DNA of 64,000 nt, taken from Candidatus Thorarchaeota archaeon. Lineage in GTDB: Archaea > Asgardarchaeota > Thorarchaeia > Thorarchaeales > Thorarchaeaceae. The notes below the pieces were generated by a model. That model saw nothing but the letters and a program-made list of their open reading frames with translations, was not told where the DNA came from and ran no database searches. How positions within the stretch are numbered: the first letter of the stretch is position 1; every line of letters starts with the position of its first letter. Position numbers and translations under genes: made by a program. Shown one piece after another: positions 1 to 64,000 of this stretch. The DNA lies in assembly GCA_029855935.1 (NCBI GenBank), contig JAGSHN010000017.1, forward strand, positions 8,812-72,811, given 5' to 3'.

Positions 1-381
1 TTCAATGTGATTGGAACTCAGTGCAGCAGCAAAGACCACTATGTTGGACAAGAGAGCCATCACAACGGAGAGGCCGTCTGCACCGAGATAGACCTGCACG
101 GGAGTTGTGTGACTGTCTATCTGCATCGTGCCTAGAACAAAGTTCCACAGTAGGCGCATGCCAGCATTCGGCTCGCTCGGGTCAAACGTGGGAGAGAAGG
201 TCGCCATCAGAGCAAGAGCTAGGACCAGTTCGATGAGGGTCACGAGTAGGGCGACCGCCCGAGAGCCTCGCTCTCCAGCGAGGAACGCGACAACCGCTCC
301 GAAAAGGGGGAACAGTGTGAGGAACGCAAGGGGATTACCGGGGATCATTGACATCAGCATTGAGGCGAGTTCTTCGAACAT
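1..381 (-). CDS. NuoM/NuoN-family (MrpD-like) antiporter subunit, N-terminal fragment running off the window edge
   Basis: Hand translation of the minus strand from the ATG at 381-379, one base after the nuoL stop at 383-385: MFEELASMLMSMIPGNPLAFLTLFPLFGAVVAFLAG...VQVYLGADGLSVVMALLSNIVVFAAALSSNHIE. It stays open to position 1 (127 codons). It is hydrophobic and carries an LGxDGLS motif typical of NuoM/MrpD N-termini. It is not in the supplied ORF track, presumably because it has no in-window stop. Confidence 0.7.
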   Translation of the reverse strand, partial: MFEELASMLMSMIPGNPLAFLTLFPLFGAVVAFLAGERGSRAVALLVTLIELVLALALMATFSPTFDPSEPNAGMRLLWNFVLGTMQIDSHTTPVQVYLGADGLSVVMALLSNIVVFAAALSSNHIE

Positions 382-382
382 C

Positions 383-2611
383 TCAGATCACCCCCAGGGA
401 GACGAACAGCATAATCAGGAACAGCACGAGGCCGAATATGACGACGGCCACGTAGTCGTTGATGCGGCCTGTCTGAATCTCCTGACTCTCATCAGATACT
501 CGGTAGCCGGCAGTGCCAATACCCTCAGCGAGCCCGTCAACCACGTGGTCATCGAACCACCGGAGCCTTGTGGAGGCGCCCTTGGCCGCATCTGCCGACT
601 TGAAGTCGATGCCGTCGATGATGTGGTCATCAATACGCGCTCTGTACCAGTTGACGAAACGCAGGAACTGATAGAGAATCCAGTAGTACAGCTCGTTGAT
701 GTACCACCTGTGGCGGAGGAACGTGTGGACCCTGCGCAACAGACCTCTCTCACCGACAACGTTGTTCGGCCGGTCAGCATTCTTGATGTAGAGTACGTAG
801 CTGGGAACAGCACCAAGGAAGAGCGCGCCGACGGTGAGCGCAAACGGGAACAGCCCCGTGGTGAACTTCGCGACAATCATCTCGGTGAGGACCTCGGTCC
901 ACATCTCCATCGTCAGCGGACCCTCCTCTGCCAGTATCGCCTGCACGAACGGGTAGACCAGAAAGGCGACCACAGTGAAGGCCGCAAGGAGATACAGCGG
1001 GACCATCATGGCAGGACCGGGGTCGTGGGGTACTGCGTGATGATGTCCGGCCTCCTCATCTAGCGGACCGGTCTCCTCCTCACTGTGCTCTGTAGAGTGC
1101 GCAGCCTCAAACTTCGGCGGACCATAGAATGTCAGGCCCATCAGTCGGATACTGTAGAAGATGGTGCAGGCGGCGGCGAGGACCGCAAAGGCGAACAAGA
1201 TCCACCCGAGAGTCTCGTGTAGGGCCAGCTCGTACGAGTACTCAATGATCGAGTCCTTCGACCAGAAGCCTGAGAACGGAGGAATACCGGAGAGGGCGAG
1301 GACACCGACCCACATCACCTTGAATGTCTTGGGCATGTACTCTTTCAGACCGCCCATCTTGGTGACGTATTTTGAGTGGATGGCGTGAATGACTCCTCCC
1401 GAGGCGAGGAACAGCAGCGCCTTGAACGCACCGTGGCTGATGACGTGGAGTATTCCGGCCGCGAAGGCTGGCTCATAGTGTGAGAGGAGACCGCCAGTGC
1501 CTATCGCCAGCATCATGTAGCCGAGCTGACTCAATGTTGAGAACGCGAGGATCTGCTTCAGCTCGTTGGAGACCATTCCCATCGTGGCTGTCATCAGAGC
1601 AGTGATTGCACCAATGATTGCAACGATCGTAAAGAATGACGACGCAGCCTCAATGCCTACGAGCTGAAGTGGTGAGAGGAGAGCCTCACTGTGGGAGACC
1701 TCCGAGGCCGAGGCGATCGTGACGAGAAACCGTGCAGTGATGTAGACACCTGCCTTGACCATAGTCGCCGCGTGGATGAGCGCGGAAACCGATGTCGGGC
1801 CAGCCATCGCCTCGGGGAGCCAGACCTGCAGCGGAAACTGACCGGACTTTCCGATGGCCCCTGCAAAGATCAGCAGGAATGTGGGCAGGACAAGTCCCGT
1901 GGCGGCCAGCACCTGCCACCAGTTCTGATAGTTCTCGGCCATCAATGAGAACGAGAAGGTGCCGGTGAAGGCGTAGAGGACCAGAATGCCACCGAGCATA
2001 AAGGCGTCACCGATGCGCGTGACAATGAAGGCCTTCGTACCGCACTGCGTGTTGTATTCGCCCTCGGTCTCATATTGGAGCAGTGGATTGGAGTATTCAA
2101 TGCCGTCAGGCTCCCTCTCCGGTGGATTTCTCTTGTCATTCCAGAAGCCGATCAGTCCGTAGGAACAGAAGCCCATTATCTCCCAGCCGATAAAGGCGAT
2201 GAGGAGGTTGTTGCTGATGACGAGTGTGAGCATCCCACCGCCAAAGACGAGCATCAGGAAGAAGAACCTGTCACGGTCCTCCTCACCAGCCATGTACTCT
2301 GTGGAGTAGACGTAGATGAGGAAGCACAGCGTGCTCGCGAGGACCGTCATGATGACGGACAGTGGGTCTAGGAGAACCTCGAAGTTCAGCCCGAGCGACG
2401 GAATCCACGGCCAGCTGGTGGGACCCTTAGGAGAACCTATGTCGTAGAGCAGCGACCACGCGAGGATCATTGTGACGCCCATGAACAGCGCTGGTGTCCA
2501 GTCTCGAAGACGGTCGCTGAAACGTCCAAATACGGGGACGAGCAGCGCACCCACGAAGGGCAGCACGAGGAGGAGATAATATGGTAGTCCGAACAGCATC
2601 TCTTGGCTCAC
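383..2611 (-). CDS. nuoL: NADH:quinone oxidoreductase (complex I-like) subunit L, MrpA-like antiporter subunit
   Basis: 742-aa polytopic protein with the WLPEAMAGPTSVSALIHAATMVKAG motif of the NuoL/MrpA family. A long C-terminal extension is consistent with a lateral helix. It is translationally coupled to its neighbours within the nuo operon. Confidence 0.9.
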   Translation of the reverse strand: MSQEMLFGLPYYLLLVLPFVGALLVPVFGRFSDRLRDWTPALFMGVTMILAWSLLYDIGSPKGPTSWPWIPSLGLNFEVLLDPLSVIMTVLASTLCFLIYVYSTEYMAGEEDRDRFFFLMLVFGGGMLTLVISNNLLIAFIGWEIMGFCSYGLIGFWNDKRNPPEREPDGIEYSNPLLQYETEGEYNTQCGTKAFIVTRIGDAFMLGGILVLYAFTGTFSFSLMAENYQNWWQVLAATGLVLPTFLLIFAGAIGKSGQFPLQVWLPEAMAGPTSVSALIHAATMVKAGVYITARFLVTIASASEVSHSEALLSPLQLVGIEAASSFFTIVAIIGAITALMTATMGMVSNELKQILAFSTLSQLGYMMLAIGTGGLLSHYEPAFAAGILHVISHGAFKALLFLASGGVIHAIHSKYVTKMGGLKEYMPKTFKVMWVGVLALSGIPPFSGFWSKDSIIEYSYELALHETLGWILFAFAVLAAACTIFYSIRLMGLTFYGPPKFEAAHSTEHSEEETGPLDEEAGHHHAVPHDPGPAMMVPLYLLAAFTVVAFLVYPFVQAILAEEGPLTMEMWTEVLTEMIVAKFTTGLFPFALTVGALFLGAVPSYVLYIKNADRPNNVVGERGLLRRVHTFLRHRWYINELYYWILYQFLRFVNWYRARIDDHIIDGIDFKSADAAKGASTRLRWFDDHVVDGLAEGIGTAGYRVSDESQEIQTGRINDYVAVVIFGLVLFLIMLFVSLGVI

Positions 2612-2612
2612 C

Positions 2613-4124
2613 TCACGGAACTATGTTCAACAGGCCCTGCGTGGCCCCGGCGATGACGTGTACGGCGACATCTGGAAAGACACCGAAGAACACAATCAGC
2701 GCACCGAGCAACACCATTGGAATTGTCATCGACCTCGGCGCGTCCCTCACCGACTCAAGGTTGGTCGGCAGCGGGCCAAGGAACACCTTCATCACGAAAC
2801 GCAGCATATAGCCAGCACTGACGATTGTGCTGGATACGGCAAGAATAGACAGCACGAAGAACGGCATACTGCCAATTCCTGCAGGCCCGAGAAGAGCAGC
2901 CTGAAAGCCGCCATTGAACATCATCCACTCACTGGCAAATCCTGAGAGCGGTGGCACTCCAGCGATGCTGAACGCCCCAACAGCCGCTGTGAATGCAGTT
3001 ACCGGCATCCTGTTGGAGAGACCTCCCATCTCTTCGATGTTTCGAGTCCCGGTCTCGTGAATCACCGCGCCGGCGGTCATGAAGAGCAGCCCCTTTGAGA
3101 AGGCGTGATTGATGAGATGGAACAGACCGCCCTGCAGGCCGTACGAGGCCATTACACCGAGAGCGAACAGGACGTATCCCATCTGCGAGACAGACGAATA
3201 CGCCAGCAGCCTCTTGATGTCCTTCTGTGCAAGCGCCATCAGACCGCCATAGAACATCGTGAGAACACCCAGCACGCTCACCCAGAACGACAGGGCCTGC
3301 GCTGCGGCACCGAGCATGATCACTCCGAACCTGACGAGGGCGTATGCACCAGTCTCAATCATCGCACCTGACAGGAGTACGGACACTGGTGTCGGGGCCT
3401 CGGCGTGGACTGGCGGGAGCCACCAATGGATTGGAAACACCGCCATCTTGACGAGAAAGCCAGCTGCCAGGAGTATGAATATCAGCTTCATAGTGCTCAG
3501 AGCCATTTCTGATGTGAGGATCACACCGATGTCGGTCATTACAAAGGAGCCGGTGATGGCGTACAGTAGAGCGAATCCCGCAAGGATGGCCAGCGCACCT
3601 GACTGAGTGTAGAGCCAGAACTTCATCGCCGTGCGCTTGCGGGTCTCTGGAATGCCCCAGAACAGAATCAGGAAGTACGACGGGACGAGCATCAGCTCCC
3701 AAGCCATGAAGAACTCCACAAGGTTGGTCGCCAGTGTGACCCACTGCATACCCATTATGAAGAACAGAAGGTTGGAGAAGAATGTCCCTCTGTTCTCTGT
3801 GTGGCTCGTGTAGCCGATGGCATAGATCACGGAGAGAAAACCCAGGATAACAACTGCAAACGTGATTGGGAACGCAACGCCGTCGAGTAGAAGACCAAAG
3901 CTGCCCAGCACTGAGGACCACTCGACGACCTCCATTATGGGCTCATTGAAGACGACTATGTGGTAGAATGACGGCAACATCAAGAGCATTGACAGGCCGG
4001 AGAAGACGGCGGCTGCAGTGCCAGCACGTTGCTCCAATGCTCCACGAAAGATGTAGATGAACAGTGCGCCGAGGAACATCACTATCAGTGATAGTGACAT
4101 CAATGAGAATCCACTCAACAGCAT
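2613..4124 (-). CDS. NuoM/NuoN-family (MrpD-like) antiporter subunit
   Basis: 503-aa polytopic protein with the motif HWWLPPVHAEAPTPVSVLLSGAMIETG, which resembles NuoM more than NuoN. Its start abuts the nuoI stop and its stop abuts the nuoL start. Confidence 0.85.
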   Translation of the reverse strand: MLLSGFSLMSLSLIVMFLGALFIYIFRGALEQRAGTAAAVFSGLSMLLMLPSFYHIVVFNEPIMEVVEWSSVLGSFGLLLDGVAFPITFAVVILGFLSVIYAIGYTSHTENRGTFFSNLLFFIMGMQWVTLATNLVEFFMAWELMLVPSYFLILFWGIPETRKRTAMKFWLYTQSGALAILAGFALLYAITGSFVMTDIGVILTSEMALSTMKLIFILLAAGFLVKMAVFPIHWWLPPVHAEAPTPVSVLLSGAMIETGAYALVRFGVIMLGAAAQALSFWVSVLGVLTMFYGGLMALAQKDIKRLLAYSSVSQMGYVLFALGVMASYGLQGGLFHLINHAFSKGLLFMTAGAVIHETGTRNIEEMGGLSNRMPVTAFTAAVGAFSIAGVPPLSGFASEWMMFNGGFQAALLGPAGIGSMPFFVLSILAVSSTIVSAGYMLRFVMKVFLGPLPTNLESVRDAPRSMTIPMVLLGALIVFFGVFPDVAVHVIAGATQGLLNIVP

Positions 4125-4556
4125 TCAACGAAACCTCCTGCCTCGCCATTCAAGCGGCTCGCGTTCCAGTGTCTCGATTCTCTCTGGGTCGTAGTGCAAG
4201 GCCTCACGTGACGGCTCGCTCAGGTCGACCACTGGAGTGTGGAACAGGGCATTGAACCGGCACGCCTCCACGCACAGGCCACAGAAGATGCACCTCGTGT
4301 AGTCGAAGTAAAGGGCGGCGTCCTTCTCGTACTTGCGGTCGCTCTTGTCGATGCGGATGGCCACGACCGGGCACGCGCGGACGCACTGACCGCACGCCGT
4401 ACAGTTCTCTCGAATGTGTATGTGGCGGCCACGTGTGCGCTCCGGGTACTCGCGGTCCTCAAAGGGATAGAAGTACGTGAAGGGTCGTGAGAACGTCTGA
4501 CGCACGATGTGTTTCAGCACGCGAAAGATATCGCCCAGAACTCTAATCATTCCCAT
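4125..4556 (-). CDS. nuoI: Complex I subunit I (2x[4Fe-4S] ferredoxin-type)
   Basis: Two cluster motifs, CTACGQCVRACP and CIFCGLCVEACR. I placed the start at the ATG at 4556 (MGMIRVLGD...), just downstream of the nuoH stop, rather than at the track start 4601. The start remains uncertain; 4550 and 4601 are alternatives. Confidence 0.85.
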   Translation of the reverse strand: MGMIRVLGDIFRVLKHIVRQTFSRPFTYFYPFEDREYPERTRGRHIHIRENCTACGQCVRACPVVAIRIDKSDRKYEKDAALYFDYTRCIFCGLCVEACRFNALFHTPVVDLSEPSREALHYDPERIETLEREPLEWRGRRFR

Positions 4557-4560
4557 CTCT

Positions 4561-5742
4561 CTATCCTCCTCCTGCGAGAATGCCAGCGAGCCCCGGCACA
4601 TACGCCAGCACGAGCAGCGCGACTATGATGTTCAGCATTGACAGCGGGAGGAGATACCTCCAGCTGTACTTTACTATCTGGTCCTGTCGAATCCTGTAGA
4701 AGGACGACGTAACGATGATCATCCCGAAGAGGACAACAAGGAACTTGAGGAAGAAGTTCAGGAACGGCGGAAAGCCGGGAACGCCGTACTCGCCGCCGAA
4801 GAAGAGCGCCACGATAAGCGCGGAGTAGAGGACCTGCTTGGCGAACTCGGCAAAGTAGGTGAGCGTGAAGTAGACTCCCGAGAGCTCGGTCCTCCAGCCG
4901 AATATGACCTCCGAGTCCGCCACAGGGGCGTCAAAGGGCACCAACCCTATGCTGATGACTGCGGAGACGAGGAAGGTGACAAAGCAGACGGGCAGCAGAA
5001 CGACGTACCAGAGGTGCGTCTGGGCCTGCGATATCTGCAGCACGCTGAGCGAGCCTGCAAGAAGAGCGGGACCAACTGAGGACACTATGAGCGGTATCTC
5101 GGCCGCGAACTGGTTACTTGCCGCCCGAAATCCACCGACTAGGGTGTACTTCGAGCCGCTTATCCAGCCCGTCAGCAAAGAGATGACAGGCACGGCCGTC
5201 AGGAACGCGAACACGAGCACGAGGCTGACGGAGAGGTCGGTTATCACCCACTCGCTGGTCCACGGTACAAAGGCGAAGGGCGTGAGCACGACTAGCAGTA
5301 GGAAGGACGGGAGAAGCCGATACATCCACCGCTTCGCTCCACGCGGGATGATTATCTCCTTCGAAATGAGCTTGATTGCGTCGGCGAAGATCTGAAGGCC
5401 TCCGTACTTTCCGATGTGGAAAGGACCACGACGAGCCTGTACACGGCCCCACACCTTTCGTGTGAACCACACGTCAAAGATTATGAGCATCAGGACGAAG
5501 ACGAGACCGGGGAAGACTATTGCCTTGAACAGCAGCAGCCAGTTGTCTAGCGCGAGATTCCACGCCCAGACAAAGACACCCCAAGCCCAGTTGAACACGC
5601 CTACTGCCAGCGTGTATACCCAGACAATGATACCATGGATCCAGTCCGGGATTCCACGCAGCCAGCCAATGATGTCAATGTTGTCGAACAGTTGCAACAG
5701 CAAGGCGTTCAATGTCATCCCTCCGTTCACCGGTCCCACCAT
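4561..5742 (-). CDS. nuoH: Complex I subunit H (membrane, quinone-site subunit) with N-terminal extension
   Basis: Carries the NuoH signature RKVWGRVQARRGPFHIGKYGGLQIFADAIKLISKE followed by multiple TM helices. About 94 aa precede the signature, against roughly 35 in E. coli NuoH as I recall it. Confidence 0.9.
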   Translation of the reverse strand: MVGPVNGGMTLNALLLQLFDNIDIIGWLRGIPDWIHGIIVWVYTLAVGVFNWAWGVFVWAWNLALDNWLLLFKAIVFPGLVFVLMLIIFDVWFTRKVWGRVQARRGPFHIGKYGGLQIFADAIKLISKEIIIPRGAKRWMYRLLPSFLLLVVLTPFAFVPWTSEWVITDLSVSLVLVFAFLTAVPVISLLTGWISGSKYTLVGGFRAASNQFAAEIPLIVSSVGPALLAGSLSVLQISQAQTHLWYVVLLPVCFVTFLVSAVISIGLVPFDAPVADSEVIFGWRTELSGVYFTLTYFAEFAKQVLYSALIVALFFGGEYGVPGFPPFLNFFLKFLVVLFGMIIVTSSFYRIRQDQIVKYSWRYLLPLSMLNIIVALLVLAYVPGLAGILAGGG

Positions 5743-6863
5743 CCTGGGTACGGGTCCAGACTGCCGAACACGACAATGAAGTCAGCAAACGTCGACCCGG
5801 GGACCAGATGCTTCAGGCTGTAGTAGGAGGCGAAGCACGGCCCGCGAATCTTCGCTCGGTACGGTGTCTGCGCCTTCTCTGTCGTCTTGAGCCAGACGGT
5901 CGTCACTCCCCGTGTCCCCTCGACCCGGCCATAGGCCTCTCCGGCCGGGAGACGGTTCGTCTTGGCCCGCGCCTTGGGGTCGACGATAGGCCCCTCAGGT
6001 ATCTGCGGCAGCAGCTGCCGGATTATGTTGATGGATGTCTCGACCTCAAGGAATCTCTGGACCATCCTGTCGTACGCATCGCTCTGACCGGGATGGTCCG
6101 GATTATCAACAACGGGCACCTCCCAGTCGACAAGGTCATACGCCAAGTTGAGGTCAGGCCAGTCCTTGCGAAGATCCATAGGCACGCCACAGGCCTTGAT
6201 GTTCGGTCCACTGAGGCCCCACCTGAGAGCATCCTCGTAGCTGAATAGTGCAATGCCCTTGGTCCGCATTCTGAAGGTCGGGCTGCGGAGAAGCATGTCT
6301 TTGAACTTTGGCAGATGCTGTTCCAGTCGCTGTAGCGCCCTGTCAAGCTTCTTGAGGACCTTCTCATTGAAGTCGTACCTGACGCCACCGGGAGTGCTGA
6401 AGGAGACTGCGTGCCGTGAGCCGGTCAGCTCCTCGAACGTGTCCAGGAAGAACTCTCGGTCCACCCATGGCCATAGTGTCATAGCAAACAGACCGAGCTC
6501 TGCCGAGAACTGACCCCACCAGAACTGTAGCGAGTGTATCCTGCTGGCCTCCATCATTATCGTTCTGAGGACCTTCGCACGTTCGGGCACCTCCACGCCC
6601 GCGATCTGCTCCACTGCGCTGATGTACGGGTACTCGGCAAGAAACGCCTCAAGCATACACATCCTCTCAAGTACGAGAGGACCCTGTTTGAACGTACGAA
6701 ACTCAAGGACCTTCTCTGCGGAACGATGGAAATAGCCAGCGTGAGGGTCACACTCCACAATGAAGTCGCCCACCACCGTGAGCTTGGCGGCCCAACCGTG
6801 GGCCGACACATGCTGGGGCCCGAACCACATCTCAACAGCTTCGTCGCGTATGTCGGGGCTCAT
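5727..6863 (-). CDS. nuoD: Complex I subunit D (49 kDa, NiFe-hydrogenase large-subunit-like), divergent
   Basis: N-terminal FGPQHVSAHG motif, internal SGPNIKACGVPMDLRK, and C-terminal GSLDPYPGWWDR. ATGA-type overlap with nuoC. Confidence 0.85.
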   Translation of the reverse strand: MSPDIRDEAVEMWFGPQHVSAHGWAAKLTVVGDFIVECDPHAGYFHRSAEKVLEFRTFKQGPLVLERMCMLEAFLAEYPYISAVEQIAGVEVPERAKVLRTIMMEASRIHSLQFWWGQFSAELGLFAMTLWPWVDREFFLDTFEELTGSRHAVSFSTPGGVRYDFNEKVLKKLDRALQRLEQHLPKFKDMLLRSPTFRMRTKGIALFSYEDALRWGLSGPNIKACGVPMDLRKDWPDLNLAYDLVDWEVPVVDNPDHPGQSDAYDRMVQRFLEVETSINIIRQLLPQIPEGPIVDPKARAKTNRLPAGEAYGRVEGTRGVTTVWLKTTEKAQTPYRAKIRGPCFASYYSLKHLVPGSTFADFIVVFGSLDPYPGWWDR

Positions 6864-7384
6864 TCCTTGTTCGCCTCCTGTCTGCGTGGTCTTGGCTGCG
6901 GTAGTCCAGACTCGGCCAGCCTCCTCCGGTCTGGCTGGAAGCTCTTCCTGAGCGGATACTTCCCGACCAGCTCATCAGGCAGAAGCAGTGGTCTCAGGTC
7001 GGGATGGCCTCTGAAGCCGATCCCGAACATCTCGTGAGTCTCCCGTTCGTGCCACTCAAGGCCTGGGAATATGTCACAGACCGAGTCAATCTCCGGCTCC
7101 TCACCCTCCAGCTCGACCCTGAGCTGCACAAGTACTCTGATATCGTGTGACCAGAAGTAGTAGATAAGCTGATAGCGATCATCCTGTAGGTCGACGCCGA
7201 ACATAGACTCAGGTAGAGCGTGAGGGAGCAGCTCATCGACGGACTTGACGACATCACGAATCATCCCTGCAGGTACTGTGAGTTCTGCGGTCTGGCCCTC
7301 GATCTTGTGGGCCTCAACACCGGGATGACGACGCATCAGCTCGGCCGCTACCTCAGACGGTGTAGTCGGTGGCGCCAACCTCAC
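6860..7384 (-). CDS. nuoC: Complex I subunit C (30 kDa)
   Basis: Motif FPGLEWHERETHEMFGIGFRGHPDLRPLLLPDE. 4-nt overlaps with both nuoK and nuoD. Confidence 0.9.
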   Translation of the reverse strand: MRLAPPTTPSEVAAELMRRHPGVEAHKIEGQTAELTVPAGMIRDVVKSVDELLPHALPESMFGVDLQDDRYQLIYYFWSHDIRVLVQLRVELEGEEPEIDSVCDIFPGLEWHERETHEMFGIGFRGHPDLRPLLLPDELVGKYPLRKSFQPDRRRLAESGLPQPRPRRQEANKE

Positions 7385-7698
7385 GACACCTCCTCCGTTC
7401 TAGTGACCGGGATCCCCAGGTCCACGGTCCTGTATCTGCGATGGTAGAGAAGCATCAGGACCATTGCAAGGGCGGTCTCGGCTGCGGCCACTGCGATGAC
7501 TAGGATGACAAGCGCCTGGGCCGTGAATGTGAAGAATGGTCCGTACAACGCCAGCGCAATGAGGGCGATGTTGACCCCATTGGCCATGATCTCGGCACTG
7601 ATCAGTATCCTGATGAGATTGCGCTTGGAGACCATCCCGTAGGCACCCATACCAATCAGTATGAGGGCCAGCACCATGTACCAGCTCAGCGGAACCAT
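7381..7698 (-). CDS. nuoK: Complex I subunit K
   Basis: 105 aa with three predicted TM helices, MVPLSWYMVLALILIGMGAYGMVSKRNLIRILISAEIMANG..., typical of NuoK. Sits within the operon. Confidence 0.85.
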   Translation of the reverse strand: MVPLSWYMVLALILIGMGAYGMVSKRNLIRILISAEIMANGVNIALIALALYGPFFTFTAQALVILVIAVAAAETALAMVLMLLYHRRYRTVDLGIPVTRTEEVS

Positions 7699-8352
7699 CT
7701 ACTCAACCTCCTTCTCCTCCTTAACGTCACGTGCCTCAAGGACTGGCATCCCAGATGTGGCGCTCTCGGGCTCACTCTCCTCAGGGATCGGGAGGGAGAA
7801 GTCTTCCGTTCTCGGACGAAGCTGTTCCTCCTTCTCCATCCTTATGATCGCGACAGAACCGACTAGCCCAACGAAGAGAAGCATAGCAATTATCTCGAGA
7901 TAGACAGCGTGCGTTCCCCAGAGCCACTCAGCAAGTCCCTCGAGACTCTGCGACAACGGGATGTGTTCAGGCGGGATGCTCTCCTGCCATGGAAACAGCA
8001 GCGCGATGAGCGCTGATATGACTACAACCGAGATGGAGAGCACCAAGCCCACCTTCCGCATTCGGGGTGAATGTAGCACTTCCAGTGTCGAGTCCTGTGC
8101 CCTTGGGATGAGTAGTACACCAAAGATGATCAGTGCTGTTATGCCACCAGTGTAGATGGCTATCTGGAGCCCTGCGACGAACGGGGCTTCTAGCAGGATG
8201 AATATCCCTGCAACCCCCGTGGCCATAAAGCCGAAGAAGAACGCAGCATAGACGATGTCCCTATGCTCGAGCGCCAAGTAGGCAAGGACTATCACCACAC
8301 CCGCGATGAGCAGGAACTCGATATTCTCGAAGAGTATCTCAGCCTCTTGCAT
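7699..8352 (-). CDS. nuoJ: Complex I subunit J with acidic C-terminal tail
   Basis: Start chosen at the ATG at 8352 (MQEAEILFENIEFLLIAGVV...), 8 nt after the nuoA stop; the track start 8406 would overlap nuoA. NuoJ-like TM pattern, IAIYTGGITALIIFGVLL. The last 45 aa or so are charged and acidic. Confidence 0.8.
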   Translation of the reverse strand: MQEAEILFENIEFLLIAGVVIVLAYLALEHRDIVYAAFFFGFMATGVAGIFILLEAPFVAGLQIAIYTGGITALIIFGVLLIPRAQDSTLEVLHSPRMRKVGLVLSISVVVISALIALLFPWQESIPPEHIPLSQSLEGLAEWLWGTHAVYLEIIAMLLFVGLVGSVAIIRMEKEEQLRPRTEDFSLPIPEESEPESATSGMPVLEARDVKEEKEVE

Positions 8353-8359
8353 CGTGAAC

Positions 8360-8794
8360 TCATCCCTCCGAATGCAACCCCGTGGCCTGCTCCTTGGCAG
8401 CCTCATAGAGGGCTACCACCTCGGGACCCGTCATCTGCGCCTTTGGTAGAATCTTCAGAACAAACATCACAGCAGCCATTATGACCGCAGCAAAGACTAC
8501 GACCTGCCACACAACGAACACCGAGGTCCTCAGTGCTGAGACCGCATACAGCCACATGAAAGCGCCCATCACGTCCACTACGAGAAACAGTACCGTGTAG
8601 ATGATGTAGCTGTACGGAAAGCTGATCCGAGCCGGACCGAGAGGCTCCTCGCCACATTCGTAGGTGGATGTCTTCTCCGAGTTCTGGAGGACATGCGGAC
8701 GCAGGACCCACGATGCAAGCAGCATCACGATTACGAGTGCTGTGACAAGGCCCATCCATAAGAGTAGAGGCACAAAGTCGATGAACAGTCGCAC
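8360..8794 (-). CDS. nuoA: Complex I subunit A
   Basis: 144 aa with three TM helices and the STYECGEEPLGPARISF motif characteristic of NuoA. First gene of the operon. Confidence 0.85.
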   Translation of the reverse strand: MRLFIDFVPLLLWMGLVTALVIVMLLASWVLRPHVLQNSEKTSTYECGEEPLGPARISFPYSYIIYTVLFLVVDVMGAFMWLYAVSALRTSVFVVWQVVVFAAVIMAAVMFVLKILPKAQMTGPEVVALYEAAKEQATGLHSEG

Positions 8795-9652
8795 TACAGT
8801 CCAGCTCCGTTGCAGGTCACAGGCGGTCAGTCAATTGCGGCCAACCCGGTACCCGACTCGTTGGGCGCCCAGGCTGCCGTGTAAGAAGGTCATCCAAGCC
8901 TGGTTCTTGGTCTCCGTCGTGGCTCTATGGGTGATAAAAACGCTTCGCCATGTGACTATGACCTTTTGTCGACCCACGCACTGGCCCCACTGACCTTGCG
9001 GAAGAAGAAAACAGGAAGGAGTGCTACCACGGCAATAGGTGCGAGGGCTGGCCGCGAATTTGATCCGTGTACTGGTTCTTGCCAACAACGATTCTGATTG
9101 CAAAGATCACTATGGCCGCCCGATCTTGTCGCAGTTGAAGTGTGCCCGCCTAGGTCTACTACCACATTGATGTCGTGACCTCACATCCCCACCGGAATTC
9201 CGACAATAGTACTGGTGATTCAGAATCACGATGCGCCTGATGACTCCTCGACGCACTGTGTCAATCCGCTACCGAGTCTTGTGTTTTTCCACATCTAGAT
9301 TCAGAAGTGCTCCAATCGAGCCGTCTATGGTTGCTGGTACTATGATGGAGTGAAGGGACTGCCATGCCTATGAAAGGCCAGACTTTCTCTTTTCGACAGG
9401 CAATTGACAGTGCAGAATGACACATGCTGGACCGGCATCAAGAAGCGTCCCCATCACGGCAATGAGAAACCAAGTCCTTGCACCCAACCACACAATGACC
9501 TTATGCAACAACAGGGTAGGGATTTGCAAGGTGATTCGATATCGGTCTAGGGACCCCGAGCCGTTCTGAGGCGCCTGACAAGAGGACGCGAACAAGATAT
9601 TCCCTCGCAGAGAACCACGCTTAAATGCTCTTGAGATGATAGTATCACGAGA

Positions 9653-10405
9653 ATGACACAAGCAGAACGCAATGAGGATCCGGTGAAGATCGCCAAGAGG
9701 ATACTGGATGCGCTGAGGAGAGAACCGTCTCTCCGAGAGGAGTTCCTTGAGATCATAGCCCCATCGACGTACGTCAGGCGTGACGAGCTGACACAGGTCC
9801 TTGAGGAGATTCGACAACTCCGTATAGAGAGCAACAAACGCTTCGAGGCAATGGACAGACGATTCGAGGCAATGGACAGACGATTCGAGGCGATGCAGAG
9901 ACAGATGGACGAACGCTTCGAGGCAATGGACAGACGATTCGAGGCAATGCAGGAAGTCCTAGTTGTGATGCAGGCTGACATTGCGGACCTGTCGGGCAAG
10001 TACGGCAAGCGGGCTGAGGACGCTGTCCGGAGACTTCTCTCAAGAGTACTGGAGGCGGAGGGAATCGAGACTGCAAGGATTGAGCACATCCAGGTCAAGG
10101 ACAGGGATGGCTCTGTCTTGGGCAAGGGCTACACGACGGACATCGACATCTACTACAAGGGCAGGGAGACATGGATAATAGAGTACAAGGCCCGTGCGAA
10201 GAGGGAGGACATCATTCATCTGCACCTGGTGGCGAGGCTTCTGAGGGAGCAGTACAGAATCAATCCCGACAGGGTGCTGATGGTCACTCTGAACATAGCA
10301 GATGAGGCGCGAGTGCTGGCTGAGGACATGGACATAGAGGTGCTTCAGGGGAGGAGCACGAATCCCACACCACTACCGCCGCCTGCAACGGACGGCCCAG
10401 CGTGA
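9653..10405 (+). CDS. Coiled-coil heptad-repeat protein with C-terminal PD-(D/E)xK nuclease-like domain (DUF3782-like architecture)
   Basis: The N-terminal half has RFEAMDR heptads (RFEAMDRRFEAMDRRFEAMQRQMDERFEAMDRRFEAMQ). The C-terminal half has TTDIDIYYKGRETWIIEYKARAKRED, a D...ExK pattern of the restriction-endonuclease fold. Confidence 0.7.
   Translation: MTQAERNEDPVKIAKRILDALRREPSLREEFLEIIAPSTYVRRDELTQVLEEIRQLRIESNKRFEAMDRRFEAMDRRFEAMQRQMDERFEAMDRRFEAMQEVLVVMQADIADLSGKYGKRAEDAVRRLLSRVLEAEGIETARIEHIQVKDRDGSVLGKGYTTDIDIYYKGRETWIIEYKARAKREDIIHLHLVARLLREQYRINPDRVLMVTLNIADEARVLAEDMDIEVLQGRSTNPTPLPPPATDGPA
9839..9955 (+). repeat. In-frame 21-bp tandem repeat (about 5 copies, one interrupted) encoding RFEAMDR heptads
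   Basis: The units cgcttcgaggcaatggacaga, cgattcgaggcaatggacaga, cgattcgaggcgatgcagaga, then a 12-bp partial unit, then cgcttcgaggcaatggacaga and cgattcgaggcaatgcaggaa, read directly from the sequence. Confidence 0.9.
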
Positions 10406-11046
10406 ATGTCCGCTCGTTTTCTTGCTGATGTAGGCTGCTGTTTCTCGGAGATGGGAGGACCCAGCCGCAAGAGGAATGTGGAAACCTGGGCCATTCCCCG
10501 AGGAGCCACAGGTTGTCCATATTGTATATGGAAGAGTCGCGTTTATTGGTTGTGTAGAGTGCGGATGACATGCGGCTAGTGTGCCATTGCCAGGGGCTGA
10601 AGCACAGCAGATACAATCATGGGTAGCACGTACCCCTGCGTCCCCGCATCCGGCGGTCCAGACAATGGCTCCGAAACACCTGTCCCTCTGATGCCAGCCA
10701 CTCAGACGCAAGGTCCTGCCGCGCGGAGTAGTGACCTTATAGCGGAATGCCTCCCGCTAGCGCAGGACCATTTCCATTTCCATTTCCCTCAGTTGTCCTC
10801 CCAAATGCTCTAAGCAGGCTATCGACTGTTCTCGCAGTTCCCATCCGCTGCTGGCCGCCAGCACTGGAATCGGTGCAGTTCGCTATGGGACCCGTGGTCG
10901 CCATTGTGTTATGGGGCGCACTCAGCCACATCGCTTGGAGAAAGTACTGTGCAGGACGTCCCAATAATAGGGGGACCACAACGACGGACAGATTAAATAG
11001 GTGCATCAATCTTCGACTGTCCAGTGGTGACCGAGAAGTGTCGTCG

Positions 11047-11388
11047 ATGGACAGAAGGCGCTACACCTACTACGTCATATTGTTTCTCGGACTTGTCCTA
11101 GTGAGCCTCTATTTTCTAGTACTCTATCAATGGGTGGGACTGAGCAGTCTTGCCTCGCTATTGCTTGTTGGCAGTGGTGGCCTGTTCATCCTGCTCGCAC
11201 TCGTTGCCCCCTTTGGCCGCTCTAGACCTGCAAGACTCGGACTCACTGCCTTGTGCGGTCTCATTGCTGGAACTCACGCATATCTCGATATCATATTGCT
11301 GCAGGGTCAGATGGGGACTGTGATGTTCATATGGATTGGCCTGGGCACAATGCTCGTCACTGCACCACTGCGATGGCTCAAAGAGTGA
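11047..11388 (+). CDS. Small hypothetical membrane protein (about 113 aa, 3-4 TM)
   Basis: An internal ATG at 11047 gives MDRRRYTYYVILFLGLVLVSLYFLVLYQWVGLSSLASLLLVGSGGLFILLALVAPF... The 100 codons upstream in the track ORF (from 10747) are P/R/C-rich and look non-coding. Confidence 0.5.
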   Translation: MDRRRYTYYVILFLGLVLVSLYFLVLYQWVGLSSLASLLLVGSGGLFILLALVAPFGRSRPARLGLTALCGLIAGTHAYLDIILLQGQMGTVMFIWIGLGTMLVTAPLRWLKE

Positions 11389-11439
11389 TTCGATCTCATA
11401 TTCCATTTCGCGGCAGTCAGCACGGCACGGGCCCAACCA

Positions 11440-12009
11440 CTACTCGGATTCGTCCCTCTTGCCCGTCTCGGCAGTCGACTCCTCAGTCCTCTCTATAGGC
11501 TCTCTCGCTTCTCCCTCTTTCTCACTGCCTCTCGTCTCCTCCGGCTCCTCCACGAACACCTCAACAGCCGAACGCACTGCTGGGCGTCCAGCGTACGAGA
11601 GTCTTGAGTAGTCAAGTAGGCCTGGCGTGACCGCATCCTCAAGAGGTGGTATCATTGCCAGACCGCCTGCCGTGACCAGAGCGCCGATGATCCCCCAGAA
11701 GACGAGTCCAAGGCCACCGCCCCACTCGGCCGGCACAGACATAGAAAAGATTGCGTAGAACAGTGATGCCACAACGGAGAAGCCGAACATCGTCGTCTTG
11801 GCCTTGCCGCGAACTGGTCGAAGGTATCCCACGTAGAGGAAGACCATCACCGGTGGCAGACCCAGCACGGGGAGGAGCACTGCGGTCAGGATGTTGAGCG
11901 TGATCGTACCAGTCAGCCACAGATAGCCAAAGCTGAAGTAGAACGCGCCCAGTATGGCCATTCCAAGCCAGACCATGCAGTAGTAGTCGGTGTCCTCTCG
12001 TAGATGCAT
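11440..12009 (-). CDS. Hypothetical membrane protein (about 4 TM) with acidic C-terminal tail, immediately downstream of the GlcD-NuoB fusion
   Basis: 189 aa. Hydrophobic helices (VWLGMAILGAFYFSFGYLWL, LTAVLLPVLGLPPVMVFLYVGYL, FGFSVVASLFYAIF, LGLVFWGIIGALVTAGGLAMI) followed by an E-rich tail. Starts 23 nt after the upstream stop on the same strand. Confidence 0.6.
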   Translation of the reverse strand: MHLREDTDYYCMVWLGMAILGAFYFSFGYLWLTGTITLNILTAVLLPVLGLPPVMVFLYVGYLRPVRGKAKTTMFGFSVVASLFYAIFSMSVPAEWGGGLGLVFWGIIGALVTAGGLAMIPPLEDAVTPGLLDYSRLSYAGRPAVRSAVEVFVEEPEETRGSEKEGEAREPIERTEESTAETGKRDESE

Positions 12010-12031
12010 CTCTCTATCTCCTCCCTGTGGT

Positions 12032-13972
12032 CTATCTCAGGAAGCCCATGGCATCCTGGTTCTCGTATTTCATCTGCCAGTGCGTCGTGCCAGCACGGAT
12101 CTTGTTCTGAAGTATCAGATGGGCTCGTATGAAGTCTGACGGCTTCGGCGGGCACCCCGGTAGATAGACATCCACAGGAACGACCTCCTCGGGGTCCTTG
12201 ACAAGAGAGTAGCCGTCCCAGAACATGCCGCCGCTCGCAGCACACTGACCGAACGATATCACAAACTTTGGCTCAGGCATCTGCTCGTAGATTCGGCGCA
12301 GCCTGGGCGCCATCTTCTTCGTCAGCGAACCGGATATCCACAGCACATCAGTCTGACGAGGACCAAACAGCGGAAGCATACCGAACCGCTCAGTGTCCCA
12401 CCGTGGAGCCACAGCGGCGGACCCCTCGACCATGCAGCAGCCCAGACCGAACTGTACTGGCCAGGGACTGTGAGCACGACCCCATCGGAGAAGCCACTTG
12501 ATCGGTGGCAGGTTCTGCAGCCACTTCAACACGATTGGCCCCATCCGGCCGAAGCCGTTCCTCAGCAGATCGTAGCCAAGCCACATGAAGTACTTGCCGA
12601 CTCTGAGTACAAGAGGCAGCCAGTAGGCAAACACCTTCCCCGGGTTCGCCACCTCATTGGGGTCGAACTTGAGCTTGGCGGCACGAATCCGTGCAAGGCG
12701 CCTCTTGCCGAAGTACTGTGGAGCATAGTTCGCCAGCCAGATGCCGGTCGAATGAACGTGACCCCCGTGCCTCTGTGCAATCTTGAAGACCACGAAGCTC
12801 TGAACCCAAGATAGCATGAAGCCGAACCGCCGCTCGTCCTCAAGGAAGTAGCCCATTAGCGTGACCCCGTTCTTCGATGTCACGTAGCCGTCCATGCCTG
12901 CCCGCGCTGAGGCCTGCTCGAACTGAAAGTCGTCGAGGATGAGCATCAGATTCTCCAATGGCGCAAAGGCCTGTCCGACGACCAGCGACGGGCCGAGCTT
13001 CTTGATCTTCATTGGATAGAAGCGCTGCTCCCACTCGTGTTCCGCAACGTGCTCGTCGTAGACTTTGCCCTTCAGCTCCTTCGCCACCCTGCGTACAACC
13101 TCGAGGCCCTCCTCGGTCTCCTCATCGGAACCATCGTACGCAAAGAGCGCGACACAGTGATGAACGGGATAGGGATAGGGGCCCGGGCCCTCCCAGATCT
13201 CCTTCTTGAGGTCGACGTACTTGCTCTCCTTGAACTTGATTGTGTGTGGGAGCGGACCCTCCTCCAGAATCTTCTCGATTGCAAATGTCATCAGGTAGTT
13301 CTCAGGAAAGCTGACGACGATGCACTTGATGGGGGTGAGAGCTTTGACCTTGAGCGTGACCTTGGTGATTATCCCCAGAATGCCCTCGGTGTCGCAGAAC
13401 AGGTCGGTATCGCGGCTGCGCACAATTCGCCCATTGGGGAGGACCACCTCGACCTCCTCGACGTTCTCGTTGATGTTGCCGTACTTCAGCGAGCCGATAC
13501 CGTCACCACCCTGAGCCACCCAACCTCCAACCGTGGCCGAGATTCCCGATGAGGGATAGGTGCGCAGGTCCAGTCCCTGACGATTGAGCTCAAACTGCAG
13601 GTGCGCCCAGGAGATTCCGGGCTCCACTGTGACCGTCAGGCCCTCGGGGTCGACACTCAACACGCGATCCATCCTACGCATATCAACAATGATGCCGCCC
13701 TTTCTGGGAATCGCACCGCCGTAGCCTGAGGTGCCAGCGCCACGTGGGACAATTGGCACGCGCTCCTCATTGGCGAACTTGAAGAGCGCGACAATCTCGT
13801 CCACCGACTCGGGCTGCACAAGTGCATCAGGTTTGTTGTTCATCAGCCAGCCGACCTGCTTGGGCAGTGAACCTACATCCATACTGTGGATGTGAAGCTC
13901 GTACTTCTCTGTGATCAGCCGGTCACCGAATATCGCTTTCAGGCGCTCCAATTGATCCTTCTTCAGTCCCAT
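12032..13972 (-). CDS. Fusion protein: FAD-linked oxidase (GlcD/D-lactate dehydrogenase family) fused to complex I subunit B (NuoB, N2 cluster subunit)
   Basis: Residues 1 to about 447 have PCMH-type FAD-binding motifs (VPIVPRGAGTSGYGGAIP, GISATVGGWVAQGG) and an FAD-oxidase C-terminus (HGGHVHSTGIW...KFDPNEVANPGKV). Residues 448-485 are an aromatic/hydrophobic linker. Residues 486-625 are NuoB-like: SPWPVQFGLGCCMVEG, RQTDVLWISGSLTKKMAPRLRRIYEQMPEPKFVISFGQCAASGG, VPVDVYLPGCPPKP. It is one uninterrupted ORF of 646 codons. Confidence 0.85.
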   Translation of the reverse strand: MGLKKDQLERLKAIFGDRLITEKYELHIHSMDVGSLPKQVGWLMNNKPDALVQPESVDEIVALFKFANEERVPIVPRGAGTSGYGGAIPRKGGIIVDMRRMDRVLSVDPEGLTVTVEPGISWAHLQFELNRQGLDLRTYPSSGISATVGGWVAQGGDGIGSLKYGNINENVEEVEVVLPNGRIVRSRDTDLFCDTEGILGIITKVTLKVKALTPIKCIVVSFPENYLMTFAIEKILEEGPLPHTIKFKESKYVDLKKEIWEGPGPYPYPVHHCVALFAYDGSDEETEEGLEVVRRVAKELKGKVYDEHVAEHEWEQRFYPMKIKKLGPSLVVGQAFAPLENLMLILDDFQFEQASARAGMDGYVTSKNGVTLMGYFLEDERRFGFMLSWVQSFVVFKIAQRHGGHVHSTGIWLANYAPQYFGKRRLARIRAAKLKFDPNEVANPGKVFAYWLPLVLRVGKYFMWLGYDLLRNGFGRMGPIVLKWLQNLPPIKWLLRWGRAHSPWPVQFGLGCCMVEGSAAVAPRWDTERFGMLPLFGPRQTDVLWISGSLTKKMAPRLRRIYEQMPEPKFVISFGQCAASGGMFWDGYSLVKDPEEVVPVDVYLPGCPPKPSDFIRAHLILQNKIRAGTTHWQMKYENQDAMGFLR

Positions 13973-14038
13973 ACGGTATCACGCCCGAGGTCAATGTGGG
14001 AGCCTTCGAAGACTCAGTTCCTGTCAGGCCTAGACCGT

Positions 14039-14165
14039 GAATAAAAAGATAGCGAGTCGGCAATAGTCGTCCGATTGTGCAGATACTCAGCAGGGTCATC
14101 CCCTCAGATGGGGCCCTGTCATAGGACACGATATTCAAACAAGTGGTTGAATAAAGATATAATGG
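14039..14165. promoter_or_regulatory. AT-rich divergent promoter region between the GlcD-NuoB fusion and the GlcF/HdrD-like gene
   Basis: Two similar A/T boxes, gaataaaaagata (14039-14052) and gaataaagatataa (14149-14165), lie in otherwise GC-rich sequence. The second is about 30-45 nt upstream of the GTG at 14197. Confidence 0.35.
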
Positions 14166-14196
14166 AGCAGTCGTCGCATTAGGAAAACCTATTTAC

Positions 14197-15483
14197 GTGG
14201 GCAAGGGCCGCTTTCCCCGGTCAAAGAACGACAACAGGTCAAAGAGGCAGGCCCCAATGCACTTCGAGATGCTTGAACAGTACAACCTTCAGGACATGGC
14301 CTTCATCTGTGCCCAGTGCAGCTTCTGTCAGGTGGGTCACGGTGCGTGCCCGACCTACAAGGTCAAGCGCCGGGACAGCTACTCAGGCAAGGGCAAGATG
14401 ATCATCGCACGAGCGCTACTTCAGGGTAGGCTCTCACCCAGCGAGGCACTGGAGGGTCTTCGCGATGCCGTGTTCGGATGCACCCTCTGTGGCGGATGTG
14501 AGGAGGTGTGTCAAGTAGACATACCCTTTGTCCAGATCTACCAACTTCTGCGTGGTGAGTTCCTCAAGCTGAACCTCTGGCCGGAGCAGCTAAAGATGAT
14601 GAAGAAGACCCTGATCAAGACACGGAACGTGCAGGGCCAGCCGAACATCGACCGTGTGGAGGGATGGTCATACTGGCATCCCGATGAGGATGCGCTCTTG
14701 GAGAAAGTGGGGCAGCCTGCGGAGACCGGGTTCTTCGTCGGATGCGGTTCATCATTCCGCGGTATTGCCATTCAGGCGACGATTGCCACAACTCTGATTC
14801 TCGATGACGCCGGCATCGAATACACGCTTCTTGGAGAGGACGAGTGGTGTTGCGGAGCCCCGCTGATCATGACTGGCGACTTCGAGGGCGCGAAGGAGTT
14901 CGCTCTACACAACATCGAGGAGTTCCGCAAGCTCGGTGTGAAGCGGATTGTGACAAATTGTCCAGGCTGCTACAAGATGTGGCATCACGAGTATCACCAG
15001 CTTCTCGGCATTGATCACGAATTTGAGATCGTGTACGGTCCCGTACTCTACGCCAAGCTAGTAGAGGAGGGCAAGCTGGAGGGCAAGATTAAGGACCTCC
15101 CGGTCTCGGTCACATTCCACGACCCGTGCGATGCTGGGCGCAACAGTGGCATCTATGAGGAGCCCAGAGTTGTACTGAAGAACATACCCGGACTCAGATT
15201 TGAGGAGCTTCCTCACAACCGGGAGAACTCGTACTGCTGCGGTTCAGGAGGTGTTCTGAGAGCACAGGACGAGGAGTTCTGTCTGAAGATAAACGAGCTG
15301 AAAGTACGCGACATCGAGCAGACGGATGCGGACTGGGTGATCTCCGCCTGCCCGTCATGTGTGGACTTCATCAACACAGGACTACCAGAGGCCGGGTCTG
15401 AGAAGAAGTCCAAGGACCTCGCCGTGCTGCTTGCAGAGGCTCTCGGACATACCTGGGACGGACTCGACGACGTCTACGGCTGA
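14197..15483 (+). CDS. GlcF/HdrD-like iron-sulfur oxidoreductase with two CCG domains
   Basis: Ferredoxin-type motifs CAQCSFCQVGHGACP and CTLCGGCEEVCQ. Two CCG-domain signatures: FFVGCGSSF...EWCCGAPL and TFHDPCDAGR...SYCCGSGG. The start may instead be the internal ATG at 14257 (MHFEMLEQ). Confidence 0.85.
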   Translation: MGKGRFPRSKNDNRSKRQAPMHFEMLEQYNLQDMAFICAQCSFCQVGHGACPTYKVKRRDSYSGKGKMIIARALLQGRLSPSEALEGLRDAVFGCTLCGGCEEVCQVDIPFVQIYQLLRGEFLKLNLWPEQLKMMKKTLIKTRNVQGQPNIDRVEGWSYWHPDEDALLEKVGQPAETGFFVGCGSSFRGIAIQATIATTLILDDAGIEYTLLGEDEWCCGAPLIMTGDFEGAKEFALHNIEEFRKLGVKRIVTNCPGCYKMWHHEYHQLLGIDHEFEIVYGPVLYAKLVEEGKLEGKIKDLPVSVTFHDPCDAGRNSGIYEEPRVVLKNIPGLRFEELPHNRENSYCCGSGGVLRAQDEEFCLKINELKVRDIEQTDADWVISACPSCVDFINTGLPEAGSEKKSKDLAVLLAEALGHTWDGLDDVYG

Positions 15484-16520
15484 GGCGCCGGGGGAGGTCG
15501 CAGCAGAGTCCTGACTGCCAGCCCTACAAAGACGAGTAGCATCACAGCAACGAGAACGTATACCAGTAGTGGCGTCCTCATGTCAATCACAACATAGCCA
15601 ACCGTCAGGTACAGTCCCGTCAACAGATGGGTCATAATCGTCCCGGCGTTCGCAGGTATCATTCTCAGGGGCTCATCGTAATGTCGTCGTGCAGTCCTGA
15701 TTGCAATGGCCGCGATAGGAACCGTGAGCAGACCATAGAGCTGCGTCCACGGAACAAGGCCAACGAACGTGAACAACACTATGACAGCATAGGTGACGAT
15801 CATCAGACCCGCATACACAGCTGATGCTCGCCTCCTACCCAGACGCACTACAGCCGTGTACTTGCCAGCAGCCCTGTCGCCCTCCATATCTGGAAACTCA
15901 TTGATGAACAACACCAGAGAGATGAGTAGTGCCACCGGGAGCGAGGCGAAGACTGGTTCCCAGTCAAGGGCCTGTGTCTGCACGAAGAAGGCTCCAAGCG
16001 TCATCAGGATGCCAAAGTTCAGCCCGATGAATATCTCTCCAATCCCCCGACTCACAAGCCTGACTGGGGGTGCTGTGTAGAAGAAACCAGATGCTGCACC
16101 AATCAGCCCAAGGACAACTATCACCCAACCGAGGTGGAGATAGAGGTAGAAGCCGATTGCCACGGCAATGCCGAAGAAGACGAATGACCCCGCGAGGACC
16201 TCGCCGGGACTCAACAGGCCCTCCTGTATCACCCGGCTGCCTCCACTGAAGGGTCGAATGAAACCCTCGTTGACGTTATCGGCGCCACTCTTGTAGTCGA
16301 AGTAGTCATTGGCGATGTTTGCGCCGAGATGCAGACAGGCGGCCGCCACAAGAGTGAGGAAGAAAAACCAGAGGTTCAGGCCGTGCGTCCGCTCCCAAGC
16401 AATTGCGGTTCCTAGCAGCACGGGAACGAGTGACGCCGTCAAGAAACTCAACCTCATCTCACGTATCCAGATTCGAAGCCTCCCGGGCTTCGGCTCTACT
16501 GGGGCTCTCTCGCCAGTCAT
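15474..16520 (-). CDS. menA: UbiA-family prenyltransferase, MenA-like (1,4-dihydroxy-2-naphthoate polyprenyltransferase)
   Basis: Polytopic protein with the LGANIANDYFDYKSGADN motif (NxxxDxxxD type) and FINEFPDMEGD. I prefer the start at the ATG at 16520 (MTGERAP...); the track start is 16589. Assignment to MenA rather than another UbiA member is tentative. Confidence 0.7.
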   Translation of the reverse strand: MTGERAPVEPKPGRLRIWIREMRLSFLTASLVPVLLGTAIAWERTHGLNLWFFFLTLVAAACLHLGANIANDYFDYKSGADNVNEGFIRPFSGGSRVIQEGLLSPGEVLAGSFVFFGIAVAIGFYLYLHLGWVIVVLGLIGAASGFFYTAPPVRLVSRGIGEIFIGLNFGILMTLGAFFVQTQALDWEPVFASLPVALLISLVLFINEFPDMEGDRAAGKYTAVVRLGRRRASAVYAGLMIVTYAVIVLFTFVGLVPWTQLYGLLTVPIAAIAIRTARRHYDEPLRMIPANAGTIMTHLLTGLYLTVGYVVIDMRTPLLVYVLVAVMLLVFVGLAVRTLLRPPPAPQP

Positions 16521-16733
16521 TGTGGGTCGACGGAGCAGCAGGCGGGAAGAATAAAAGATTGATGGAACAGGGCCGGCATAGTAACGCATTCGGGGTCACA
16601 CCGCGCACGATCCCCTGGGCCTACACCAAGAGACAATGCCCTTCAGGGCGGATTCCACATTGTCCTCAGGACAAGTACTTTAAGAGGCGGTCGTCACGTA
16701 GCACTGTCGCCTGTTATCCGGAGAGGTAGCGTC

Positions 16734-17801
16734 ATGTCCGGCAGAGAGATGTCGACAGACAGGGATTCTCGCACCGAGTGCGACCAGCGCGACACGAGTC
16801 TCGCTGCCGGTTCCACAGGCCTGCTCACAATCGATGATCTCACCGCCGACGAGGAGTTCGGAGCAATAATATCGGCTATCAACACGGCGATGGACGAGTT
16901 TGTTCAGAACCTATACGGAGAGCCTGCCTCACTCTATGAGGCGGCCAGACACCTGCTTGTTGCCGGGGGCAAGAGGCTCCGCTCTCTGATTGTCCTCTTG
17001 GCGACACAGGCGGTCGGAGGTGACATTGAGGACGCATTGCCGTTCGCTGTAGCAATGGAGCTGGTGCAGACCGCCAGCCTTCTTCACGATGACGTGATTG
17101 ACGACGACGTCCTACGGCGAGGTGTCGAGACCGCACACAGAAAGTTCGGGACCAGAATTGCAATCCTCGCGGGAGACCTTCTCGTTGCAGAGGCGATGAG
17201 CCTGATTGGAGAGAGGGCGACTCCAGAGCTCCTCGCCATGATAGGAAAGGCGGGGATAATGCTGTGTGAGGGCGAGGCATCCGACTTGCTGATGGAGATC
17301 ACTGATAGCGAGTCGGTCAGTGTGAGACGCTATCTGGCAATGGCGGAGAGAAAGACCGCATCACTTCTGCGGGTAGCGGCAGGTGTCGGGGCAGTGGTCG
17401 GAGGTGGTACGACAGAGCAGCGCGACGCTCTGATGGAGTACGCTCGGAAGATTGGTCTGGCATTCCAGATTCGTGACGATGTTCTGAATCTGACATCAAC
17501 TCCCGATGTGACAGGCAAGTCGGTCCTCTCAGACCTGAAGTGGAAGACCAGCAACTACGTGGTGATCCACTGCCTCGAACACTGCAGTCAGCCTGTTCGC
17601 GAGGAGTGCCTGAGGGCACTCGGATCCAACTCGTATGAGGACGTTCTCCGTGTCCTGGAGGAGTCCGGTTCCATAGCGCACGCGAATGAGGTGGCGTGGC
17701 GCTTGGCACGTGAGGCAAAGGCCGTCCTGAGAGGCGCAGACCTGCAGAAGAAACATCTTCTTGAGAGGCTCGCTGACTTTGTCGTCCTCAGGGCGCACTA
17801 G
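16734..17801 (+). CDS. Polyprenyl (geranylgeranyl/longer) diphosphate synthase
   Basis: First aspartate-rich motif LLHDDVIDDDVLRRG and second FQIRDDVLN, plus GGKRLR. Confidence 0.9.
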   Translation: MSGREMSTDRDSRTECDQRDTSLAAGSTGLLTIDDLTADEEFGAIISAINTAMDEFVQNLYGEPASLYEAARHLLVAGGKRLRSLIVLLATQAVGGDIEDALPFAVAMELVQTASLLHDDVIDDDVLRRGVETAHRKFGTRIAILAGDLLVAEAMSLIGERATPELLAMIGKAGIMLCEGEASDLLMEITDSESVSVRRYLAMAERKTASLLRVAAGVGAVVGGGTTEQRDALMEYARKIGLAFQIRDDVLNLTSTPDVTGKSVLSDLKWKTSNYVVIHCLEHCSQPVREECLRALGSNSYEDVLRVLEESGSIAHANEVAWRLAREAKAVLRGADLQKKHLLERLADFVVLRAH

Positions 17802-17816
17802 GAACGGGACATGGTC

Positions 17817-19016
17817 TCAGAGAAGAAACATCAAAGCGCGGAGAAGAGTGCGGGAGGCAATGTCGACCGGTAGCGGGAGCCGGCAACGTATAAGTTGTTC
17901 CAGCAGCCTGGTCCCAGCCAGACGCATGGTGACCTCCGTGACCGCATCCGTCGTCATCGCCTTGTCGGCAATGTGTCTGATGGACAGGGCTGTGTAGAGC
18001 TCACGGCCGAACTCCTGTTTCCACCCCTTCTCGTAGGCGCTCAGTGGGGTCCCGAACTCAAGATGGTTGACGATACTCTCGGCGGCTATCTCACCGCCAA
18101 TCAGCGCTGTGGGGATGCCACCGCCATTGGAGGCCATCACGTGACCTGCGGCGTCGCCGACAAGCAGTACACCTTCGTCCGAGTATGTTCGCTCGACGGG
18201 TCCATCAACAGGGATGAGTGCACCAATCTGTCGGACTACACGACCGCCCCTCAGACGTCGGGCCACAAAGGTATGGCTCAGGATGAACCGGTGCAGGTAG
18301 CGACGGGGTGGAACGCCCGGAGCGGCAAAGGCGGGGCGCAGCCCAAGTCCCACATTGGCCTCAGAGGGGCCCCTCGGAATCACCCAAGCGTACCCGCCTG
18401 GGGCCACAGAAGAGCCAAAGAACATTTCGACGACAGAGACGTCTGTGTCGACATCCGCAAGAGTCACCGAGGCGGATTGGCTCAGTTGGCTTGAGGGGTC
18501 TTTGTACTCCACCCCGATTGAGCGTGCCACCACTGAGACCGGTCCATCAGCGCCCACGACTACGCGTCCTCTTATCTCGCTGATACCGTCGGGTGTACGC
18601 ACCAGGACAGTATTGTCCCTGTTCCTCCTGACAACCGTGTTGCACAGTCTCAGCTCGGCACCAGCATCCTCAGCAACCGTGACGAGAAATGGGTCGAACC
18701 TCGCGCGGTCGATGATATTGGCGGAGAACCGGAACTCGTAGCGTCGGCCTCGAGGCGAGATGAGTCGGATCGTGCGCGTCCTGTCGAGAATAAGGTGGCG
18801 TGGGACATCCGTCAGTCTGACGCCTCTTGGCGAGCGGGGGAACAGGTCCCCCATCTCAGATGGAGTGGGTAGCAGCTCGCCACAAAGGACAGGCTCGCCG
18901 AGGGCTCTCCTTCGCTCAAGAAGGATCGTAGAGAGACCACGTCCTGCTGTACCAGCAGCCACAGTGGCGCCTGCTGGCCCTGCTCCAACAACAACGACAT
19001 CAAACGTCTCAGTCAC
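17817..19016 (-). CDS. Geranylgeranyl reductase family FAD-dependent oxidoreductase
   Basis: N-terminal DVVVVGAGPAGATVA Rossmann motif, VLLVGDAAGHVMASNGGGI, and about 400 aa, typical of archaeal GGR. Confidence 0.85.
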   Translation of the reverse strand: MTETFDVVVVGAGPAGATVAAGTAGRGLSTILLERRRALGEPVLCGELLPTPSEMGDLFPRSPRGVRLTDVPRHLILDRTRTIRLISPRGRRYEFRFSANIIDRARFDPFLVTVAEDAGAELRLCNTVVRRNRDNTVLVRTPDGISEIRGRVVVGADGPVSVVARSIGVEYKDPSSQLSQSASVTLADVDTDVSVVEMFFGSSVAPGGYAWVIPRGPSEANVGLGLRPAFAAPGVPPRRYLHRFILSHTFVARRLRGGRVVRQIGALIPVDGPVERTYSDEGVLLVGDAAGHVMASNGGGIPTALIGGEIAAESIVNHLEFGTPLSAYEKGWKQEFGRELYTALSIRHIADKAMTTDAVTEVTMRLAGTRLLEQLIRCRLPLPVDIASRTLLRALMFLL

Positions 19017-19117
19017 CCGGCATGCCTCCGGTCCCTGTGCGAGTCGTCAAAGAGCAGGTCAATATTAGTTATGCTGATTGGGATACGGCCGCCCAACCGT
19101 CGGCGAAGCTCGCCAAC

Positions 19118-21235
19118 ATGAGCACGCAAAGACTAAATGTTCCGACAGGGCACTCCGCTCGGGTCTTCCCTGTGGGGCTGCGGTCGGAGGCAATACTTTT
19201 CGCGCTCCTTGCACTGATTCTCTCATTGGCGGCCGCCAGTCCAATCGTTACGGATGATGCGGTACAGCCGACAACGCCACAGACAGCGGTCATCGGGGCA
19301 CAGTCGACACACAGTCCGATAGTGATCTCTTCGGACGAGGACTTCAAGACACAGGGCTGGCCAGGGAACGGCACACGAATGAATCCCTATGTCATTGGCA
19401 ATCTCACAATCTCCTCGAACGATGTCGCACTGTCTGTGAGCGGTACGAGCGTCCATTTCATCATCGCGAACTGCATGTTCCTCAACGACGTAGACCCCTC
19501 GCTCAGTGGAACGGGAGTCCGCATTGAAAAGGCATCATTCGGCACCATAAGGAACTGTACCTTCGTTGGGTTCGCCACGGCCGTGATGCTCTCCGAGGCT
19601 CGCAGCATTCTCGTTGAGATGGTGGAGGTCACGGGGTGCCTGCTCGCCACGGACATCAGCTTCAGCAGTGACGCCATTGTCAGCGCTTGCGAGTTCGCCT
19701 CAGTCAAGATGGGCGTGTACGTGCTGGCATCAGTGAACGTCACGGTCGATGGATGCAGGGGGGATGCCCCGGCCTCGTTCATCACATCCTTCTTGTCCGA
19801 CGACTGTAGCGTCACGAGAAATGTCGTGACCGACCCTAGGGGCGGTATGATTGCGGTCTTCAGCGGCACAGACTGGTTCATCTCGGACAATGTCCTCGGG
19901 AGAGGAGGACTGTATTTCGCCGGGGGCTCGGACGGCTGGCTGCACACAGTGGTCAACAACACTGTCCTGGGCCGACCAATATTGTTCCTGACTGACGTGT
20001 CTGACACCAGCGTGCCGACAGGAGAGTACGGTCAGGTCATAATGCACAACTCGACGGATGTGAGCCTGATCGGTCTGTCGTTTCAGGACATCAGTGTTCC
20101 CGTTGAGATAGGGTTCTGCCACGGTGTGACCATAGACAGAATCAAGATGGACCGCTGTGGCAAGGGACTGTATGTCGAGATGACAACGAACATCTCGGTC
20201 GTGGACTCTACGTTCGGCGACTGCCTCTTTGCTCTTGATGTTCAGAGCACGATAGGGCTCACGGTAAGCGATACTGTCTTCGCGAGGAATGTGAGAAGCA
20301 TCTTTCTCTCCGTAGTTGACGATGTAGACATAGAGAACTGCGAGTTCGTTGGTAAGTACGATGCCGCAGACGCACTTCAAGACTCTGCCTCGCAGGGCCG
20401 CCCGTTCGCCCTCTCAGCGGTCCAAAGTACTCCTGCGATCGACACTCCACACTTGTACCCCGTCCTGCAGAGCTTCCTGACCAACGCCTCAATAGGCGCA
20501 AACCACTGTTCCGGCCTCTCACTGAGGTACAACAGGATCGTCAACGCGTCGGCAGGAGTCTTGGGTGTAGCTCTGACGAACTTTGAGGTGCGGAACAACA
20601 CAATAGTCGGATGCGGTGGCGATGGGGTCCTCCTGAACTACTCGAGCCAGGGCGTCATCGTCTACAACACAATCACTGACAACCAGGGATATGGTGTCGT
20701 GCTGGACTTCAATAGCGACGGCATCAGAACGTGGGGTAACGTGTTTGCCAGGAACATGAGGGGAAACGCTCGAGATGACCACCAGTACAACTCCTGGGAT
20801 GACGGGGACAAGATGGGAAACTACTGGGACGACTATGATGGTAAGGGACCCTATCTTGTCGACGGTCTCGCAGGAAACATAGACCAGTATCCCAGAGCTC
20901 TTGACAGTGACGGCGACGGGTTGAGCGACTACGAGGAGAACCACGTGTATGGCACAGACAGCCTCAATCCAGACACAGACGGCGGGGGCGAAGACGACCT
21001 CTCTGAGATAGAGGCCGGAAGAGATCCGTTGGATCCCTCAGACGACTTCCAGTCGTTCTCAATCGAGATTCCTCTGCTACCGCTAGTCGCTGTCGTGTGT
21101 GCCGTGGTGGTCTTGGGGATTGTTGGAGAGTGCATCGCGCTGAGAAGAGCCGCCAATTCGGCTGAGCGCATCAGCCCGTCAGAGCCAGTCCAGAGTGGGC
21201 GTATGAGCAGCGCCTCGGGGAAACAAAAATCCTAA
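19118..21235 (+). CDS. Secreted right-handed parallel beta-helix (NosD/pectin-lyase-fold) surface protein with TSP3-like Ca-binding repeats and C-terminal TM anchor
   Basis: The ATG at 19118 gives a signal-like N-terminus, ILFALLALILSLAAASP. HSPIVISSDEDFKTQGWPGNGTRMNPYVIGNLTIS is typical of archaeal beta-helix proteins. DSDGDGLSDYEENHVYGTDSLNPDTDGGGEDDLSEIEAGRDPLDPSDD lies at 20903-21047, followed by a TM helix. Confidence 0.75.
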   Translation: MSTQRLNVPTGHSARVFPVGLRSEAILFALLALILSLAAASPIVTDDAVQPTTPQTAVIGAQSTHSPIVISSDEDFKTQGWPGNGTRMNPYVIGNLTISSNDVALSVSGTSVHFIIANCMFLNDVDPSLSGTGVRIEKASFGTIRNCTFVGFATAVMLSEARSILVEMVEVTGCLLATDISFSSDAIVSACEFASVKMGVYVLASVNVTVDGCRGDAPASFITSFLSDDCSVTRNVVTDPRGGMIAVFSGTDWFISDNVLGRGGLYFAGGSDGWLHTVVNNTVLGRPILFLTDVSDTSVPTGEYGQVIMHNSTDVSLIGLSFQDISVPVEIGFCHGVTIDRIKMDRCGKGLYVEMTTNISVVDSTFGDCLFALDVQSTIGLTVSDTVFARNVRSIFLSVVDDVDIENCEFVGKYDAADALQDSASQGRPFALSAVQSTPAIDTPHLYPVLQSFLTNASIGANHCSGLSLRYNRIVNASAGVLGVALTNFEVRNNTIVGCGGDGVLLNYSSQGVIVYNTITDNQGYGVVLDFNSDGIRTWGNVFARNMRGNARDDHQYNSWDDGDKMGNYWDDYDGKGPYLVDGLAGNIDQYPRALDSDGDGLSDYEENHVYGTDSLNPDTDGGGEDDLSEIEAGRDPLDPSDDFQSFSIEIPLLPLVAVVCAVVVLGIVGECIALRRAANSAERISPSEPVQSGRMSSASGKQKS

Positions 21236-21270
21236 AAGGTCAAGGCCGAAGGTGCGCGGGGGTTTTCTCA

Positions 21271-23247
21271 GTGAGCGGGTGGCGGTTGAAACTCGTTCTC
21301 ATAATGCTTCTTACCCTGAGCCTCTCACTGGCGACCGCCATTTCTCAGGACGGCGTCACCACCGTAGAGAGGACGAGCTACAGACCAAGCGATGCGATGG
21401 AGACTGCACAATCGACGCACGCCCCGATACTGATAACGTCTAACGAAGACTTTGAGGCGCAGGGCTGGCCGGGCAACGGGACGGCAAGCAACCCCTATGT
21501 GATCAGTGGCCTCCACATCGGGACGAGTGAGGTTGCAATCAACATCACCAACACTGATGCCCATTTTGTCATCGAGGACTGTGTCCTCGTCAATCAGGTC
21601 GACAGAACGGACTTGGTCACGGGGATAGGCCTTACGAACATCACCTCGGGCACTATCCGTAACTGCACAACGATAGGATTCACGTGGTCGATTCTGGCCA
21701 CAGAGGTGACCGACCTCCTCTGCGGGAACATCGATGCGAGGGACTGCATGCTCCCAGTGGCAATCACATCTGGCAATGACATAGTAGTGAGGGAGAGCGA
21801 ATTCACTTCCTGCGACATGGGCGTGTACCTCCTCCAGTCAACCAATGTCACAGTCGAGGAATGCCGAGGTGATGCTCAGTACTTCTTCTTTGGGTCGAGC
21901 CTCTGCAAGGACTGTAACGTCTCAAGAAACGTGGCAACCATTTCTGACAGTGGCCCTATGTTCGACTGTGGCGGCAGGAATGTCCGCTTTTCCAACAATG
22001 CATTGGGCAGGGGTGGGATCATCGTCGGCTTCCAGCAGGACAGCTGGCCGTACGAGATGGTCAACAACACCGTTCTGGGGCGCCCTATTCTCTACTTGGA
22101 TGACGCATTGCACGTCAGTGTTCCTCAGGGGGAGTATGGCCAAGTGATAGTTGCGGACTCAGAGTATGTCGAGATTACGGACCTCTCCTTCTCAGATGTG
22201 GACATACCCATCCTGATAGGGCACAGCTATGGCGTGGCTGTGAGCGGAGTCCAAGTCGGCGGGGCGGCTCGCGGCATATACGTTGAAACAACAAGAAACC
22301 TTTCAATTGTGAACTCCACGTTCGACAGGTGTTTCGTTGGGATTGATATGAGCAACCCGATGATCGCGACAGTCTCTGGGTGCGTCTTCATAGACGACTT
22401 CACGGGCATCTCAACGAGGTATGACTACCAGAACACCATAGAGCAATGCAACTTCACAGGAGGGTACCCCCTGAGTGAGGGCCCGGAGAAGTACGAGGAC
22501 ATCGTACCACCCGTCACATCGGGGCCTGCGGCCATCTGGGCCCAGCAGTCGGAACAGCTCGCGGTGAGGTACAACAGGATGAGCAATGCCTCTGCTGGGC
22601 TTGTCGGCGTGAGTCTCAGAGATTTCAACATCCAGGAAAACACAATCTTCGGGTGCAATGGCAGCGGCATTATGTTGAAGTACTCAACTCAAGGCCTCAT
22701 TAGATTCAACAACATCACTGACAACAAGGCGTACGGTGTCACCCTCGACAACTTCTGTACCTACGTCAGAATCTGGGGGAACGTCTTCGCTCGGAACACA
22801 ATGGGCAACGGGCACGATGACGGAACGTACAACTCATGGGATGATGGAAGGGAGGTAGGCAACAGCTGGGACGACTATGGTGGCGAGGGGTCCTATCGGG
22901 TCCCAGGTACGGGAGCAAGTATTGACTCATACCCGTTCCCAGTCGACAGCGATGGCGACGGGCTGATAGACTATCTCGAGAACAACGTCTACGGGACGGA
23001 CCCCCTCAATCCCGACACTGATGGCGGCGGCGAGAACGATCTGGCAGAGATTCAAGCAGGGAAGGACCCGCTGGACCCGTCGGATGACCTGTTGTCGTAC
23101 TCCGTGGAGATACCTCTGCTGGAGATGGTCGCCCTCGCGGGCATTGTGGTGACTGTGGTCGTCGCCTTCAGATGGTTCCTCGCGAGCAGAAGAGCCAGTG
23201 GCATAAGCGCCCCTGAGATTGTCGATGGGGCACTGTGGAGCGGTTGA
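21271..23247 (+). CDS. Paralogous beta-helix surface protein with TSP3-like repeats and C-terminal TM anchor
   Basis: GTG start. Signal-like LKLVLIMLLTLSLSLATA, then HAPILITSNEDFEAQGWPGNGTASNPYVISGLHIG. DSDGDGLIDYLENNVYGTDPLNPDTDGGGENDLAEIQAGKDPLDPSDD lies at 22945-23088. Colinear with the upstream gene. Confidence 0.75.
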   Translation: MSGWRLKLVLIMLLTLSLSLATAISQDGVTTVERTSYRPSDAMETAQSTHAPILITSNEDFEAQGWPGNGTASNPYVISGLHIGTSEVAINITNTDAHFVIEDCVLVNQVDRTDLVTGIGLTNITSGTIRNCTTIGFTWSILATEVTDLLCGNIDARDCMLPVAITSGNDIVVRESEFTSCDMGVYLLQSTNVTVEECRGDAQYFFFGSSLCKDCNVSRNVATISDSGPMFDCGGRNVRFSNNALGRGGIIVGFQQDSWPYEMVNNTVLGRPILYLDDALHVSVPQGEYGQVIVADSEYVEITDLSFSDVDIPILIGHSYGVAVSGVQVGGAARGIYVETTRNLSIVNSTFDRCFVGIDMSNPMIATVSGCVFIDDFTGISTRYDYQNTIEQCNFTGGYPLSEGPEKYEDIVPPVTSGPAAIWAQQSEQLAVRYNRMSNASAGLVGVSLRDFNIQENTIFGCNGSGIMLKYSTQGLIRFNNITDNKAYGVTLDNFCTYVRIWGNVFARNTMGNGHDDGTYNSWDDGREVGNSWDDYGGEGSYRVPGTGASIDSYPFPVDSDGDGLIDYLENNVYGTDPLNPDTDGGGENDLAEIQAGKDPLDPSDDLLSYSVEIPLLEMVALAGIVVTVVVAFRWFLASRRASGISAPEIVDGALWSG

Positions 23248-23307
23248 CACAGCGCCCTCGGGCACGGGGATGTCAGGCAGTGTCCCCCGTGCCACGTCTC
23301 AGGACTT

Positions 23308-23559
23308 TCACACAAGGTAGACCTTGTCGTGAGGCCTGACGCGCTCCATGACCTTGATGGCAATCTCCTGCCCGGGCTCCGCAGACTCGATGGGCTTGCG
23401 GTCGATCTGCATCGAGGCCACCTGCTGCTCAAAGTTGGTGGTGGCCCCCTCAAATCTCACTCTGTCACCCACCTTTATGGGCTCGACTAGCTTTATCGCT
23501 GCAACGCCAATCTTTCCGAAGTAGTTAGTCACTTCTCCTACAAGCTTCTTCTCCGCCAT
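23308..23559 (-). CDS. Small EF-Tu-domain-2-like beta-barrel protein (83 aa)
   Basis: An internal ATG at 23559 gives MAEKKLVGEVTNYFGKIGVAAIKLVEPIKVGDRVRFEGATTNFEQQVASMQIDRKPIESAEPGQEIAIKVMERVRPHDKVYLV. This pattern matches small 'translation elongation factor-like' barrels. The upstream part of the track ORF looks non-coding. Confidence 0.6.
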   Translation of the reverse strand: MAEKKLVGEVTNYFGKIGVAAIKLVEPIKVGDRVRFEGATTNFEQQVASMQIDRKPIESAEPGQEIAIKVMERVRPHDKVYLV

Positions 23560-23805
23560 CTGCCACACCATCCTGTCGTCTTGGTCAGGCACGGAACATG
23601 TGCAGTTCCGGGTCCTGCGTCGACGATGGTCACAGTAGAGAGTCACAACGGGGATATAAAACAATGCGCCCCCTTGCACAATGTCACCACAACCCATATC
23701 AATCTTCGACATCAATAGGCGTCGTTGACCTCTCGATGTGACTGCCTGGCATCTTGTCCTGAGGCAGAAAGGGTGGTTGGATTGTCTGTGTCCCAAAAGG
23801 CTCTG

Positions 23806-24726
23806 ATGAAGTTCTCACAGGAGATTGAGAAGGCCGAGAACGCAGCAAGAATTCGTCTGTTCTCAAAGGCATCCAAACAGTATGAGAAGCTGGCGGAGAA
23901 GGCCAGAGAGCTGCAACCGGAGATTGCCATCGAACTCCAGTTCTACTCGATTCTCTACAGGCTTCTCGACGAGATTGAGGATGGCAAGGACCCGATGAAG
24001 ACCGGGACCGTGAGCGCTCTTCTCAGGCTCACACCGCAGATAGGCGACAGGAGGCTGGTCATGGCCCTTCCGGGCGGCAGATTTGGTGAGTTCTCCACAT
24101 TCAGGATACTCAGAGAGCTCAAGGCCATCGAGACCATGGCGATTGGGCTGTCGAGGAATGACCACAATATGCTCAGGCAGGCTGTGGACCTGTTTATGAA
24201 CATCGGAGACGAGATGCTCATCTTCTCAATGTATCTCTCGCCGCTGAAGCGGAGAATCACGGGTCGCAGAGCGGCACTAGAGTGTGAGGGCTACGCGCAA
24301 GTCATAGAGGGAGCTAGGTTTGTCGACGAGGATCCCTCTGCCGCAGCCGAGTACTATATGATGGCAGTGAGAGCGTTCCGCTCAGCCCGCCTCCATGACA
24401 AAGAGGCAATCTACCAGAACACGCTCATCGGTCTGAGAGTGGAGCTCACATGCTGGATCTGCGGCCGCCGCGTGAAGGGAGCCTCTCACCTTGTGTGGAT
24501 GCCGGCACAGGTGAGCAACTACTTTGTGAAGCTGCTGGAGGAGAACAAGGAGGATGTCAGGAGTGTCAAGCCGAACAGGCTCGTGGTGTGCAAACCGTGC
24601 TACACTGCCATATCCAACGAGGCCCTCGCTCAGGCGAGAAAGGAGGCCGCGAGGGTGATGGCAAGAGTGCAGGAGCTAGAACGTCGCCTGAGACGCTTGG
24701 AGTCCACCGTGCACACAATGGGGTGA
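23806..24726 (+). CDS. Hypothetical helical protein with C-terminal zinc-ribbon and coiled coil
   Basis: CWICGRRV...VVCKPCYTAIS (CxxC...CxxC) followed by the coiled coil ARVQELERRLRRLESTV. Start is at the ATG at 23806 or at 23725. Confidence 0.55.
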   Translation: MKFSQEIEKAENAARIRLFSKASKQYEKLAEKARELQPEIAIELQFYSILYRLLDEIEDGKDPMKTGTVSALLRLTPQIGDRRLVMALPGGRFGEFSTFRILRELKAIETMAIGLSRNDHNMLRQAVDLFMNIGDEMLIFSMYLSPLKRRITGRRAALECEGYAQVIEGARFVDEDPSAAAEYYMMAVRAFRSARLHDKEAIYQNTLIGLRVELTCWICGRRVKGASHLVWMPAQVSNYFVKLLEENKEDVRSVKPNRLVVCKPCYTAISNEALAQARKEAARVMARVQELERRLRRLESTVHTMG

Positions 24727-24735
24727 GAGTGAGAG

Positions 24736-26415
24736 ATGGCCGAGGCATACGCATGTGCGGTCTGTGGAGGACCGCTTGAGGTGAAGGCTAGTGATGATGT
24801 CGTCGAGTGTCCCTACTGTGGGTACGTCAACAACGTCTCAAGTCTGAACCAAGACCTGGAGGAGTTCAAGAGAGAGGTACGCTCCTGGCTTATGGAGATC
24901 GGCGTCGCAGGACAGTCAGGCGCTGATCTTGGGATGAGAAGGCTCTACTTCAAGAGAGAGCTCTACCCCGAACTTCTCACTCAGTTCGCCAACATCGTTG
25001 GCAACACCGATGACCTGATGGACTATCCGTTGGTGTATCTCAGCATCTATGCCAAGTTCCCCGACCTGGCGATAAGAAAGAGATGGTCCACCGAGCAGGG
25101 GAAGCCAATCAAGGACTTTGCACGGAAGCTGGGCTCACCTGAACTCCTCGGCTTCGTGCCAGAGCCGCAGGCCCAGATACAGATCATCCAGCTAAGGCTT
25201 CAGGCCATGATGATACCGATGTTGATGGACATTGTACGTCTCACCGAGGTTCCGACAAAACAGAGTCTTATGAGATGCGCCAACACCCTCAGGGCTCTCG
25301 CCGACGAGATAGGCTCTGCAATGTTGATCGTGTCAACCGACAGGAGCCTGAGTGAGAGGGTTGAGTACTACAACGTTATGGAGGAGCGGTTCCGTCTTGC
25401 CGCCGAGGTGTACGAGAACATTGCGAGATCCGTTGAGACAGGCGAGCCGTTCGAGGAGGACTGGGTCAAGGACACGATGACAAAGCTCAACAATCTGAAG
25501 AGCAGGCTGGCAGAGTTGAGCGAAGTATCGGTCATCGACAGGGTGCCGATGGAGGCCGGACTGGACGATGATATGGCATCACTGATGACGTGGAACGGTA
25601 TCGTTGCGACGTTCATCAAGCTTGGTGCAAAAGACCTGCCGTCATTCATCCGTGCTCTAGAGAACTTTGCGAATGCGACCTTCTTCAGACGTATCGAGCC
25701 CAGACCGGGCATTGACCAGACGTGGTACTACGACTTCATTGACAGCAAGAAATTTGCATGGTTTGTGGACTCGCTGAGGATGGCGGTCCTGGCAAGGGAG
25801 ATAAAGATCATCGACCCACGAGGAGTCGCGACCGCGGCGCCCTTTATGTATCCATTCTACCTGCTTCACGTGGATGCGATTTTGAAGACCGGTATGCTGT
25901 GGTGGAAGAAAGGGACTATGGAGAGCTTCTATGTTCTCGTGGACGCGGGCTTCACGGTCTACAGAGGCTTCCCGGCTGGAGACTACCCAGCCTGTATGAC
26001 GCCGATAGGAAAGAAGCTGATAGACAAGCCTCTTGAGAAGTCGCTCGAAGCAGTATCGAGAATAGGACCCGTTTCTGTACCTCCGAGGACAATTGTCCTG
26101 CCTCCTATGGTGAGCCCTCAGGATGCTGTCAACTTTTTCACTGCAGCATACAACTTCCGCGAGGAGGCCGAGTCCGCCAGAGTGGAACAGGGGCGTATCA
26201 TCGAGGTCCCCTCTTCTTACAAGAGAAAGGGATTCGACCCGGGAAGAATCAAGGCGGTGATGCCGGAGGTCGTCGGCCTCTACTGGGCCCCCCTGATGTT
26301 CATAAAGGGACACCCGGAGCTGGCGCTCTCGGAGCTCGGCATGGATTCCAAGCTCAAACACAGAGGCGAGCTTGCCAAGATGTTCACCGCATTTCTGTCA
26401 CAGGTGAAACAATAG
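24736..26415 (+). CDS. Hypothetical protein with N-terminal zinc-ribbon (559 aa)
   Basis: The N-terminus MAEAYACAVCGGPLEVKASDDVVECPYCGYVNNV has a CxxC...CxxC pattern. Starts 10 nt after the previous stop. I recognise no other family motif. Confidence 0.6.
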   Translation: MAEAYACAVCGGPLEVKASDDVVECPYCGYVNNVSSLNQDLEEFKREVRSWLMEIGVAGQSGADLGMRRLYFKRELYPELLTQFANIVGNTDDLMDYPLVYLSIYAKFPDLAIRKRWSTEQGKPIKDFARKLGSPELLGFVPEPQAQIQIIQLRLQAMMIPMLMDIVRLTEVPTKQSLMRCANTLRALADEIGSAMLIVSTDRSLSERVEYYNVMEERFRLAAEVYENIARSVETGEPFEEDWVKDTMTKLNNLKSRLAELSEVSVIDRVPMEAGLDDDMASLMTWNGIVATFIKLGAKDLPSFIRALENFANATFFRRIEPRPGIDQTWYYDFIDSKKFAWFVDSLRMAVLAREIKIIDPRGVATAAPFMYPFYLLHVDAILKTGMLWWKKGTMESFYVLVDAGFTVYRGFPAGDYPACMTPIGKKLIDKPLEKSLEAVSRIGPVSVPPRTIVLPPMVSPQDAVNFFTAAYNFREEAESARVEQGRIIEVPSSYKRKGFDPGRIKAVMPEVVGLYWAPLMFIKGHPELALSELGMDSKLKHRGELAKMFTAFLSQVKQ

Positions 26416-26618
26416 GCTCTGCGGCTCTGAGCCAAGTCCGAGGCGCACACAACCACAAAGGTGGTCCACACGCACGCTCTCGGCTCGGATTGTTCGCTTC
26501 CGAGTATGCAACAGAAAGAGGCTTATCTCACTGTGTCAGAAATAGGATTGGTGCCGCATGTAGGCTGCCCCTCGGCGTCACCCTCGGCACCAAGACCACA
26601 GGAACGGAGGTCTACGCA

Positions 26619-26969
26619 ATGAGAATAATGACCTTCAGCGGATCGACTGTCGCGTACATCGAGAGTGGCACAATCTTGAGTTCCTCAAGGAGCACACTTG
26701 GTAGAATCTCTGGCGGAACGGTCACTAATTCCTCAGGCAACACGCTCGGCCGCGTGAGAGACGGCTATGTGACCGATTTCTCGGGCAGCACCATTGCACG
26801 GTACACCGACTCCGGGCTGATGACATACGGTGGTTCTACTCAGTTCCGGTTCAGCGACGATAGCATAATGAGGTTCAGCGGCTCGACGCTCTACAGGACA
26901 GATGACGACATCTCCAGACACCTTGAGGCCGTGGTCGCGTGGCTGGTGTTCTTCTCAGGTGAGTGGTAG
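26619..26969 (+). CDS. Small beta-hairpin repeat protein (six repeats of about 16 aa, SGST-x-x-R-x-x-DG) with hydrophobic C-terminus
   Basis: ATG at 26619. Repeats are FSGSTVAYIESGT, SSRSTLGRISGGT, SSGNTLGRVRDGY, FSGSTIARYTDSG, YGGSTQFRFSDDS and FSGSTLYRTDDD, followed by HLEAVVAWLVFFSGEW. Confidence 0.5.
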   Translation: MRIMTFSGSTVAYIESGTILSSSRSTLGRISGGTVTNSSGNTLGRVRDGYVTDFSGSTIARYTDSGLMTYGGSTQFRFSDDSIMRFSGSTLYRTDDDISRHLEAVVAWLVFFSGEW

Positions 26970-27610
26970 CCCGTACGGCTGCATAGTAGCCTCGCACAGA
27001 GCGGCGTGACCCCGCGACCCCAGCTGAGAAAAACAAGACAACGCACGCCACTGTGAAAAAGGCGAGGCTCACAGGTCGAGCGCTGAGAAGTCCAGTGCGC
27101 TGTTGACGGCCTGCTCAATCCTCTCGATGTTCCTTCTGTCCTTGGGGTGCACAGAGCCGATGAGCCCATCGACATCGAGAATCGGCCCGAGCAAGACCAC
27201 GTCGTCACAGTGCTATCCGAGAGAATCTCGCTCATCCTCGCTCGGTCAACTGAGATGTTCACGGACATGGTCGTGGAGAAACTTGGCGGAAGGAGCGCCC
27301 TCGATGCCATTGAAACTCTCAACTACGACGAGATGGATGCTCTTGTCCACAAGGCGTTCCCATTTCTGAGAGCAAGAACGTGACCACAGCACCGGAAGGC
27401 ATTCACACTCCAGAATCACTGCCCTTCTCTTCCATAGCGATTTGGGCTATGGTCAATCGCGATCCCTACCGTGGTTCAGGCGCTTCAGACGATACAGAGT
27501 CGGCCAGTCTTCGAACGGCAAATCGACAGAAAGAAAAGCTGAGTTCTCTCTATTCACGCCAACAGACGAGAAGAGCCACAGAGAAAGAACAGGAGAATGA
27601 GTAGGTCCCA

Positions 27611-30220
27611 ATGGTCAAGAAACTAACGCCGATGCAGAGGCAGTATCTTGAGCTCAAGCGCCAGTATCCTGACAGCATACTGATGTTCAGGCTTGGGGAC
27701 TTCTATGAGATGTTCAATGAGGATGCCAAGATAGCAAGCAAGATACTGAACATTGTGCTGACCGCCCGTGGGGAGGGCGTGGAGAGATGGCCGATGTGCG
27801 GCGTCCCCTATCACTCAGTCGACACATATGTTGCAAAGCTGATACGTGCGGGCTACACTGTAGCCATTGCGGACCAGGTCGAGGACGCCTCCCAGGCAAG
27901 GGGGCTGGTCAGAAGAGAGATCGTCCGGCTGGTCACACCGGGGACCGTGCTGGAGTCGTCGATGCTTGAGGACTCTACCAACAACTATCTCGTTGCCATA
28001 GTCGCGCACGAGAGACGGGTTGGTGTGGCCGCAGTCGACGTGTCCACTGGTGAGTTCATTGCCACGGAGTTCGAGGGCGACCTTGAGGGAGAGAGGCTCT
28101 TCAACGAACTCAGCAGGTTGAGCCCAGCCGAGGTGCTTGTCCCAAGCAGCGAGACCAAACGGGCGCCTCTGATCAAGTTTCTTGAGGAGATAGGAGCCCG
28201 TGTAACAGCTAGGAACGACTACGAGTTCTCCGCCCGTTCGGCCGAACAGAGGCTCAAGGACCACTTTGGCGTGGCCACACTGGACGGGTTCGGTGTGAGC
28301 GACTGGCCAGCAGCACTGGGCGCAGCGGGAGCCATCCTCGCATACGTGCAGGAGGTCCACAAGACAGGCCCGGTCACACTGAGCGGCCTGCGGACCTATT
28401 CGATTGAGCGTCATATAGTTCTAGATGCCACGACACAGCGCAATCTTGAGCTCCTCAGAAATGCGAGGGACGGTAGCACAAGGGGTACCCTGCTGAGCGT
28501 GTTGAACAGAACTGTCACGCCAATGGGCAAGAGACTGCTCAAGCGGTGGATTCTACAACCACTGTTGGACATTGACGAGATCAACAAGCGGCTGGACGCG
28601 GTCGAGGACCTTGCGAGGTCGGCTGTTCTAAGACGCAACGTGATGGACACACTCCGACCTCTGGGGGACCTTGAACGTGTCACGAGCAGGATACTCTTTG
28701 GCACGACAAATGCCAGAGAGCTTGCAGCCCTCCGAGATGCCCTCAAGCGTCTTCCTCCGATACGCGATGCTCTAGCTGGCTGCAAATCGGGCTTGCTGCG
28801 CGAGGCCGCAGAGACGATAGACCCTCTTGAGAAACTATACGACACCTTGAAGCGAGCCGTTGTGGATGACCCCCCCGCCACCGTCCGAGAGGGTGGGATG
28901 ATCAGGGAGGGCTTCTCCCAAGAGCTAGATGAGCTGAAGAAGACAATAGCTGATGACAAGAAGTGGATAGCGTCGCTTCAGGCAAGAGAACGGGCCCGAA
29001 CCGGTATCAAGTCGCTCAAGGTCGGCTACAACAAGGTCTTCGGATACTACATCGAGGTGACGAAGGCCAACCTGCATATGGTCCCGGACGACTACGAACG
29101 CAAGCAGACGCTCGCAAATGTGGAGAGATTCATCACTCCAGAGCTCAAGAGACGAGAGGAGGCTGTTCTGGCGGGAGAGGAGCGTATCAACAGGCTTGAG
29201 TACGAGATCTTCGAGCAGCTGCGCTCAAGGGTCAGAGAGAATGCACAGGCACTTCGAAACGATGCTGCTGCAGTGGCCCTCGTCGATGTCATCGCCTCTC
29301 TGGCAGACGTTGCCGTTTCGCGCAAGTACGTCCGCCCGAACGTTACGGAGGGCACTGCAATCCGCATCGTCGATGGCCGTCATCCGGCGCTTGAGATGAT
29401 ACTCGGCCCCAATGAGTTCGTTCCAAACAGCCTGGAGATAGGCGACGGCGGCATCACTCTCCTGATAGTGACTGGCCCGAACATGGCAGGAAAGAGCACC
29501 TACATGCGTCAAGCGGCTCTCATCGTCATCATGGCTCAGATGGGGTCATTCGTCCCAGCCAAGTCAGCCGAGATAGGTCTGGTGGACCGTATCTTCACGA
29601 GAGTCGGCGCATTTGATGATCTGACGGCAAGGCAGAGCACGTTCATGGTCGAGATGATCGAGACGGCCAACATCCTCAACAGTGCCACAAGGCGGAGCCT
29701 TGTCATCCTTGATGAGATAGGGAGGGGGACGTCGACATTCGATGGGATGGCGTTGGCCTGGGCCGTTGCTGAGCGGATCGTACAGATGAAGACGAGGACG
29801 CTGTTCGCAACACACTTCCATCAGCTGACCGAGATGGCCCGACTGTATCACGGCGTGAAGAATGTCCACACTCTCGCAAGAGAAACTGGCAACACCATCG
29901 TCTTCCTGCACAAGGTCGTCGAGGGAGGAACTGACAAGAGCTACGGCATCCACGTCGCAGCCCTCGCTGGTGTCCCGGAGCCAGTGGTGCAGAGAGCTCG
30001 CGAGATACTGTCGCGTATCGAGAGGGAGAATGTTGTCGATCTGGGCTCCGCTGCAGGTTCCGACGGGCAGGAGCTGCAGCAGACGACCCTAGAGGCGCTG
30101 GTCATAGATGACCCCATAGTAGAACGGATCCGCCACTTGGACCTCGACAGGACCACGCCGATTGACGCGCTGCTAACACTGAAGGAGCTACAAGACGAGA
30201 TACGCTCTCGCGAGAAATGA
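27611..30220 (+). CDS. mutS: DNA mismatch repair protein MutS (bacterial MutS1 type)
   Basis: N-terminal LTPMQRQYLELKRQYPDSILMFRLGDFYEMFNEDA, Walker A TGPNMAGKSTYMRQ, STFMVEM, and DEIGRGTSTFDGMALAWA. Confidence 0.95.
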   Translation: MVKKLTPMQRQYLELKRQYPDSILMFRLGDFYEMFNEDAKIASKILNIVLTARGEGVERWPMCGVPYHSVDTYVAKLIRAGYTVAIADQVEDASQARGLVRREIVRLVTPGTVLESSMLEDSTNNYLVAIVAHERRVGVAAVDVSTGEFIATEFEGDLEGERLFNELSRLSPAEVLVPSSETKRAPLIKFLEEIGARVTARNDYEFSARSAEQRLKDHFGVATLDGFGVSDWPAALGAAGAILAYVQEVHKTGPVTLSGLRTYSIERHIVLDATTQRNLELLRNARDGSTRGTLLSVLNRTVTPMGKRLLKRWILQPLLDIDEINKRLDAVEDLARSAVLRRNVMDTLRPLGDLERVTSRILFGTTNARELAALRDALKRLPPIRDALAGCKSGLLREAAETIDPLEKLYDTLKRAVVDDPPATVREGGMIREGFSQELDELKKTIADDKKWIASLQARERARTGIKSLKVGYNKVFGYYIEVTKANLHMVPDDYERKQTLANVERFITPELKRREEAVLAGEERINRLEYEIFEQLRSRVRENAQALRNDAAAVALVDVIASLADVAVSRKYVRPNVTEGTAIRIVDGRHPALEMILGPNEFVPNSLEIGDGGITLLIVTGPNMAGKSTYMRQAALIVIMAQMGSFVPAKSAEIGLVDRIFTRVGAFDDLTARQSTFMVEMIETANILNSATRRSLVILDEIGRGTSTFDGMALAWAVAERIVQMKTRTLFATHFHQLTEMARLYHGVKNVHTLARETGNTIVFLHKVVEGGTDKSYGIHVAALAGVPEPVVQRAREILSRIERENVVDLGSAAGSDGQELQQTTLEALVIDDPIVERIRHLDLDRTTPIDALLTLKELQDEIRSREK

Positions 30221-30308
30221 GGGGAGAAGCCGTGCATAGAGCGTCTGGTTGACGGTCCTGCCTAGTCGCGAAACTTCGACGTGACTTTTCACAACGCTTA
30301 ATTGCCGG

Positions 30309-31019
30309 GTGGTAGAGCCGTCAATCAGGACAGCCCCATCGGAGATCCCTTCAGTGAAGCCAATAATCGCCCCGTCGATACTCTCTGCGGACTTTGCGAA
30401 TCTGAGAGAGGATGTCCTAGCCGCTGTGAGGGGTGGCGCTGATGCCCTGCACTGTGACATAATGGACGGCAGCTTTGTGCCCAACATCTCGTTTGGGCCG
30501 ATGATCGTCCGCACGGTGAACGAGATGACGGATGTGATGCTGGACGTCCATCTGATGATTGTCAACCCCGACAAGTATGTGCCGGAGTTTGTCAAGGCTG
30601 GCGCCGACCTGATCTATCCGCACGTGGAGGCACCCTATGACATCTATAGGACTGTACAGCTGATCAGGGACCACGGGATACGAGCTGGCATCACGCTGAA
30701 TCCCGGGACGCCGCTTGAGACCGTCATTCCACTACTCGACCACGTTGACACCGTGCTGATAATGAGCGTGTGTCCGGGATTTGGCGGACAGAAGTTCATC
30801 CCATCCGCGCTACAGCGCATCAGGAGGCTGAGAAGACTGCTCGACGAGGAGAAGCCCAGCGTCACTATTGCAGTCGATGGCGGAGTGTCGCGGGACAATG
30901 TCGCAGAGCTGTACAGAGCAGGGGCGAGACACTTCATCGCGGGGTCATCGGTATTCAAGGCCGAGGACATCGAGGGTGCTGTCCGGGAGCTGAGAACGAT
31001 CGTCGAGGCACTGGAGTGA
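30309..31019 (+). CDS. rpe: Ribulose-phosphate 3-epimerase
   Basis: [17 protein letters not shown]...[18 protein letters not shown] and [11 protein letters not shown] motifs. The true start may be the GTG at 30354. Confidence 0.9.
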
Positions 31020-31024
31020 TTGAG

Positions 31025-31684
31025 ATGAAGTTCTTCATAGACACAGCCAACGTAGAGGCAATTCGAAGGTTCCACGAGAGAGGAATGGTCGACGGAGTGA
31101 CGACCAACCCCACACTCGTGGCGAGAGAGGGTCGTGACCTCAGACAGATAGTCACGGAGATTGCGTCCTTCGTCAAGGGCCCCATCAGCCTTGAGGTTGT
31201 GAGCGAGGACGCAGACAAGATGGTGAATGATGCCCAAAGGATGAGTGGCTGGATTGACAACGCAGCCATCAAGATACCGATGACTTGGGAGGGACTCAAG
31301 GCGGTGAGAAAACTCGCAGAAGAGGGCATAAAGACCAACGTGACCCTCGTGTTCAGTGCCAACCAGGCGCTTCTGGCCGCAAAGGCAGGAGCGACATTTG
31401 TCTCGCCGTTCATTGGCAGGCTGGACGATGTCGGTCACACCGGAATGCAGCTGATCGCCGATGTGGTGCAGATCTATTCCAACTACGGCTATGACACCGA
31501 GGTCATCGTGGCCAGTGTCCGCCATCCGATTCACGTGTATGAGGCCGCCCTGATTGGTGCTGATATCGCCACGATACCACCCACCGTCATGGAGAAGATG
31601 GTCAACCATCCGCTCACGGACGTGGGCATCAAGAGATTCCTCGACGACTCGAGGAAGGTCCAAGAGACAAAGGACGGACAGTGA
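31025..31684 (+). CDS. tal: Transaldolase / fructose-6-phosphate aldolase family (TalC/MipB type, 219 aa)
   Basis: [16 protein letters not shown]...[23 protein letters not shown], and [32 protein letters not shown]. The start ATG at 31025 is in frame with the longer track ORF. Confidence 0.9.
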
Positions 31685-31730
31685 GAGGGACTCCCTACGT
31701 CCGAGAACGTATTATTAGCGTCCGTATGGC

Positions 31731-33314
31731 ATGTCAGGAGTTGTGGTCCGAATGAGGTTGGAGCCGGACCTTGTGGTCTTCAACGGCCGGATAATCACAA
31801 TGGACCCTGAGAACCCCGAGGCAACGGCGATAGCGGTCAAGAACTACAAGTTCCTCCTGGTGGGCAGTGATACCGACATCCTCGACCTCGTTCAGTCAGC
31901 ACGTAGGGTCATCGACCTGGGCGGCAAGACTGTTGTGCCGGGATTCGTCGACGCCCACGCTCACGTCACCAGTACCGGCATCAGACGCGGATATGTTGAC
32001 CTCAGCGATGCAAAGTCGCTGCAGGAACTCAAAGCGACCCTCAGACAGGCTGCCCAAGAGCGCCCACCGGGGGAGTGGATTCGAGGACACAGGTGGGACG
32101 AGAGCCGATGGCCCGAGAGGAGATATCCGACGGCGAGGGACCTTGATGAGGTCTCCACCGAACATCCAATCGCCATAGAACGCGTGGACCTTCACCTCGC
32201 CTCGATGAACACTCTCGCGATGGAGAAGCTGAAGGTGCCGCTGGACCACGAGGGTACGTTGAAGGACTCCAAGGGACAGCCCATCGGAGTATTCAGGGAC
32301 ATCCCCGACCTGTTTGCCAGGCTCCGCCCGGATCTTGACACAATAAAGGCAGGAGTCGTGGCGGGGAGCAAGCTCGTCAATCAGTACGGCATCACTACCT
32401 GCGTCGACAACATCAGAGCCGAGTATCTACGCGCCATTCTTGAGTGCGAGAGGGAGAAGCGACTCACTGCGAGGTTTATCGTCAACCCCCCGGGCAACCA
32501 GATGAAGCATCTTGTTGCTCTAGGCCTCACCTCAGGGCTGGGCGGACCTATGTTCAGACTGGCTGGCGTGAAGAGCTTTATGGACGGCTCGATTGGCGCC
32601 CGTACCGCCGCACTGAGCGAGCCCTATGCTGATGACCCTGGCAACATAGGTAGACTATTGATCAATGAAAAGGCGATGACGAGGTTTCTCAGAAAGGCGG
32701 TTCGGGGCGGCATCCAGACAGTCACCCACGCAATCGGCGACCGCGCGATTGAGATACTGCTAAGAGCATTCGAGTCTCTGAACGAGCGAGAACTCGCCCT
32801 CGCTCGTAGGCAACGCCATCGCATTGAACACGCTGAGATGATGAGCAGGGAGCAGATACGAAGGGCGGCAGCTCTGGGGCTCATCCTGTCAATGCAGCCA
32901 AACTTTATTGGCGAGTGGCAGACAGAGGGCGGGATGTACGAACAACGCCTCGGTCCCGAGAGAGCCAAGATGATGAACATGTTCAGGGTGGCACTGGACA
33001 ACGGCGCAAGAGTCTGCTTCGGCTCTGACGGCATGCCCTTTGGCCCACTCTACGGCATCTGGTGCGCCACAACCCACAGCAATCCCAATGTGCAGATAAC
33101 CGTCGAAGAGGCCCTCCGTTGCTACACCCTTGAGGGTGCCTACGCGTCGTTCGTAGAGAACATCGTGGGCAGCATCACCGTTGGCAAGCGCGCAGACTTT
33201 GTCGTACTCTCAGAGGACATAACACGCGTGCCCCCTGAGAGGATAAGAGAGGTTCAAGTGGAGAGCACGTTCGTCGGGGGAATCGAGGAGTTCTCTAGGG
33301 CGAGGAACAGGTGA
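31731..33314 (+). CDS. Metal-dependent amidohydrolase (Amidohydro_3/YtcJ-like)
   Basis: GKTVVPGFVDAHAHV, HAIGDRA, HRIEHAEM, and FGSDGMP motifs. An alternative start is at 31752. Confidence 0.8.
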   Translation: MSGVVVRMRLEPDLVVFNGRIITMDPENPEATAIAVKNYKFLLVGSDTDILDLVQSARRVIDLGGKTVVPGFVDAHAHVTSTGIRRGYVDLSDAKSLQELKATLRQAAQERPPGEWIRGHRWDESRWPERRYPTARDLDEVSTEHPIAIERVDLHLASMNTLAMEKLKVPLDHEGTLKDSKGQPIGVFRDIPDLFARLRPDLDTIKAGVVAGSKLVNQYGITTCVDNIRAEYLRAILECEREKRLTARFIVNPPGNQMKHLVALGLTSGLGGPMFRLAGVKSFMDGSIGARTAALSEPYADDPGNIGRLLINEKAMTRFLRKAVRGGIQTVTHAIGDRAIEILLRAFESLNERELALARRQRHRIEHAEMMSREQIRRAAALGLILSMQPNFIGEWQTEGGMYEQRLGPERAKMMNMFRVALDNGARVCFGSDGMPFGPLYGIWCATTHSNPNVQITVEEALRCYTLEGAYASFVENIVGSITVGKRADFVVLSEDITRVPPERIREVQVESTFVGGIEEFSRARNR

Positions 33315-33479
33315 TTATGATTGCGTCTCTTCACACGGAACATAACAGATGTTGGGCCCAGGAGAGCTCGACCCGCACTCTCTGAAAATGCCGTGATATC
33401 CCGGCACCGCACTGCTGTCTGGAAAAGACTCACATAGGACTGCTAGATAGGTGAAACATACGCAGAGAAGGAAGTTCGA

Positions 33480-35426
33480 ATGGAGGAGTACCAATCCATA
33501 ACGAGGTATTACACATTCCTCTCTGATGAGTCTCGTGACTTGGTCGAGAACATCGTGCGAGAGTCCACGAACGTCTCGGACCTGGCCAGCAGGATTACTG
33601 ACTATGTCTGCAAGAACAATGTGCCCAAGGAGCTGGTGATCTTCGCCCTGCGTGTCGGATATCTAGCAAAGAGCCCTACCACATTGCGCAGACTGGCTGA
33701 CCGATACGGGGACTTCCCGGAGATACGTGCTTGGGTTCTATGGGGGCGTAATGTAATGGGCCTCCATCCCAGTACGCAGGATGTCATCGACGCAATGGAC
33801 GCTGTCATTCAGAACCCGTTTGATGAGGCAATCAAGGTCGAGGCGCAAGTGCTCAAGGCAAGCATAGCTCCTAGAGAGGCTGCAGCAAGTGCCCTCGATG
33901 AGGCCTTGAACCTCTGTGAGACTAGTCCACATCTGAGACCGTTCTTGGGAGATATCATATCCCAGCGTGCCTCACTCAGGTACCAATGGGAAGAATATGA
34001 AATGGGGAGGCGTGATGCAGAGACAGCATTAGAAATGGCGGTCAAGAGCGGAGACATCATACTGCAGCTAAGCGCGCTTGTTAGCCTGGGACTCAACCTT
34101 GACGATCCACGACAAGCCGTGGCTGTGTACCTCAGAGTGGCTGACCTCGTGAACATAACAGGAGCGGAGTCTTACAAGAGTACTCTGTACAACAACCTTG
34201 GTTTCAACTACGCCGCTCTCGGAGAGTACGACAATGCGATTCGTTCCTACGAAGCGGCAATAGAGTTCAACAGGGCAATGGGAATGAGGTCCCATACGCC
34301 TCTGATGAATCTCGCAGTTCTCTATGGGGCTGTAGGAGAACCTGAAAAGGCACTGGAGTACGCCGCGGAGGCGGTGAGGGCCATTGGTACAGAAGACGGT
34401 AGCCATCCGGCACCTTACATTGAGATGGCCCGGGCTCTGATTCTCAATGGCCGGGTGGACGAGGCGTTCGACTATCTTGAGAGAGGCGGCCAGTACGCTA
34501 TCAGGATCGACTCAAAGAAGGAGCAGGGAAGATACTACCTTGTCAGGGGGATCCTCGCTCGTGAGACCGGCAACTATTCCGAGGCTATACGCGTCTTCAA
34601 CCGCGGACTTGAGCTGGCGGAGAGCATCGGTAACCTCTATCACATCCTCCAAATCTTGTTTAACCTTGCCGAGGCCGAGCTCGCACAATGTGCAGACAAC
34701 CCCAGCGAGGAGGCAATCCTCAGGTCAGAGGGTGCGCTCTCTCGGATAGAGCAGATTGCTAGAGAGCAGGACCTCCCGGCCCTCCTGATTCAAGTGAACC
34801 TCCTGAGGGCAGAGTTGAGCAGACTGAATGGCAACAGAGAACAGGCAAGGAGCTACCTCACTGATGCACTGGCTCTCTGCAACAGGTACGATGTCGGTGT
34901 CCTCCGTGCAAGGGTCGAGGAGCGGCTCGGGGCTCTCGACATCAGAGAGTCCACGCCCACAATAATAGCTCGCTTCCGGTCCTTTGTCCGTCAGATTGTC
35001 GTACCCTCAGCAAGGCGGAAGAGAATCCATTTCGATGTATATGGCTGTATTGTGATGATGCGTGATACAGGACTTGAAGTGTTCTCAAGCTACGTCGACT
35101 CACGCCTGACCAGCAACCCGACGCTGGTCGCTGGTCTGATCACGGCAGTCTCAGCCTTTGCGCAAGAGCTCAGGCAGGACACAAGTGGCTCGCTGCAGTC
35201 CATCGTCCACGAAGACATCGCCGTGCTTCTCGAACACGGAGACTATGTCACGTGTGCGCTGCTGTGCAGTAGGGATGCCTCAGAGGCCAGAGTCCTCGAG
35301 CGCATCTTTCTGAAGAGATTCGAGAGGACCCACGCGGAGCGTCTGCGCACCTACGCAGACGGCGGCGTGAGCCCAATCGATGCAGGCAAGATGTTCGATG
35401 AGATTGTCGTGCAACGTGCAGGGTAG
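33480..35426 (+). CDS. TPR-repeat protein with additional C-terminal alpha/beta domain
   Basis: Central TPR-like repeats (YNNLGFNYAALGEYDNAIRSYEAAIEFN, EKALEYAAEAVRA, GNYSEAIRVFNRGLELAE, etc.). The roughly 140-aa C-terminal segment IHFDVYGCIVMMRDTGLEVFSSY...LVAGLITAVSAFAQEL... is not TPR. Confidence 0.65.
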   Translation: MEEYQSITRYYTFLSDESRDLVENIVRESTNVSDLASRITDYVCKNNVPKELVIFALRVGYLAKSPTTLRRLADRYGDFPEIRAWVLWGRNVMGLHPSTQDVIDAMDAVIQNPFDEAIKVEAQVLKASIAPREAAASALDEALNLCETSPHLRPFLGDIISQRASLRYQWEEYEMGRRDAETALEMAVKSGDIILQLSALVSLGLNLDDPRQAVAVYLRVADLVNITGAESYKSTLYNNLGFNYAALGEYDNAIRSYEAAIEFNRAMGMRSHTPLMNLAVLYGAVGEPEKALEYAAEAVRAIGTEDGSHPAPYIEMARALILNGRVDEAFDYLERGGQYAIRIDSKKEQGRYYLVRGILARETGNYSEAIRVFNRGLELAESIGNLYHILQILFNLAEAELAQCADNPSEEAILRSEGALSRIEQIAREQDLPALLIQVNLLRAELSRLNGNREQARSYLTDALALCNRYDVGVLRARVEERLGALDIRESTPTIIARFRSFVRQIVVPSARRKRIHFDVYGCIVMMRDTGLEVFSSYVDSRLTSNPTLVAGLITAVSAFAQELRQDTSGSLQSIVHEDIAVLLEHGDYVTCALLCSRDASEARVLERIFLKRFERTHAERLRTYADGGVSPIDAGKMFDEIVVQRAG

Positions 35427-35595
35427 GACCGACACGTGTGCAGTGGCATCTACCCTGCAGACAGTCAGCATCCCTGTGTGCTGGCCGGCTTCACCTGATG
35501 CGGAGTGCTTCGTTGAACAGCATCTTTGAGAGCACTTTTTATGGAGGGCCGTGACTCGTGACCAGTGGTACAGACCAGAGGCCCGAGGTGAGAGA

Positions 35596-37398
35596 ATGGG
35601 TCGCGTTGTCAAACTCCCCAGAGATGTCGTGGCACTGATTGCTGCAGGCGAGGTGATTGAGAGACCCGCCTCGGTGGTCAAGGAGTTGATAGAGAACTCG
35701 TTGGACGCAGACGCAACAACTATCGACATAGTCATAGAGAACGGGGGGTTCGACCTCATCTCGGTCTCTGACGACGGTCACGGAATCCTGCGCGAGGACT
35801 GCCCGACGTGCGTGAAGCGTCACTCAACATCAAAGATTCGCACGCGCGAGGACGTAGAGGCAATTCGGACCTACGGCTTCCGCGGTGAGGCGCTGGCCAG
35901 CATAGCCGCGGTGGCCACGCTGCGAATCGTCACACGGGCACGCGAGGAGGACATCGGCACAGAGCTTGTAGTCCTGAGCGGGACTGAACAAGTGATTCGA
36001 CCCGCTTCCCGGGCCGTCGGTACTACCGTCGAGGTCACGGGGCTGTTCGAACGGGTCCCTGCAAGAAGACACAGCCTGATGGGCCCAGTCGCGGAGGCGG
36101 GTAGAGTGACAGATCTCGTCCGGCGATACGCCGCCGCACGGCCTGACGTTGGTCTTAGGCTCACACGTGACGGCGAAACCCTGATGGACTGTCCAGCGGG
36201 TCAGAAACTGAGCGAGCGCATCGTATATCTATGGGGCCACACGACAGCTGCTGCTCTTGCGCCTGTCAATCATTCGGTTGACAATATCCGGGTGACTGGC
36301 TATGTTGTCAGGCCGCCACTCTCACGTGGTAACCGGTCCCGCGAGTACGTCTCTGTCCGGGGCAGACCGATAGAGGATCTCCGGCTGAGCCGTGCCGCAG
36401 AGGCGGCATATGCCACGCTCCTGATGAGGGGGAGGTACCCGGCCTTTGTGATCGACATTCAACTACCTCCGGAGGACGTCGATGTTAATGTACATCCGTC
36501 AAAGAGAGAGGTCCTATTCGCTAACGTTGGTAGGGTCGTCGAGGCTGTGCATCACGCCATCAGACGAGCGCTGGCCGAGGAACCAGATGCCGGCCATAAG
36601 GAGGACCTGAGCGGGTATGTCACCTCGGCCCCGCCTGAGGTGCAGCATGACACTCCGATGGCAATATCGGCAGGAGAGGCAGAGGCTGAACCTGAGAGAT
36701 CTGATACAGGACGAACAGGTCGGCTCGCCGATACCAGGACCTTTCCGACGACCATCGTGTCAGAGAGCTTGGAGGACCCCGAACAGCACGGCCCGGAGGT
36801 GATTGACGGGCTCTTTGAGGGCGGTCTGAGAATCGTCGGACAGATACATGGTCTGTACATCCTGCTTGAAGCCTCTGACGGACTCGTGATAGTCGACCAG
36901 CACGCCGCCCACGAGCGAGTCGTCTACGAGAGGCTGAGGCGAGAGGTGAACGAGGGCAACGTTGCCGTTCAGGAGCTCCTTGAGCCTGTTGTCCTGCAGC
37001 TGAGCCCCGATGAGATAGAACAGATACAGTCCGTGTCGGATGTCCTGCACCAACTCGGTTTCGATGTAGAGAGATTCGGGGAACGCGAGGTCATTGTGAG
37101 AACGCTTCCAGAGATCCTCGGAAAACATGCCTCTGAGACTGACCTCGTATCGCTCGTTGATGAGATTCTTGAGGTCGGAAAGTCCACGCCCGTAGAGCAC
37201 TTTATGGACGAGGTTGTCAAAGTGACGGCGTGCCACAGCGCAATTAGAGCAGGGAGAACGCTCAATCACAATGAGATTGCAAGGTTGCTTGAGGAGATGG
37301 CGAAGACACCAGACTGGGACCTCTGTCCGCACGGACGACCGACCGTCATACGTGTGACAGGCAGCGAACTCGAACGACGCTTTGGCCGTACTGGCTAA
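35596..37398 (+). CDS. mutL: DNA mismatch repair protein MutL
   Basis: The ATG at 35596 gives MGRVVKLPRDVVALIAAGEVIERPASVVKELIENSLDA (GHKL ATPase motif I), then DDGHGI and FRGEALASI. The C-terminal dimerisation region has QHAAHERVVYE. Confidence 0.9.
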   Translation: MGRVVKLPRDVVALIAAGEVIERPASVVKELIENSLDADATTIDIVIENGGFDLISVSDDGHGILREDCPTCVKRHSTSKIRTREDVEAIRTYGFRGEALASIAAVATLRIVTRAREEDIGTELVVLSGTEQVIRPASRAVGTTVEVTGLFERVPARRHSLMGPVAEAGRVTDLVRRYAAARPDVGLRLTRDGETLMDCPAGQKLSERIVYLWGHTTAAALAPVNHSVDNIRVTGYVVRPPLSRGNRSREYVSVRGRPIEDLRLSRAAEAAYATLLMRGRYPAFVIDIQLPPEDVDVNVHPSKREVLFANVGRVVEAVHHAIRRALAEEPDAGHKEDLSGYVTSAPPEVQHDTPMAISAGEAEAEPERSDTGRTGRLADTRTFPTTIVSESLEDPEQHGPEVIDGLFEGGLRIVGQIHGLYILLEASDGLVIVDQHAAHERVVYERLRREVNEGNVAVQELLEPVVLQLSPDEIEQIQSVSDVLHQLGFDVERFGEREVIVRTLPEILGKHASETDLVSLVDEILEVGKSTPVEHFMDEVVKVTACHSAIRAGRTLNHNEIARLLEEMAKTPDWDLCPHGRPTVIRVTGSELERRFGRTG

Positions 37399-37460
37399 CC
37401 CACATGGCAATCAGGAATCAGTATGTCACAATCGACTACCGCAGCGGAGTCCGTGGGGGC

Positions 37461-38051
37461 CTAGGCGGAGCTGCAATCTATGTCGCAGACTGCTTGTTGT
37501 AGAACGAATACTTTGTGAGGTTCACTGCAATAGATGCGCTTCACGCCCTGACAGCCCTGACACAGGTAGGATCCCGAGGTAAATTCGGAAGCATTGTGCG
37601 TGCAACACTGGTATCTGCGCCGATTGAAAAGACTTCTATGGTCCCCTTCTCCATTCGGAGATGGTGCAAAGATGAAAATATGATTGCTGGTCAAGTTCTG
37701 TCCTTCGCACAAGACTTGGTACTCATGTGCAGAACCCTTTTTCCCAAGTCCCTCGCAATCCCTGTGCGAAGTAGTCCATTGGAAGGTCTTCTTTGATTGC
37801 CTTCTACGAACGTGAGGATGCCAGGGTCATCTCTTTCCTTGGAATCGAAGTTTCTTCACAATCCACGCCTCGGCTGACTTCTTGGCCTCAGCAGTATTCC
37901 GTCCGTGGGTACTGTAGGAACGAGGTTTCTTGTGGCATTCAATCTTGCGGGCTTGGATGTAGATAGTTTCGCCTCGAATCATGTCGCCGTGGCCCAGACC
38001 TATGAATCGATCTTTGTCACTCTGGCCCATCGGCGCGAAGAACCCCCTCAC
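37461..38051 (-). pseudogene. Cys/His-rich ORF interrupted by a single in-frame TGA (74 codons + TGA + 121 codons)
   Basis: Track ORFs 37827..38051 and 37461..37712 are in the same frame (38051-37712=339). I translated the 114 nt between them with no stop: PWHPHVRRRQSKKTFQWTTSHRDCEGLGKKGSAHEYQV. The only interruption is the TGA at 37829-37827. Confidence 0.4.
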
Positions 38052-38544
38052 TCACTAGTGTCCTTGTAATACGCATAACTTGGGCGAAGTCCAATCGTAG
38101 GTCTCGGGAAATATCCTGTGGCCATGCCTCCTGATGTTCCCGCATATACTCAATAATCATCTCTCGGGCTTGTTCGTCTTCGACGTCGAGCATATCCTCG
38201 GTGTCTTGGTCTTCGTGTCCTGTATGGCCCGTGTTGGTCAGTATCGTCAGTTGCTCTGCAATCTTCTTGACAATCTCAGTTTGTTCAGCCATCATCTTCT
38301 CGATGCGCTCCATCCTTTCTAGTATGCCTCGGTAAAGCGCACTGTTCTGCTCCATCTTCTGATGAGCCATTGCCATATCTGCCCGAATCACCACAATCGG
38401 TCTACCAGGCCCGTACTCAGGTGCAAGTTCGTGGTCTGAGTCGTCGCTTGGCGTCCATACTCTCATTCCGGCCCACTCGTCTGTAGAACCATAAGTCTCA
38501 ATGCTGTCGATATCCTCTTCACTCAGTGGATTCTGAAACATCAT
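38017..38544 (-). CDS. Hypothetical protein with C-terminal winged-helix DNA-binding-like domain
   Basis: 175 aa. Acidic N-terminus and a central coiled coil, then the C-terminus REMIIEYMREHQEAWPQDISRDLRLDFAQVMRITRTLVSEGVLRADG, which resembles a wHTH. Confidence 0.5.
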   Translation of the reverse strand: MMFQNPLSEEDIDSIETYGSTDEWAGMRVWTPSDDSDHELAPEYGPGRPIVVIRADMAMAHQKMEQNSALYRGILERMERIEKMMAEQTEIVKKIAEQLTILTNTGHTGHEDQDTEDMLDVEDEQAREMIIEYMREHQEAWPQDISRDLRLDFAQVMRITRTLVSEGVLRADGPE

Positions 38545-38905
38545 CAGTCACCTCATTCCGTTGTTTTTGTTCCTGCTCTTCAATTTCCCTTGCTACCTGA
38601 CCAAGTATCCGTGCAATTCTCCGTACAGCTCCAAACGGCAATATGATGGTTGTATGAATCGTCCTCTTGATCCGTGGGGGCCCCTCGAACGCAGTCTTTG
38701 AAACTCTCGGTTGAAGGCCAGTGCCGGCTGCAACAATCTCCTCCTCTTTGACTTGTTCTACAGGGACATCGTTGTAGAATGCAATCTTCAGGTGATGCGG
38801 CCATTGGATGTACGTCCTTACACCATTGGCATAGACCTCTCTATGATCCTCAGTTTGCTCATAGTCGATTATGGCGACTATTTTCTCGGCCTTCTCCTTC
38901 TCCAT
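38519..38905 (-). CDS. Hypothetical protein (128 aa)
   Basis: ORF with plausible composition that overlaps the downstream ORF start by 26 nt, an operon-like arrangement. No motif recognised. Confidence 0.4.
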   Translation of the reverse strand: MEKEKAEKIVAIIDYEQTEDHREVYANGVRTYIQWPHHLKIAFYNDVPVEQVKEEEIVAAGTGLQPRVSKTAFEGPPRIKRTIHTTIILPFGAVRRIARILGQVAREIEEQEQKQRNEVTDDVSESTE

Positions 38906-39709
38906 TCCGCGTGCCTCTAGAGAAACTCTTTGCGATTGGACTGTCTTAAGTCTTGTTCATAGGATACTGTCGCATCAATGCGTGCCAATCATTCTCGCTG
39001 TTGGTGGCCCCTCATAACCACCATTGCAGAATAGTTTGCTTGGTTGACAAGCCAAGGTGAGAATTCTGCTACCTCAACTCGCGTACCATTGACTCGGCAC
39101 GCGAAACGCTCCTGACAGAATGAGAGAAACTCTGACGGAACCATCCGCCAAGGCCAGCAGAAGAACAGTGGGACCAACTCGTGCAATTGATGGTCACATC
39201 ATTTCCATCAAAGTCAGGATTCGGGATGAGAGAGCCAGGTAGGTATTCCAGATTCAGAGTTCCCTATGGGGACTGTTCAAATCATACTTCCAGAAGAGTT
39301 CAATGTATGAATGGACGGAGAATCTCAGCACAGCCCTGTGCTCAGGCTCGCACGTACTCAGGGGTCGTGAGCTGGTCGCTCTCGCGTTGTGAGAAGATTG
39401 TTTGCTGCGCCCTAGTACGTTTCTATGTCCTTCATACTCTGAGGAACGTTCTCGCGGCACTCTTGCCAATGTCAGTCGGTCTGGTAGAACAGATTGCAAG
39501 GACTTGAGACTCAACCTCGGGAGAATCCCGAAATAGGAGAAATACTGTGACTGGGCATGCTCCGAGAATATGTTCATCCAGACGGTGGGAATCTCCACTA
39601 GCATTGGTGCTCGGCACAAGAATGGTTCACTCAGAGTATGCGAAGACTTTTACCTAACTATGAGAAGGAATAGTATTGTGCTGTTTCAGCAGAGAGGAGA
39701 AGTGGTGAC

Positions 39710-40114
39710 GTGAGCACCACATGGTTCATTGCAAAAGAGTATCTGAAACGACTGGATGTGTCCTTTGAGGAGAGAGGGAAAAAGACGTTCACACTGTATC
39801 CCGTGGGAAAGACTGAGACCAAGGAGATTGAGGTATTTCCGGGCGCAAACTGGATCACCCTCACCACGCGATTGATCGACCTGAGCCAGCTGCCAGCCAA
39901 GAAGCGACGCGAGCTCTGTGACAAGGTACTGCGTGTGAACGCGGCACTTGCAGAGGTGAGCTTCGGCATTGACAGAAAGGACTACCTCGTCATCCGCAAC
40001 GCAATCCCGGTCACCGGAATAAGCTACGATGCTTTCAGCTCAATCTATGAGGCGCATCTCAACGGCATTCGGTTTTTCCAGAAGAAGCTCTTGCCACAGG
40101 TCGTCAAGGAATAG
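39710..40114 (+). CDS. YbjN/CesT-like (type III secretion chaperone fold) small protein
   Basis: 134 aa with a GTG start. The pattern WITLTTRLIDLSQLPAKKRRELCDKVLRVNAALAEVSFGIDRKDYLVIRNAIPVTGISYDAFSSIYEAHLNGIRFF resembles the YbjN-family layout. By-eye call only. Confidence 0.45.
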   Translation: MSTTWFIAKEYLKRLDVSFEERGKKTFTLYPVGKTETKEIEVFPGANWITLTTRLIDLSQLPAKKRRELCDKVLRVNAALAEVSFGIDRKDYLVIRNAIPVTGISYDAFSSIYEAHLNGIRFFQKKLLPQVVKE

Positions 40115-40140
40115 GAACGCCCCTCAGTCGCAGAAGGAAC

Positions 40141-40160
40141 AGAGAGAAAAAATAGCAAGA
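40141..40160 (-). terminator. T-run downstream of the 1945-aa gene (convergent with the YbjN-like gene)
   Basis: The minus strand reads gctattttttctctct about 45-60 nt after the stop at 40204. Archaeal terminators are oligo-T tracts. Confidence 0.3.
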
Positions 40161-40203
40161 GAGGGGGAGCAGAAGGACTGGCCCTCAACTCCCATCCGCT
40201 CTA

Positions 40204-43200
40204 TTACCTTCTTCTGCGTAGGACGAGCACGACTATGATCACCAAGACGGCTCCCACACCAAGGAGGAGTACCGTCGTCTCTCCGCCGAAGGCGATACCT
40301 GATCCTCCAGTCGTGGGTATGGATGTCTCGGTAGTCATAAGGCCACCCCTACCGACGGTGTACGAGTAGGTCTGTGACTCGTAGTAGCCGCTGGCAGTCG
40401 ACACGCCGACCTTGAGGTAGACGGTCGTGCCATCCGGAAACGGTGGTACCGAACCAGTGTAGGTGGATGGCCCGGCTGATGACATCTCTACCGCCTGCCA
40501 GTTCTCCCCGTCAGTGCTGTAGTACAGTGTGACCGAGTCGACCAGCTCAGTGGAGTATATCTCAATGTATACTGTGACCGTGTCGCCCTCGGTGGGCAAC
40601 GCCGGGTCAATGCTCAGGGCACCGAACGTGACAGGCGATGGTCCGACTACAGATGTGCCACGAGAGGAGACGTAGCTGATGAACACCGGGTCCTGATAGA
40701 CACTGTAGCCGTCCCACTCCGGGAACCCGATGCTCACCATATACATGCTGCTGCTGAAGCTCCACGCGGTGGCAGACATTCCGTTGTCGGACTCGTATGC
40801 GTGCTCGAAGGTGCCCAGCGGGGTGGTGTAGCTCACGACATCATACGGGGCGGAGAGGTTCTTGCCCCAGTCGTACGTCGTTCCGCCCATTATCATCTCC
40901 GCGAAGCGGGCACCTGCAGTCTCAAGCTGGAAGGTGTCAGCGGCGACAGTGCTCTCAGTGTCGGTAAAGCTACCGTTGGCCTTGAACGCAAAGTCCGCAA
41001 GGTTCACCTCGGAGAAGTAGTTCAGTGCAAGGCTGCGATTCTCAAGGTTCCTGCGTCCGCCAAGGAGGTCAACGTCCCAGTTGCCGACGTAGTTGTCGAC
41101 CTTGATCCTCGCATGGTTGTTGATGTCCTCTGTCACGTTGGCGCAGAAGTGGACGAGAAACGACAGCTCATCAATCGTGACCCGAGTTGGTCGCTCGTCA
41201 AAGGTCCGCAGATCGCTGCCAGTCACCACACCAGCGTACCAGTCCCAGTAGCCGTACTGGGAGAACGGGAATACTGTGCCCGTGACGTTGAAGAAGGTGA
41301 CACCCCACGTCACCTCGTCTGTCAGGTTGAGATGCAGGTGGCCCGTGTCATTGTAGTCACCGTAGCCATAACCCGGAGTGACGAAGTCAACAGCGTCAAC
41401 GGAGTCCGGAATGAGGTAGTGCGTTAGCTCGCTGCTGGACGGGTTGTTCAGGTCAACCTGCATCAGCCCGTCGTTGTTGTCGTCCTCCCAGATCATCAGG
41501 CCTGAGAACTCATAGTGGACGCCGACGCCAAGCCAGTGCTCCACCTCACCCTCAGTATAGGACGTGCCGTAGCTCTGATCAATGCCGAAGCTCAGCCAAG
41601 TCCAGGTCTGGTTCTCCTCTGAGATCCAGTCCCAGCCCTGCTCCTGGGCCTCAGCGAGGATGTCGTCCCAAGTCACATTATTCACCATCCACGCAATGCC
41701 CCAGTAGCCAGGTGCGGGCTCACCGTCAGGTGACAACACCGTGTTGCGGATCTCAGTCATCTCGGTAGAGTTGACCGGGCTCATATCGCTGGCGTGGTAC
41801 CAGTAGAACGTCTCATTCCACTTGTACGACCACGCGAACATGTCGACACCCATCCACGAGTTGACGAACATCTCGTCGCCAAACTGTGAGCCATTGACAT
41901 CCCACATCAAGTTGATGTCCATATACTCCCACTCGTGCGACCACGTGTTCGTTGATGAGTAGACCTCAAGGACATAGTACTGGTCACCCTGCGTATTGAG
42001 GTCGCCATCAAGGTCGAGAGCTCCCGTCTCCGGATCCGTGGTCCAGAGTGACAGACCCCACAGACCGTAGTCGGGAGCACCGTATACGAGGGTATCCACG
42101 TTCTTGTAGAGGGTGCTCCGTATGGGCTCCGGGCCATACACGACGGGGTGACCCCACACTGGTACCCTCCGGTAGATCGCCTCCCACTTGGCGGTGGCAT
42201 TCACGGGTGTGCCCATGTAGGTGAAGTTGTAGATGGTCTTTGCGTCGAAAGTATTCACCATGTAGAGACGGTCACCGGAGTACGTCGCGTTCAGGACTAC
42301 GTAGGTGGCTATCGTACCCTGATGGACCTCATGCAGATAGTATCTCGTGGAGTTCAGGTCAAAGTAGTAGAACGTATCGTTGGTTGTATGGTAGAGCTCG
42401 ACCTTGTACGTGTTCACGACGTCGAGGTCATAGCCGCCGCTCTTGTACTCCCTGCCGTCGAGTGACCACCACACATAGTAGGAGATGTTGTTCTCCTTGA
42501 ATACGGTCGGCCACTCATCGGTGGACAGGAAGGTCGTACCGTTTGGTGCGAGGTACTCGAAGACGACCATCAGCTGGGTCGAATTGACGACCCAGACGGT
42601 ACCGTTGAGCAACTTGAGCAGGTTCGTCTTGTTGTCATACGGCTCAAGGTACGCATCGTAGGCCACCGTATCCACATGCGTGAAGGTCAGAGTGTCATCA
42701 TAGGTGCCAAACTTTGAGGTCTTGCCAATCTCCTGTGGATCCCAGATGTCGGTGCCATTGGCCGTCGCATGGGTCAGCAAGAGCTCGGTGACCGTATAGT
42801 TGATGGCATCGATGGTGACATAGTTGTTCGCCCCGTCCCAGTGGACTGGATAGAGAGTGTCATTGTACATCAACGACTTCTTGGTCGGAACAACTCCGCC
42901 CTGTGACTGGAAATGGTTGAGATCCCAGTCCGACTGTCCGCCTGCACCGGGGTACGGCATCTCGTACTTGATACCATCCTTCTCGTAGTACCAGAAGTTG
43001 TGCTGATACGCATCGACGAGGCGAATCCACTGGGAGTTGTACTCTCTGTACCAGTAGTATTCTGGCGCGCTGATCCGGTAGCGTGTGCCATCGATTGTTG
43101 CATAGTACTCCTTGGTGTCAGTGTCGTAGTCCACGCGGTAAAGTGTGCCATTCGTGTCCGTCATATAGTAGCACTCGTCACGGCTGGACCACCACCACCG

Positions 43201-46041
43201 GGAGATGTCAAGGACACTATCAAGACCGTAGCGCACGAACTGATGCTCTGTGTGCTCCCACGGAGAGATCACAATCTTGTCGTACAGTGTGAAGTTGTAG
43301 ACGTGATCTCTCTGGTAGGACGTGTCGGTACTCTGATGCACGTTGCCGTAGATGTCAATCCATGAGTAGTATTCCTGACCGCCGTACTCCCACACATACT
43401 CGTACTCCTGGCCTGTCAGGAACGACTCGCCGGGAGTGACGGTGACGTTGTAGATGTGTAGTGATGTGGTGTAGGTCGCAGGAATCTTCGTGCCGTTGAG
43501 GAGTTCGTAGTAGTAGACAGGCGTGTCGCTCTCGTGGTCCCAGTGATCATAGAAGAAGATCGTGGTGATAGGCTCATGGGTCCAGAAGTCCTCACTCTGA
43601 ACAGTCTTGACGAGATACTCCTGACCGTCGATGACTATGTACGGTTGTTCGTAGCCAGTGACTATCTCCGACGTGGGAACTCCACCATCGAAGACGTAGG
43701 CCAGCTTGTTGTACTCGACTGGGGTCATATATACCCGGTCGCCGCCGTAGTCAAAGCTGTACACCCAAGCCTCTTCCCAGGAGTACACCTCGTGCAGTCC
43801 CCACTCGCCCGTCTCATCCTCGTACCAGGTGAGATTCACGAAGGAGAAGTCCCACCAGTACTCGGATTCAGGCATCGTGTCGCTGAGGTTCACCTCGAAA
43901 GACGCGTAGAGGTCACCAAGGATGACCTGTTTCGTGAAGTTGCTCACGGTGGCGAAGACGGCTCCCTGTATCTCGGTCTCACGAGAGTGGCGGGCAGGGA
44001 AGTAGCTAACCCACTCGCCGGTCAGCTGGTTGTAGAACCACTCGGCCCAGTACCAGTCCTCTACCTGTTTCCAATTCCACATGGTGTAGTTGCCGTAGAC
44101 CCACTGCCACGCGTCAGCGCTCTCATTGTACTCGTAGTGCCAGCCAGTGGCGTTCTCCTCCACCCAGTCCCAGTGGAGACCGTACGTAAGGTTCCACTTG
44201 GTGGTGTAGTTGAAGAGCTTCATGCGGACTGTGCCATTGAAGTAGCAGAGTATGACGTAGTCAAGATCAGTCCAGACGGACTCGTTCTCGGACCACTCTC
44301 CCGTGCTGGCCTGCAGCGTGAACTTGACGCCATCAATATCATCCGCGACCTCACCGCCACCCTGCAGTGTCCCTTCAACGATGAAGTCTGACCCCTTGTT
44401 CACGTGCATCATCCAGCCCTCAGGCGGAGTGCCGTCGGGGTTGAGGATGTTTGCGATAGTCACAGGGGTCTCGATGGCCACCTTCCGCGCCATCTCAAAG
44501 CTCGTGAACGTGCCAAAGACGGGGTCGTTGTCCATCGCCACTTGAAATGGCATACCGTCGGCGGCCGTCACCTGGACATTAAGGTATATTGGATAGTCCT
44601 CAGTCTTGGGCATTGCATCTGTGAAGTGACCCACGAAGTCAACGACGTAGTATCGTCCGTTGTCGCTGTACGAACACAGCGACTCGTTCAGCTCGTAGAA
44701 CACGGGCAGGTCAGCGGGATATGGCTCACGAACCGTGATGAGCTCGTTCCACGTTCCCGGGACATAGTGATCGTACCGGTAGCCTTCGTACGAGTACATT
44801 GTTCCTACTGACCATGTACCAGAGGTGTGATTGTACAGTACGTCAATCTGGTAGGAGACAGTCACGTTGATGGTCTCGACCCAGTAGTCCCAGTCATTGG
44901 TCTGGTTATTCCACTCCATCATAAGCCGATTGATCTGGATCTCCTTGTACGGGGAGAGATAGATCTTCTGGCGCTCGGGATGCGTCCCGTACTTCATTAC
45001 GGGGACCTGATACGTCACAGTGCTGTTCCACACGTACGTCCCGAGAACAGGGTCGTAGACCCAGCCACCTGTACGGGCCTCTGTGGCCTCATACCAGTCC
45101 GTGACATTAGTCCAGACAACCATCGACTCCGGGATGGGAATCTCCACCTCGGTCGCGACTGGCTCCAGACCAGTTGAGTTCACGGTCATGACGAAGTCGC
45201 TGTTTCGCTGCACTGAGTAGATCGGATTGCCGGCCATGTCGAGCTTGTCGAAGATGAAGAGCCCGCCGAAAGATGCCCCGCGGGCCTGATAGGGATCGAC
45301 ACCGACAGCAAGCAGGAACCTCGACTGATAGTCACTCCAGACGCCGTTCCACTCGGTGTCATAAGCTCCTACAGAGAGCTCATACAGTCCGAGAATCGCG
45401 TCGCTCGTGAACCGCAGTACGAAGTCAAAGTAGAACGAGTACTGGTCGGAGTAGTTGGCGCAGGACGCTGCGTCAAGCTGTGCGAAGGTCCCTATTGGGG
45501 TGTCGGGTTGCTGTGTGTAGTTCCAGATGTTGCTCTCGACGGACCAAGTGGGAGACCACTCGTCCGTGGTGAATACCAGCCGAAAGTTCGCACTTATGTT
45601 GGTGGATACTGTCAACAGATTGCCATACACATCGACTTCCTTGATGGTGGCATTGCGACCCATCGCGTTGCGGGGAATGTTGACAGAGACTCTGATCCAT
45701 TCTCCAATGTTCACATAATCGTCAAACGTGACCTCGGTACCATTGGAGTAGTACACGTTGAACGTCGGTTTCGGGCCGAACATCCAGTTTCGGCTAGTCC
45801 ACGACCACTCATCAGTTGTGCTGTTTCGGTCGATGTGCCAGTTGACATCAGTACCAGTTTCACCCGATGGAGGAGGTGGCGGCGGTGGTGGCTCCTGAGT
45901 CACCGCTCGCACGGGCTCGACCGGGCTCGCTCCAGACTTGGCAGTGGCAGGAGGAGCATACACCGCGACGGAATAGAACATCGACACGGTGAACAGCATC
46001 ACAGTGATGAGTGACAGGATTCTCTTTGATTGCCCTATCAT
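40204..46041 (-). CDS. Giant secreted surface protein (1945 aa), W/Y/N-rich, one C-terminal Ig-like module, TM anchor plus RRRR tail
   Basis: Signal-like N-terminus ILSLITVMLFTVSMFYSVAVYAPPATA, then a poly-Pro stretch. About 50 N-x-S/T sequons by hand count and only about 5 Cys. The C-terminus is ...TTETSIPTTGGSGIAFGGETTVLLLGVGAVLVIIVVLVLRRRR. Colinear paralog of the upstream 2421-aa protein. Confidence 0.85.
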   Translation of the reverse strand: MIGQSKRILSLITVMLFTVSMFYSVAVYAPPATAKSGASPVEPVRAVTQEPPPPPPPPSGETGTDVNWHIDRNSTTDEWSWTSRNWMFGPKPTFNVYYSNGTEVTFDDYVNIGEWIRVSVNIPRNAMGRNATIKEVDVYGNLLTVSTNISANFRLVFTTDEWSPTWSVESNIWNYTQQPDTPIGTFAQLDAASCANYSDQYSFYFDFVLRFTSDAILGLYELSVGAYDTEWNGVWSDYQSRFLLAVGVDPYQARGASFGGLFIFDKLDMAGNPIYSVQRNSDFVMTVNSTGLEPVATEVEIPIPESMVVWTNVTDWYEATEARTGGWVYDPVLGTYVWNSTVTYQVPVMKYGTHPERQKIYLSPYKEIQINRLMMEWNNQTNDWDYWVETINVTVSYQIDVLYNHTSGTWSVGTMYSYEGYRYDHYVPGTWNELITVREPYPADLPVFYELNESLCSYSDNGRYYVVDFVGHFTDAMPKTEDYPIYLNVQVTAADGMPFQVAMDNDPVFGTFTSFEMARKVAIETPVTIANILNPDGTPPEGWMMHVNKGSDFIVEGTLQGGGEVADDIDGVKFTLQASTGEWSENESVWTDLDYVILCYFNGTVRMKLFNYTTKWNLTYGLHWDWVEENATGWHYEYNESADAWQWVYGNYTMWNWKQVEDWYWAEWFYNQLTGEWVSYFPARHSRETEIQGAVFATVSNFTKQVILGDLYASFEVNLSDTMPESEYWWDFSFVNLTWYEDETGEWGLHEVYSWEEAWVYSFDYGGDRVYMTPVEYNKLAYVFDGGVPTSEIVTGYEQPYIVIDGQEYLVKTVQSEDFWTHEPITTIFFYDHWDHESDTPVYYYELLNGTKIPATYTTSLHIYNVTVTPGESFLTGQEYEYVWEYGGQEYYSWIDIYGNVHQSTDTSYQRDHVYNFTLYDKIVISPWEHTEHQFVRYGLDSVLDISRWWWSSRDECYYMTDTNGTLYRVDYDTDTKEYYATIDGTRYRISAPEYYWYREYNSQWIRLVDAYQHNFWYYEKDGIKYEMPYPGAGGQSDWDLNHFQSQGGVVPTKKSLMYNDTLYPVHWDGANNYVTIDAINYTVTELLLTHATANGTDIWDPQEIGKTSKFGTYDDTLTFTHVDTVAYDAYLEPYDNKTNLLKLLNGTVWVVNSTQLMVVFEYLAPNGTTFLSTDEWPTVFKENNISYYVWWSLDGREYKSGGYDLDVVNTYKVELYHTTNDTFYYFDLNSTRYYLHEVHQGTIATYVVLNATYSGDRLYMVNTFDAKTIYNFTYMGTPVNATAKWEAIYRRVPVWGHPVVYGPEPIRSTLYKNVDTLVYGAPDYGLWGLSLWTTDPETGALDLDGDLNTQGDQYYVLEVYSSTNTWSHEWEYMDINLMWDVNGSQFGDEMFVNSWMGVDMFAWSYKWNETFYWYHASDMSPVNSTEMTEIRNTVLSPDGEPAPGYWGIAWMVNNVTWDDILAEAQEQGWDWISEENQTWTWLSFGIDQSYGTSYTEGEVEHWLGVGVHYEFSGLMIWEDDNNDGLMQVDLNNPSSSELTHYLIPDSVDAVDFVTPGYGYGDYNDTGHLHLNLTDEVTWGVTFFNVTGTVFPFSQYGYWDWYAGVVTGSDLRTFDERPTRVTIDELSFLVHFCANVTEDINNHARIKVDNYVGNWDVDLLGGRRNLENRSLALNYFSEVNLADFAFKANGSFTDTESTVAADTFQLETAGARFAEMIMGGTTYDWGKNLSAPYDVVSYTTPLGTFEHAYESDNGMSATAWSFSSSMYMVSIGFPEWDGYSVYQDPVFISYVSSRGTSVVGPSPVTFGALSIDPALPTEGDTVTVYIEIYSTELVDSVTLYYSTDGENWQAVEMSSAGPSTYTGSVPPFPDGTTVYLKVGVSTASGYYESQTYSYTVGRGGLMTTETSIPTTGGSGIAFGGETTVLLLGVGAVLVIIVVLVLRRRR

Positions 46042-46181
46042 TTTCCATCATCACCTGCTCTCGATTCACACGGATGCTGCCGTGACCCCCAGAGTGATGT
46101 TGGTGGCGGCTCCGGCAGGTCCAATGCATATCGACTAGTGAATACAGTATAATCTACTGGGAATTATTCGCGCAACCTGTG

Positions 46182-46190
46182 AATATAAGG
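46182..46190 (-). promoter_or_regulatory. TATA-like box CCTTATATT upstream of the 1945-aa gene
   Basis: The plus strand reads aatataagg, 141-149 nt upstream of the ATG at 46041. An identical 9-mer occurs at a similar distance upstream of the 2421-aa gene. Confidence 0.35.
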
Positions 46191-46280
46191 AAATCCTGTA
46201 TCATCCCTCATCAAGTTCTGAAATCACGTGCCACGGTAGAAGGACAGCAACACCAGTATTCAGGTCTGGCAGAAGAATAC

Positions 46281-46327
46281 GGAGAGAAAAAGAAAGGGAA
46301 GGCAACGGGCCCCAAGAGGGACCCGTG
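46281..46327 (-). terminator. Hairpin plus pyrimidine/T-rich tract after the 2421-aa gene
   Basis: The minus-strand transcript after the stop at 46337 reads CGGGTCCC-TCTT-GGGGCCCG (8-bp stem with one G-U pair), followed by TTGCCTTCCCTTTCTTTTTCTCTCC. Confidence 0.5.
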
Positions 46328-46336
46328 AACATTGCC

Positions 46337-49300
46337 TCACTTCTTGCGTTTCACCATCAGAGCCATCAGCACAATGACGAGAGCCAGTACTCCGACCACA
46401 CCGAGTAGCCCAAAGTCGAGAGACACCCCCGGACCTGGCGTGAATCCCGTGGTCGTAGAGGTCGTCTCCGTAGTGGTGGTCTCTGTGGTCGTCACTGTCA
46501 TGTCACTGACTGTGTAGCTCTGCTGCGCGGACTGTGATGACTTGCCCGCCGTGTCGTAGGCGACGACATAGTAGGTCACAACGGATCCATCCGCCTGCGG
46601 AGGAATCGTGCCAGTGTACTGGTTGCTGCCGATTGAAGACATCGTCACAGCAATCCACGCGCCACCGTCGACACTGTAGTACAGCGTGACATTGTACACA
46701 CCCATATCGTCCGTGACCGTCGCAGTGACTGTCACACTGTCACTCGACGTGGGCGATGCCTTGTCAATGGACACACTGGAGATTGTTGGCGGCGACACAT
46801 CGTCAGAGACCGTGTAGGATGCCTCCGCCGACTGCGATCTCTGCTCAAGGTTGTCATAGGCGACAACATAGAAGGTGACCACAGAGCCGTGTGGCTGCGC
46901 AGGGATGATGGCCCAGTAGGTGCTACCACTGGCCGTCATCAGGATACTGGTCCAGTTGCCGTCATCGACCTTGTAGTAGAGGGTCGCGTTCAGTATGGTG
47001 CCGTCGTCAAGGATAGTCACGCTGACGTTGACAGCATCCGAGGATGTCGGACTGGTGGGTGAGTAGCTCAGCGAGCCAATGCCCGGAGGCGTGTCACCCT
47101 CGGTGGAGAACCTGTACACGTACTGGTCGGTCGTGGCAACATTGCCCTGTCCGTCGGTCGCGCGTACACGATAGAAGACGTATGTACCAGGGGCTTGGTT
47201 TGGCACGGTGTAGCGCCACACATCCGCTCCCGAGTCGTATGTCATGTCCACGGTGGTGTCAGACCCGCTGATGGTGTAGATGAGTTGCACTGAGGAGAGT
47301 CCGGAGCCTCCGTTGTCGAAGACAGAGACCTCTACCACGAGGACCTCCTGACCACTGACCTCACCCTTGGTGCCGCTCACGTCAGAGATGACCGGAGCGA
47401 GATTGTCAGGAAAGTTGTAGTACATCGTTGACGACTCGATCATATTGCCGGCGGCGTCATAGACCCGGACCTTGTAGGCAGCAGTGTAGGCATAGTCACT
47501 GCTCCGGGTCAGATAGCCCTCCCACTGGCTGGTCGTGCTGTTGTAGTTCATTGAGATTGCCTCCTCGGTGTTCTGGATATATATCTCCACCCGGTCGACA
47601 CCAGAGTCGGTGTCCCTGGCCGATGCTGTGATCAGGACCGATGTCGATGTGGCGGTGCCTACGCCAATTGAGTCAATGGTCGGCGGTGTTGGGTCATTGT
47701 AGAAGGTATGGTCGATGGGTGAACTGGCAATGTAGTTGCCGGTGTAGTCCCGCACGTATACAACGAATGACGTACTGTACGGGTCCGTCCCGACCATCTC
47801 AACCGAGCCCTCCCATGTGTGCGTGTCGCCATTGTATTCGAGAGACACGTTCTGATGGAAGCCATCGGGATTGTAGACCCACACCTCTGCAACTCCTGAG
47901 CCACCAGTGTCGCTGGCAGCCACCTCGAAGCTGACTCGCTCCTTGCCGTCGACGAACCTCGTTGTTGCGGACAGCGAGTCGATGCTCGGGTCAGAATTGT
48001 CGGTCACCCCTCTTGAGGAGGAGTAGCTCACAAAGACCGGGTCCACCGACACCTTGTAGCCGTCCCACCACTTGTAGTTGATCAGTGTGTAGAACTGGCT
48101 CGTCGAGATCTCGAACGGAGTCGCCGTGACACCCATGTCTGACAGATACGCCTCCTCGAAGAGGTCGGCAGGTATGGTCTGAGCATCCACCGTGGTGTAC
48201 ATGGCGCTCCTGTTCCGGTCCCACTGATAGTGTACACCGCCGAGGTCCATCGACGCCACCTGAGCAGCAGCCGCCGCGACGGCGTATCTCGAAGACACAA
48301 CGGTCTGGTTGCCGCTGACCGGCTGACCGTGCTGGTCGAAATAGGTCGCATTGAGCGGCACACCGTTCTCAGACACCATCAGTACATCGGTGTAGAAGGC
48401 AATCCCAAGGCTACGGTTCTCCAACACACTGCGGCCTCCGGGAGCATCAGTGTCCCAGTTGCCAATGGTCACGTTGAACTTCACCGTGCCATTGTTTGAG
48501 CTGCCGCCCGTGAGGACACCTTGAAAAGCGGCGCCGAGCGAGATCTCGGAGACATTGGCGCGAACTGGTCGCTCATCGAAAGTCGAGAAGTCGCTGCCAG
48601 TCATCGCTCCTTGATACCAGTCCCAGTAGCTCTGAGTTCCGAACGGGTAGGCGGTTCCTGAGACGTTGTCGAAGGTCACACCAAATGGTACCGATGCGTT
48701 AAGGGGCCAGTTCTCTGAGCCGGATGTCAAGGAGGCATTCGGGGTGAGGAACTGAACTCCGCTCACGTCATCAGGCAGCCAGTAATGCGTGACCTCGCTG
48801 TTCTCTGGGTCATCAGGAATGAAGTCCATCACGTCGTTCTGGTTGTCATCCTCCCAAGAGAACAGACCAGCGTACTCGTACCACGAATCAACAGACATGA
48901 CGGAACCATTGCCCATATCCGACAGGTAGTGCTCGGAGAGCTCCCACCAGATCCAGCTCCACTCCTGCGAGTCCTGAATGGCCCAGTCCCAGCCTTCCTC
49001 CTCAGCCTCTTTCTTCAGGTCCTGCGAGGTGAAGTTCCGGGCCATCCACGCGACATCCCAGTAGCCCGGCCTCGGGTTGCCGGCATCGTCGAAGATTGTG
49101 GAGTTGATCTGCGCCCACTCTGCAGGGGTGACCACAGCACCACTGTCGGCCTTGTACCAAGTGTAGTTGTCAGACCAGAAGGTCGTCCAGTTCACGGTGA
49201 CTAGGCCCATGTAGGAGTCGACGTGGAACTCGTCGCCCACCTTGGTCGCATTGGGCTCCCACAGGATGGAGACCCATAGATACTGCTCCGTCTGGTTGTA

Positions 49301-52300
49301 GGTGTCCGTTGACTGGAATGTGTTTCTCACGTAGTACTGGTCGTTCGTTGTCGAGAGGTCCCCGTCAAGGTCGATTGCACCTGTATTAGGATCCTCTGTC
49401 CACGTCCTCATGTCCCAGAGGCCGAACTTCGGCGCGCCCACAATCACAGACCACTGCTGTCGCACAATCGTGATTGGGAGCGGAGCATAGTCCAGCTTCT
49501 TCCCAAGGCCCCAGAACTTGTAGACCTTGTAGATCATCTCACGTCCGCCTGTGACATTGTACGTTGTCGCTCCCATTGTGAAGTTGAACTGTGGGATGTC
49601 GTACCGGTGCTGTGAGTCATCGTGGTAGTCGACTATCTCGAACTCGTCTGTGGAGTTTACAAGCGCCGGATAAGACTCAACGATGAGGTTCTCATAGGGG
49701 CGCGACTCCCAAGAGTTCTTGTCAAAGTTGTACTGGTCGACGGTATAGGTCGTCTGGTTGCGCCAGACGCCCTGGAACAAGAACTGTGCGGGAGAGCCTG
49801 GCAGATAGTCGTCGGGTCTCATCGCCGTCACATTGACAATCTCCCCTGCCTCCCAAGTCAGCATCTGACCGTCGAGGTCCCAAGTGTAGAAGAACTCATG
49901 GACGTTGTGGCCCAGATCTTCATCATAGGGAGCGAAGTCGTATGCGTACGGTTCGGTCGTGTAGAAGACTGTCCCGTTCGAGAGAGTCACCTTGTAGAAC
50001 AGCGGCCGGTCAAAGTGAGTGTAGTTGAGAACACTCCCATCTGCAAGACGGGCAATCTCAGTGTCGCCTGTCCAGTCAGTGATACCCCCATCACCCCAGT
50101 CATTGAGCCAGCCGCTCTTCACATCGAACCATCCCTCGACCACGAACTCACGGGTATTGAGGTCCGTGTGGCCATAGGCAACGCGCCATCCGGCAAGGTT
50201 GATGGCCGGTACAGGTGTAGAGCCCCCAATATTAGTGCTCCACAGATAGTCGAATTCGTCCTTGGGCGCCCAGCTGTATGGTCTTCGTCCGAACTTGGTG
50301 AGATTGTAAGTCGTGCCATTGACAACTGCAGTGTAGAAGTCGTAGTCGTAGACATCTATGCCGTCGTCGTAGGTGTATGTACCATTGTATTGTGTGGCGG
50401 CCCACGTTTCGTTGATGAGGACGAAGATGTCTCCAGGGGTCTTGCTCTCAAGATCCCACGGATCCCAAGCGCCTGCGCCGGGATAGGGTAGCTCGTACTC
50501 GGTCCCGTTGATTGTGGTGAACGAGTAGGAGTCAAGGTACTTGTCCAGGGCAATCACGTGCTTTCCACTGAAGTTGCCCTCGTAGACTTGGAATGGCCAC
50601 ACTCCGTCCCAGAGCCAGTAGGTCGCTCCGTCGGTATGATTGACGTAATAGTACGCACTCCGATTGTACTCAGGACAGTGGCCCTTCCAGACCTCAATCT
50701 GTTCCCAAGTGCTGTTGATGTATATCACGTAGTGGTCATTATGCCACTCGGGCTCAGTTGCGTAGTAGATGACGGAGGAACCGTTTGCGATGACTCCCAG
50801 TCCGACAGGCTTCATCGGAATGGTGTCGAGGAGAACACTTGTGTAGTTCCATGGGTCTGGTCGGACAATCAGACTACCGTTGATGGCAGGCATATGTGAG
50901 TCCGTTCCGTTCCACCAGTGGTGATCCGTATAATTGCCAACTGATAGGAACGACTCACCAGTATCGAGGGTCGTGTTGTAGATCGGGGCGACCTTGCCGA
51001 ACTCTGCATACACTCTCGTTCCATTGAGGAGTTCGTAGTAGTGGACCCAGTTGCCCGAGTACTCTTGCCTGTGAGGGTCATACGCGTGGGGGTCCCACTC
51101 CTCGAACAGGATGTGCCGCCTTGTAGTCCCATCAGGCAGTGTCTCGGTGAACTCCTTGACGAAGTGCTTTTGACCTCCTATCATTACGTAGTGGTCAATC
51201 CGTGTGGGGTATATCACGTCGGTGTCGTTATTCCGCATCAATAGTGCCTTGAAGGGTGTGTCGACGTAGGTCCTCGTCCCGTTGTCGAGATAGCTGTACA
51301 CCAGCTGGTTGGTCCATCCAAGGGCCACGTGCTCGCCCCAGCCAGCCTCATAGTCGACAACCCACGTGAGGTTGCCGTAGTAGTAGTCCCAGTTCCACTC
51401 GAGCTCTGGCATGTCCGCCGTCGGCGTCACATCGAATGAGACCCTCAGGTCGTCTCCCTGTACGTAGTAGCTGAGATTTCCAACAAGGACGTAGGAGGCG
51501 GGCATCACTGTCTCATTACCGTGATAATGGACATACTCTGTTGTCCAGTTGTTAGTCTTGAAGTCCCAGACTAGGTCCTCCCAGTGCCACGTCGTCTCGT
51601 GGACCTGCCGCCACTCCCAGTATCCCGGAAAGACCTCAACATACTTCCATTCCCACGTCTCGCCATAGACGTACTGGACACGGTGCGTGTAGTTATAGAC
51701 CGTCACCTCAAATTGCCCAGCCGGGCTCGCCTTCATCCAGATCTCAACCTGTGCGTCTTGAGACCAGCTGGAGTTGTCAGTCTTGCCCCAGTCATAGGAC
51801 CATCCAGTCAGCACAAAGGCGACACCGTCGATGTCGTCTGCATAGGCCGCACCGCCCTGAAGGCGCGATGTCACCTCAAACGTGTCCCCGTGATCGGTTA
51901 GAAACATCCAAGATGGCTCGAAGGGCTGTCCCTTGTGAAGAAGTTTCACCACGGACACGGGTGTGTCCACAGCCAGTTGGTTGAACATGTCAGCACTAAA
52001 GGTCTCGTGTGCAACGAAGGGCAGGTAATCGAATCGTGGCAGATAGCGCCCGAATATGTCCGCGACCGAGACGTCCACCCGCAGTGACTGGGTAACTTCA
52101 TTGCTGGGGAGCGTGATGTTCTCCGACACGTGGCCTCTGAAGACCACCACCTCGTTGTCGCCGTCTGTGTAGTGCTCTGATGTTGTCCCGTTCAGCACGT
52201 ATACAATGGGCAATGTGCCATTGGTGGGGTAGGGCTCGTAGTACCACTTCATTGTCTCGAACCAATGGCCTCTGTCATCCTGAACGTACTCGGCCATCTG

Positions 52301-53602
52301 GTAGGCCAAGTAGGTGGACCACGTATCTGTACCAAACGAGTAGACGACGGCCTGAAAGAGGTTCGCCGTTCGATTCTCCGTCACACCCCTCTCGGGGTTG
52401 TACACCTGATACTCGAACCACGGGTCGGTGTACTTCTCCCGATTCTCCCAGTGGTAGCCCCAGCGTTCCTCGCTATACGTGACCACAATGGAATCATTCC
52501 AGTAGTAGGTGCCTGTGGCGGTGTCATACACCCAGCCGCCAGTGACGTTGTGCTCGACAACGTAGGGACCGTCAACGTATTCCCTGACGCTGACCACACT
52601 GGGCACGCTGAAGTACACAGAGGCGTTGTCGAGGTTCGTGCCGTGTATAGTCACCGTCGTGTTGAAGTCAACGCCACGGGTGGCAGAATATACAAAGTTG
52701 CCATCGTCGTCCACCCTGTCGGGCATGAAGTACCCGCCTATGGACTGGGCAAGGGCCTGATCCACCGGCATCCCTACAGCACGGTAGGTCAGCTCGTCCT
52801 CCCTGCTCTCCGCGAGCATATTGAGATTGTTGTCGAAGGCAATGGCGTGAAAGCCCCATAGACCCAGCGGGGCAGATGTGTTGAACCGCAGCTGGAACTG
52901 AGCCCAGATATTCTCGGGGCCCACGTAGAAGGCACAGGCTGGTTCATCCATCTCCATGAACGGATCCACTGGAGGCCCGAAGTAGTCCTCGAATGTCCAA
53001 CCCGGAGGCAGCTCCTGCGGAGGCTCCTCTATGGGAGTAAAGTTGTAGGTGGAATATATCTGCCATCGTGCAGTGGGAATCTCGTAGAAACCGATGAACT
53101 CTGTGGTAGCCGTATCTGAACCGCCAGGCATCCACATCTCCGACAGATTCAGGTACATGCCCGAGAATGCGACGGCATAGGGGACCTGGCCGCCAACCGC
53201 GGTCTTAGGTATCTTGAGTATGTAGTTCGCCCACCCATTGATGGCAACCGTATCATTCTTCTCAATCAGCTGGTCGGTTGTGGCGTTTCTTATCGTCCAC
53301 GTTATCCTCGGCCCGAACTGCCAATAGCTTGAGGAAAACGTGTCAGTCCACGCTTCGCTGTTTACTCCCTGCTCCCAGTCGACACGGGTATAGTTCTGGG
53401 GATAGTCAGCAGGCGACATCGCACGCGGGCCAGTGTCCAGAGGCACTACGTCCGGTGTGGACTCGCTGGCTGTGGGTGAGGTGTCGCTCATAATCGGTGA
53501 GGGGGAGAGGAACAACGAGAGCGCGAACAGAAATATGACTGACAGACCAATATGAGCAGCTCTCTTTTCCATCGTAAAGACTCCTATAGATTGTTCTCTC
53601 AA
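46337..53602 (-). CDS. Giant secreted surface protein (2421 aa), W/Y/N-rich, five C-terminal Ig-like modules, T-rich linker, TM anchor plus KRKK tail
   Basis: Signal-like N-terminus HIGLSVIFLFALSLFLSPSPIMS. Long blocks are shared with the 1945-aa protein, for example GGWVYDTATGTYYWN, YELPYPGAG, HYYELLNGT, AIDLDGDLSTTNDQYYV, EEEGWDWAIQDSQEW, YWDWYQGAMTGSDFSTFDERP, and WDGYKVSVDPVFVSYSSSRG. The C-terminus is ...TTTGFTPGPGVSLDFGLLGVVGVLALVIVLMALMVKRKK. Confidence 0.85.
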   Translation of the reverse strand: MREQSIGVFTMEKRAAHIGLSVIFLFALSLFLSPSPIMSDTSPTASESTPDVVPLDTGPRAMSPADYPQNYTRVDWEQGVNSEAWTDTFSSSYWQFGPRITWTIRNATTDQLIEKNDTVAINGWANYILKIPKTAVGGQVPYAVAFSGMYLNLSEMWMPGGSDTATTEFIGFYEIPTARWQIYSTYNFTPIEEPPQELPPGWTFEDYFGPPVDPFMEMDEPACAFYVGPENIWAQFQLRFNTSAPLGLWGFHAIAFDNNLNMLAESREDELTYRAVGMPVDQALAQSIGGYFMPDRVDDDGNFVYSATRGVDFNTTVTIHGTNLDNASVYFSVPSVVSVREYVDGPYVVEHNVTGGWVYDTATGTYYWNDSIVVTYSEERWGYHWENREKYTDPWFEYQVYNPERGVTENRTANLFQAVVYSFGTDTWSTYLAYQMAEYVQDDRGHWFETMKWYYEPYPTNGTLPIVYVLNGTTSEHYTDGDNEVVVFRGHVSENITLPSNEVTQSLRVDVSVADIFGRYLPRFDYLPFVAHETFSADMFNQLAVDTPVSVVKLLHKGQPFEPSWMFLTDHGDTFEVTSRLQGGAAYADDIDGVAFVLTGWSYDWGKTDNSSWSQDAQVEIWMKASPAGQFEVTVYNYTHRVQYVYGETWEWKYVEVFPGYWEWRQVHETTWHWEDLVWDFKTNNWTTEYVHYHGNETVMPASYVLVGNLSYYVQGDDLRVSFDVTPTADMPELEWNWDYYYGNLTWVVDYEAGWGEHVALGWTNQLVYSYLDNGTRTYVDTPFKALLMRNNDTDVIYPTRIDHYVMIGGQKHFVKEFTETLPDGTTRRHILFEEWDPHAYDPHRQEYSGNWVHYYELLNGTRVYAEFGKVAPIYNTTLDTGESFLSVGNYTDHHWWNGTDSHMPAINGSLIVRPDPWNYTSVLLDTIPMKPVGLGVIANGSSVIYYATEPEWHNDHYVIYINSTWEQIEVWKGHCPEYNRSAYYYVNHTDGATYWLWDGVWPFQVYEGNFSGKHVIALDKYLDSYSFTTINGTEYELPYPGAGAWDPWDLESKTPGDIFVLINETWAATQYNGTYTYDDGIDVYDYDFYTAVVNGTTYNLTKFGRRPYSWAPKDEFDYLWSTNIGGSTPVPAINLAGWRVAYGHTDLNTREFVVEGWFDVKSGWLNDWGDGGITDWTGDTEIARLADGSVLNYTHFDRPLFYKVTLSNGTVFYTTEPYAYDFAPYDEDLGHNVHEFFYTWDLDGQMLTWEAGEIVNVTAMRPDDYLPGSPAQFLFQGVWRNQTTYTVDQYNFDKNSWESRPYENLIVESYPALVNSTDEFEIVDYHDDSQHRYDIPQFNFTMGATTYNVTGGREMIYKVYKFWGLGKKLDYAPLPITIVRQQWSVIVGAPKFGLWDMRTWTEDPNTGAIDLDGDLSTTNDQYYVRNTFQSTDTYNQTEQYLWVSILWEPNATKVGDEFHVDSYMGLVTVNWTTFWSDNYTWYKADSGAVVTPAEWAQINSTIFDDAGNPRPGYWDVAWMARNFTSQDLKKEAEEEGWDWAIQDSQEWSWIWWELSEHYLSDMGNGSVMSVDSWYEYAGLFSWEDDNQNDVMDFIPDDPENSEVTHYWLPDDVSGVQFLTPNASLTSGSENWPLNASVPFGVTFDNVSGTAYPFGTQSYWDWYQGAMTGSDFSTFDERPVRANVSEISLGAAFQGVLTGGSSNNGTVKFNVTIGNWDTDAPGGRSVLENRSLGIAFYTDVLMVSENGVPLNATYFDQHGQPVSGNQTVVSSRYAVAAAAAQVASMDLGGVHYQWDRNRSAMYTTVDAQTIPADLFEEAYLSDMGVTATPFEISTSQFYTLINYKWWDGYKVSVDPVFVSYSSSRGVTDNSDPSIDSLSATTRFVDGKERVSFEVAASDTGGSGVAEVWVYNPDGFHQNVSLEYNGDTHTWEGSVEMVGTDPYSTSFVVYVRDYTGNYIASSPIDHTFYNDPTPPTIDSIGVGTATSTSVLITASARDTDSGVDRVEIYIQNTEEAISMNYNSTTSQWEGYLTRSSDYAYTAAYKVRVYDAAGNMIESSTMYYNFPDNLAPVISDVSGTKGEVSGQEVLVVEVSVFDNGGSGLSSVQLIYTISGSDTTVDMTYDSGADVWRYTVPNQAPGTYVFYRVRATDGQGNVATTDQYVYRFSTEGDTPPGIGSLSYSPTSPTSSDAVNVSVTILDDGTILNATLYYKVDDGNWTSILMTASGSTYWAIIPAQPHGSVVTFYVVAYDNLEQRSQSAEASYTVSDDVSPPTISSVSIDKASPTSSDSVTVTATVTDDMGVYNVTLYYSVDGGAWIAVTMSSIGSNQYTGTIPPQADGSVVTYYVVAYDTAGKSSQSAQQSYTVSDMTVTTTETTTTETTSTTTGFTPGPGVSLDFGLLGVVGVLALVIVLMALMVKRKK
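46502..47992 (-). repeat. Five tandem Ig-like/FN3-like modules of about 100 aa at the C-terminus of the 2421-aa protein
   Basis: Module pattern: PPxIxSxS...SDxVxVxxxVxDxxGxxxVxLxYxxxxxxWxxxxMxxxxxxxYxGxIPxxxxGxxVxYYVxAxDxxG. The last two modules are the most similar (...SYTVSDDVSPPTISSVSIDKASPTSSDSVTVTATVTDDMGVYNVTLYYSVDGGAWIAVTM...). One homologous module lies in the 1945-aa gene at about 40351-40647. Confidence 0.75.
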
Positions 53603-53749
53603 GTGACGCTATGATCAGTAGACCTGCAGCAGAAGAGACTCTCCGTGGCGTGCCAGACTCAGCACAGTATTCGACGCGTCCCAGTTCAGGGGACAGCAGG
53701 CGAAGAACTCCTCTGTGACAGCGCTAGCAACGCTCTTGAGTTTCAGAGA

Positions 53750-53758
53750 AATATAAGG
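53750..53758 (-). promoter_or_regulatory. TATA-like box CCTTATATT upstream of the 2421-aa gene
   Basis: The plus strand reads aatataagg, 148-156 nt upstream of the ATG at 53602. It is identical to the box at 46182-46190. Confidence 0.35.
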
Positions 53759-53845
53759 GTTGGTCGGACATACTCCGGCGCTCTATATGTCATCTGAATT
53801 GATGGTGGGAAGGAACTGCCGGGTCCACCCCGGCCATTGGCAGCA

Positions 53846-56590
53846 TTACCAGATAGGCAATCCAGAGGCAACCATCTGCACCACCAGTTCGGTGATGTAA
53901 GCCTCGACAAGTGCAGCAATGACTAGGAAGAACAGAACGAGACCATACGTCCGCCATAGCCGGCCATCGGTGAGCACCTTCTTGGTGTGCTCGGGGACAT
54001 CGTCCCATCGCTCCTCGACCACCACGGGCGCTATCTCACGTGCTATCCTGAAGGATGCAGCGGCCGCGAAGAGGAATGCTGGAATCTCCACAACACCGTG
54101 AGGCAGCACGTAGGCAAGAAAGAGAGTCAGGTCGCCGATGAATGCGTGAAGTGTTGCCAGGCCAGCAAGCCACAGTGCGGTTGACAGGACTTCCGCGATA
54201 CCCACAGACATCAGGCTAAACCTGATGTATGTGATGAGCGGGTCCTCCGCCCGAACCTCAGGCCTACCCGAATACACGAGCTTGTATGGGCCCGCAATTA
54301 TCATCGGTAGCACTACAAGGGCGATGAGCGTGAACTGATCATCGTAGACAAAGTACTCGATAGTGAAGGCCAGTATCAGCGGCGGGAACCACCATGGGTT
54401 TGCCCGGCCCTCCGTGGCCTTACTTGCGAACGCGGCCACCAGCATCACAACGAACAGCGGTACGAGTATGACAGCCGCTCGATAACCCAGTGCCGCACTG
54501 AATGTCCACGGCCAGAACGCATCACCCTCCGCTTGACTCGGGCGGAGGACTCCTCTCTCGATATCAAGAATCGTCCAGATGTATGCCACAGCAGCACCAA
54601 TCGCAGCGAGCACAATTCCAAGGACGCCTACCCGGATATCACCTCCGCGCTTCTGAGCAGCCACGAGCCACAGAATGATCGACCAAAACACAGGACCCGC
54701 CACCAGCATCAGGAAGGTCCTGATGATGTTGTGTTCGAGCACTATGGTGAATCGCAAAGATGTTGAGGCCAGTACAAGCTCCAGACCGTCAGGCAGACCA
54801 ATCTCTGCGATGAGAGCATCAAACCACGGGCCGACGAAGTAGGGGTCCGCCACAAAGGAGAGTGCCGCGACACCGATCACTGTCAGGACAATCCCCCCGA
54901 AGAACATACCAACCGCATCGTAGATGTCGCGAGCGTGCACATTCAACAGCGGCCCCGAAGACTCGCCACTCTCCTCGCGCCACCTCTCCCTGTACTCGAA
55001 GTAGTACATCAGGAAGAGCGTCGCGCTGATGAAGATGGGCATATTGACCACGAACTGTGCGGCAAGCCTGTAGAGCCATTCCTCTGCTCCCGGAATCAGG
55101 ATGAGCGGACGCAGGTGGTAGAAGGTGCCGAAGGTCTCGCTCTGAACAGGAGTGGTGGCAAGTTGGATCAAATAGTCAAGGCCGGGAAGTATGAAATAGC
55201 TCAACGTCGACGCGACGAAACCTGCAAAGAAGGCGAACGACTCCATGCCAACGGAGAGTCGGTCTTGGACATAGTGGCTGATAACGCCAGTGAGTATCAT
55301 CGTCACCATTGGTATTAGCAGAATGAGAACGACCCACAACGATGGCAGAATTGTCATGAGGTTGTTTGGTGGTGCCGACAGCGCTGTGAAGACATCATAG
55401 TCAGACGGGTCGGTAGTGAAGTCGATGGCCTTTGGGTGGACCGTGAACACACCCAGCAGGTGAACTGCTGTGTATAGGGTCACACCCATAATCGCGGCAA
55501 CGAAAACGCCCGCCGTGAACACGCCAGTCGACACCGACGACACGAGCGTCGTGATGACACCGCGCAGGCTAAAGCCCCTGATCTTGGACCCGGCATGGAG
55601 CAGAGAGTCAAAAATGCGTTTATACAAGATGACGGAGAATCGCTCCACGAGTGGGAGGACCACGATTGCAAACAGGATTGGCGGGAATGCCTGGATGAGG
55701 CCGGCGACGTAGTACATCCCGAGATAGCCAAGGAGCCCATTATAGTAGGCATTGAGAATGTCGTTGGCAAGCAAAATCAACGTCAATAGCAGGTTCAACC
55801 TGAAGAACCAACCGAGCACGCCACGCATCATTTCGCCGCCCACATCGCGGTCGCCAAGTTTTAGGCCGGCGCCCTTTGCTATGCGGTTCGAGGCGGGGTA
55901 GCCGAAACGGTAGATCCAAGTCAGGAATATCATCACACCGAAAACGTAGCCGTTGGGTGGAGTGTAGTCGGGGCTACCAGTGACCATCAGGACGTAGTCG
56001 GAGAACGTCCCTATGTACACAGGTACTGTCGGCAAGAGCGTCGCCAGTCCTATTATTAGGTAGTCTCTCCAGGCCGACGACCACGCACGACTCTGTACGG
56101 CAGGATCCAGAGGATTCTCGGGCACTCCCTCAAACCGCAGGTTGTGTAACCTATCTCTGAAACCCGAGTAACCATCTGACACAGGCTCACTACCGCTCAG
56201 CTTCTTGATGACATTGCTGAACTTCATCTTCAAGGGGTCTTGAAGTGCCATCTTGACTGCGAGCACTACCATGCCGAACAGGACTGCGAAGAACGACACC
56301 ATTATCCATGTGAGTAGTTCCTGCAGTGCGTAGGCAAACTGGAACACGAATTCGAGGCCGAAGATCTGAAGAAATACATGGTCAGGCACGAAGGGGTCAA
56401 AGTACAATGGTACGAGTTCAGACTGGACCATCTCGTAGTACAAGAAGTAGGTCACAGACTTGATGTATAGAAGTATTATGAAGGCCTCGATGAAACGGTT
56501 TCGCTTTCTGAAGAATATCAGGTACAGCAATGACACAATTATTGGCGGTAGGAGCTCAAAGACTATCGTGAAGGCCGTTAGTGTCACCAT
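53846..56590 (-). CDS. Large polytopic membrane protein (914 aa) with SpoIIM-like (DUF95) C-terminal region
   Basis: More than 20 hydrophobic segments. The C-terminal part has LEHNIIRTFLMLVAG and LPHGVVEIPAFLFAAAASFRIAREI, matching the SpoIIM-family HG-x-x-E-x-PA motif. The N-terminal 600 aa or so have no motif that I recognise. Confidence 0.75.
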   Translation of the reverse strand: MVTLTAFTIVFELLPPIIVSLLYLIFFRKRNRFIEAFIILLYIKSVTYFLYYEMVQSELVPLYFDPFVPDHVFLQIFGLEFVFQFAYALQELLTWIMVSFFAVLFGMVVLAVKMALQDPLKMKFSNVIKKLSGSEPVSDGYSGFRDRLHNLRFEGVPENPLDPAVQSRAWSSAWRDYLIIGLATLLPTVPVYIGTFSDYVLMVTGSPDYTPPNGYVFGVMIFLTWIYRFGYPASNRIAKGAGLKLGDRDVGGEMMRGVLGWFFRLNLLLTLILLANDILNAYYNGLLGYLGMYYVAGLIQAFPPILFAIVVLPLVERFSVILYKRIFDSLLHAGSKIRGFSLRGVITTLVSSVSTGVFTAGVFVAAIMGVTLYTAVHLLGVFTVHPKAIDFTTDPSDYDVFTALSAPPNNLMTILPSLWVVLILLIPMVTMILTGVISHYVQDRLSVGMESFAFFAGFVASTLSYFILPGLDYLIQLATTPVQSETFGTFYHLRPLILIPGAEEWLYRLAAQFVVNMPIFISATLFLMYYFEYRERWREESGESSGPLLNVHARDIYDAVGMFFGGIVLTVIGVAALSFVADPYFVGPWFDALIAEIGLPDGLELVLASTSLRFTIVLEHNIIRTFLMLVAGPVFWSIILWLVAAQKRGGDIRVGVLGIVLAAIGAAVAYIWTILDIERGVLRPSQAEGDAFWPWTFSAALGYRAAVILVPLFVVMLVAAFASKATEGRANPWWFPPLILAFTIEYFVYDDQFTLIALVVLPMIIAGPYKLVYSGRPEVRAEDPLITYIRFSLMSVGIAEVLSTALWLAGLATLHAFIGDLTLFLAYVLPHGVVEIPAFLFAAAASFRIAREIAPVVVEERWDDVPEHTKKVLTDGRLWRTYGLVLFFLVIAALVEAYITELVVQMVASGLPIW

Positions 56591-56622
56591 TTTCTCAATC
56601 TCTCCCAGGTAGAATCACAGAC

Positions 56623-56637
56623 TGACGTGAAACGTCA
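56623..56637. promoter_or_regulatory. Perfect palindrome TGACGT-gaa-ACGTCA between a TATA-like box and the 914-aa gene start, in the intergenic region shared with ferritin
   Basis: Read directly from the sequence: tgacgtgaaacgtca at 56623-56637. The adjacent ctctataaaag (56641-56651) is a TATA-like element on either strand. Confidence 0.3.
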
Positions 56638-56747
56638 CGACTCTATAAAAGATATCTCGGACCTACCCCCTTGCCATATCGTAGAGTTCAAAAGGGCCCT
56701 GCTGAAATTAGAAACAATCTCACATAATACTATCTCTAAAGACGGTG

Positions 56748-57281
56748 ATGAAGATGCAGATTGCCGAGGAACTGCAGGACGCGATAAACGAACAGATCAA
56801 CTTTGAGCTCTACAGCGCGTACGTGTACCTCTCCATGGCATCCTGGCTGGAGTCAAGAAATCTCTCCGGGATGGCTCACTGGATGGAGGTACAGGTCCAG
56901 GAGGAATACGCGCACGCTATGAGATTCTACCGCCACGTCATTGAGCGAGGAGGCCGCGTGACCCTACGCGAGATCAAGACCCCAAAGACGGAGTGGGCCT
57001 CTCCACTTGAGGTGTTTGAGGACGCTCTGAATCACGAGCGGGAGGTCACTAGAAGGATCTATGCCATCGGCGACCTCGCCGCGAGACTCGGCGATAAGGC
57101 CACGCAGTCGATGTTGAGCTGGTTCTACGACGAGCAGGTCGAGGAGGAGGCACAGACTATGGAGATCCGAGACCTGCTGAAGATGGTGGGTGACAACCTC
57201 GCAGCTGTCCTCCAGATTGATGTGAGACTGGCGAGTAGACCGCCGGTCTCTTCTCCGCCGGCTGAGTCCACAGAGCCATAG
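56748..57281 (+). CDS. ftn: Ferritin (non-heme, FtnA-like)
   Basis: LQDAINEQINFELYSAYVYLSMASW, EEYAHAMRFYRHVIERGG, LNHEREVTRRI, and WFYDEQVEEE, which are di-iron ferroxidase-site motifs. A GTG at 56745 or an ATG at 56754 is also possible. Confidence 0.9.
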   Translation: MKMQIAEELQDAINEQINFELYSAYVYLSMASWLESRNLSGMAHWMEVQVQEEYAHAMRFYRHVIERGGRVTLREIKTPKTEWASPLEVFEDALNHEREVTRRIYAIGDLAARLGDKATQSMLSWFYDEQVEEEAQTMEIRDLLKMVGDNLAAVLQIDVRLASRPPVSSPPAESTEP

Positions 57282-57448
57282 GTGGTATGGCATTCCCCAC
57301 CTAGTGCTACTGGAGGGGGGCCAAAGTGCTCCCCTTCAGCAGCCTCACCAGAAGGGCCTACCCGGGCGCATACAGTAGGCGCACACTGGCGAATCAGTTA
57401 CCTACTTATGTGACGAAGACCCCCCTCAGGAGTGGGTGTTTGTAGTAT

Positions 57449-59440
57449 ATGCTGCTCCAAGACTTGGACGATGTCGTCAACAGGTACGTGTCCGGCAAGA
57501 GGGCACTGGACTACGTGACATCTATCTCCCAGTTCCACAGAATACAGGCCAGTCCCGGGATTGCAGATGCCATCGAGTTCGTACGCAGAGAGCTTGACCG
57601 GCTCGGCGGCCTCCGTGTGGAGATCTTCGAGTTCAAGACAAGGGGAGAGGGCGAGATAGGCACTTGGAAGAGTCTGTACGGCTGGACGCCCAAGTCGGCC
57701 ACACTGCACCTTGTTGAGCCGGAGAAGGGCGTGTTGGCAGACTTCGAGACTGAACCTATATCGCTTGCCGCGCATTCTGTGTCGGCCGATATCGAGGCTG
57801 AGGTCGTCTATGTCGGCAAGGGTGTCAGAGAGAAGGACTATGAGGGCAAGGACGTGCGGGGCAAGATTGTGCTGGCCGAAGACCGTGCATCTCGGGTACA
57901 CAGAGTTGCATGCGGGAAGTTTGGAGCAGCTGGCATACTCACGTTCATCCCGCCATCGGGCGAGGACCCGCCGAACTTCAGGCGATACGAGGGACTCTGG
58001 CCGCGGCCGGGTGAGGCAGAGAACGTCAGGTTCGGGTTCTCACTGACGCAGTCGGATGGCCTGAAGATCAAGAAGTGGCTTGAGGAGGGCAAGACCGTCC
58101 GTGTTCACGCACAGGTAGACGCAGAACTCGGAGAGGGCACCGTACAGGTACTCTCGGCCCTCATAGAGGGCAAGAACAAGGAGAGAGAGTTTTGGCTGAT
58201 GGGACATATCTGCCATCCTCATCCCGGGGCAAACGACAATGCCTCTGGGTCGGGCGCGCTGCTTGAGGCCGCTCGAGTCCTCAGGAGGATGATGAAGGAG
58301 GGCGTTATAGAGCAGCCGGAGTACTCAATCAGGTTCCTCTGGGTGCCAGAGTGGTTTGGCACCATACTGCTGATTGACTCTCATCCGGATGTCATCAAGA
58401 GGTGCGTGGGTGTCATCAACGCGGACATGGTGGGTGCCGACCCCTCGCGGTCGGGATCCATCTTCTCGGTGTACAGGACGCCGTACTCGCTGCCGACAAC
58501 GCTCAACAATGTGGTCAGATACTGGCTTGAGCACGAGGCCACAAGGAAGCGGGACCGGGCCGTCGGCGGCTGTGTATGTCCGTTGCCTCACAAGTACAGA
58601 GTCTACTCTGGCGGCAGCGACCACTTCATGTTCACAGATGCTACTCTGAAGATACCAGCCGTGATGCTCAACCAGTTCCCTGACAAGTTCTACCACACCT
58701 CGGCAGACACGCCGGACAAGATTGACCCGCGCCAGATGGCCTACGCGGCTCGTGTCCTTGTCTTGTCAGCAATCACCATCGCGCATCGAAAGTACACCAT
58801 CGAGGAGACATTGCTCACGCTCTGTCGGGACGAGGCCGTTGAGGTGATGCGGAGAGTGACTCACCGTGGCGTCAGAGAGCTCTCGTGCTGCGTTGATGAT
58901 CCCGAGAAGATCTATCCGAGGTATATGCGCTGGCTTGACTACGCAAAGGAACTTGGGCGGGCGACGCTCGACAGGGCCGAGGACGAGTGGGACCTCATCC
59001 ACGTCCAGGAGGCGCTCCTTCAGTCACTGAGAACCAGTGTGGATATGAGCTATATGTCAGAGATGATGGTGCTGCGAAAGGCGTACGAAGGGGCATGCGC
59101 CGAGATCGGACTGGAGGCCAAGGAGGAGGAGCTGCTCAGAGTTGACCCGAGTCAGTTCAATCTTGAGATCAGGAGGACGCTCAAATACGCGATGTATCCC
59201 GGCACAATATCTGACCGAAGGCCAGACCTCCTCGAGAAATATCTCGGACTCTACGAGAGAGACAAAGAGATGATGGCCAAGGTCGATGAGATGCTCAATC
59301 TCGCTGAAGACTGGACGTCACTATCGGAGATCTACGACAGGGTCTGCTTCCAGTTCGGTGACACCGATCCCAAAGACTTTGCGATGGTCGTCGACGACCT
59401 CGCGGAGCTAGGTATCATCGAGAAGAGGGAGATCGAGTGA
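57449..59440 (+). CDS. M28-family aminopeptidase-like protein (DUF4910/DUF2172-type with PA-like insert)
   Basis: The HICHPHPGANDNASGSGALLEAARVL motif, GGSDHFMF, and N-terminal RIQASPGIADAIEFVRREL. Confidence 0.7.
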   Translation: MLLQDLDDVVNRYVSGKRALDYVTSISQFHRIQASPGIADAIEFVRRELDRLGGLRVEIFEFKTRGEGEIGTWKSLYGWTPKSATLHLVEPEKGVLADFETEPISLAAHSVSADIEAEVVYVGKGVREKDYEGKDVRGKIVLAEDRASRVHRVACGKFGAAGILTFIPPSGEDPPNFRRYEGLWPRPGEAENVRFGFSLTQSDGLKIKKWLEEGKTVRVHAQVDAELGEGTVQVLSALIEGKNKEREFWLMGHICHPHPGANDNASGSGALLEAARVLRRMMKEGVIEQPEYSIRFLWVPEWFGTILLIDSHPDVIKRCVGVINADMVGADPSRSGSIFSVYRTPYSLPTTLNNVVRYWLEHEATRKRDRAVGGCVCPLPHKYRVYSGGSDHFMFTDATLKIPAVMLNQFPDKFYHTSADTPDKIDPRQMAYAARVLVLSAITIAHRKYTIEETLLTLCRDEAVEVMRRVTHRGVRELSCCVDDPEKIYPRYMRWLDYAKELGRATLDRAEDEWDLIHVQEALLQSLRTSVDMSYMSEMMVLRKAYEGACAEIGLEAKEEELLRVDPSQFNLEIRRTLKYAMYPGTISDRRPDLLEKYLGLYERDKEMMAKVDEMLNLAEDWTSLSEIYDRVCFQFGDTDPKDFAMVVDDLAELGIIEKREIE

Positions 59441-59928
59441 GTACAAGGGCCGGCGCGCCGTACAGAAAAGTGGTCTTCGCGGGTACGTTCGACAGACTTC
59501 ACGAGGGACATAAACATCTCCTGAGAACGGCGCTGCGCCTAGGAGAGACTGTGGCCATCGGTCTCACGACGGACAAGATGCTCGAGGGAAAGCCAGAGAG
59601 GGACAAGATTCAGTCCTTTGAGGACCGGCGGAGGGCGTTGGTCGAGTTTCTCACCGAAGAGGGCGCGATGGGACGATGCCATGTCTTTCCGATAGACACC
59701 GTGGAGGGCGGAGCCGACAGGATGGAGGACCTCGAGGCACTCATCGTCTCCGATGAGATCTCGGTCGTCCAGAATGCCTTCCGCATCAATGAGCTGCGCT
59801 GGAGAAATGGCCTCCGGCGGTTTCACATCATTGTCGTGCCACGGGTCCGCACAGAGGATGGAAGGCCCCTGTCCTCGTCGAGGCTACGCGCTGGTGAGGA
59901 CTTCACGGGCCAGAGGCTGATCTACTAG
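59437..59928 (+). CDS. coaD: Archaeal-type phosphopantetheine adenylyltransferase (cytidylyltransferase fold)
   Basis: VVFAGTFDRLHEGHKHLL (the (T/H)xGH nucleotidyltransferase motif) and SSSRLRAGE near the C-terminus. 4-nt overlap with the upstream gene. Confidence 0.75.
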   Translation: MSTRAGAPYRKVVFAGTFDRLHEGHKHLLRTALRLGETVAIGLTTDKMLEGKPERDKIQSFEDRRRALVEFLTEEGAMGRCHVFPIDTVEGGADRMEDLEALIVSDEISVVQNAFRINELRWRNGLRRFHIIVVPRVRTEDGRPLSSSRLRAGEDFTGQRLIY

Positions 59929-61193
59929 GGAAAGGGCCGGACACGCTGAGCACTGGCCATTGTCTCATCAAAGAGGGGATTGTCCATCAACTCGACATAG
60001 CGGGCTGACTCCGCAAGGCTCACAGCGAGGTCGCGTGTGCGGGGATCGAGGATCATCTGGACTGCGCCCTTGAGGGCACCCTCGGGGAATAGCGTGTATG
60101 CGGCATTCACAATGTCCGGTATCAGTCCAACGGCTCGAGCAGCTGAGATGTCCAAGGAGACTCCAAACGCTCCGGTGATCACAATCAACGAGACCTCATC
60201 CGTAGGCACACTGCTCTCTATTAGAAGTACGTGCGCGGCCGCGCAGATGGCAGCCTTTGACTGAAGCAGCGTCCTCACATCAACCTGTGAGAGGTAGACG
60301 TTGGGGGCCGGTGTACCACCAACCGTGTTTGCAGACCCGTCGAGTATCACCACCCGCACAGGGAGCCCGGTGGCATCAACAAGGGGATGCTGTCTTGACA
60401 GTGACCCCATCTCGTCAATCGCACCGACTCTCTTCAACTCCGCCAACAGCGAGATTGCTCCCGAGCCACAGATGCCCATTGGGGGAGCGTCACCCACCGT
60501 GTGGACCGCGAACACTCCTTGCCCGGAGTCGACCTGTACCCCATCAATCGCTCCCGCACTGGCCGGGACACCGCACTCAAGAGTGCTCTCCTCAAAGGCT
60601 GGCCCGGAGGGGGCCGATGTCGCCCACAGTTCCCCACTGTGAAAGAGCATCACCTCGGTGTTCACGCCCACGTCAAAGAGCATCGATGTCGAGCTTCTCT
60701 GATACAGACCAGAAGAGATGAGGGAGGCCAGCGCGTCAGGGCCGACGAATGAATGAACCACGGGCGGTACATACACTCCGCAGGTCAGCAGTGGAGACAC
60801 TTCGCGACCCTCGACGATTCTGGACGACCTGTCATCAATATCATACGGCGGCTCGAGTAGCGCGAAGGGAATCTCGCCGAGGACGAACTGTCGCATCACC
60901 GTGTTCCCGACCACGACAATCTCCGTGAGGTCTGCGAGACGAGCGCCGATTGCGTGCAGACCACTCCGGAGCGAGCTGACTACACAGTCCCTCAGGAGTC
61001 GTACGAGTCGATGGGCGGTAGAATGACTGCTCATTGCAGCGCGTATCCTAGTGACAACATCGTGTCCGAACTCGTTCTGGGGATTTGGGATGGTCACTCG
61101 GGCGATTGTGGTACCCTTCTCTGCGTCAACAATGGCGGTCCTCACTGTAGAGGTACCTATGTCCACCGCACCTGCAAGCCTGCGTCCGGACAT
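59925..61193 (-). CDS. ASKHA-fold ATPase, DUF4445/RACo-C-terminal-like, lacking an N-terminal ferredoxin domain
   Basis: The N-terminus GAVDIGTSTVRTAIVD...NPQNEFGHDVVTRI matches the DUF4445 pattern (DxGTT...N-Q...G-DV-sRI), followed by ICGSGAISLL. There are no Cys-cluster motifs at the N-terminus. Confidence 0.65.
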   Translation of the reverse strand: MSGRRLAGAVDIGTSTVRTAIVDAEKGTTIARVTIPNPQNEFGHDVVTRIRAAMSSHSTAHRLVRLLRDCVVSSLRSGLHAIGARLADLTEIVVVGNTVMRQFVLGEIPFALLEPPYDIDDRSSRIVEGREVSPLLTCGVYVPPVVHSFVGPDALASLISSGLYQRSSTSMLFDVGVNTEVMLFHSGELWATSAPSGPAFEESTLECGVPASAGAIDGVQVDSGQGVFAVHTVGDAPPMGICGSGAISLLAELKRVGAIDEMGSLSRQHPLVDATGLPVRVVILDGSANTVGGTPAPNVYLSQVDVRTLLQSKAAICAAAHVLLIESSVPTDEVSLIVITGAFGVSLDISAARAVGLIPDIVNAAYTLFPEGALKGAVQMILDPRTRDLAVSLAESARYVELMDNPLFDETMASAQRVRPFP

Positions 61194-61258
61194 GATGAGA
61201 GGCGTCCCTCAGATCTAACGGATGGGCAGAATCAGATCTGCGATTGTGAGTGAACTCA

Positions 61259-61741
61259 TCACCGGACAATCATCACAGGACATCCGGCGTCCTTGCTGAC
61301 CTTGTCACTGATGGAACCGACAAACAGTCGCTTGAACCCGCTGACACCACGTGACCCCATAATGATAAGGTCGGCCCCGCGCTCAGAGGCCACCTCCACT
61401 ATCCGGCTGGCCGGATCACCGTACGAGAGCAGGTCGGTCACGGTGCACCCGAGGGACTCCGCCAGAGACTTGGCACGAGCGAGAATATCCTCACCCACCT
61501 TCTGCAGCGCCAAGAACGGCTGATCGGAGACCGTGTCGTGATAGGGGGTTGCGCTCACCAGCATTGGTACGACATGAAGGAGAATCAGCTCTGCCCCCAG
61601 AGGTGGTCCAATTGCACAGGCATACTTGACGGCCTTGTCGGAGTGTTCAGAGCCGTCAACAGCCACAAGTATCGTCTTTATCTCTACAGCCTCGGGACTA
61701 CTCAAGACGCGACCCTCTCTCACAACGTGATGCGACAACAT
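61259..61741 (-). CDS. Universal stress protein (UspA family)
   Basis: ILVAVDGSEHSDKAV...LILLHV...ADLIIMGSRGVSGFKRLFVGSISDKVSKDAGCPVMIV. Confidence 0.9.
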   Translation of the reverse strand: MLSHHVVREGRVLSSPEAVEIKTILVAVDGSEHSDKAVKYACAIGPPLGAELILLHVVPMLVSATPYHDTVSDQPFLALQKVGEDILARAKSLAESLGCTVTDLLSYGDPASRIVEVASERGADLIIMGSRGVSGFKRLFVGSISDKVSKDAGCPVMIVR

Positions 61742-61980
61742 GGTATTTCTCTCTTTCTCAACAACGCCGCGTCAGGGGAGATACGGAACAGCGCACGGTG
61801 AGAAGTAGAGGTCGTGTGGAGAACACCCGCTATGACTCTCACACAGAGAGACTCTCCCTAGGGTACTCTCCACAGCATTCTCTCTGCTCAGCAGCAAACA
61901 TTCGTAGTGTCACTCTCGAATGGTGATGTTTAATACTCCGAACTGCAGAGTGGGACCCACGCAATGCAGGGTGGGTCAAT

Positions 61981-62214
61981 ATGAGAATAGTTGGGACTCA
62001 GTACTCGCTGGAGAAGAAACCTGACGTGGTGGAGCTCCGTAAGTCTGGACAGATAGTCGAGACATATCCATACAAGGGCGAGGTCCTCGATGACCTACTT
62101 GAGAGAATATGGGAGACGCTGCGCAGGAAGGGTGTCACCATAACGAAGGACATGCTCTTTGAGTATCTCGAACAGATGTTCCCTGGCGTGAGGAGATACG
62201 GGCCAATCAAGTAG
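61981..62214 (+). CDS. Small hypothetical protein (77 aa)
   Basis: ATG start and balanced composition (MRIVGTQYSLEKKPDVVELRKSGQIVETYPYKGEVLDDLLERIWETLRRKG...). A TATA-like tttaatac lies about 45 nt upstream. No family recognised. Confidence 0.45.
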   Translation: MRIVGTQYSLEKKPDVVELRKSGQIVETYPYKGEVLDDLLERIWETLRRKGVTITKDMLFEYLEQMFPGVRRYGPIK

Positions 62215-63727
62215 GGTCTGCTGCAAGCGAGGCGAACGTTGTCTCGCTGCGCACCAGTGAATGCAGCGTAGAGGTCAGCTCTGAACACTTCACGCGGACC
62301 TGAGCCATGCTGTCACGGTCCCGCACGGTGACCGTATGGTCCTCAAGTGTGTCATAGTCGACCGTGATACAGAAGGGCGTACCGATCTCATCCTGTCTGC
62401 GATAGCGACGGCCTATTGAGCCGCCCTGATCATAGTAGACCACGAGACCGCTGTTGAGCAGTGTATTGTAGATCTCTCTCGCAGGACCGACCAGTTCCGG
62501 CTTGCCCATCAGCGGGAACACTGCGACTTGGATGGGCGCGACAGGCGATGGAAATCTCAGCCATGTCCTCTCCTCGTCCTCAACGTAGGCATTGTCAATC
62601 AGACAATAGAGGGGCCGCTCCACGCCGAATGCAATCTCAAGGACGTTCGGTATAACGGGCTTCTTGTCCACCTTCACGCTCAGGCGTTCCTTGCTGTATT
62701 TCTGATGTCGTGACAGGTCGTAGTCTCCGCGGTCGTGAACCCCGCAGCACTCGACCCAACCAAAGCTCCTCGTATGAATCTCGACATCCCACGCATCGGC
62801 GGCGTAGTGTGCTCGCTCCTCGGGCAGGTGCTGGCGGAGCCTCATCACGTCCTCGCCGAAACCCATGTCGCGAAATATGGAGTACGCAAGATGAACGCAC
62901 CACGCATATGCAGGCGTCTGAAAGTATCCCTTGTCCAACGCCTCTCCAACCGTGATGTCCAGTGGAGTCTCTGTGCCACTCTCCTGCAGCTGATACGGCA
63001 GCAGTGGTAGACGCCTGTCGGCAATCCCTGAGAACGGCGCCCAGTCCTGCTCGTGCGAGTCTAGGAGGAATATCTGGCCCTCTACCTGAGTGAACTCCCT
63101 CAGTCGGAGCATCCCCTGGCGTGGAGAGATCTCGTTGCGGAATGCCTTGCCGATCTGGAATACGGACGCCGGTAGGCGGTGGCGGAAGAAGGTCAACAGA
63201 CGTTTGAACAAGAGGTACGTGGTCGTTGCGGTCTCCGGCCTGAGATAGGCCTCAGTATCCAGCCCAACGCGGGTCCTCAACATCAGGTTGTACTGTTCAA
63301 CGGGCCCGAGAGCACCTCCACAAGACGGGCAGACGACGCCGAGCTCCTGTATCTTCTCCGTGAGAGCCTCCAAGGAGAGCCCGTGGATGTGGGCGTCAGG
63401 GAACTCCTCCTCGATCAGCGTGTCTGCCCTGTATGCCTGACCGCACTTTGTGCATCTCGTCACGGGATCGATGAAGCCCTCCAGATGGCCCGACGCCTTC
63501 CACACCACAGCCGGAGAGACTATCGGGCATTCGACCTCCCAGAAATTCGCGCGGACGAAGGCGGCTCGAATCTGGCCCTCAAGCCTGTTCTTGAGCAGCT
63601 TGCCCAAGGGACCCAGGTCGTAGAATCCTGCAGTGCCGCCGTAGATCTCAGGTGAGGGCCCCCAGAAGAAACCCCTCTTCCTAGAGAGGCCGTATATCAC
63701 GTCTGTGAAGTCCTTCTCCGTTGGCAT
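62207..63727 (-). CDS. glyS: Glycyl-tRNA synthetase (archaeal/eukaryotic alpha2 type)
   Basis: N-terminal RKRGFFWGPSPEIYGGTAGFYDLGPLGKLLKNRLE. Class II motifs FRNEISPRQGMLRLREFTQVE and GVERPLY. Anticodon-binding domain VAPIQVAVFPL...SIGRRYRRQDEIGTPFCITVD. Confidence 0.9.
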   Translation of the reverse strand: MPTEKDFTDVIYGLSRKRGFFWGPSPEIYGGTAGFYDLGPLGKLLKNRLEGQIRAAFVRANFWEVECPIVSPAVVWKASGHLEGFIDPVTRCTKCGQAYRADTLIEEEFPDAHIHGLSLEALTEKIQELGVVCPSCGGALGPVEQYNLMLRTRVGLDTEAYLRPETATTTYLLFKRLLTFFRHRLPASVFQIGKAFRNEISPRQGMLRLREFTQVEGQIFLLDSHEQDWAPFSGIADRRLPLLPYQLQESGTETPLDITVGEALDKGYFQTPAYAWCVHLAYSIFRDMGFGEDVMRLRQHLPEERAHYAADAWDVEIHTRSFGWVECCGVHDRGDYDLSRHQKYSKERLSVKVDKKPVIPNVLEIAFGVERPLYCLIDNAYVEDEERTWLRFPSPVAPIQVAVFPLMGKPELVGPAREIYNTLLNSGLVVYYDQGGSIGRRYRRQDEIGTPFCITVDYDTLEDHTVTVRDRDSMAQVRVKCSELTSTLHSLVRSETTFASLAADPT

Positions 63728-63921
63728 CGTGCTGTCCCGAGCCTGTCAAGACAATGGTGACTTAAAGGTATGCCATAGGGTGGGTCGGTCTAACCCGAGT
63801 GAGTCACGAGTAGACGCCATGTTCATCACCGAAGACGCGCCAGACTCGTGAACATCAGACGGGACCTATTCCATCACTCTTATTTAGCGCGGCAGAACGC
63901 CTGATTGCCGAGCGTGAGGAC

Positions 63922-64000
63922 ATGGTAGAGAACTCCAGAATTCCGGGCTTCCACAAGCTGTCACGCGAGGAGCGAGTGAAGAAGCTTCAGGAGATGACCG
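63922..64000 (+). CDS. hmgA: Probable HMG-CoA reductase, class II type; N-terminal 26 codons only
   Basis: MVENSRIPGFHKLSREERVKKLQEMT resembles the SR(L/I)xGF(R/Y)xLSxxERL start of class II HMGR (P. mevalonii type, from memory). A TATA-like cttatttag lies about 30 nt upstream. The fragment is very short. Confidence 0.45.
   Translation, partial: MVENSRIPGFHKLSREERVKKLQEMT

Follow-up and report, generated by a model that had tools for sequence, protein, structure and literature searches.

Two consecutive giant genes on the minus strand of the window (the whole 64-kb stretch of DNA analyzed here) encode ancient paralogs, termed A and B. It is about an even call, from the sequences, that these are structural cell-envelope glycoproteins forming the main coat of the Thorarchaeota cell, either as an S-layer-like lattice or as an amorphous layer. 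The giants are a new, unannotated family, the kind of surface protein is itself known, and we infer their function; the family is large and conserved, and no sequence hallmark of a major surface glycoprotein is missing from it. The partner interactions, protrusions and membrane remodeling that figure in models of eukaryote origin occur at the Asgard cell surface, and the giants are a concrete candidate for the Asgard cell coat. Studies of cultured Asgard archaea do not identify the proteins of the surface coat (10.1101/2025.11.06.686947; PMC12993045), and proteomics of P. syntrophicum did not detect its putative S-layer proteins (PMC11284389). A paracrystalline S-layer is absent in the cultured Loki- and Heimdallarchaeia examined (10.1101/2025.11.06.686947; PMC12993045), which have an amorphous protein coat (10.1101/2025.11.06.686947). 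Our literature search found nothing on the giant family.

The ORF list of the 64-kb window contains the two giant minus-strand ORFs that a preliminary description of this DNA had reported. Its length of 2421 aa for B holds if translation is counted from a TTG at 53602, but public gene calls (P0017) start at the ATG at 53572, which gives 2411 aa; GGAG lies 9-12 nt upstream of this ATG. We took the B gene as 46337..53572, and 46337..53602 as the ORF extended to the TTG. BLASTP joined A and B colinearly in one alignment (A 9-1858 with B 8-1931, 28% identity, ~2,000 columns) scoring 617-619 bits with E = 0, while the best of 20 shuffles of B reached 25 bits. All eight motif pairs quoted earlier were present, in identical order in A and B, and family HMMs matched A with E = 0 and 9e-248. 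The features of the two genes and their surroundings are given in Table 1.

Table 1. Positions of the giant genes, their protein regions and nearby features in the window.
Feature	Position	Strand	Description
Giant paralog A (clade A)	40204..46041	-	1945 aa; uninterrupted ORF
Giant paralog B (clade B)	46337..53572	-	2411 aa from ATG; uninterrupted ORF
A signal peptide region, ~aa 1-33	45943..46041	-	Hydrophobic aa 8-26 after basic N-terminus
A N-terminal ectodomain, aa 60-790	43672..45864	-	Three distantly related all-beta modules, 25-35-residue strands
A middle region, aa 791-1290	42172..43671	-	Least conserved; two related modules with YYYELLNGT-type motif
A membrane-proximal conserved core, aa 1291-1810	40612..42171	-	Fold unrecognized
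A loop ALDLDGDLxTxxDQYYV, aa 1341-1357	41971..42021	-	Candidate Ca2+-binding site
A single Ig-like module, aa 1811-1900	40342..40611	-	Aligns with B C-terminal repeats
A Thr/Gly-rich linker, TM anchor (aa 1923-1941) and RRRR tail	40207..40341	-	Hydropathy
A 3' T-rich tract, archaeal terminator-like	40141..40160	-	After stop codon; sequence reading
B signal peptide region	53483..53572	-	Hydrophobic segment aa 5-23
B N-terminal and middle ectodomain, aa 60-1342	49547..53395	-	Colinear with A; N-terminal part HMM E = 0
B conserved core, aa 1343-1870	47963..49546	-	Core HMM E = 2e-225
B core loop AIDLDGDLSTTNDQYYV	49328-49378	-	Within B core
B ~five tandem Ig-like repeats, ~100 aa each, aa 1871-2360	46493..47962	-	Internal BLAST
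B Thr-rich linker, TM anchor (aa 2389-2407) and KRKK tail	46340..46492	-	Hydropathy
Gene A TATA-like box CCTTATATT	46182..46190	-	~130 nt upstream of ATG
Gene B TATA-like box CCTTATATT	53750..53758	-	~180 nt upstream of ATG
B-A intergenic hairpin and T-rich tract, terminator-like	46283..46325	-	Hairpin search
914-aa polytopic membrane protein	53846..56590	-	~20 TM segments, SpoIIM-like C-terminus

Hydropathy resolved exactly two hydrophobic segments per protein, in agreement with the signal peptide and C-terminal anchor described previously, so that A and B combine the export signal and membrane anchor expected of a surface coat. Nearly every full-length homolog, like A and B, combines a signal peptide with one C-terminal TM segment, and the tripartite C-terminus of linker, TM anchor and basic tail recurs across the giant family. 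Each chain runs from a Sec-type signal peptide through an all-beta ectodomain of ~1,850-2,350 residues and a Thr/Pro/Gly-rich stalk to a single TM helix, beyond which lies a short, basic tail in the cytoplasm. A shared C-terminal GG sorting motif was considered and dropped, as fewer than half of the members (29 of 59) had it and it was absent from the C-termini of the other ORFs in the window.

Internal repeats were sought by windowed masked BLAST and by hhalign of alignment blocks, whole-protein self-BLAST being uninformative. The C-terminal repeats of B matched one another with BLAST E values of 1e-5 to 7e-14, and the Ig-like module of A matched them at 35-39% identity (E = 9e-18 and 2e-6). 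Within A, aa ~182-238 were related to ~437-497 (hhalign, 89% probability) and aa ~842-905 to ~1158-1221 (hhalign, 97% probability; BLAST E = 0.001). Neither approach revealed repeat expansion other than in the terminal Ig modules.

N-glycosylation sequons are dense in both giants, with 52 in A and 68 in B against 17 and 21 expected from composition. This corresponds to 2.7-2.8 per 100 aa, or one per 36-37 residues (about three times expectation), compared to at most 0.6 per 100 aa in the cytoplasmic proteins of the window. Eighteen sequons recur in 60% or more of 23 family members, and three are invariant; 18 of 26 conserved Asn columns are sequons, and many sequons occupy the same position in clades with only 25-30% identity to one another. 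These conserved sequons, together with the invariant residues, show purifying selection on the giants. Both proteins are acidic (pI 4.24; K+R 4.8%) and aromatic-rich (W 4.4%, Y 8.2%), and Cys is nearly absent (5 and 2 residues in the two giants). Their codon usage (Nc 47-49) lies at the biased end of the window genes and is not distinctive as an expression proxy.

Profile searches agreed with the earlier remark that the terminal Ig-like modules are the sole recognizable ones, with no Pfam or NCBIfam family over the ~1,750-residue body. Pfam searches of A, B, 23 family members and 10 distant members gave no match in the body, and NCBIfam searches of A and B gave none; the Pfam matches DUF7743, GlgE_dom_N_S and CBM_56 were confined to the C-terminal Ig-like repeats of B. 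PDB sequence searches (phmmer and profile) returned no match for either giant, for the 914-aa membrane protein, or for profiles built from the core and from the full length. The body showed no similarity to known S-layer families (TIGR04216, Pfam/NCBIfam S-layer models and PDB S-layer chains), and no enzymatic domain was seen in any profile or structure search of A and B.

A survey of homologs and their neighborhoods, which the preliminary description had proposed, recovered full-length orthologs with the same architecture from ~70 independent assemblies. Orthologs of A share 37-48% identity over 92-100% of its length, and those of B 37-53% over 79-100%. In Thorarchaeota, A and B are ancient paralog clades, represented by 1:1 orthologs at a fixed, syntenic locus, and both paralogs have been retained since early Thorarchaeota evolution. 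An exhaustive profile search extended the family beyond this lineage, to Hermod-, Njord-, Baldr- and Heimdallarchaeota and at least 13 Bathyarchaeia, and the core profile search collected 175 cluster representatives. One alignment omits row P0018. No new members were found among the 8,000 candidates listed by a word-indexed search with a 23-sequence profile. Members in Bathyarchaeia, Baldr- and Njordarchaeota and in clade C are stand-alone genes that lack the 914-aa membrane protein; outside Thorarchaeota no conserved neighbors were detected, and the genomic context of a small paralog was uninformative. Colinear orthologs at a syntenic or stand-alone gene without repeat expansion are, in sequence terms, the behavior of a core structural rather than an accessory gene. 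One cultivated member of the Bathyarchaeia, Bathyarchaeum tardum, has an S-layer by electron microscopy (PMC10477458), but it was not among the carrier genomes in a pattern-based, non-exhaustive search.

Structure prediction followed by Foldseek, applied to two AlphaFold models, did not assign the core to a well-known family. Confidence in the two AF2 models is moderate (pLDDT 66 and 73), which makes the missing fold match of the core weak evidence. The N-terminal model (m7d1879a7cadc, pLDDT 73) is all-beta, and its 1,200 residues matched only generic tandem Ig-like arrays in the PDB (E = 7e-7 to 1e-3), namely, PrgB, AgI/II, RbmA and alpha-2-macroglobulin. These matches bear on the possibility that the giants are adhesins, that is, anchored beta-sandwich stalks that would bind partner cells, particles or matrix and form no continuous coat, a reading we regard as rather unlikely. 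The best matches of the N-terminal part are indeed adhesive proteins (PrgB 8beg, E = 7e-7; antigen I/II C123, 7l0o/3qe5; RbmA, 4kkq), and the giants share with PrgB, antigen I/II C123 and Vibrio RbmA a chain of beta-sandwich domains. They are also very long, aromatic-rich and C-terminally anchored, B carries extra Ig-like spacer repeats, and cultured Asgard archaea are described as living in obligate partner contact. However, the tandem beta-sandwich stalk is matched in a generic manner (8beg, 7l0o, 3qe5, 4ofq; E = 7e-7 to 3e-4): only beta-sandwich arrays are shared, no long match exceeds a TM-score of 0.18, RbmA reaches 0.32, identities are 7-11%, and the giants have an archaeal C-terminal TM anchor. 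Pfam recognized no adhesive tip, lectin or CBM module in the body, and Pfam, NCBIfam and PDB searches gave no adhesin-family or head-domain match. As a rule, adhesins differ in how many copies and repeats they have and show a patchy distribution, whereas this family is colinear and non-repetitive, without near-identical tandem repeats, and is conserved 1:1 at its fixed Thorarchaeota locus. Moreover, its most conserved part is membrane-proximal rather than distal.

That membrane-proximal core is the most conserved part of A, with 57 invariant columns, and the membrane-distal part is more variable. Core-alignment residues A57, D59, L60, D61, G62, T66, D69 and Q70 are invariant in all clades, and the DLDGD...DQ loop to which they belong is a candidate Ca2+ site by its resemblance to DxDxDG-type loops. 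The AF2 model of the core (pLDDT ~75 over the folded part, pTM 0.65) matched nothing at E <= 1e-3 in PDB or BFVD. Should the core truly be a new fold, it would fill a gap in the domain databases. Porin-like, GH31-like and class II fusogen-like matches of the core were set aside as generic long-strand similarity.

The GH31-like matches would be the starting point for a different, and in our view improbable, function, in which the giants are surface-anchored proteins with which sediment archaea such as Thorarchaeota and Bathyarchaeia bind or degrade detrital polymers, and the aromatic-rich core is a beta-supersandwich that binds carbohydrate or another polymer and is possibly catalytic. The top Foldseek probabilities of the core belong to beta-supersandwich domains of the GH31 glucosidases 8e4k (0.44) and 7qqf (0.35) and of heparinase II 2fuq (0.20), although these are not significant, as E was >= 1e-2 and the TM-score ~0.14. 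The very high W/Y content, the invariant W, D, E and H residues of the core, the weak matches of the clade B C-terminal repeats to CBM_56 and GlgE N/S, and the sharing of the family by two unrelated sediment lineages are all compatible with polymer binding. On the other hand, Pfam, NCBIfam and PDB profiles contain no glycoside hydrolase, lyase or peptidase catalytic domain that matches, the polar invariant residues are concentrated in sequons and a single Ca-loop-like motif, a distribution unlike that of an active site, and no transporter or sugar-metabolism genes are conserved beside the gene.

Class II fusion proteins combine a beta-rich domain with very long hairpins, an Ig-like domain, a stalk and a TM anchor, and the domain order of the giants recalls this arrangement. 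We consider it very improbable that the core, Ig-like domain, stem and TM anchor form such a fusogen-like (fusexin-like) module for membrane or cell-cell fusion. Bunyavirus Gc and retroviral class II Env did appear among the core matches (7a59, 8jkd, 6egt, 7a4a; E = 1e-2 to 8e-2), but with probabilities of 0.03-0.06 and TM-scores of ~0.07. Outer-membrane porins listed alongside them match at least as well, so the Gc and Env matches reflect only long antiparallel strands. The core model had no match in the BFVD viral structure library, which at its moderate confidence does not strongly exclude a three-domain class II fold, and the giants exceed known fusogens four- to fivefold in length. Finally, an assembly artefact, raised earlier as a way in which the long ORFs might be explained away, is excluded, and a gene-calling artefact or a decaying pseudogene pair has a negligible probability: a single homolog (L098) is broken up into five ORFs, but the ORFs of 1945 and 2411 codons are uninterrupted and under purifying selection, and the full-length architecture recurs across the ~70 assemblies, including the complete chromosome CP070761.1.

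The cell-surface role suggested in the preliminary description is therefore upheld in its general form, given the missing profile and PDB matches, the generic beta-sandwich arrays, the conserved dense sequons and the CTERM signatures of distant members (below), while the choice among envelope, adhesion and polymer binding is left to inference. As structural components of a coat, A and B would be glycosylated on their sequons by the oligosaccharyltransferase AglB after export and stay tethered to the membrane by their C-terminal anchors. At the base, the conserved core, which is probably Ca2+-stabilized, would contact neighboring subunits (A-A, B-B or A-B), and the beta-sandwich modules with their long beta-hairpins would project outward as an exposed, faster-evolving canopy. 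With the domain boundaries given here, a 500-residue core that may be expressible separately and a list of ~70 carrier genomes, metaproteomics, labeling (antibody or cryo-ET) and structure work have a concrete target in the giants, which are also a potential envelope marker for two groups that are among the most abundant sediment archaea.

Among known envelope proteins, the haloarchaeal cell-surface glycoprotein (CSG) has a signal peptide, an acidic ectodomain with Ig-like modules, many sequons and a Thr-rich stretch, and a basic-tailed C-terminal anchor, all encoded by a monocistronic gene. A and B resemble the CSG (TIGR04216 halo_surf_glyco, HVO_2072 family) in their signal peptide, acidic, sequon-rich, beta-sandwich body, Thr-rich stretch beside the anchor, basic tail and monocistronic genes. 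In contrast to it, they show no sequence relationship (NCBIfam), are two to three times longer, lack PGF-CTERM, consist of two ancient paralogs, and contain a 500-residue core without a known structural relative. SlaA of the Sulfolobales has no membrane anchor and sits on an unrelated stalk protein, SlaB. The SlaA/SlaB pair is similarly encoded by two adjacent genes, and A and B are, like the outer protein SlaA, very large, all-beta and multidomain, but they are homologs of one another and carry a TM anchor each. No SlaA match was present in the PDB sequence searches or among the best 50 Foldseek matches. Sequon spacing is comparable, at 36-37 residues in A/B versus approximately one N-glycosite per 30-40 residues in SlaA/SlaB and in heavily glycosylated archaeal S-layer proteins generally (PMC11284389).

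A link to other Asgard archaea was provided by distant family members with similarity to Loki-CTERM (NF033507) and Heimdall-CTERM (NF045529) proteins in NCBIfam. P0158 passed the Heimdall-CTERM model (26.9 bits, cut-off 24) and P0168 the Loki-CTERM model (20.2 bits, cut-off 19.9), which places at least part of the family in the C-terminally sorted class of Asgard proteins; P0066, P0098, P0144 and P0061 gave weaker CTERM matches. A and B differ in ending with a plain TM helix and an Arg/Lys tail that match neither model, and the CTERM models themselves cover only the last ~26 residues. P0066, from Heimdallarchaeota, also had a 15-bit tail match to TIGR04216, the only one of its kind. A broader and more tentative reading, again from sequence and somewhat doubtful, is that the family supplies the principal envelope protein of Thorarchaeota and several other Asgard lineages, among them Heimdallarchaeota LC_3 and Hermod-, Njord- and Baldrarchaeota, is shared with Bathyarchaeia, and is built on a 500-residue membrane-proximal domain of unseen fold. 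Thorarchaeota would then have an ancient A/B coat, and smaller, reduced proteins retaining just the C-terminal half of this domain, with Loki- or Heimdall-CTERM, would make up the amorphous coat of cultured Asgard archaea.

Each giant gene has its own promoter-like box, as originally proposed. Across the 64 kb the 9-mer CCTTATATT has just these two copies, against 0.1 expected. Upstream of ~20 loci orthologous to A, CTTATATT is kept at -110 to -142, and the box upstream of B orthologs is kept at -65 to -285; promoter box and leader are conserved across ~27 loci. The same box on A and B, each with a leader of ~100 nt, suggests co-expression and, possibly, a two-component coat. The terminator-like hairpin reported between the genes is present, together with a T-rich tract, and a further hairpin lies 3' of A at 40141..40118.

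The grouping of the giants with the upstream 914-aa membrane protein as a functional three-gene locus of 16.4 kb was not supported. This protein was found only in Thorarchaeota-type genomes, and of 48 informative loci 37 have it immediately upstream of a giant gene; on its other side, an M28 peptidase adjoins in 51 of 52 loci and a ferritin in 44 of 52. Its linkage to the giants is therefore no tighter than that to these housekeeping genes and does not exceed background synteny. Functional coupling was thus unsupported after calibration against neighboring housekeeping genes, and the stand-alone members of the family agree with this. The 914-aa protein has no Cys, no sequons and ~20 hydrophobic segments. 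It matches SpoIIM (PF01944) at aa 813-900 with 51.8 bits, above the gathering cut-off of 26.9, although only profile positions 86-162 of 163 are covered and ~800 of its residues lie outside the match.

A single colinear BLASTP alignment joins residues 9-1858 of the giant protein A to residues 8-1931 of its neighbor B (28% identity, 617-619 bits, E = 0), whereas shuffling B 20 times gave at most 25 bits against A. The preliminary description of the two as giant colinear paralogs sharing ordered sequence blocks was thus borne out, and all eight of the motif pairs that it listed were recovered with their order unchanged. Codon usage and base composition of both genes were like those of the rest of the window, and an artefactual origin of the long reading frames was excluded. 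For B, we used the form that begins at an ATG rather than a TTG, because public gene calls use this ATG and a GGAG lies 9-12 nt 5' of it.

Positions of features in the window, including two further gene pairs
Feature	Position	Strand	Description
ORF of A	40204..46041	-	1945 aa, ATG start
ORF of B, longest form	46337..53602	-	2421 aa counted from TTG
Gene B as used	46337..53572	-	2411 aa from ATG at 53572 (public gene calls, protein P0017)
CCTTATATT box of A	46182-46190	-	~130 nt upstream of A start codon
CCTTATATT box of B	53750-53758	-	~180 nt upstream of B start codon
NosD/TSP3 paralog, first	19022-21235	+	
NosD/TSP3 paralog, second	21271-23247	+	
MutS	27611-30220	+	domains I-V
MutL	35551-37398	+	

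The 9-mer CCTTATATT occurs twice in the 64-kb window (0.1 copies expected), once ahead of each giant gene, and CTTATATT was retained upstream of A orthologs (at -110 to -142) and B orthologs (at -65 to -285) in 27 of 52 loci. Because the box is, within the window, unique to these genes and is kept in their orthologs, each gene has its own conserved TATA-like promoter, as the promoter-like boxes noted earlier had implied. Aligned leaders from 14 loci had in common a GGAG ahead of the ATG as well as a GCGCGCC motif ~40 nt 3' of the box, and the sequence suggests a 5' leader of ~100 nt for each giant gene. The terminator-like hairpin proposed between B and A was also found there, with T-rich tracts 3' of both stop codons.

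Hydropathy analysis revealed exactly two hydrophobic segments in each protein, matching the signal peptide and C-terminal anchor originally described: a signal-like segment at the N terminus and a transmembrane helix at the C terminus, the latter with a stretch rich in Thr, Gly, and Pro ahead of it and RRRR or KRKK behind it. In an alignment of 23 family members, conservation was highest at A residues ~1291-1810, the membrane-proximal part termed the core herein, and lowest at ~900-1290. Masked windowed self-BLAST identified about five tandem Ig-like repeats of ~100 aa at aa 1858-2360 of B, a single such module at aa 1802-1900 of A, and no other sequence repeats in the body, i.e., the ectodomain ahead of these terminal modules. 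Profile-profile comparison of alignment blocks detected distant internal modules, with residues ~182-238 matching ~437-497 (89% probability) and ~842-905 matching ~1158-1221 (97% probability). AlphaFold2 modeled residues 36-1235 of A as all-beta, with some strands of 25-35 residues (pLDDT 73, pTM 0.47), and residues 1236-1812 as long beta-hairpins plus a few helices (pLDDT ~75 over the folded part, pTM 0.65). The invariant polar positions of the core are concentrated in an A-[LIV]-D-L-D-G-D/N...T..DQ loop, which resembles DxDxDG-type calcium loops and may be a candidate Ca site.

In none of the 23 members did the ~1,750-residue body match a Pfam or NCBIfam model, and PDB sequence and profile searches were empty; matches to DUF7743, GlgE_dom_N_S, and CBM_56 all fell in clade B, in its terminal Ig-like repeats. 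Foldseek matches of the N-terminal part were to tandem Ig-like arrays (PrgB, antigen I/II C123, RbmA, alpha-2-macroglobulin, complement C3, and transglutaminase; E 7e-7 to 1e-3), at TM-scores so low that the likeness is that of generic beta-sandwich chains. The core model had no Foldseek match at E <= 1e-3 in PDB or BFVD. Similarities of the core to porins, to GH31 and heparinase supersandwiches (probability <=0.44), and to class II fusion proteins (<=0.06) were rejected, being limited to long antiparallel strands. The profile and structure searches therefore rule out easy assignment to a characterized family and agree with the initial view that no family, and no known domain apart from the terminal Ig-like modules, can be recognized. 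Given models of moderate confidence, the missing fold match is weak evidence that the core fold is new.

A and B carry 52 and 68 N-X-S/T sequons, respectively, against 17 and 21 expected from composition, a density of 2.7-2.8 per 100 aa compared with 0-0.6 in the window's cytoplasmic proteins. Eighteen sequons were column-conserved in at least 60% of the 23 members, whose clades share 25-30% identity; three (N611, N849, and N1455 of A) were invariant, and 18 of the 26 conserved Asn columns were sequons. Sequons are thus under strong position-specific selection, in proteins that pair a conserved membrane-proximal core with a more variable distal part. With one sequon per 36-37 residues, A and B have the same density as that cited for heavily glycosylated archaeal S-layer proteins, one N-glycosylation site per 30-40 residues (PMC11284389). 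Their composition is acidic (pI 4.24; K+R 4.8%) and rich in aromatics (W 4.0-4.4%, Y 7-8%), with five Cys in A and two in B.

The 24 clusters retrieved by a word-indexed protein search formed three clades (A-like, B-like, and C), and those with a named source were all from Thorarchaeota; all named close homologs of A and B came from Candidatus Thorarchaeota MAGs. Exhaustive HMMER searching with a core profile of 15 sequences extended this to 175 cluster representatives at E <= 1e-3 (91 at E <= 1e-30), among which three size classes were seen. Giants have 1,800-2,500 aa, and Heimdallarchaeota LC_3 OLS26682.1 (2016 aa) is a full-length member. Proteins of 1,000-1,300 aa, such as Njordarchaeota MDO8097612.1, have the core at the C terminus. 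Those of 500-750 aa (among proteins P0127-P0176) match the C-terminal half of the core only (profile positions ~190-515); examples are Thorarchaeota TXT56416.1 (P0130), Promethearchaeota MFX0014851.1 (P0144), and Hodarchaeota MFX0174190.1 (P0150). Found in Thor-, Hod-, and other Promethearchaeota, these short proteins are exported and C-terminally anchored, some with Heimdall-CTERM or Loki-CTERM, and define a smaller stand-alone module. None of 10 distant members had a Pfam domain. A signal peptide together with a C-terminal anchor is present in almost every complete member, and some score above the cut-off of the NCBIfam model for the Heimdall-CTERM or Loki-CTERM sorting signal; unlike these distant relatives, A and B have neither signal.

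When one genome per GTDB species was scanned for the full architecture (N-terminal part plus core), ~70 assemblies were positive, mostly Thorarchaeota, with others from Hermod-, Njord-, and Baldrarchaeota, unclassified Promethearchaeati, and at least 13 Bathyarchaeia (contigs up to 634 kb). Across a phylum, the family behaves as an ortholog that is conserved, colinear, and non-repetitive. A neighbor-joining tree of the cores resolved Thorarchaeota-type clades A and B and a third clade uniting clade C with Njord-, Baldr-, and Bathyarchaeia sequences, a topology indicating that the A/B duplication is old and that both copies were retained. In Bathyarchaeota CAWKCH010000008.1 (L098:1876-8739), the giant gene is spread over five consecutive same-strand ORFs, reflecting either a pseudogene or assembly frameshift errors. 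The clade C member on QMVG01000058.1 (L054; 3,984 nt) groups with a Logan-derived sequence, and its Candidatus Micrarchaeota label is probably a binning error.

The window is chromosomal, encoding Nuo/Fpo-type subunits, MutS, MutL, transaldolase, a prolyl-tRNA synthetase-like protein, RACo, ferritin, and an M28 peptidase, and the complete Thorarchaeota chromosome CP070761.1 has the same gene order (ProRS, Usp, CTP-transferase, M28, ferritin, membrane protein, B, A). Close homologs and gene order alike place the window in a Thorarchaeota (Asgard) genome. The membrane protein next to B has 914 aa, is predicted to span the membrane ~20 times, lacks both Cys and sequons, and matches SpoIIM (PF01944) over its last ~90 residues only. 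Only Thorarchaeota-type genomes yielded homologs of it, which almost always adjoin the M28 peptidase and ferritin. Three arrangements occur in Thorarchaeota, with the membrane protein followed by B and A in turn (as in the window, CP070761.1, and several more), by A alone, or by B with A 10-16 kb beyond. The proposal that the three genes form one 16.4-kb system was not supported: a giant gene lay directly downstream of the membrane protein in 37 of the 48 loci with enough sequence to judge, and on its other side the M28 peptidase was adjacent in 51/52 loci and ferritin in 44/52, so that the adjacency is no tighter than regional synteny and lends the system no specific support. Outside Thorarchaeota, neighborhood comparison found the giant gene solitary, with no conserved neighbors. 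The complete Thorarchaeota chromosome CP070658.1 (L156; 2.58 Mb) has a membrane-protein homolog but no giant gene in the 9 kb that follow it, and is absent from the best 80 giant-gene loci. JABCTJ01 (L011, L049), DAOVDG01 (L027, L036), and JBHLRS01 (L033, L069) have two clade A-type copies on separate contigs or A and B 10-16 kb apart; with such loci in several Thorarchaeota genomes, duplication and rearrangement of the family are recurrent.

A and B are exported, C-terminally anchored, all-beta proteins without an enzymatic domain. Their closest analogues in function and architecture are the haloarchaeal S-layer glycoprotein, likewise with a signal peptide, acidic Ig-like chain, Thr-rich stalk, and C-terminal anchor, and Sulfolobales SlaA/SlaB, likewise with two adjacent genes, a giant beta-rich protein, and equal sequon density; tested for membership, A and B fell in neither family. 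A literature search found no paper naming the family or its accessions. We take it to be a new family, its core fold possibly new as well, within the class of archaeal surface glycoproteins.

We put at about even chances that A and B would be structural envelope glycoproteins, of the S-layer-like lattice or the amorphous coat type; cultured Asgard cells bear an amorphous coat (10.1101/2025.11.06.686947; PMC12993045). The N-terminal Foldseek matches also agree with giant adhesins, a reading we consider unlikely; the evolutionary behavior of the family and the membrane-proximal place of its most conserved domain fit it less well. A polymer-binding or enzymatic role, for which aromatic richness and the non-significant supersandwich matches are the sole basis, is improbable, and a fusogen-like function, suggested by the domain order and the non-significant class II fusion protein matches, is very improbable. 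In such a coat, the core would provide the lateral contacts or the base, and A and B might together make up a single two-component layer. The family offers a testable, sequence-derived candidate for the Asgard cell coat.

Other large or surface-type proteins were also observed. At loci from clade C, Promethearchaeati, and Njordarchaeum, the giant gene is immediately preceded by ORFs of 1,000-1,600 aa (L003:3-4814, L057:1-3939, and L053:2732-5776), which have no detectable relation to the family and may be further surface proteins. The window also holds a second tandem pair of surface-type paralogs, each with NosD/right-handed beta-helix and bacterial TSP3 repeat, 14 Cys residues, and a sequon density of 1.8-2.0 per 100 aa. 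MutS and MutL are complete bacterial-type genes ~5 kb apart in this Asgard genome, and MutL is also near the giant gene at a further locus (L002).
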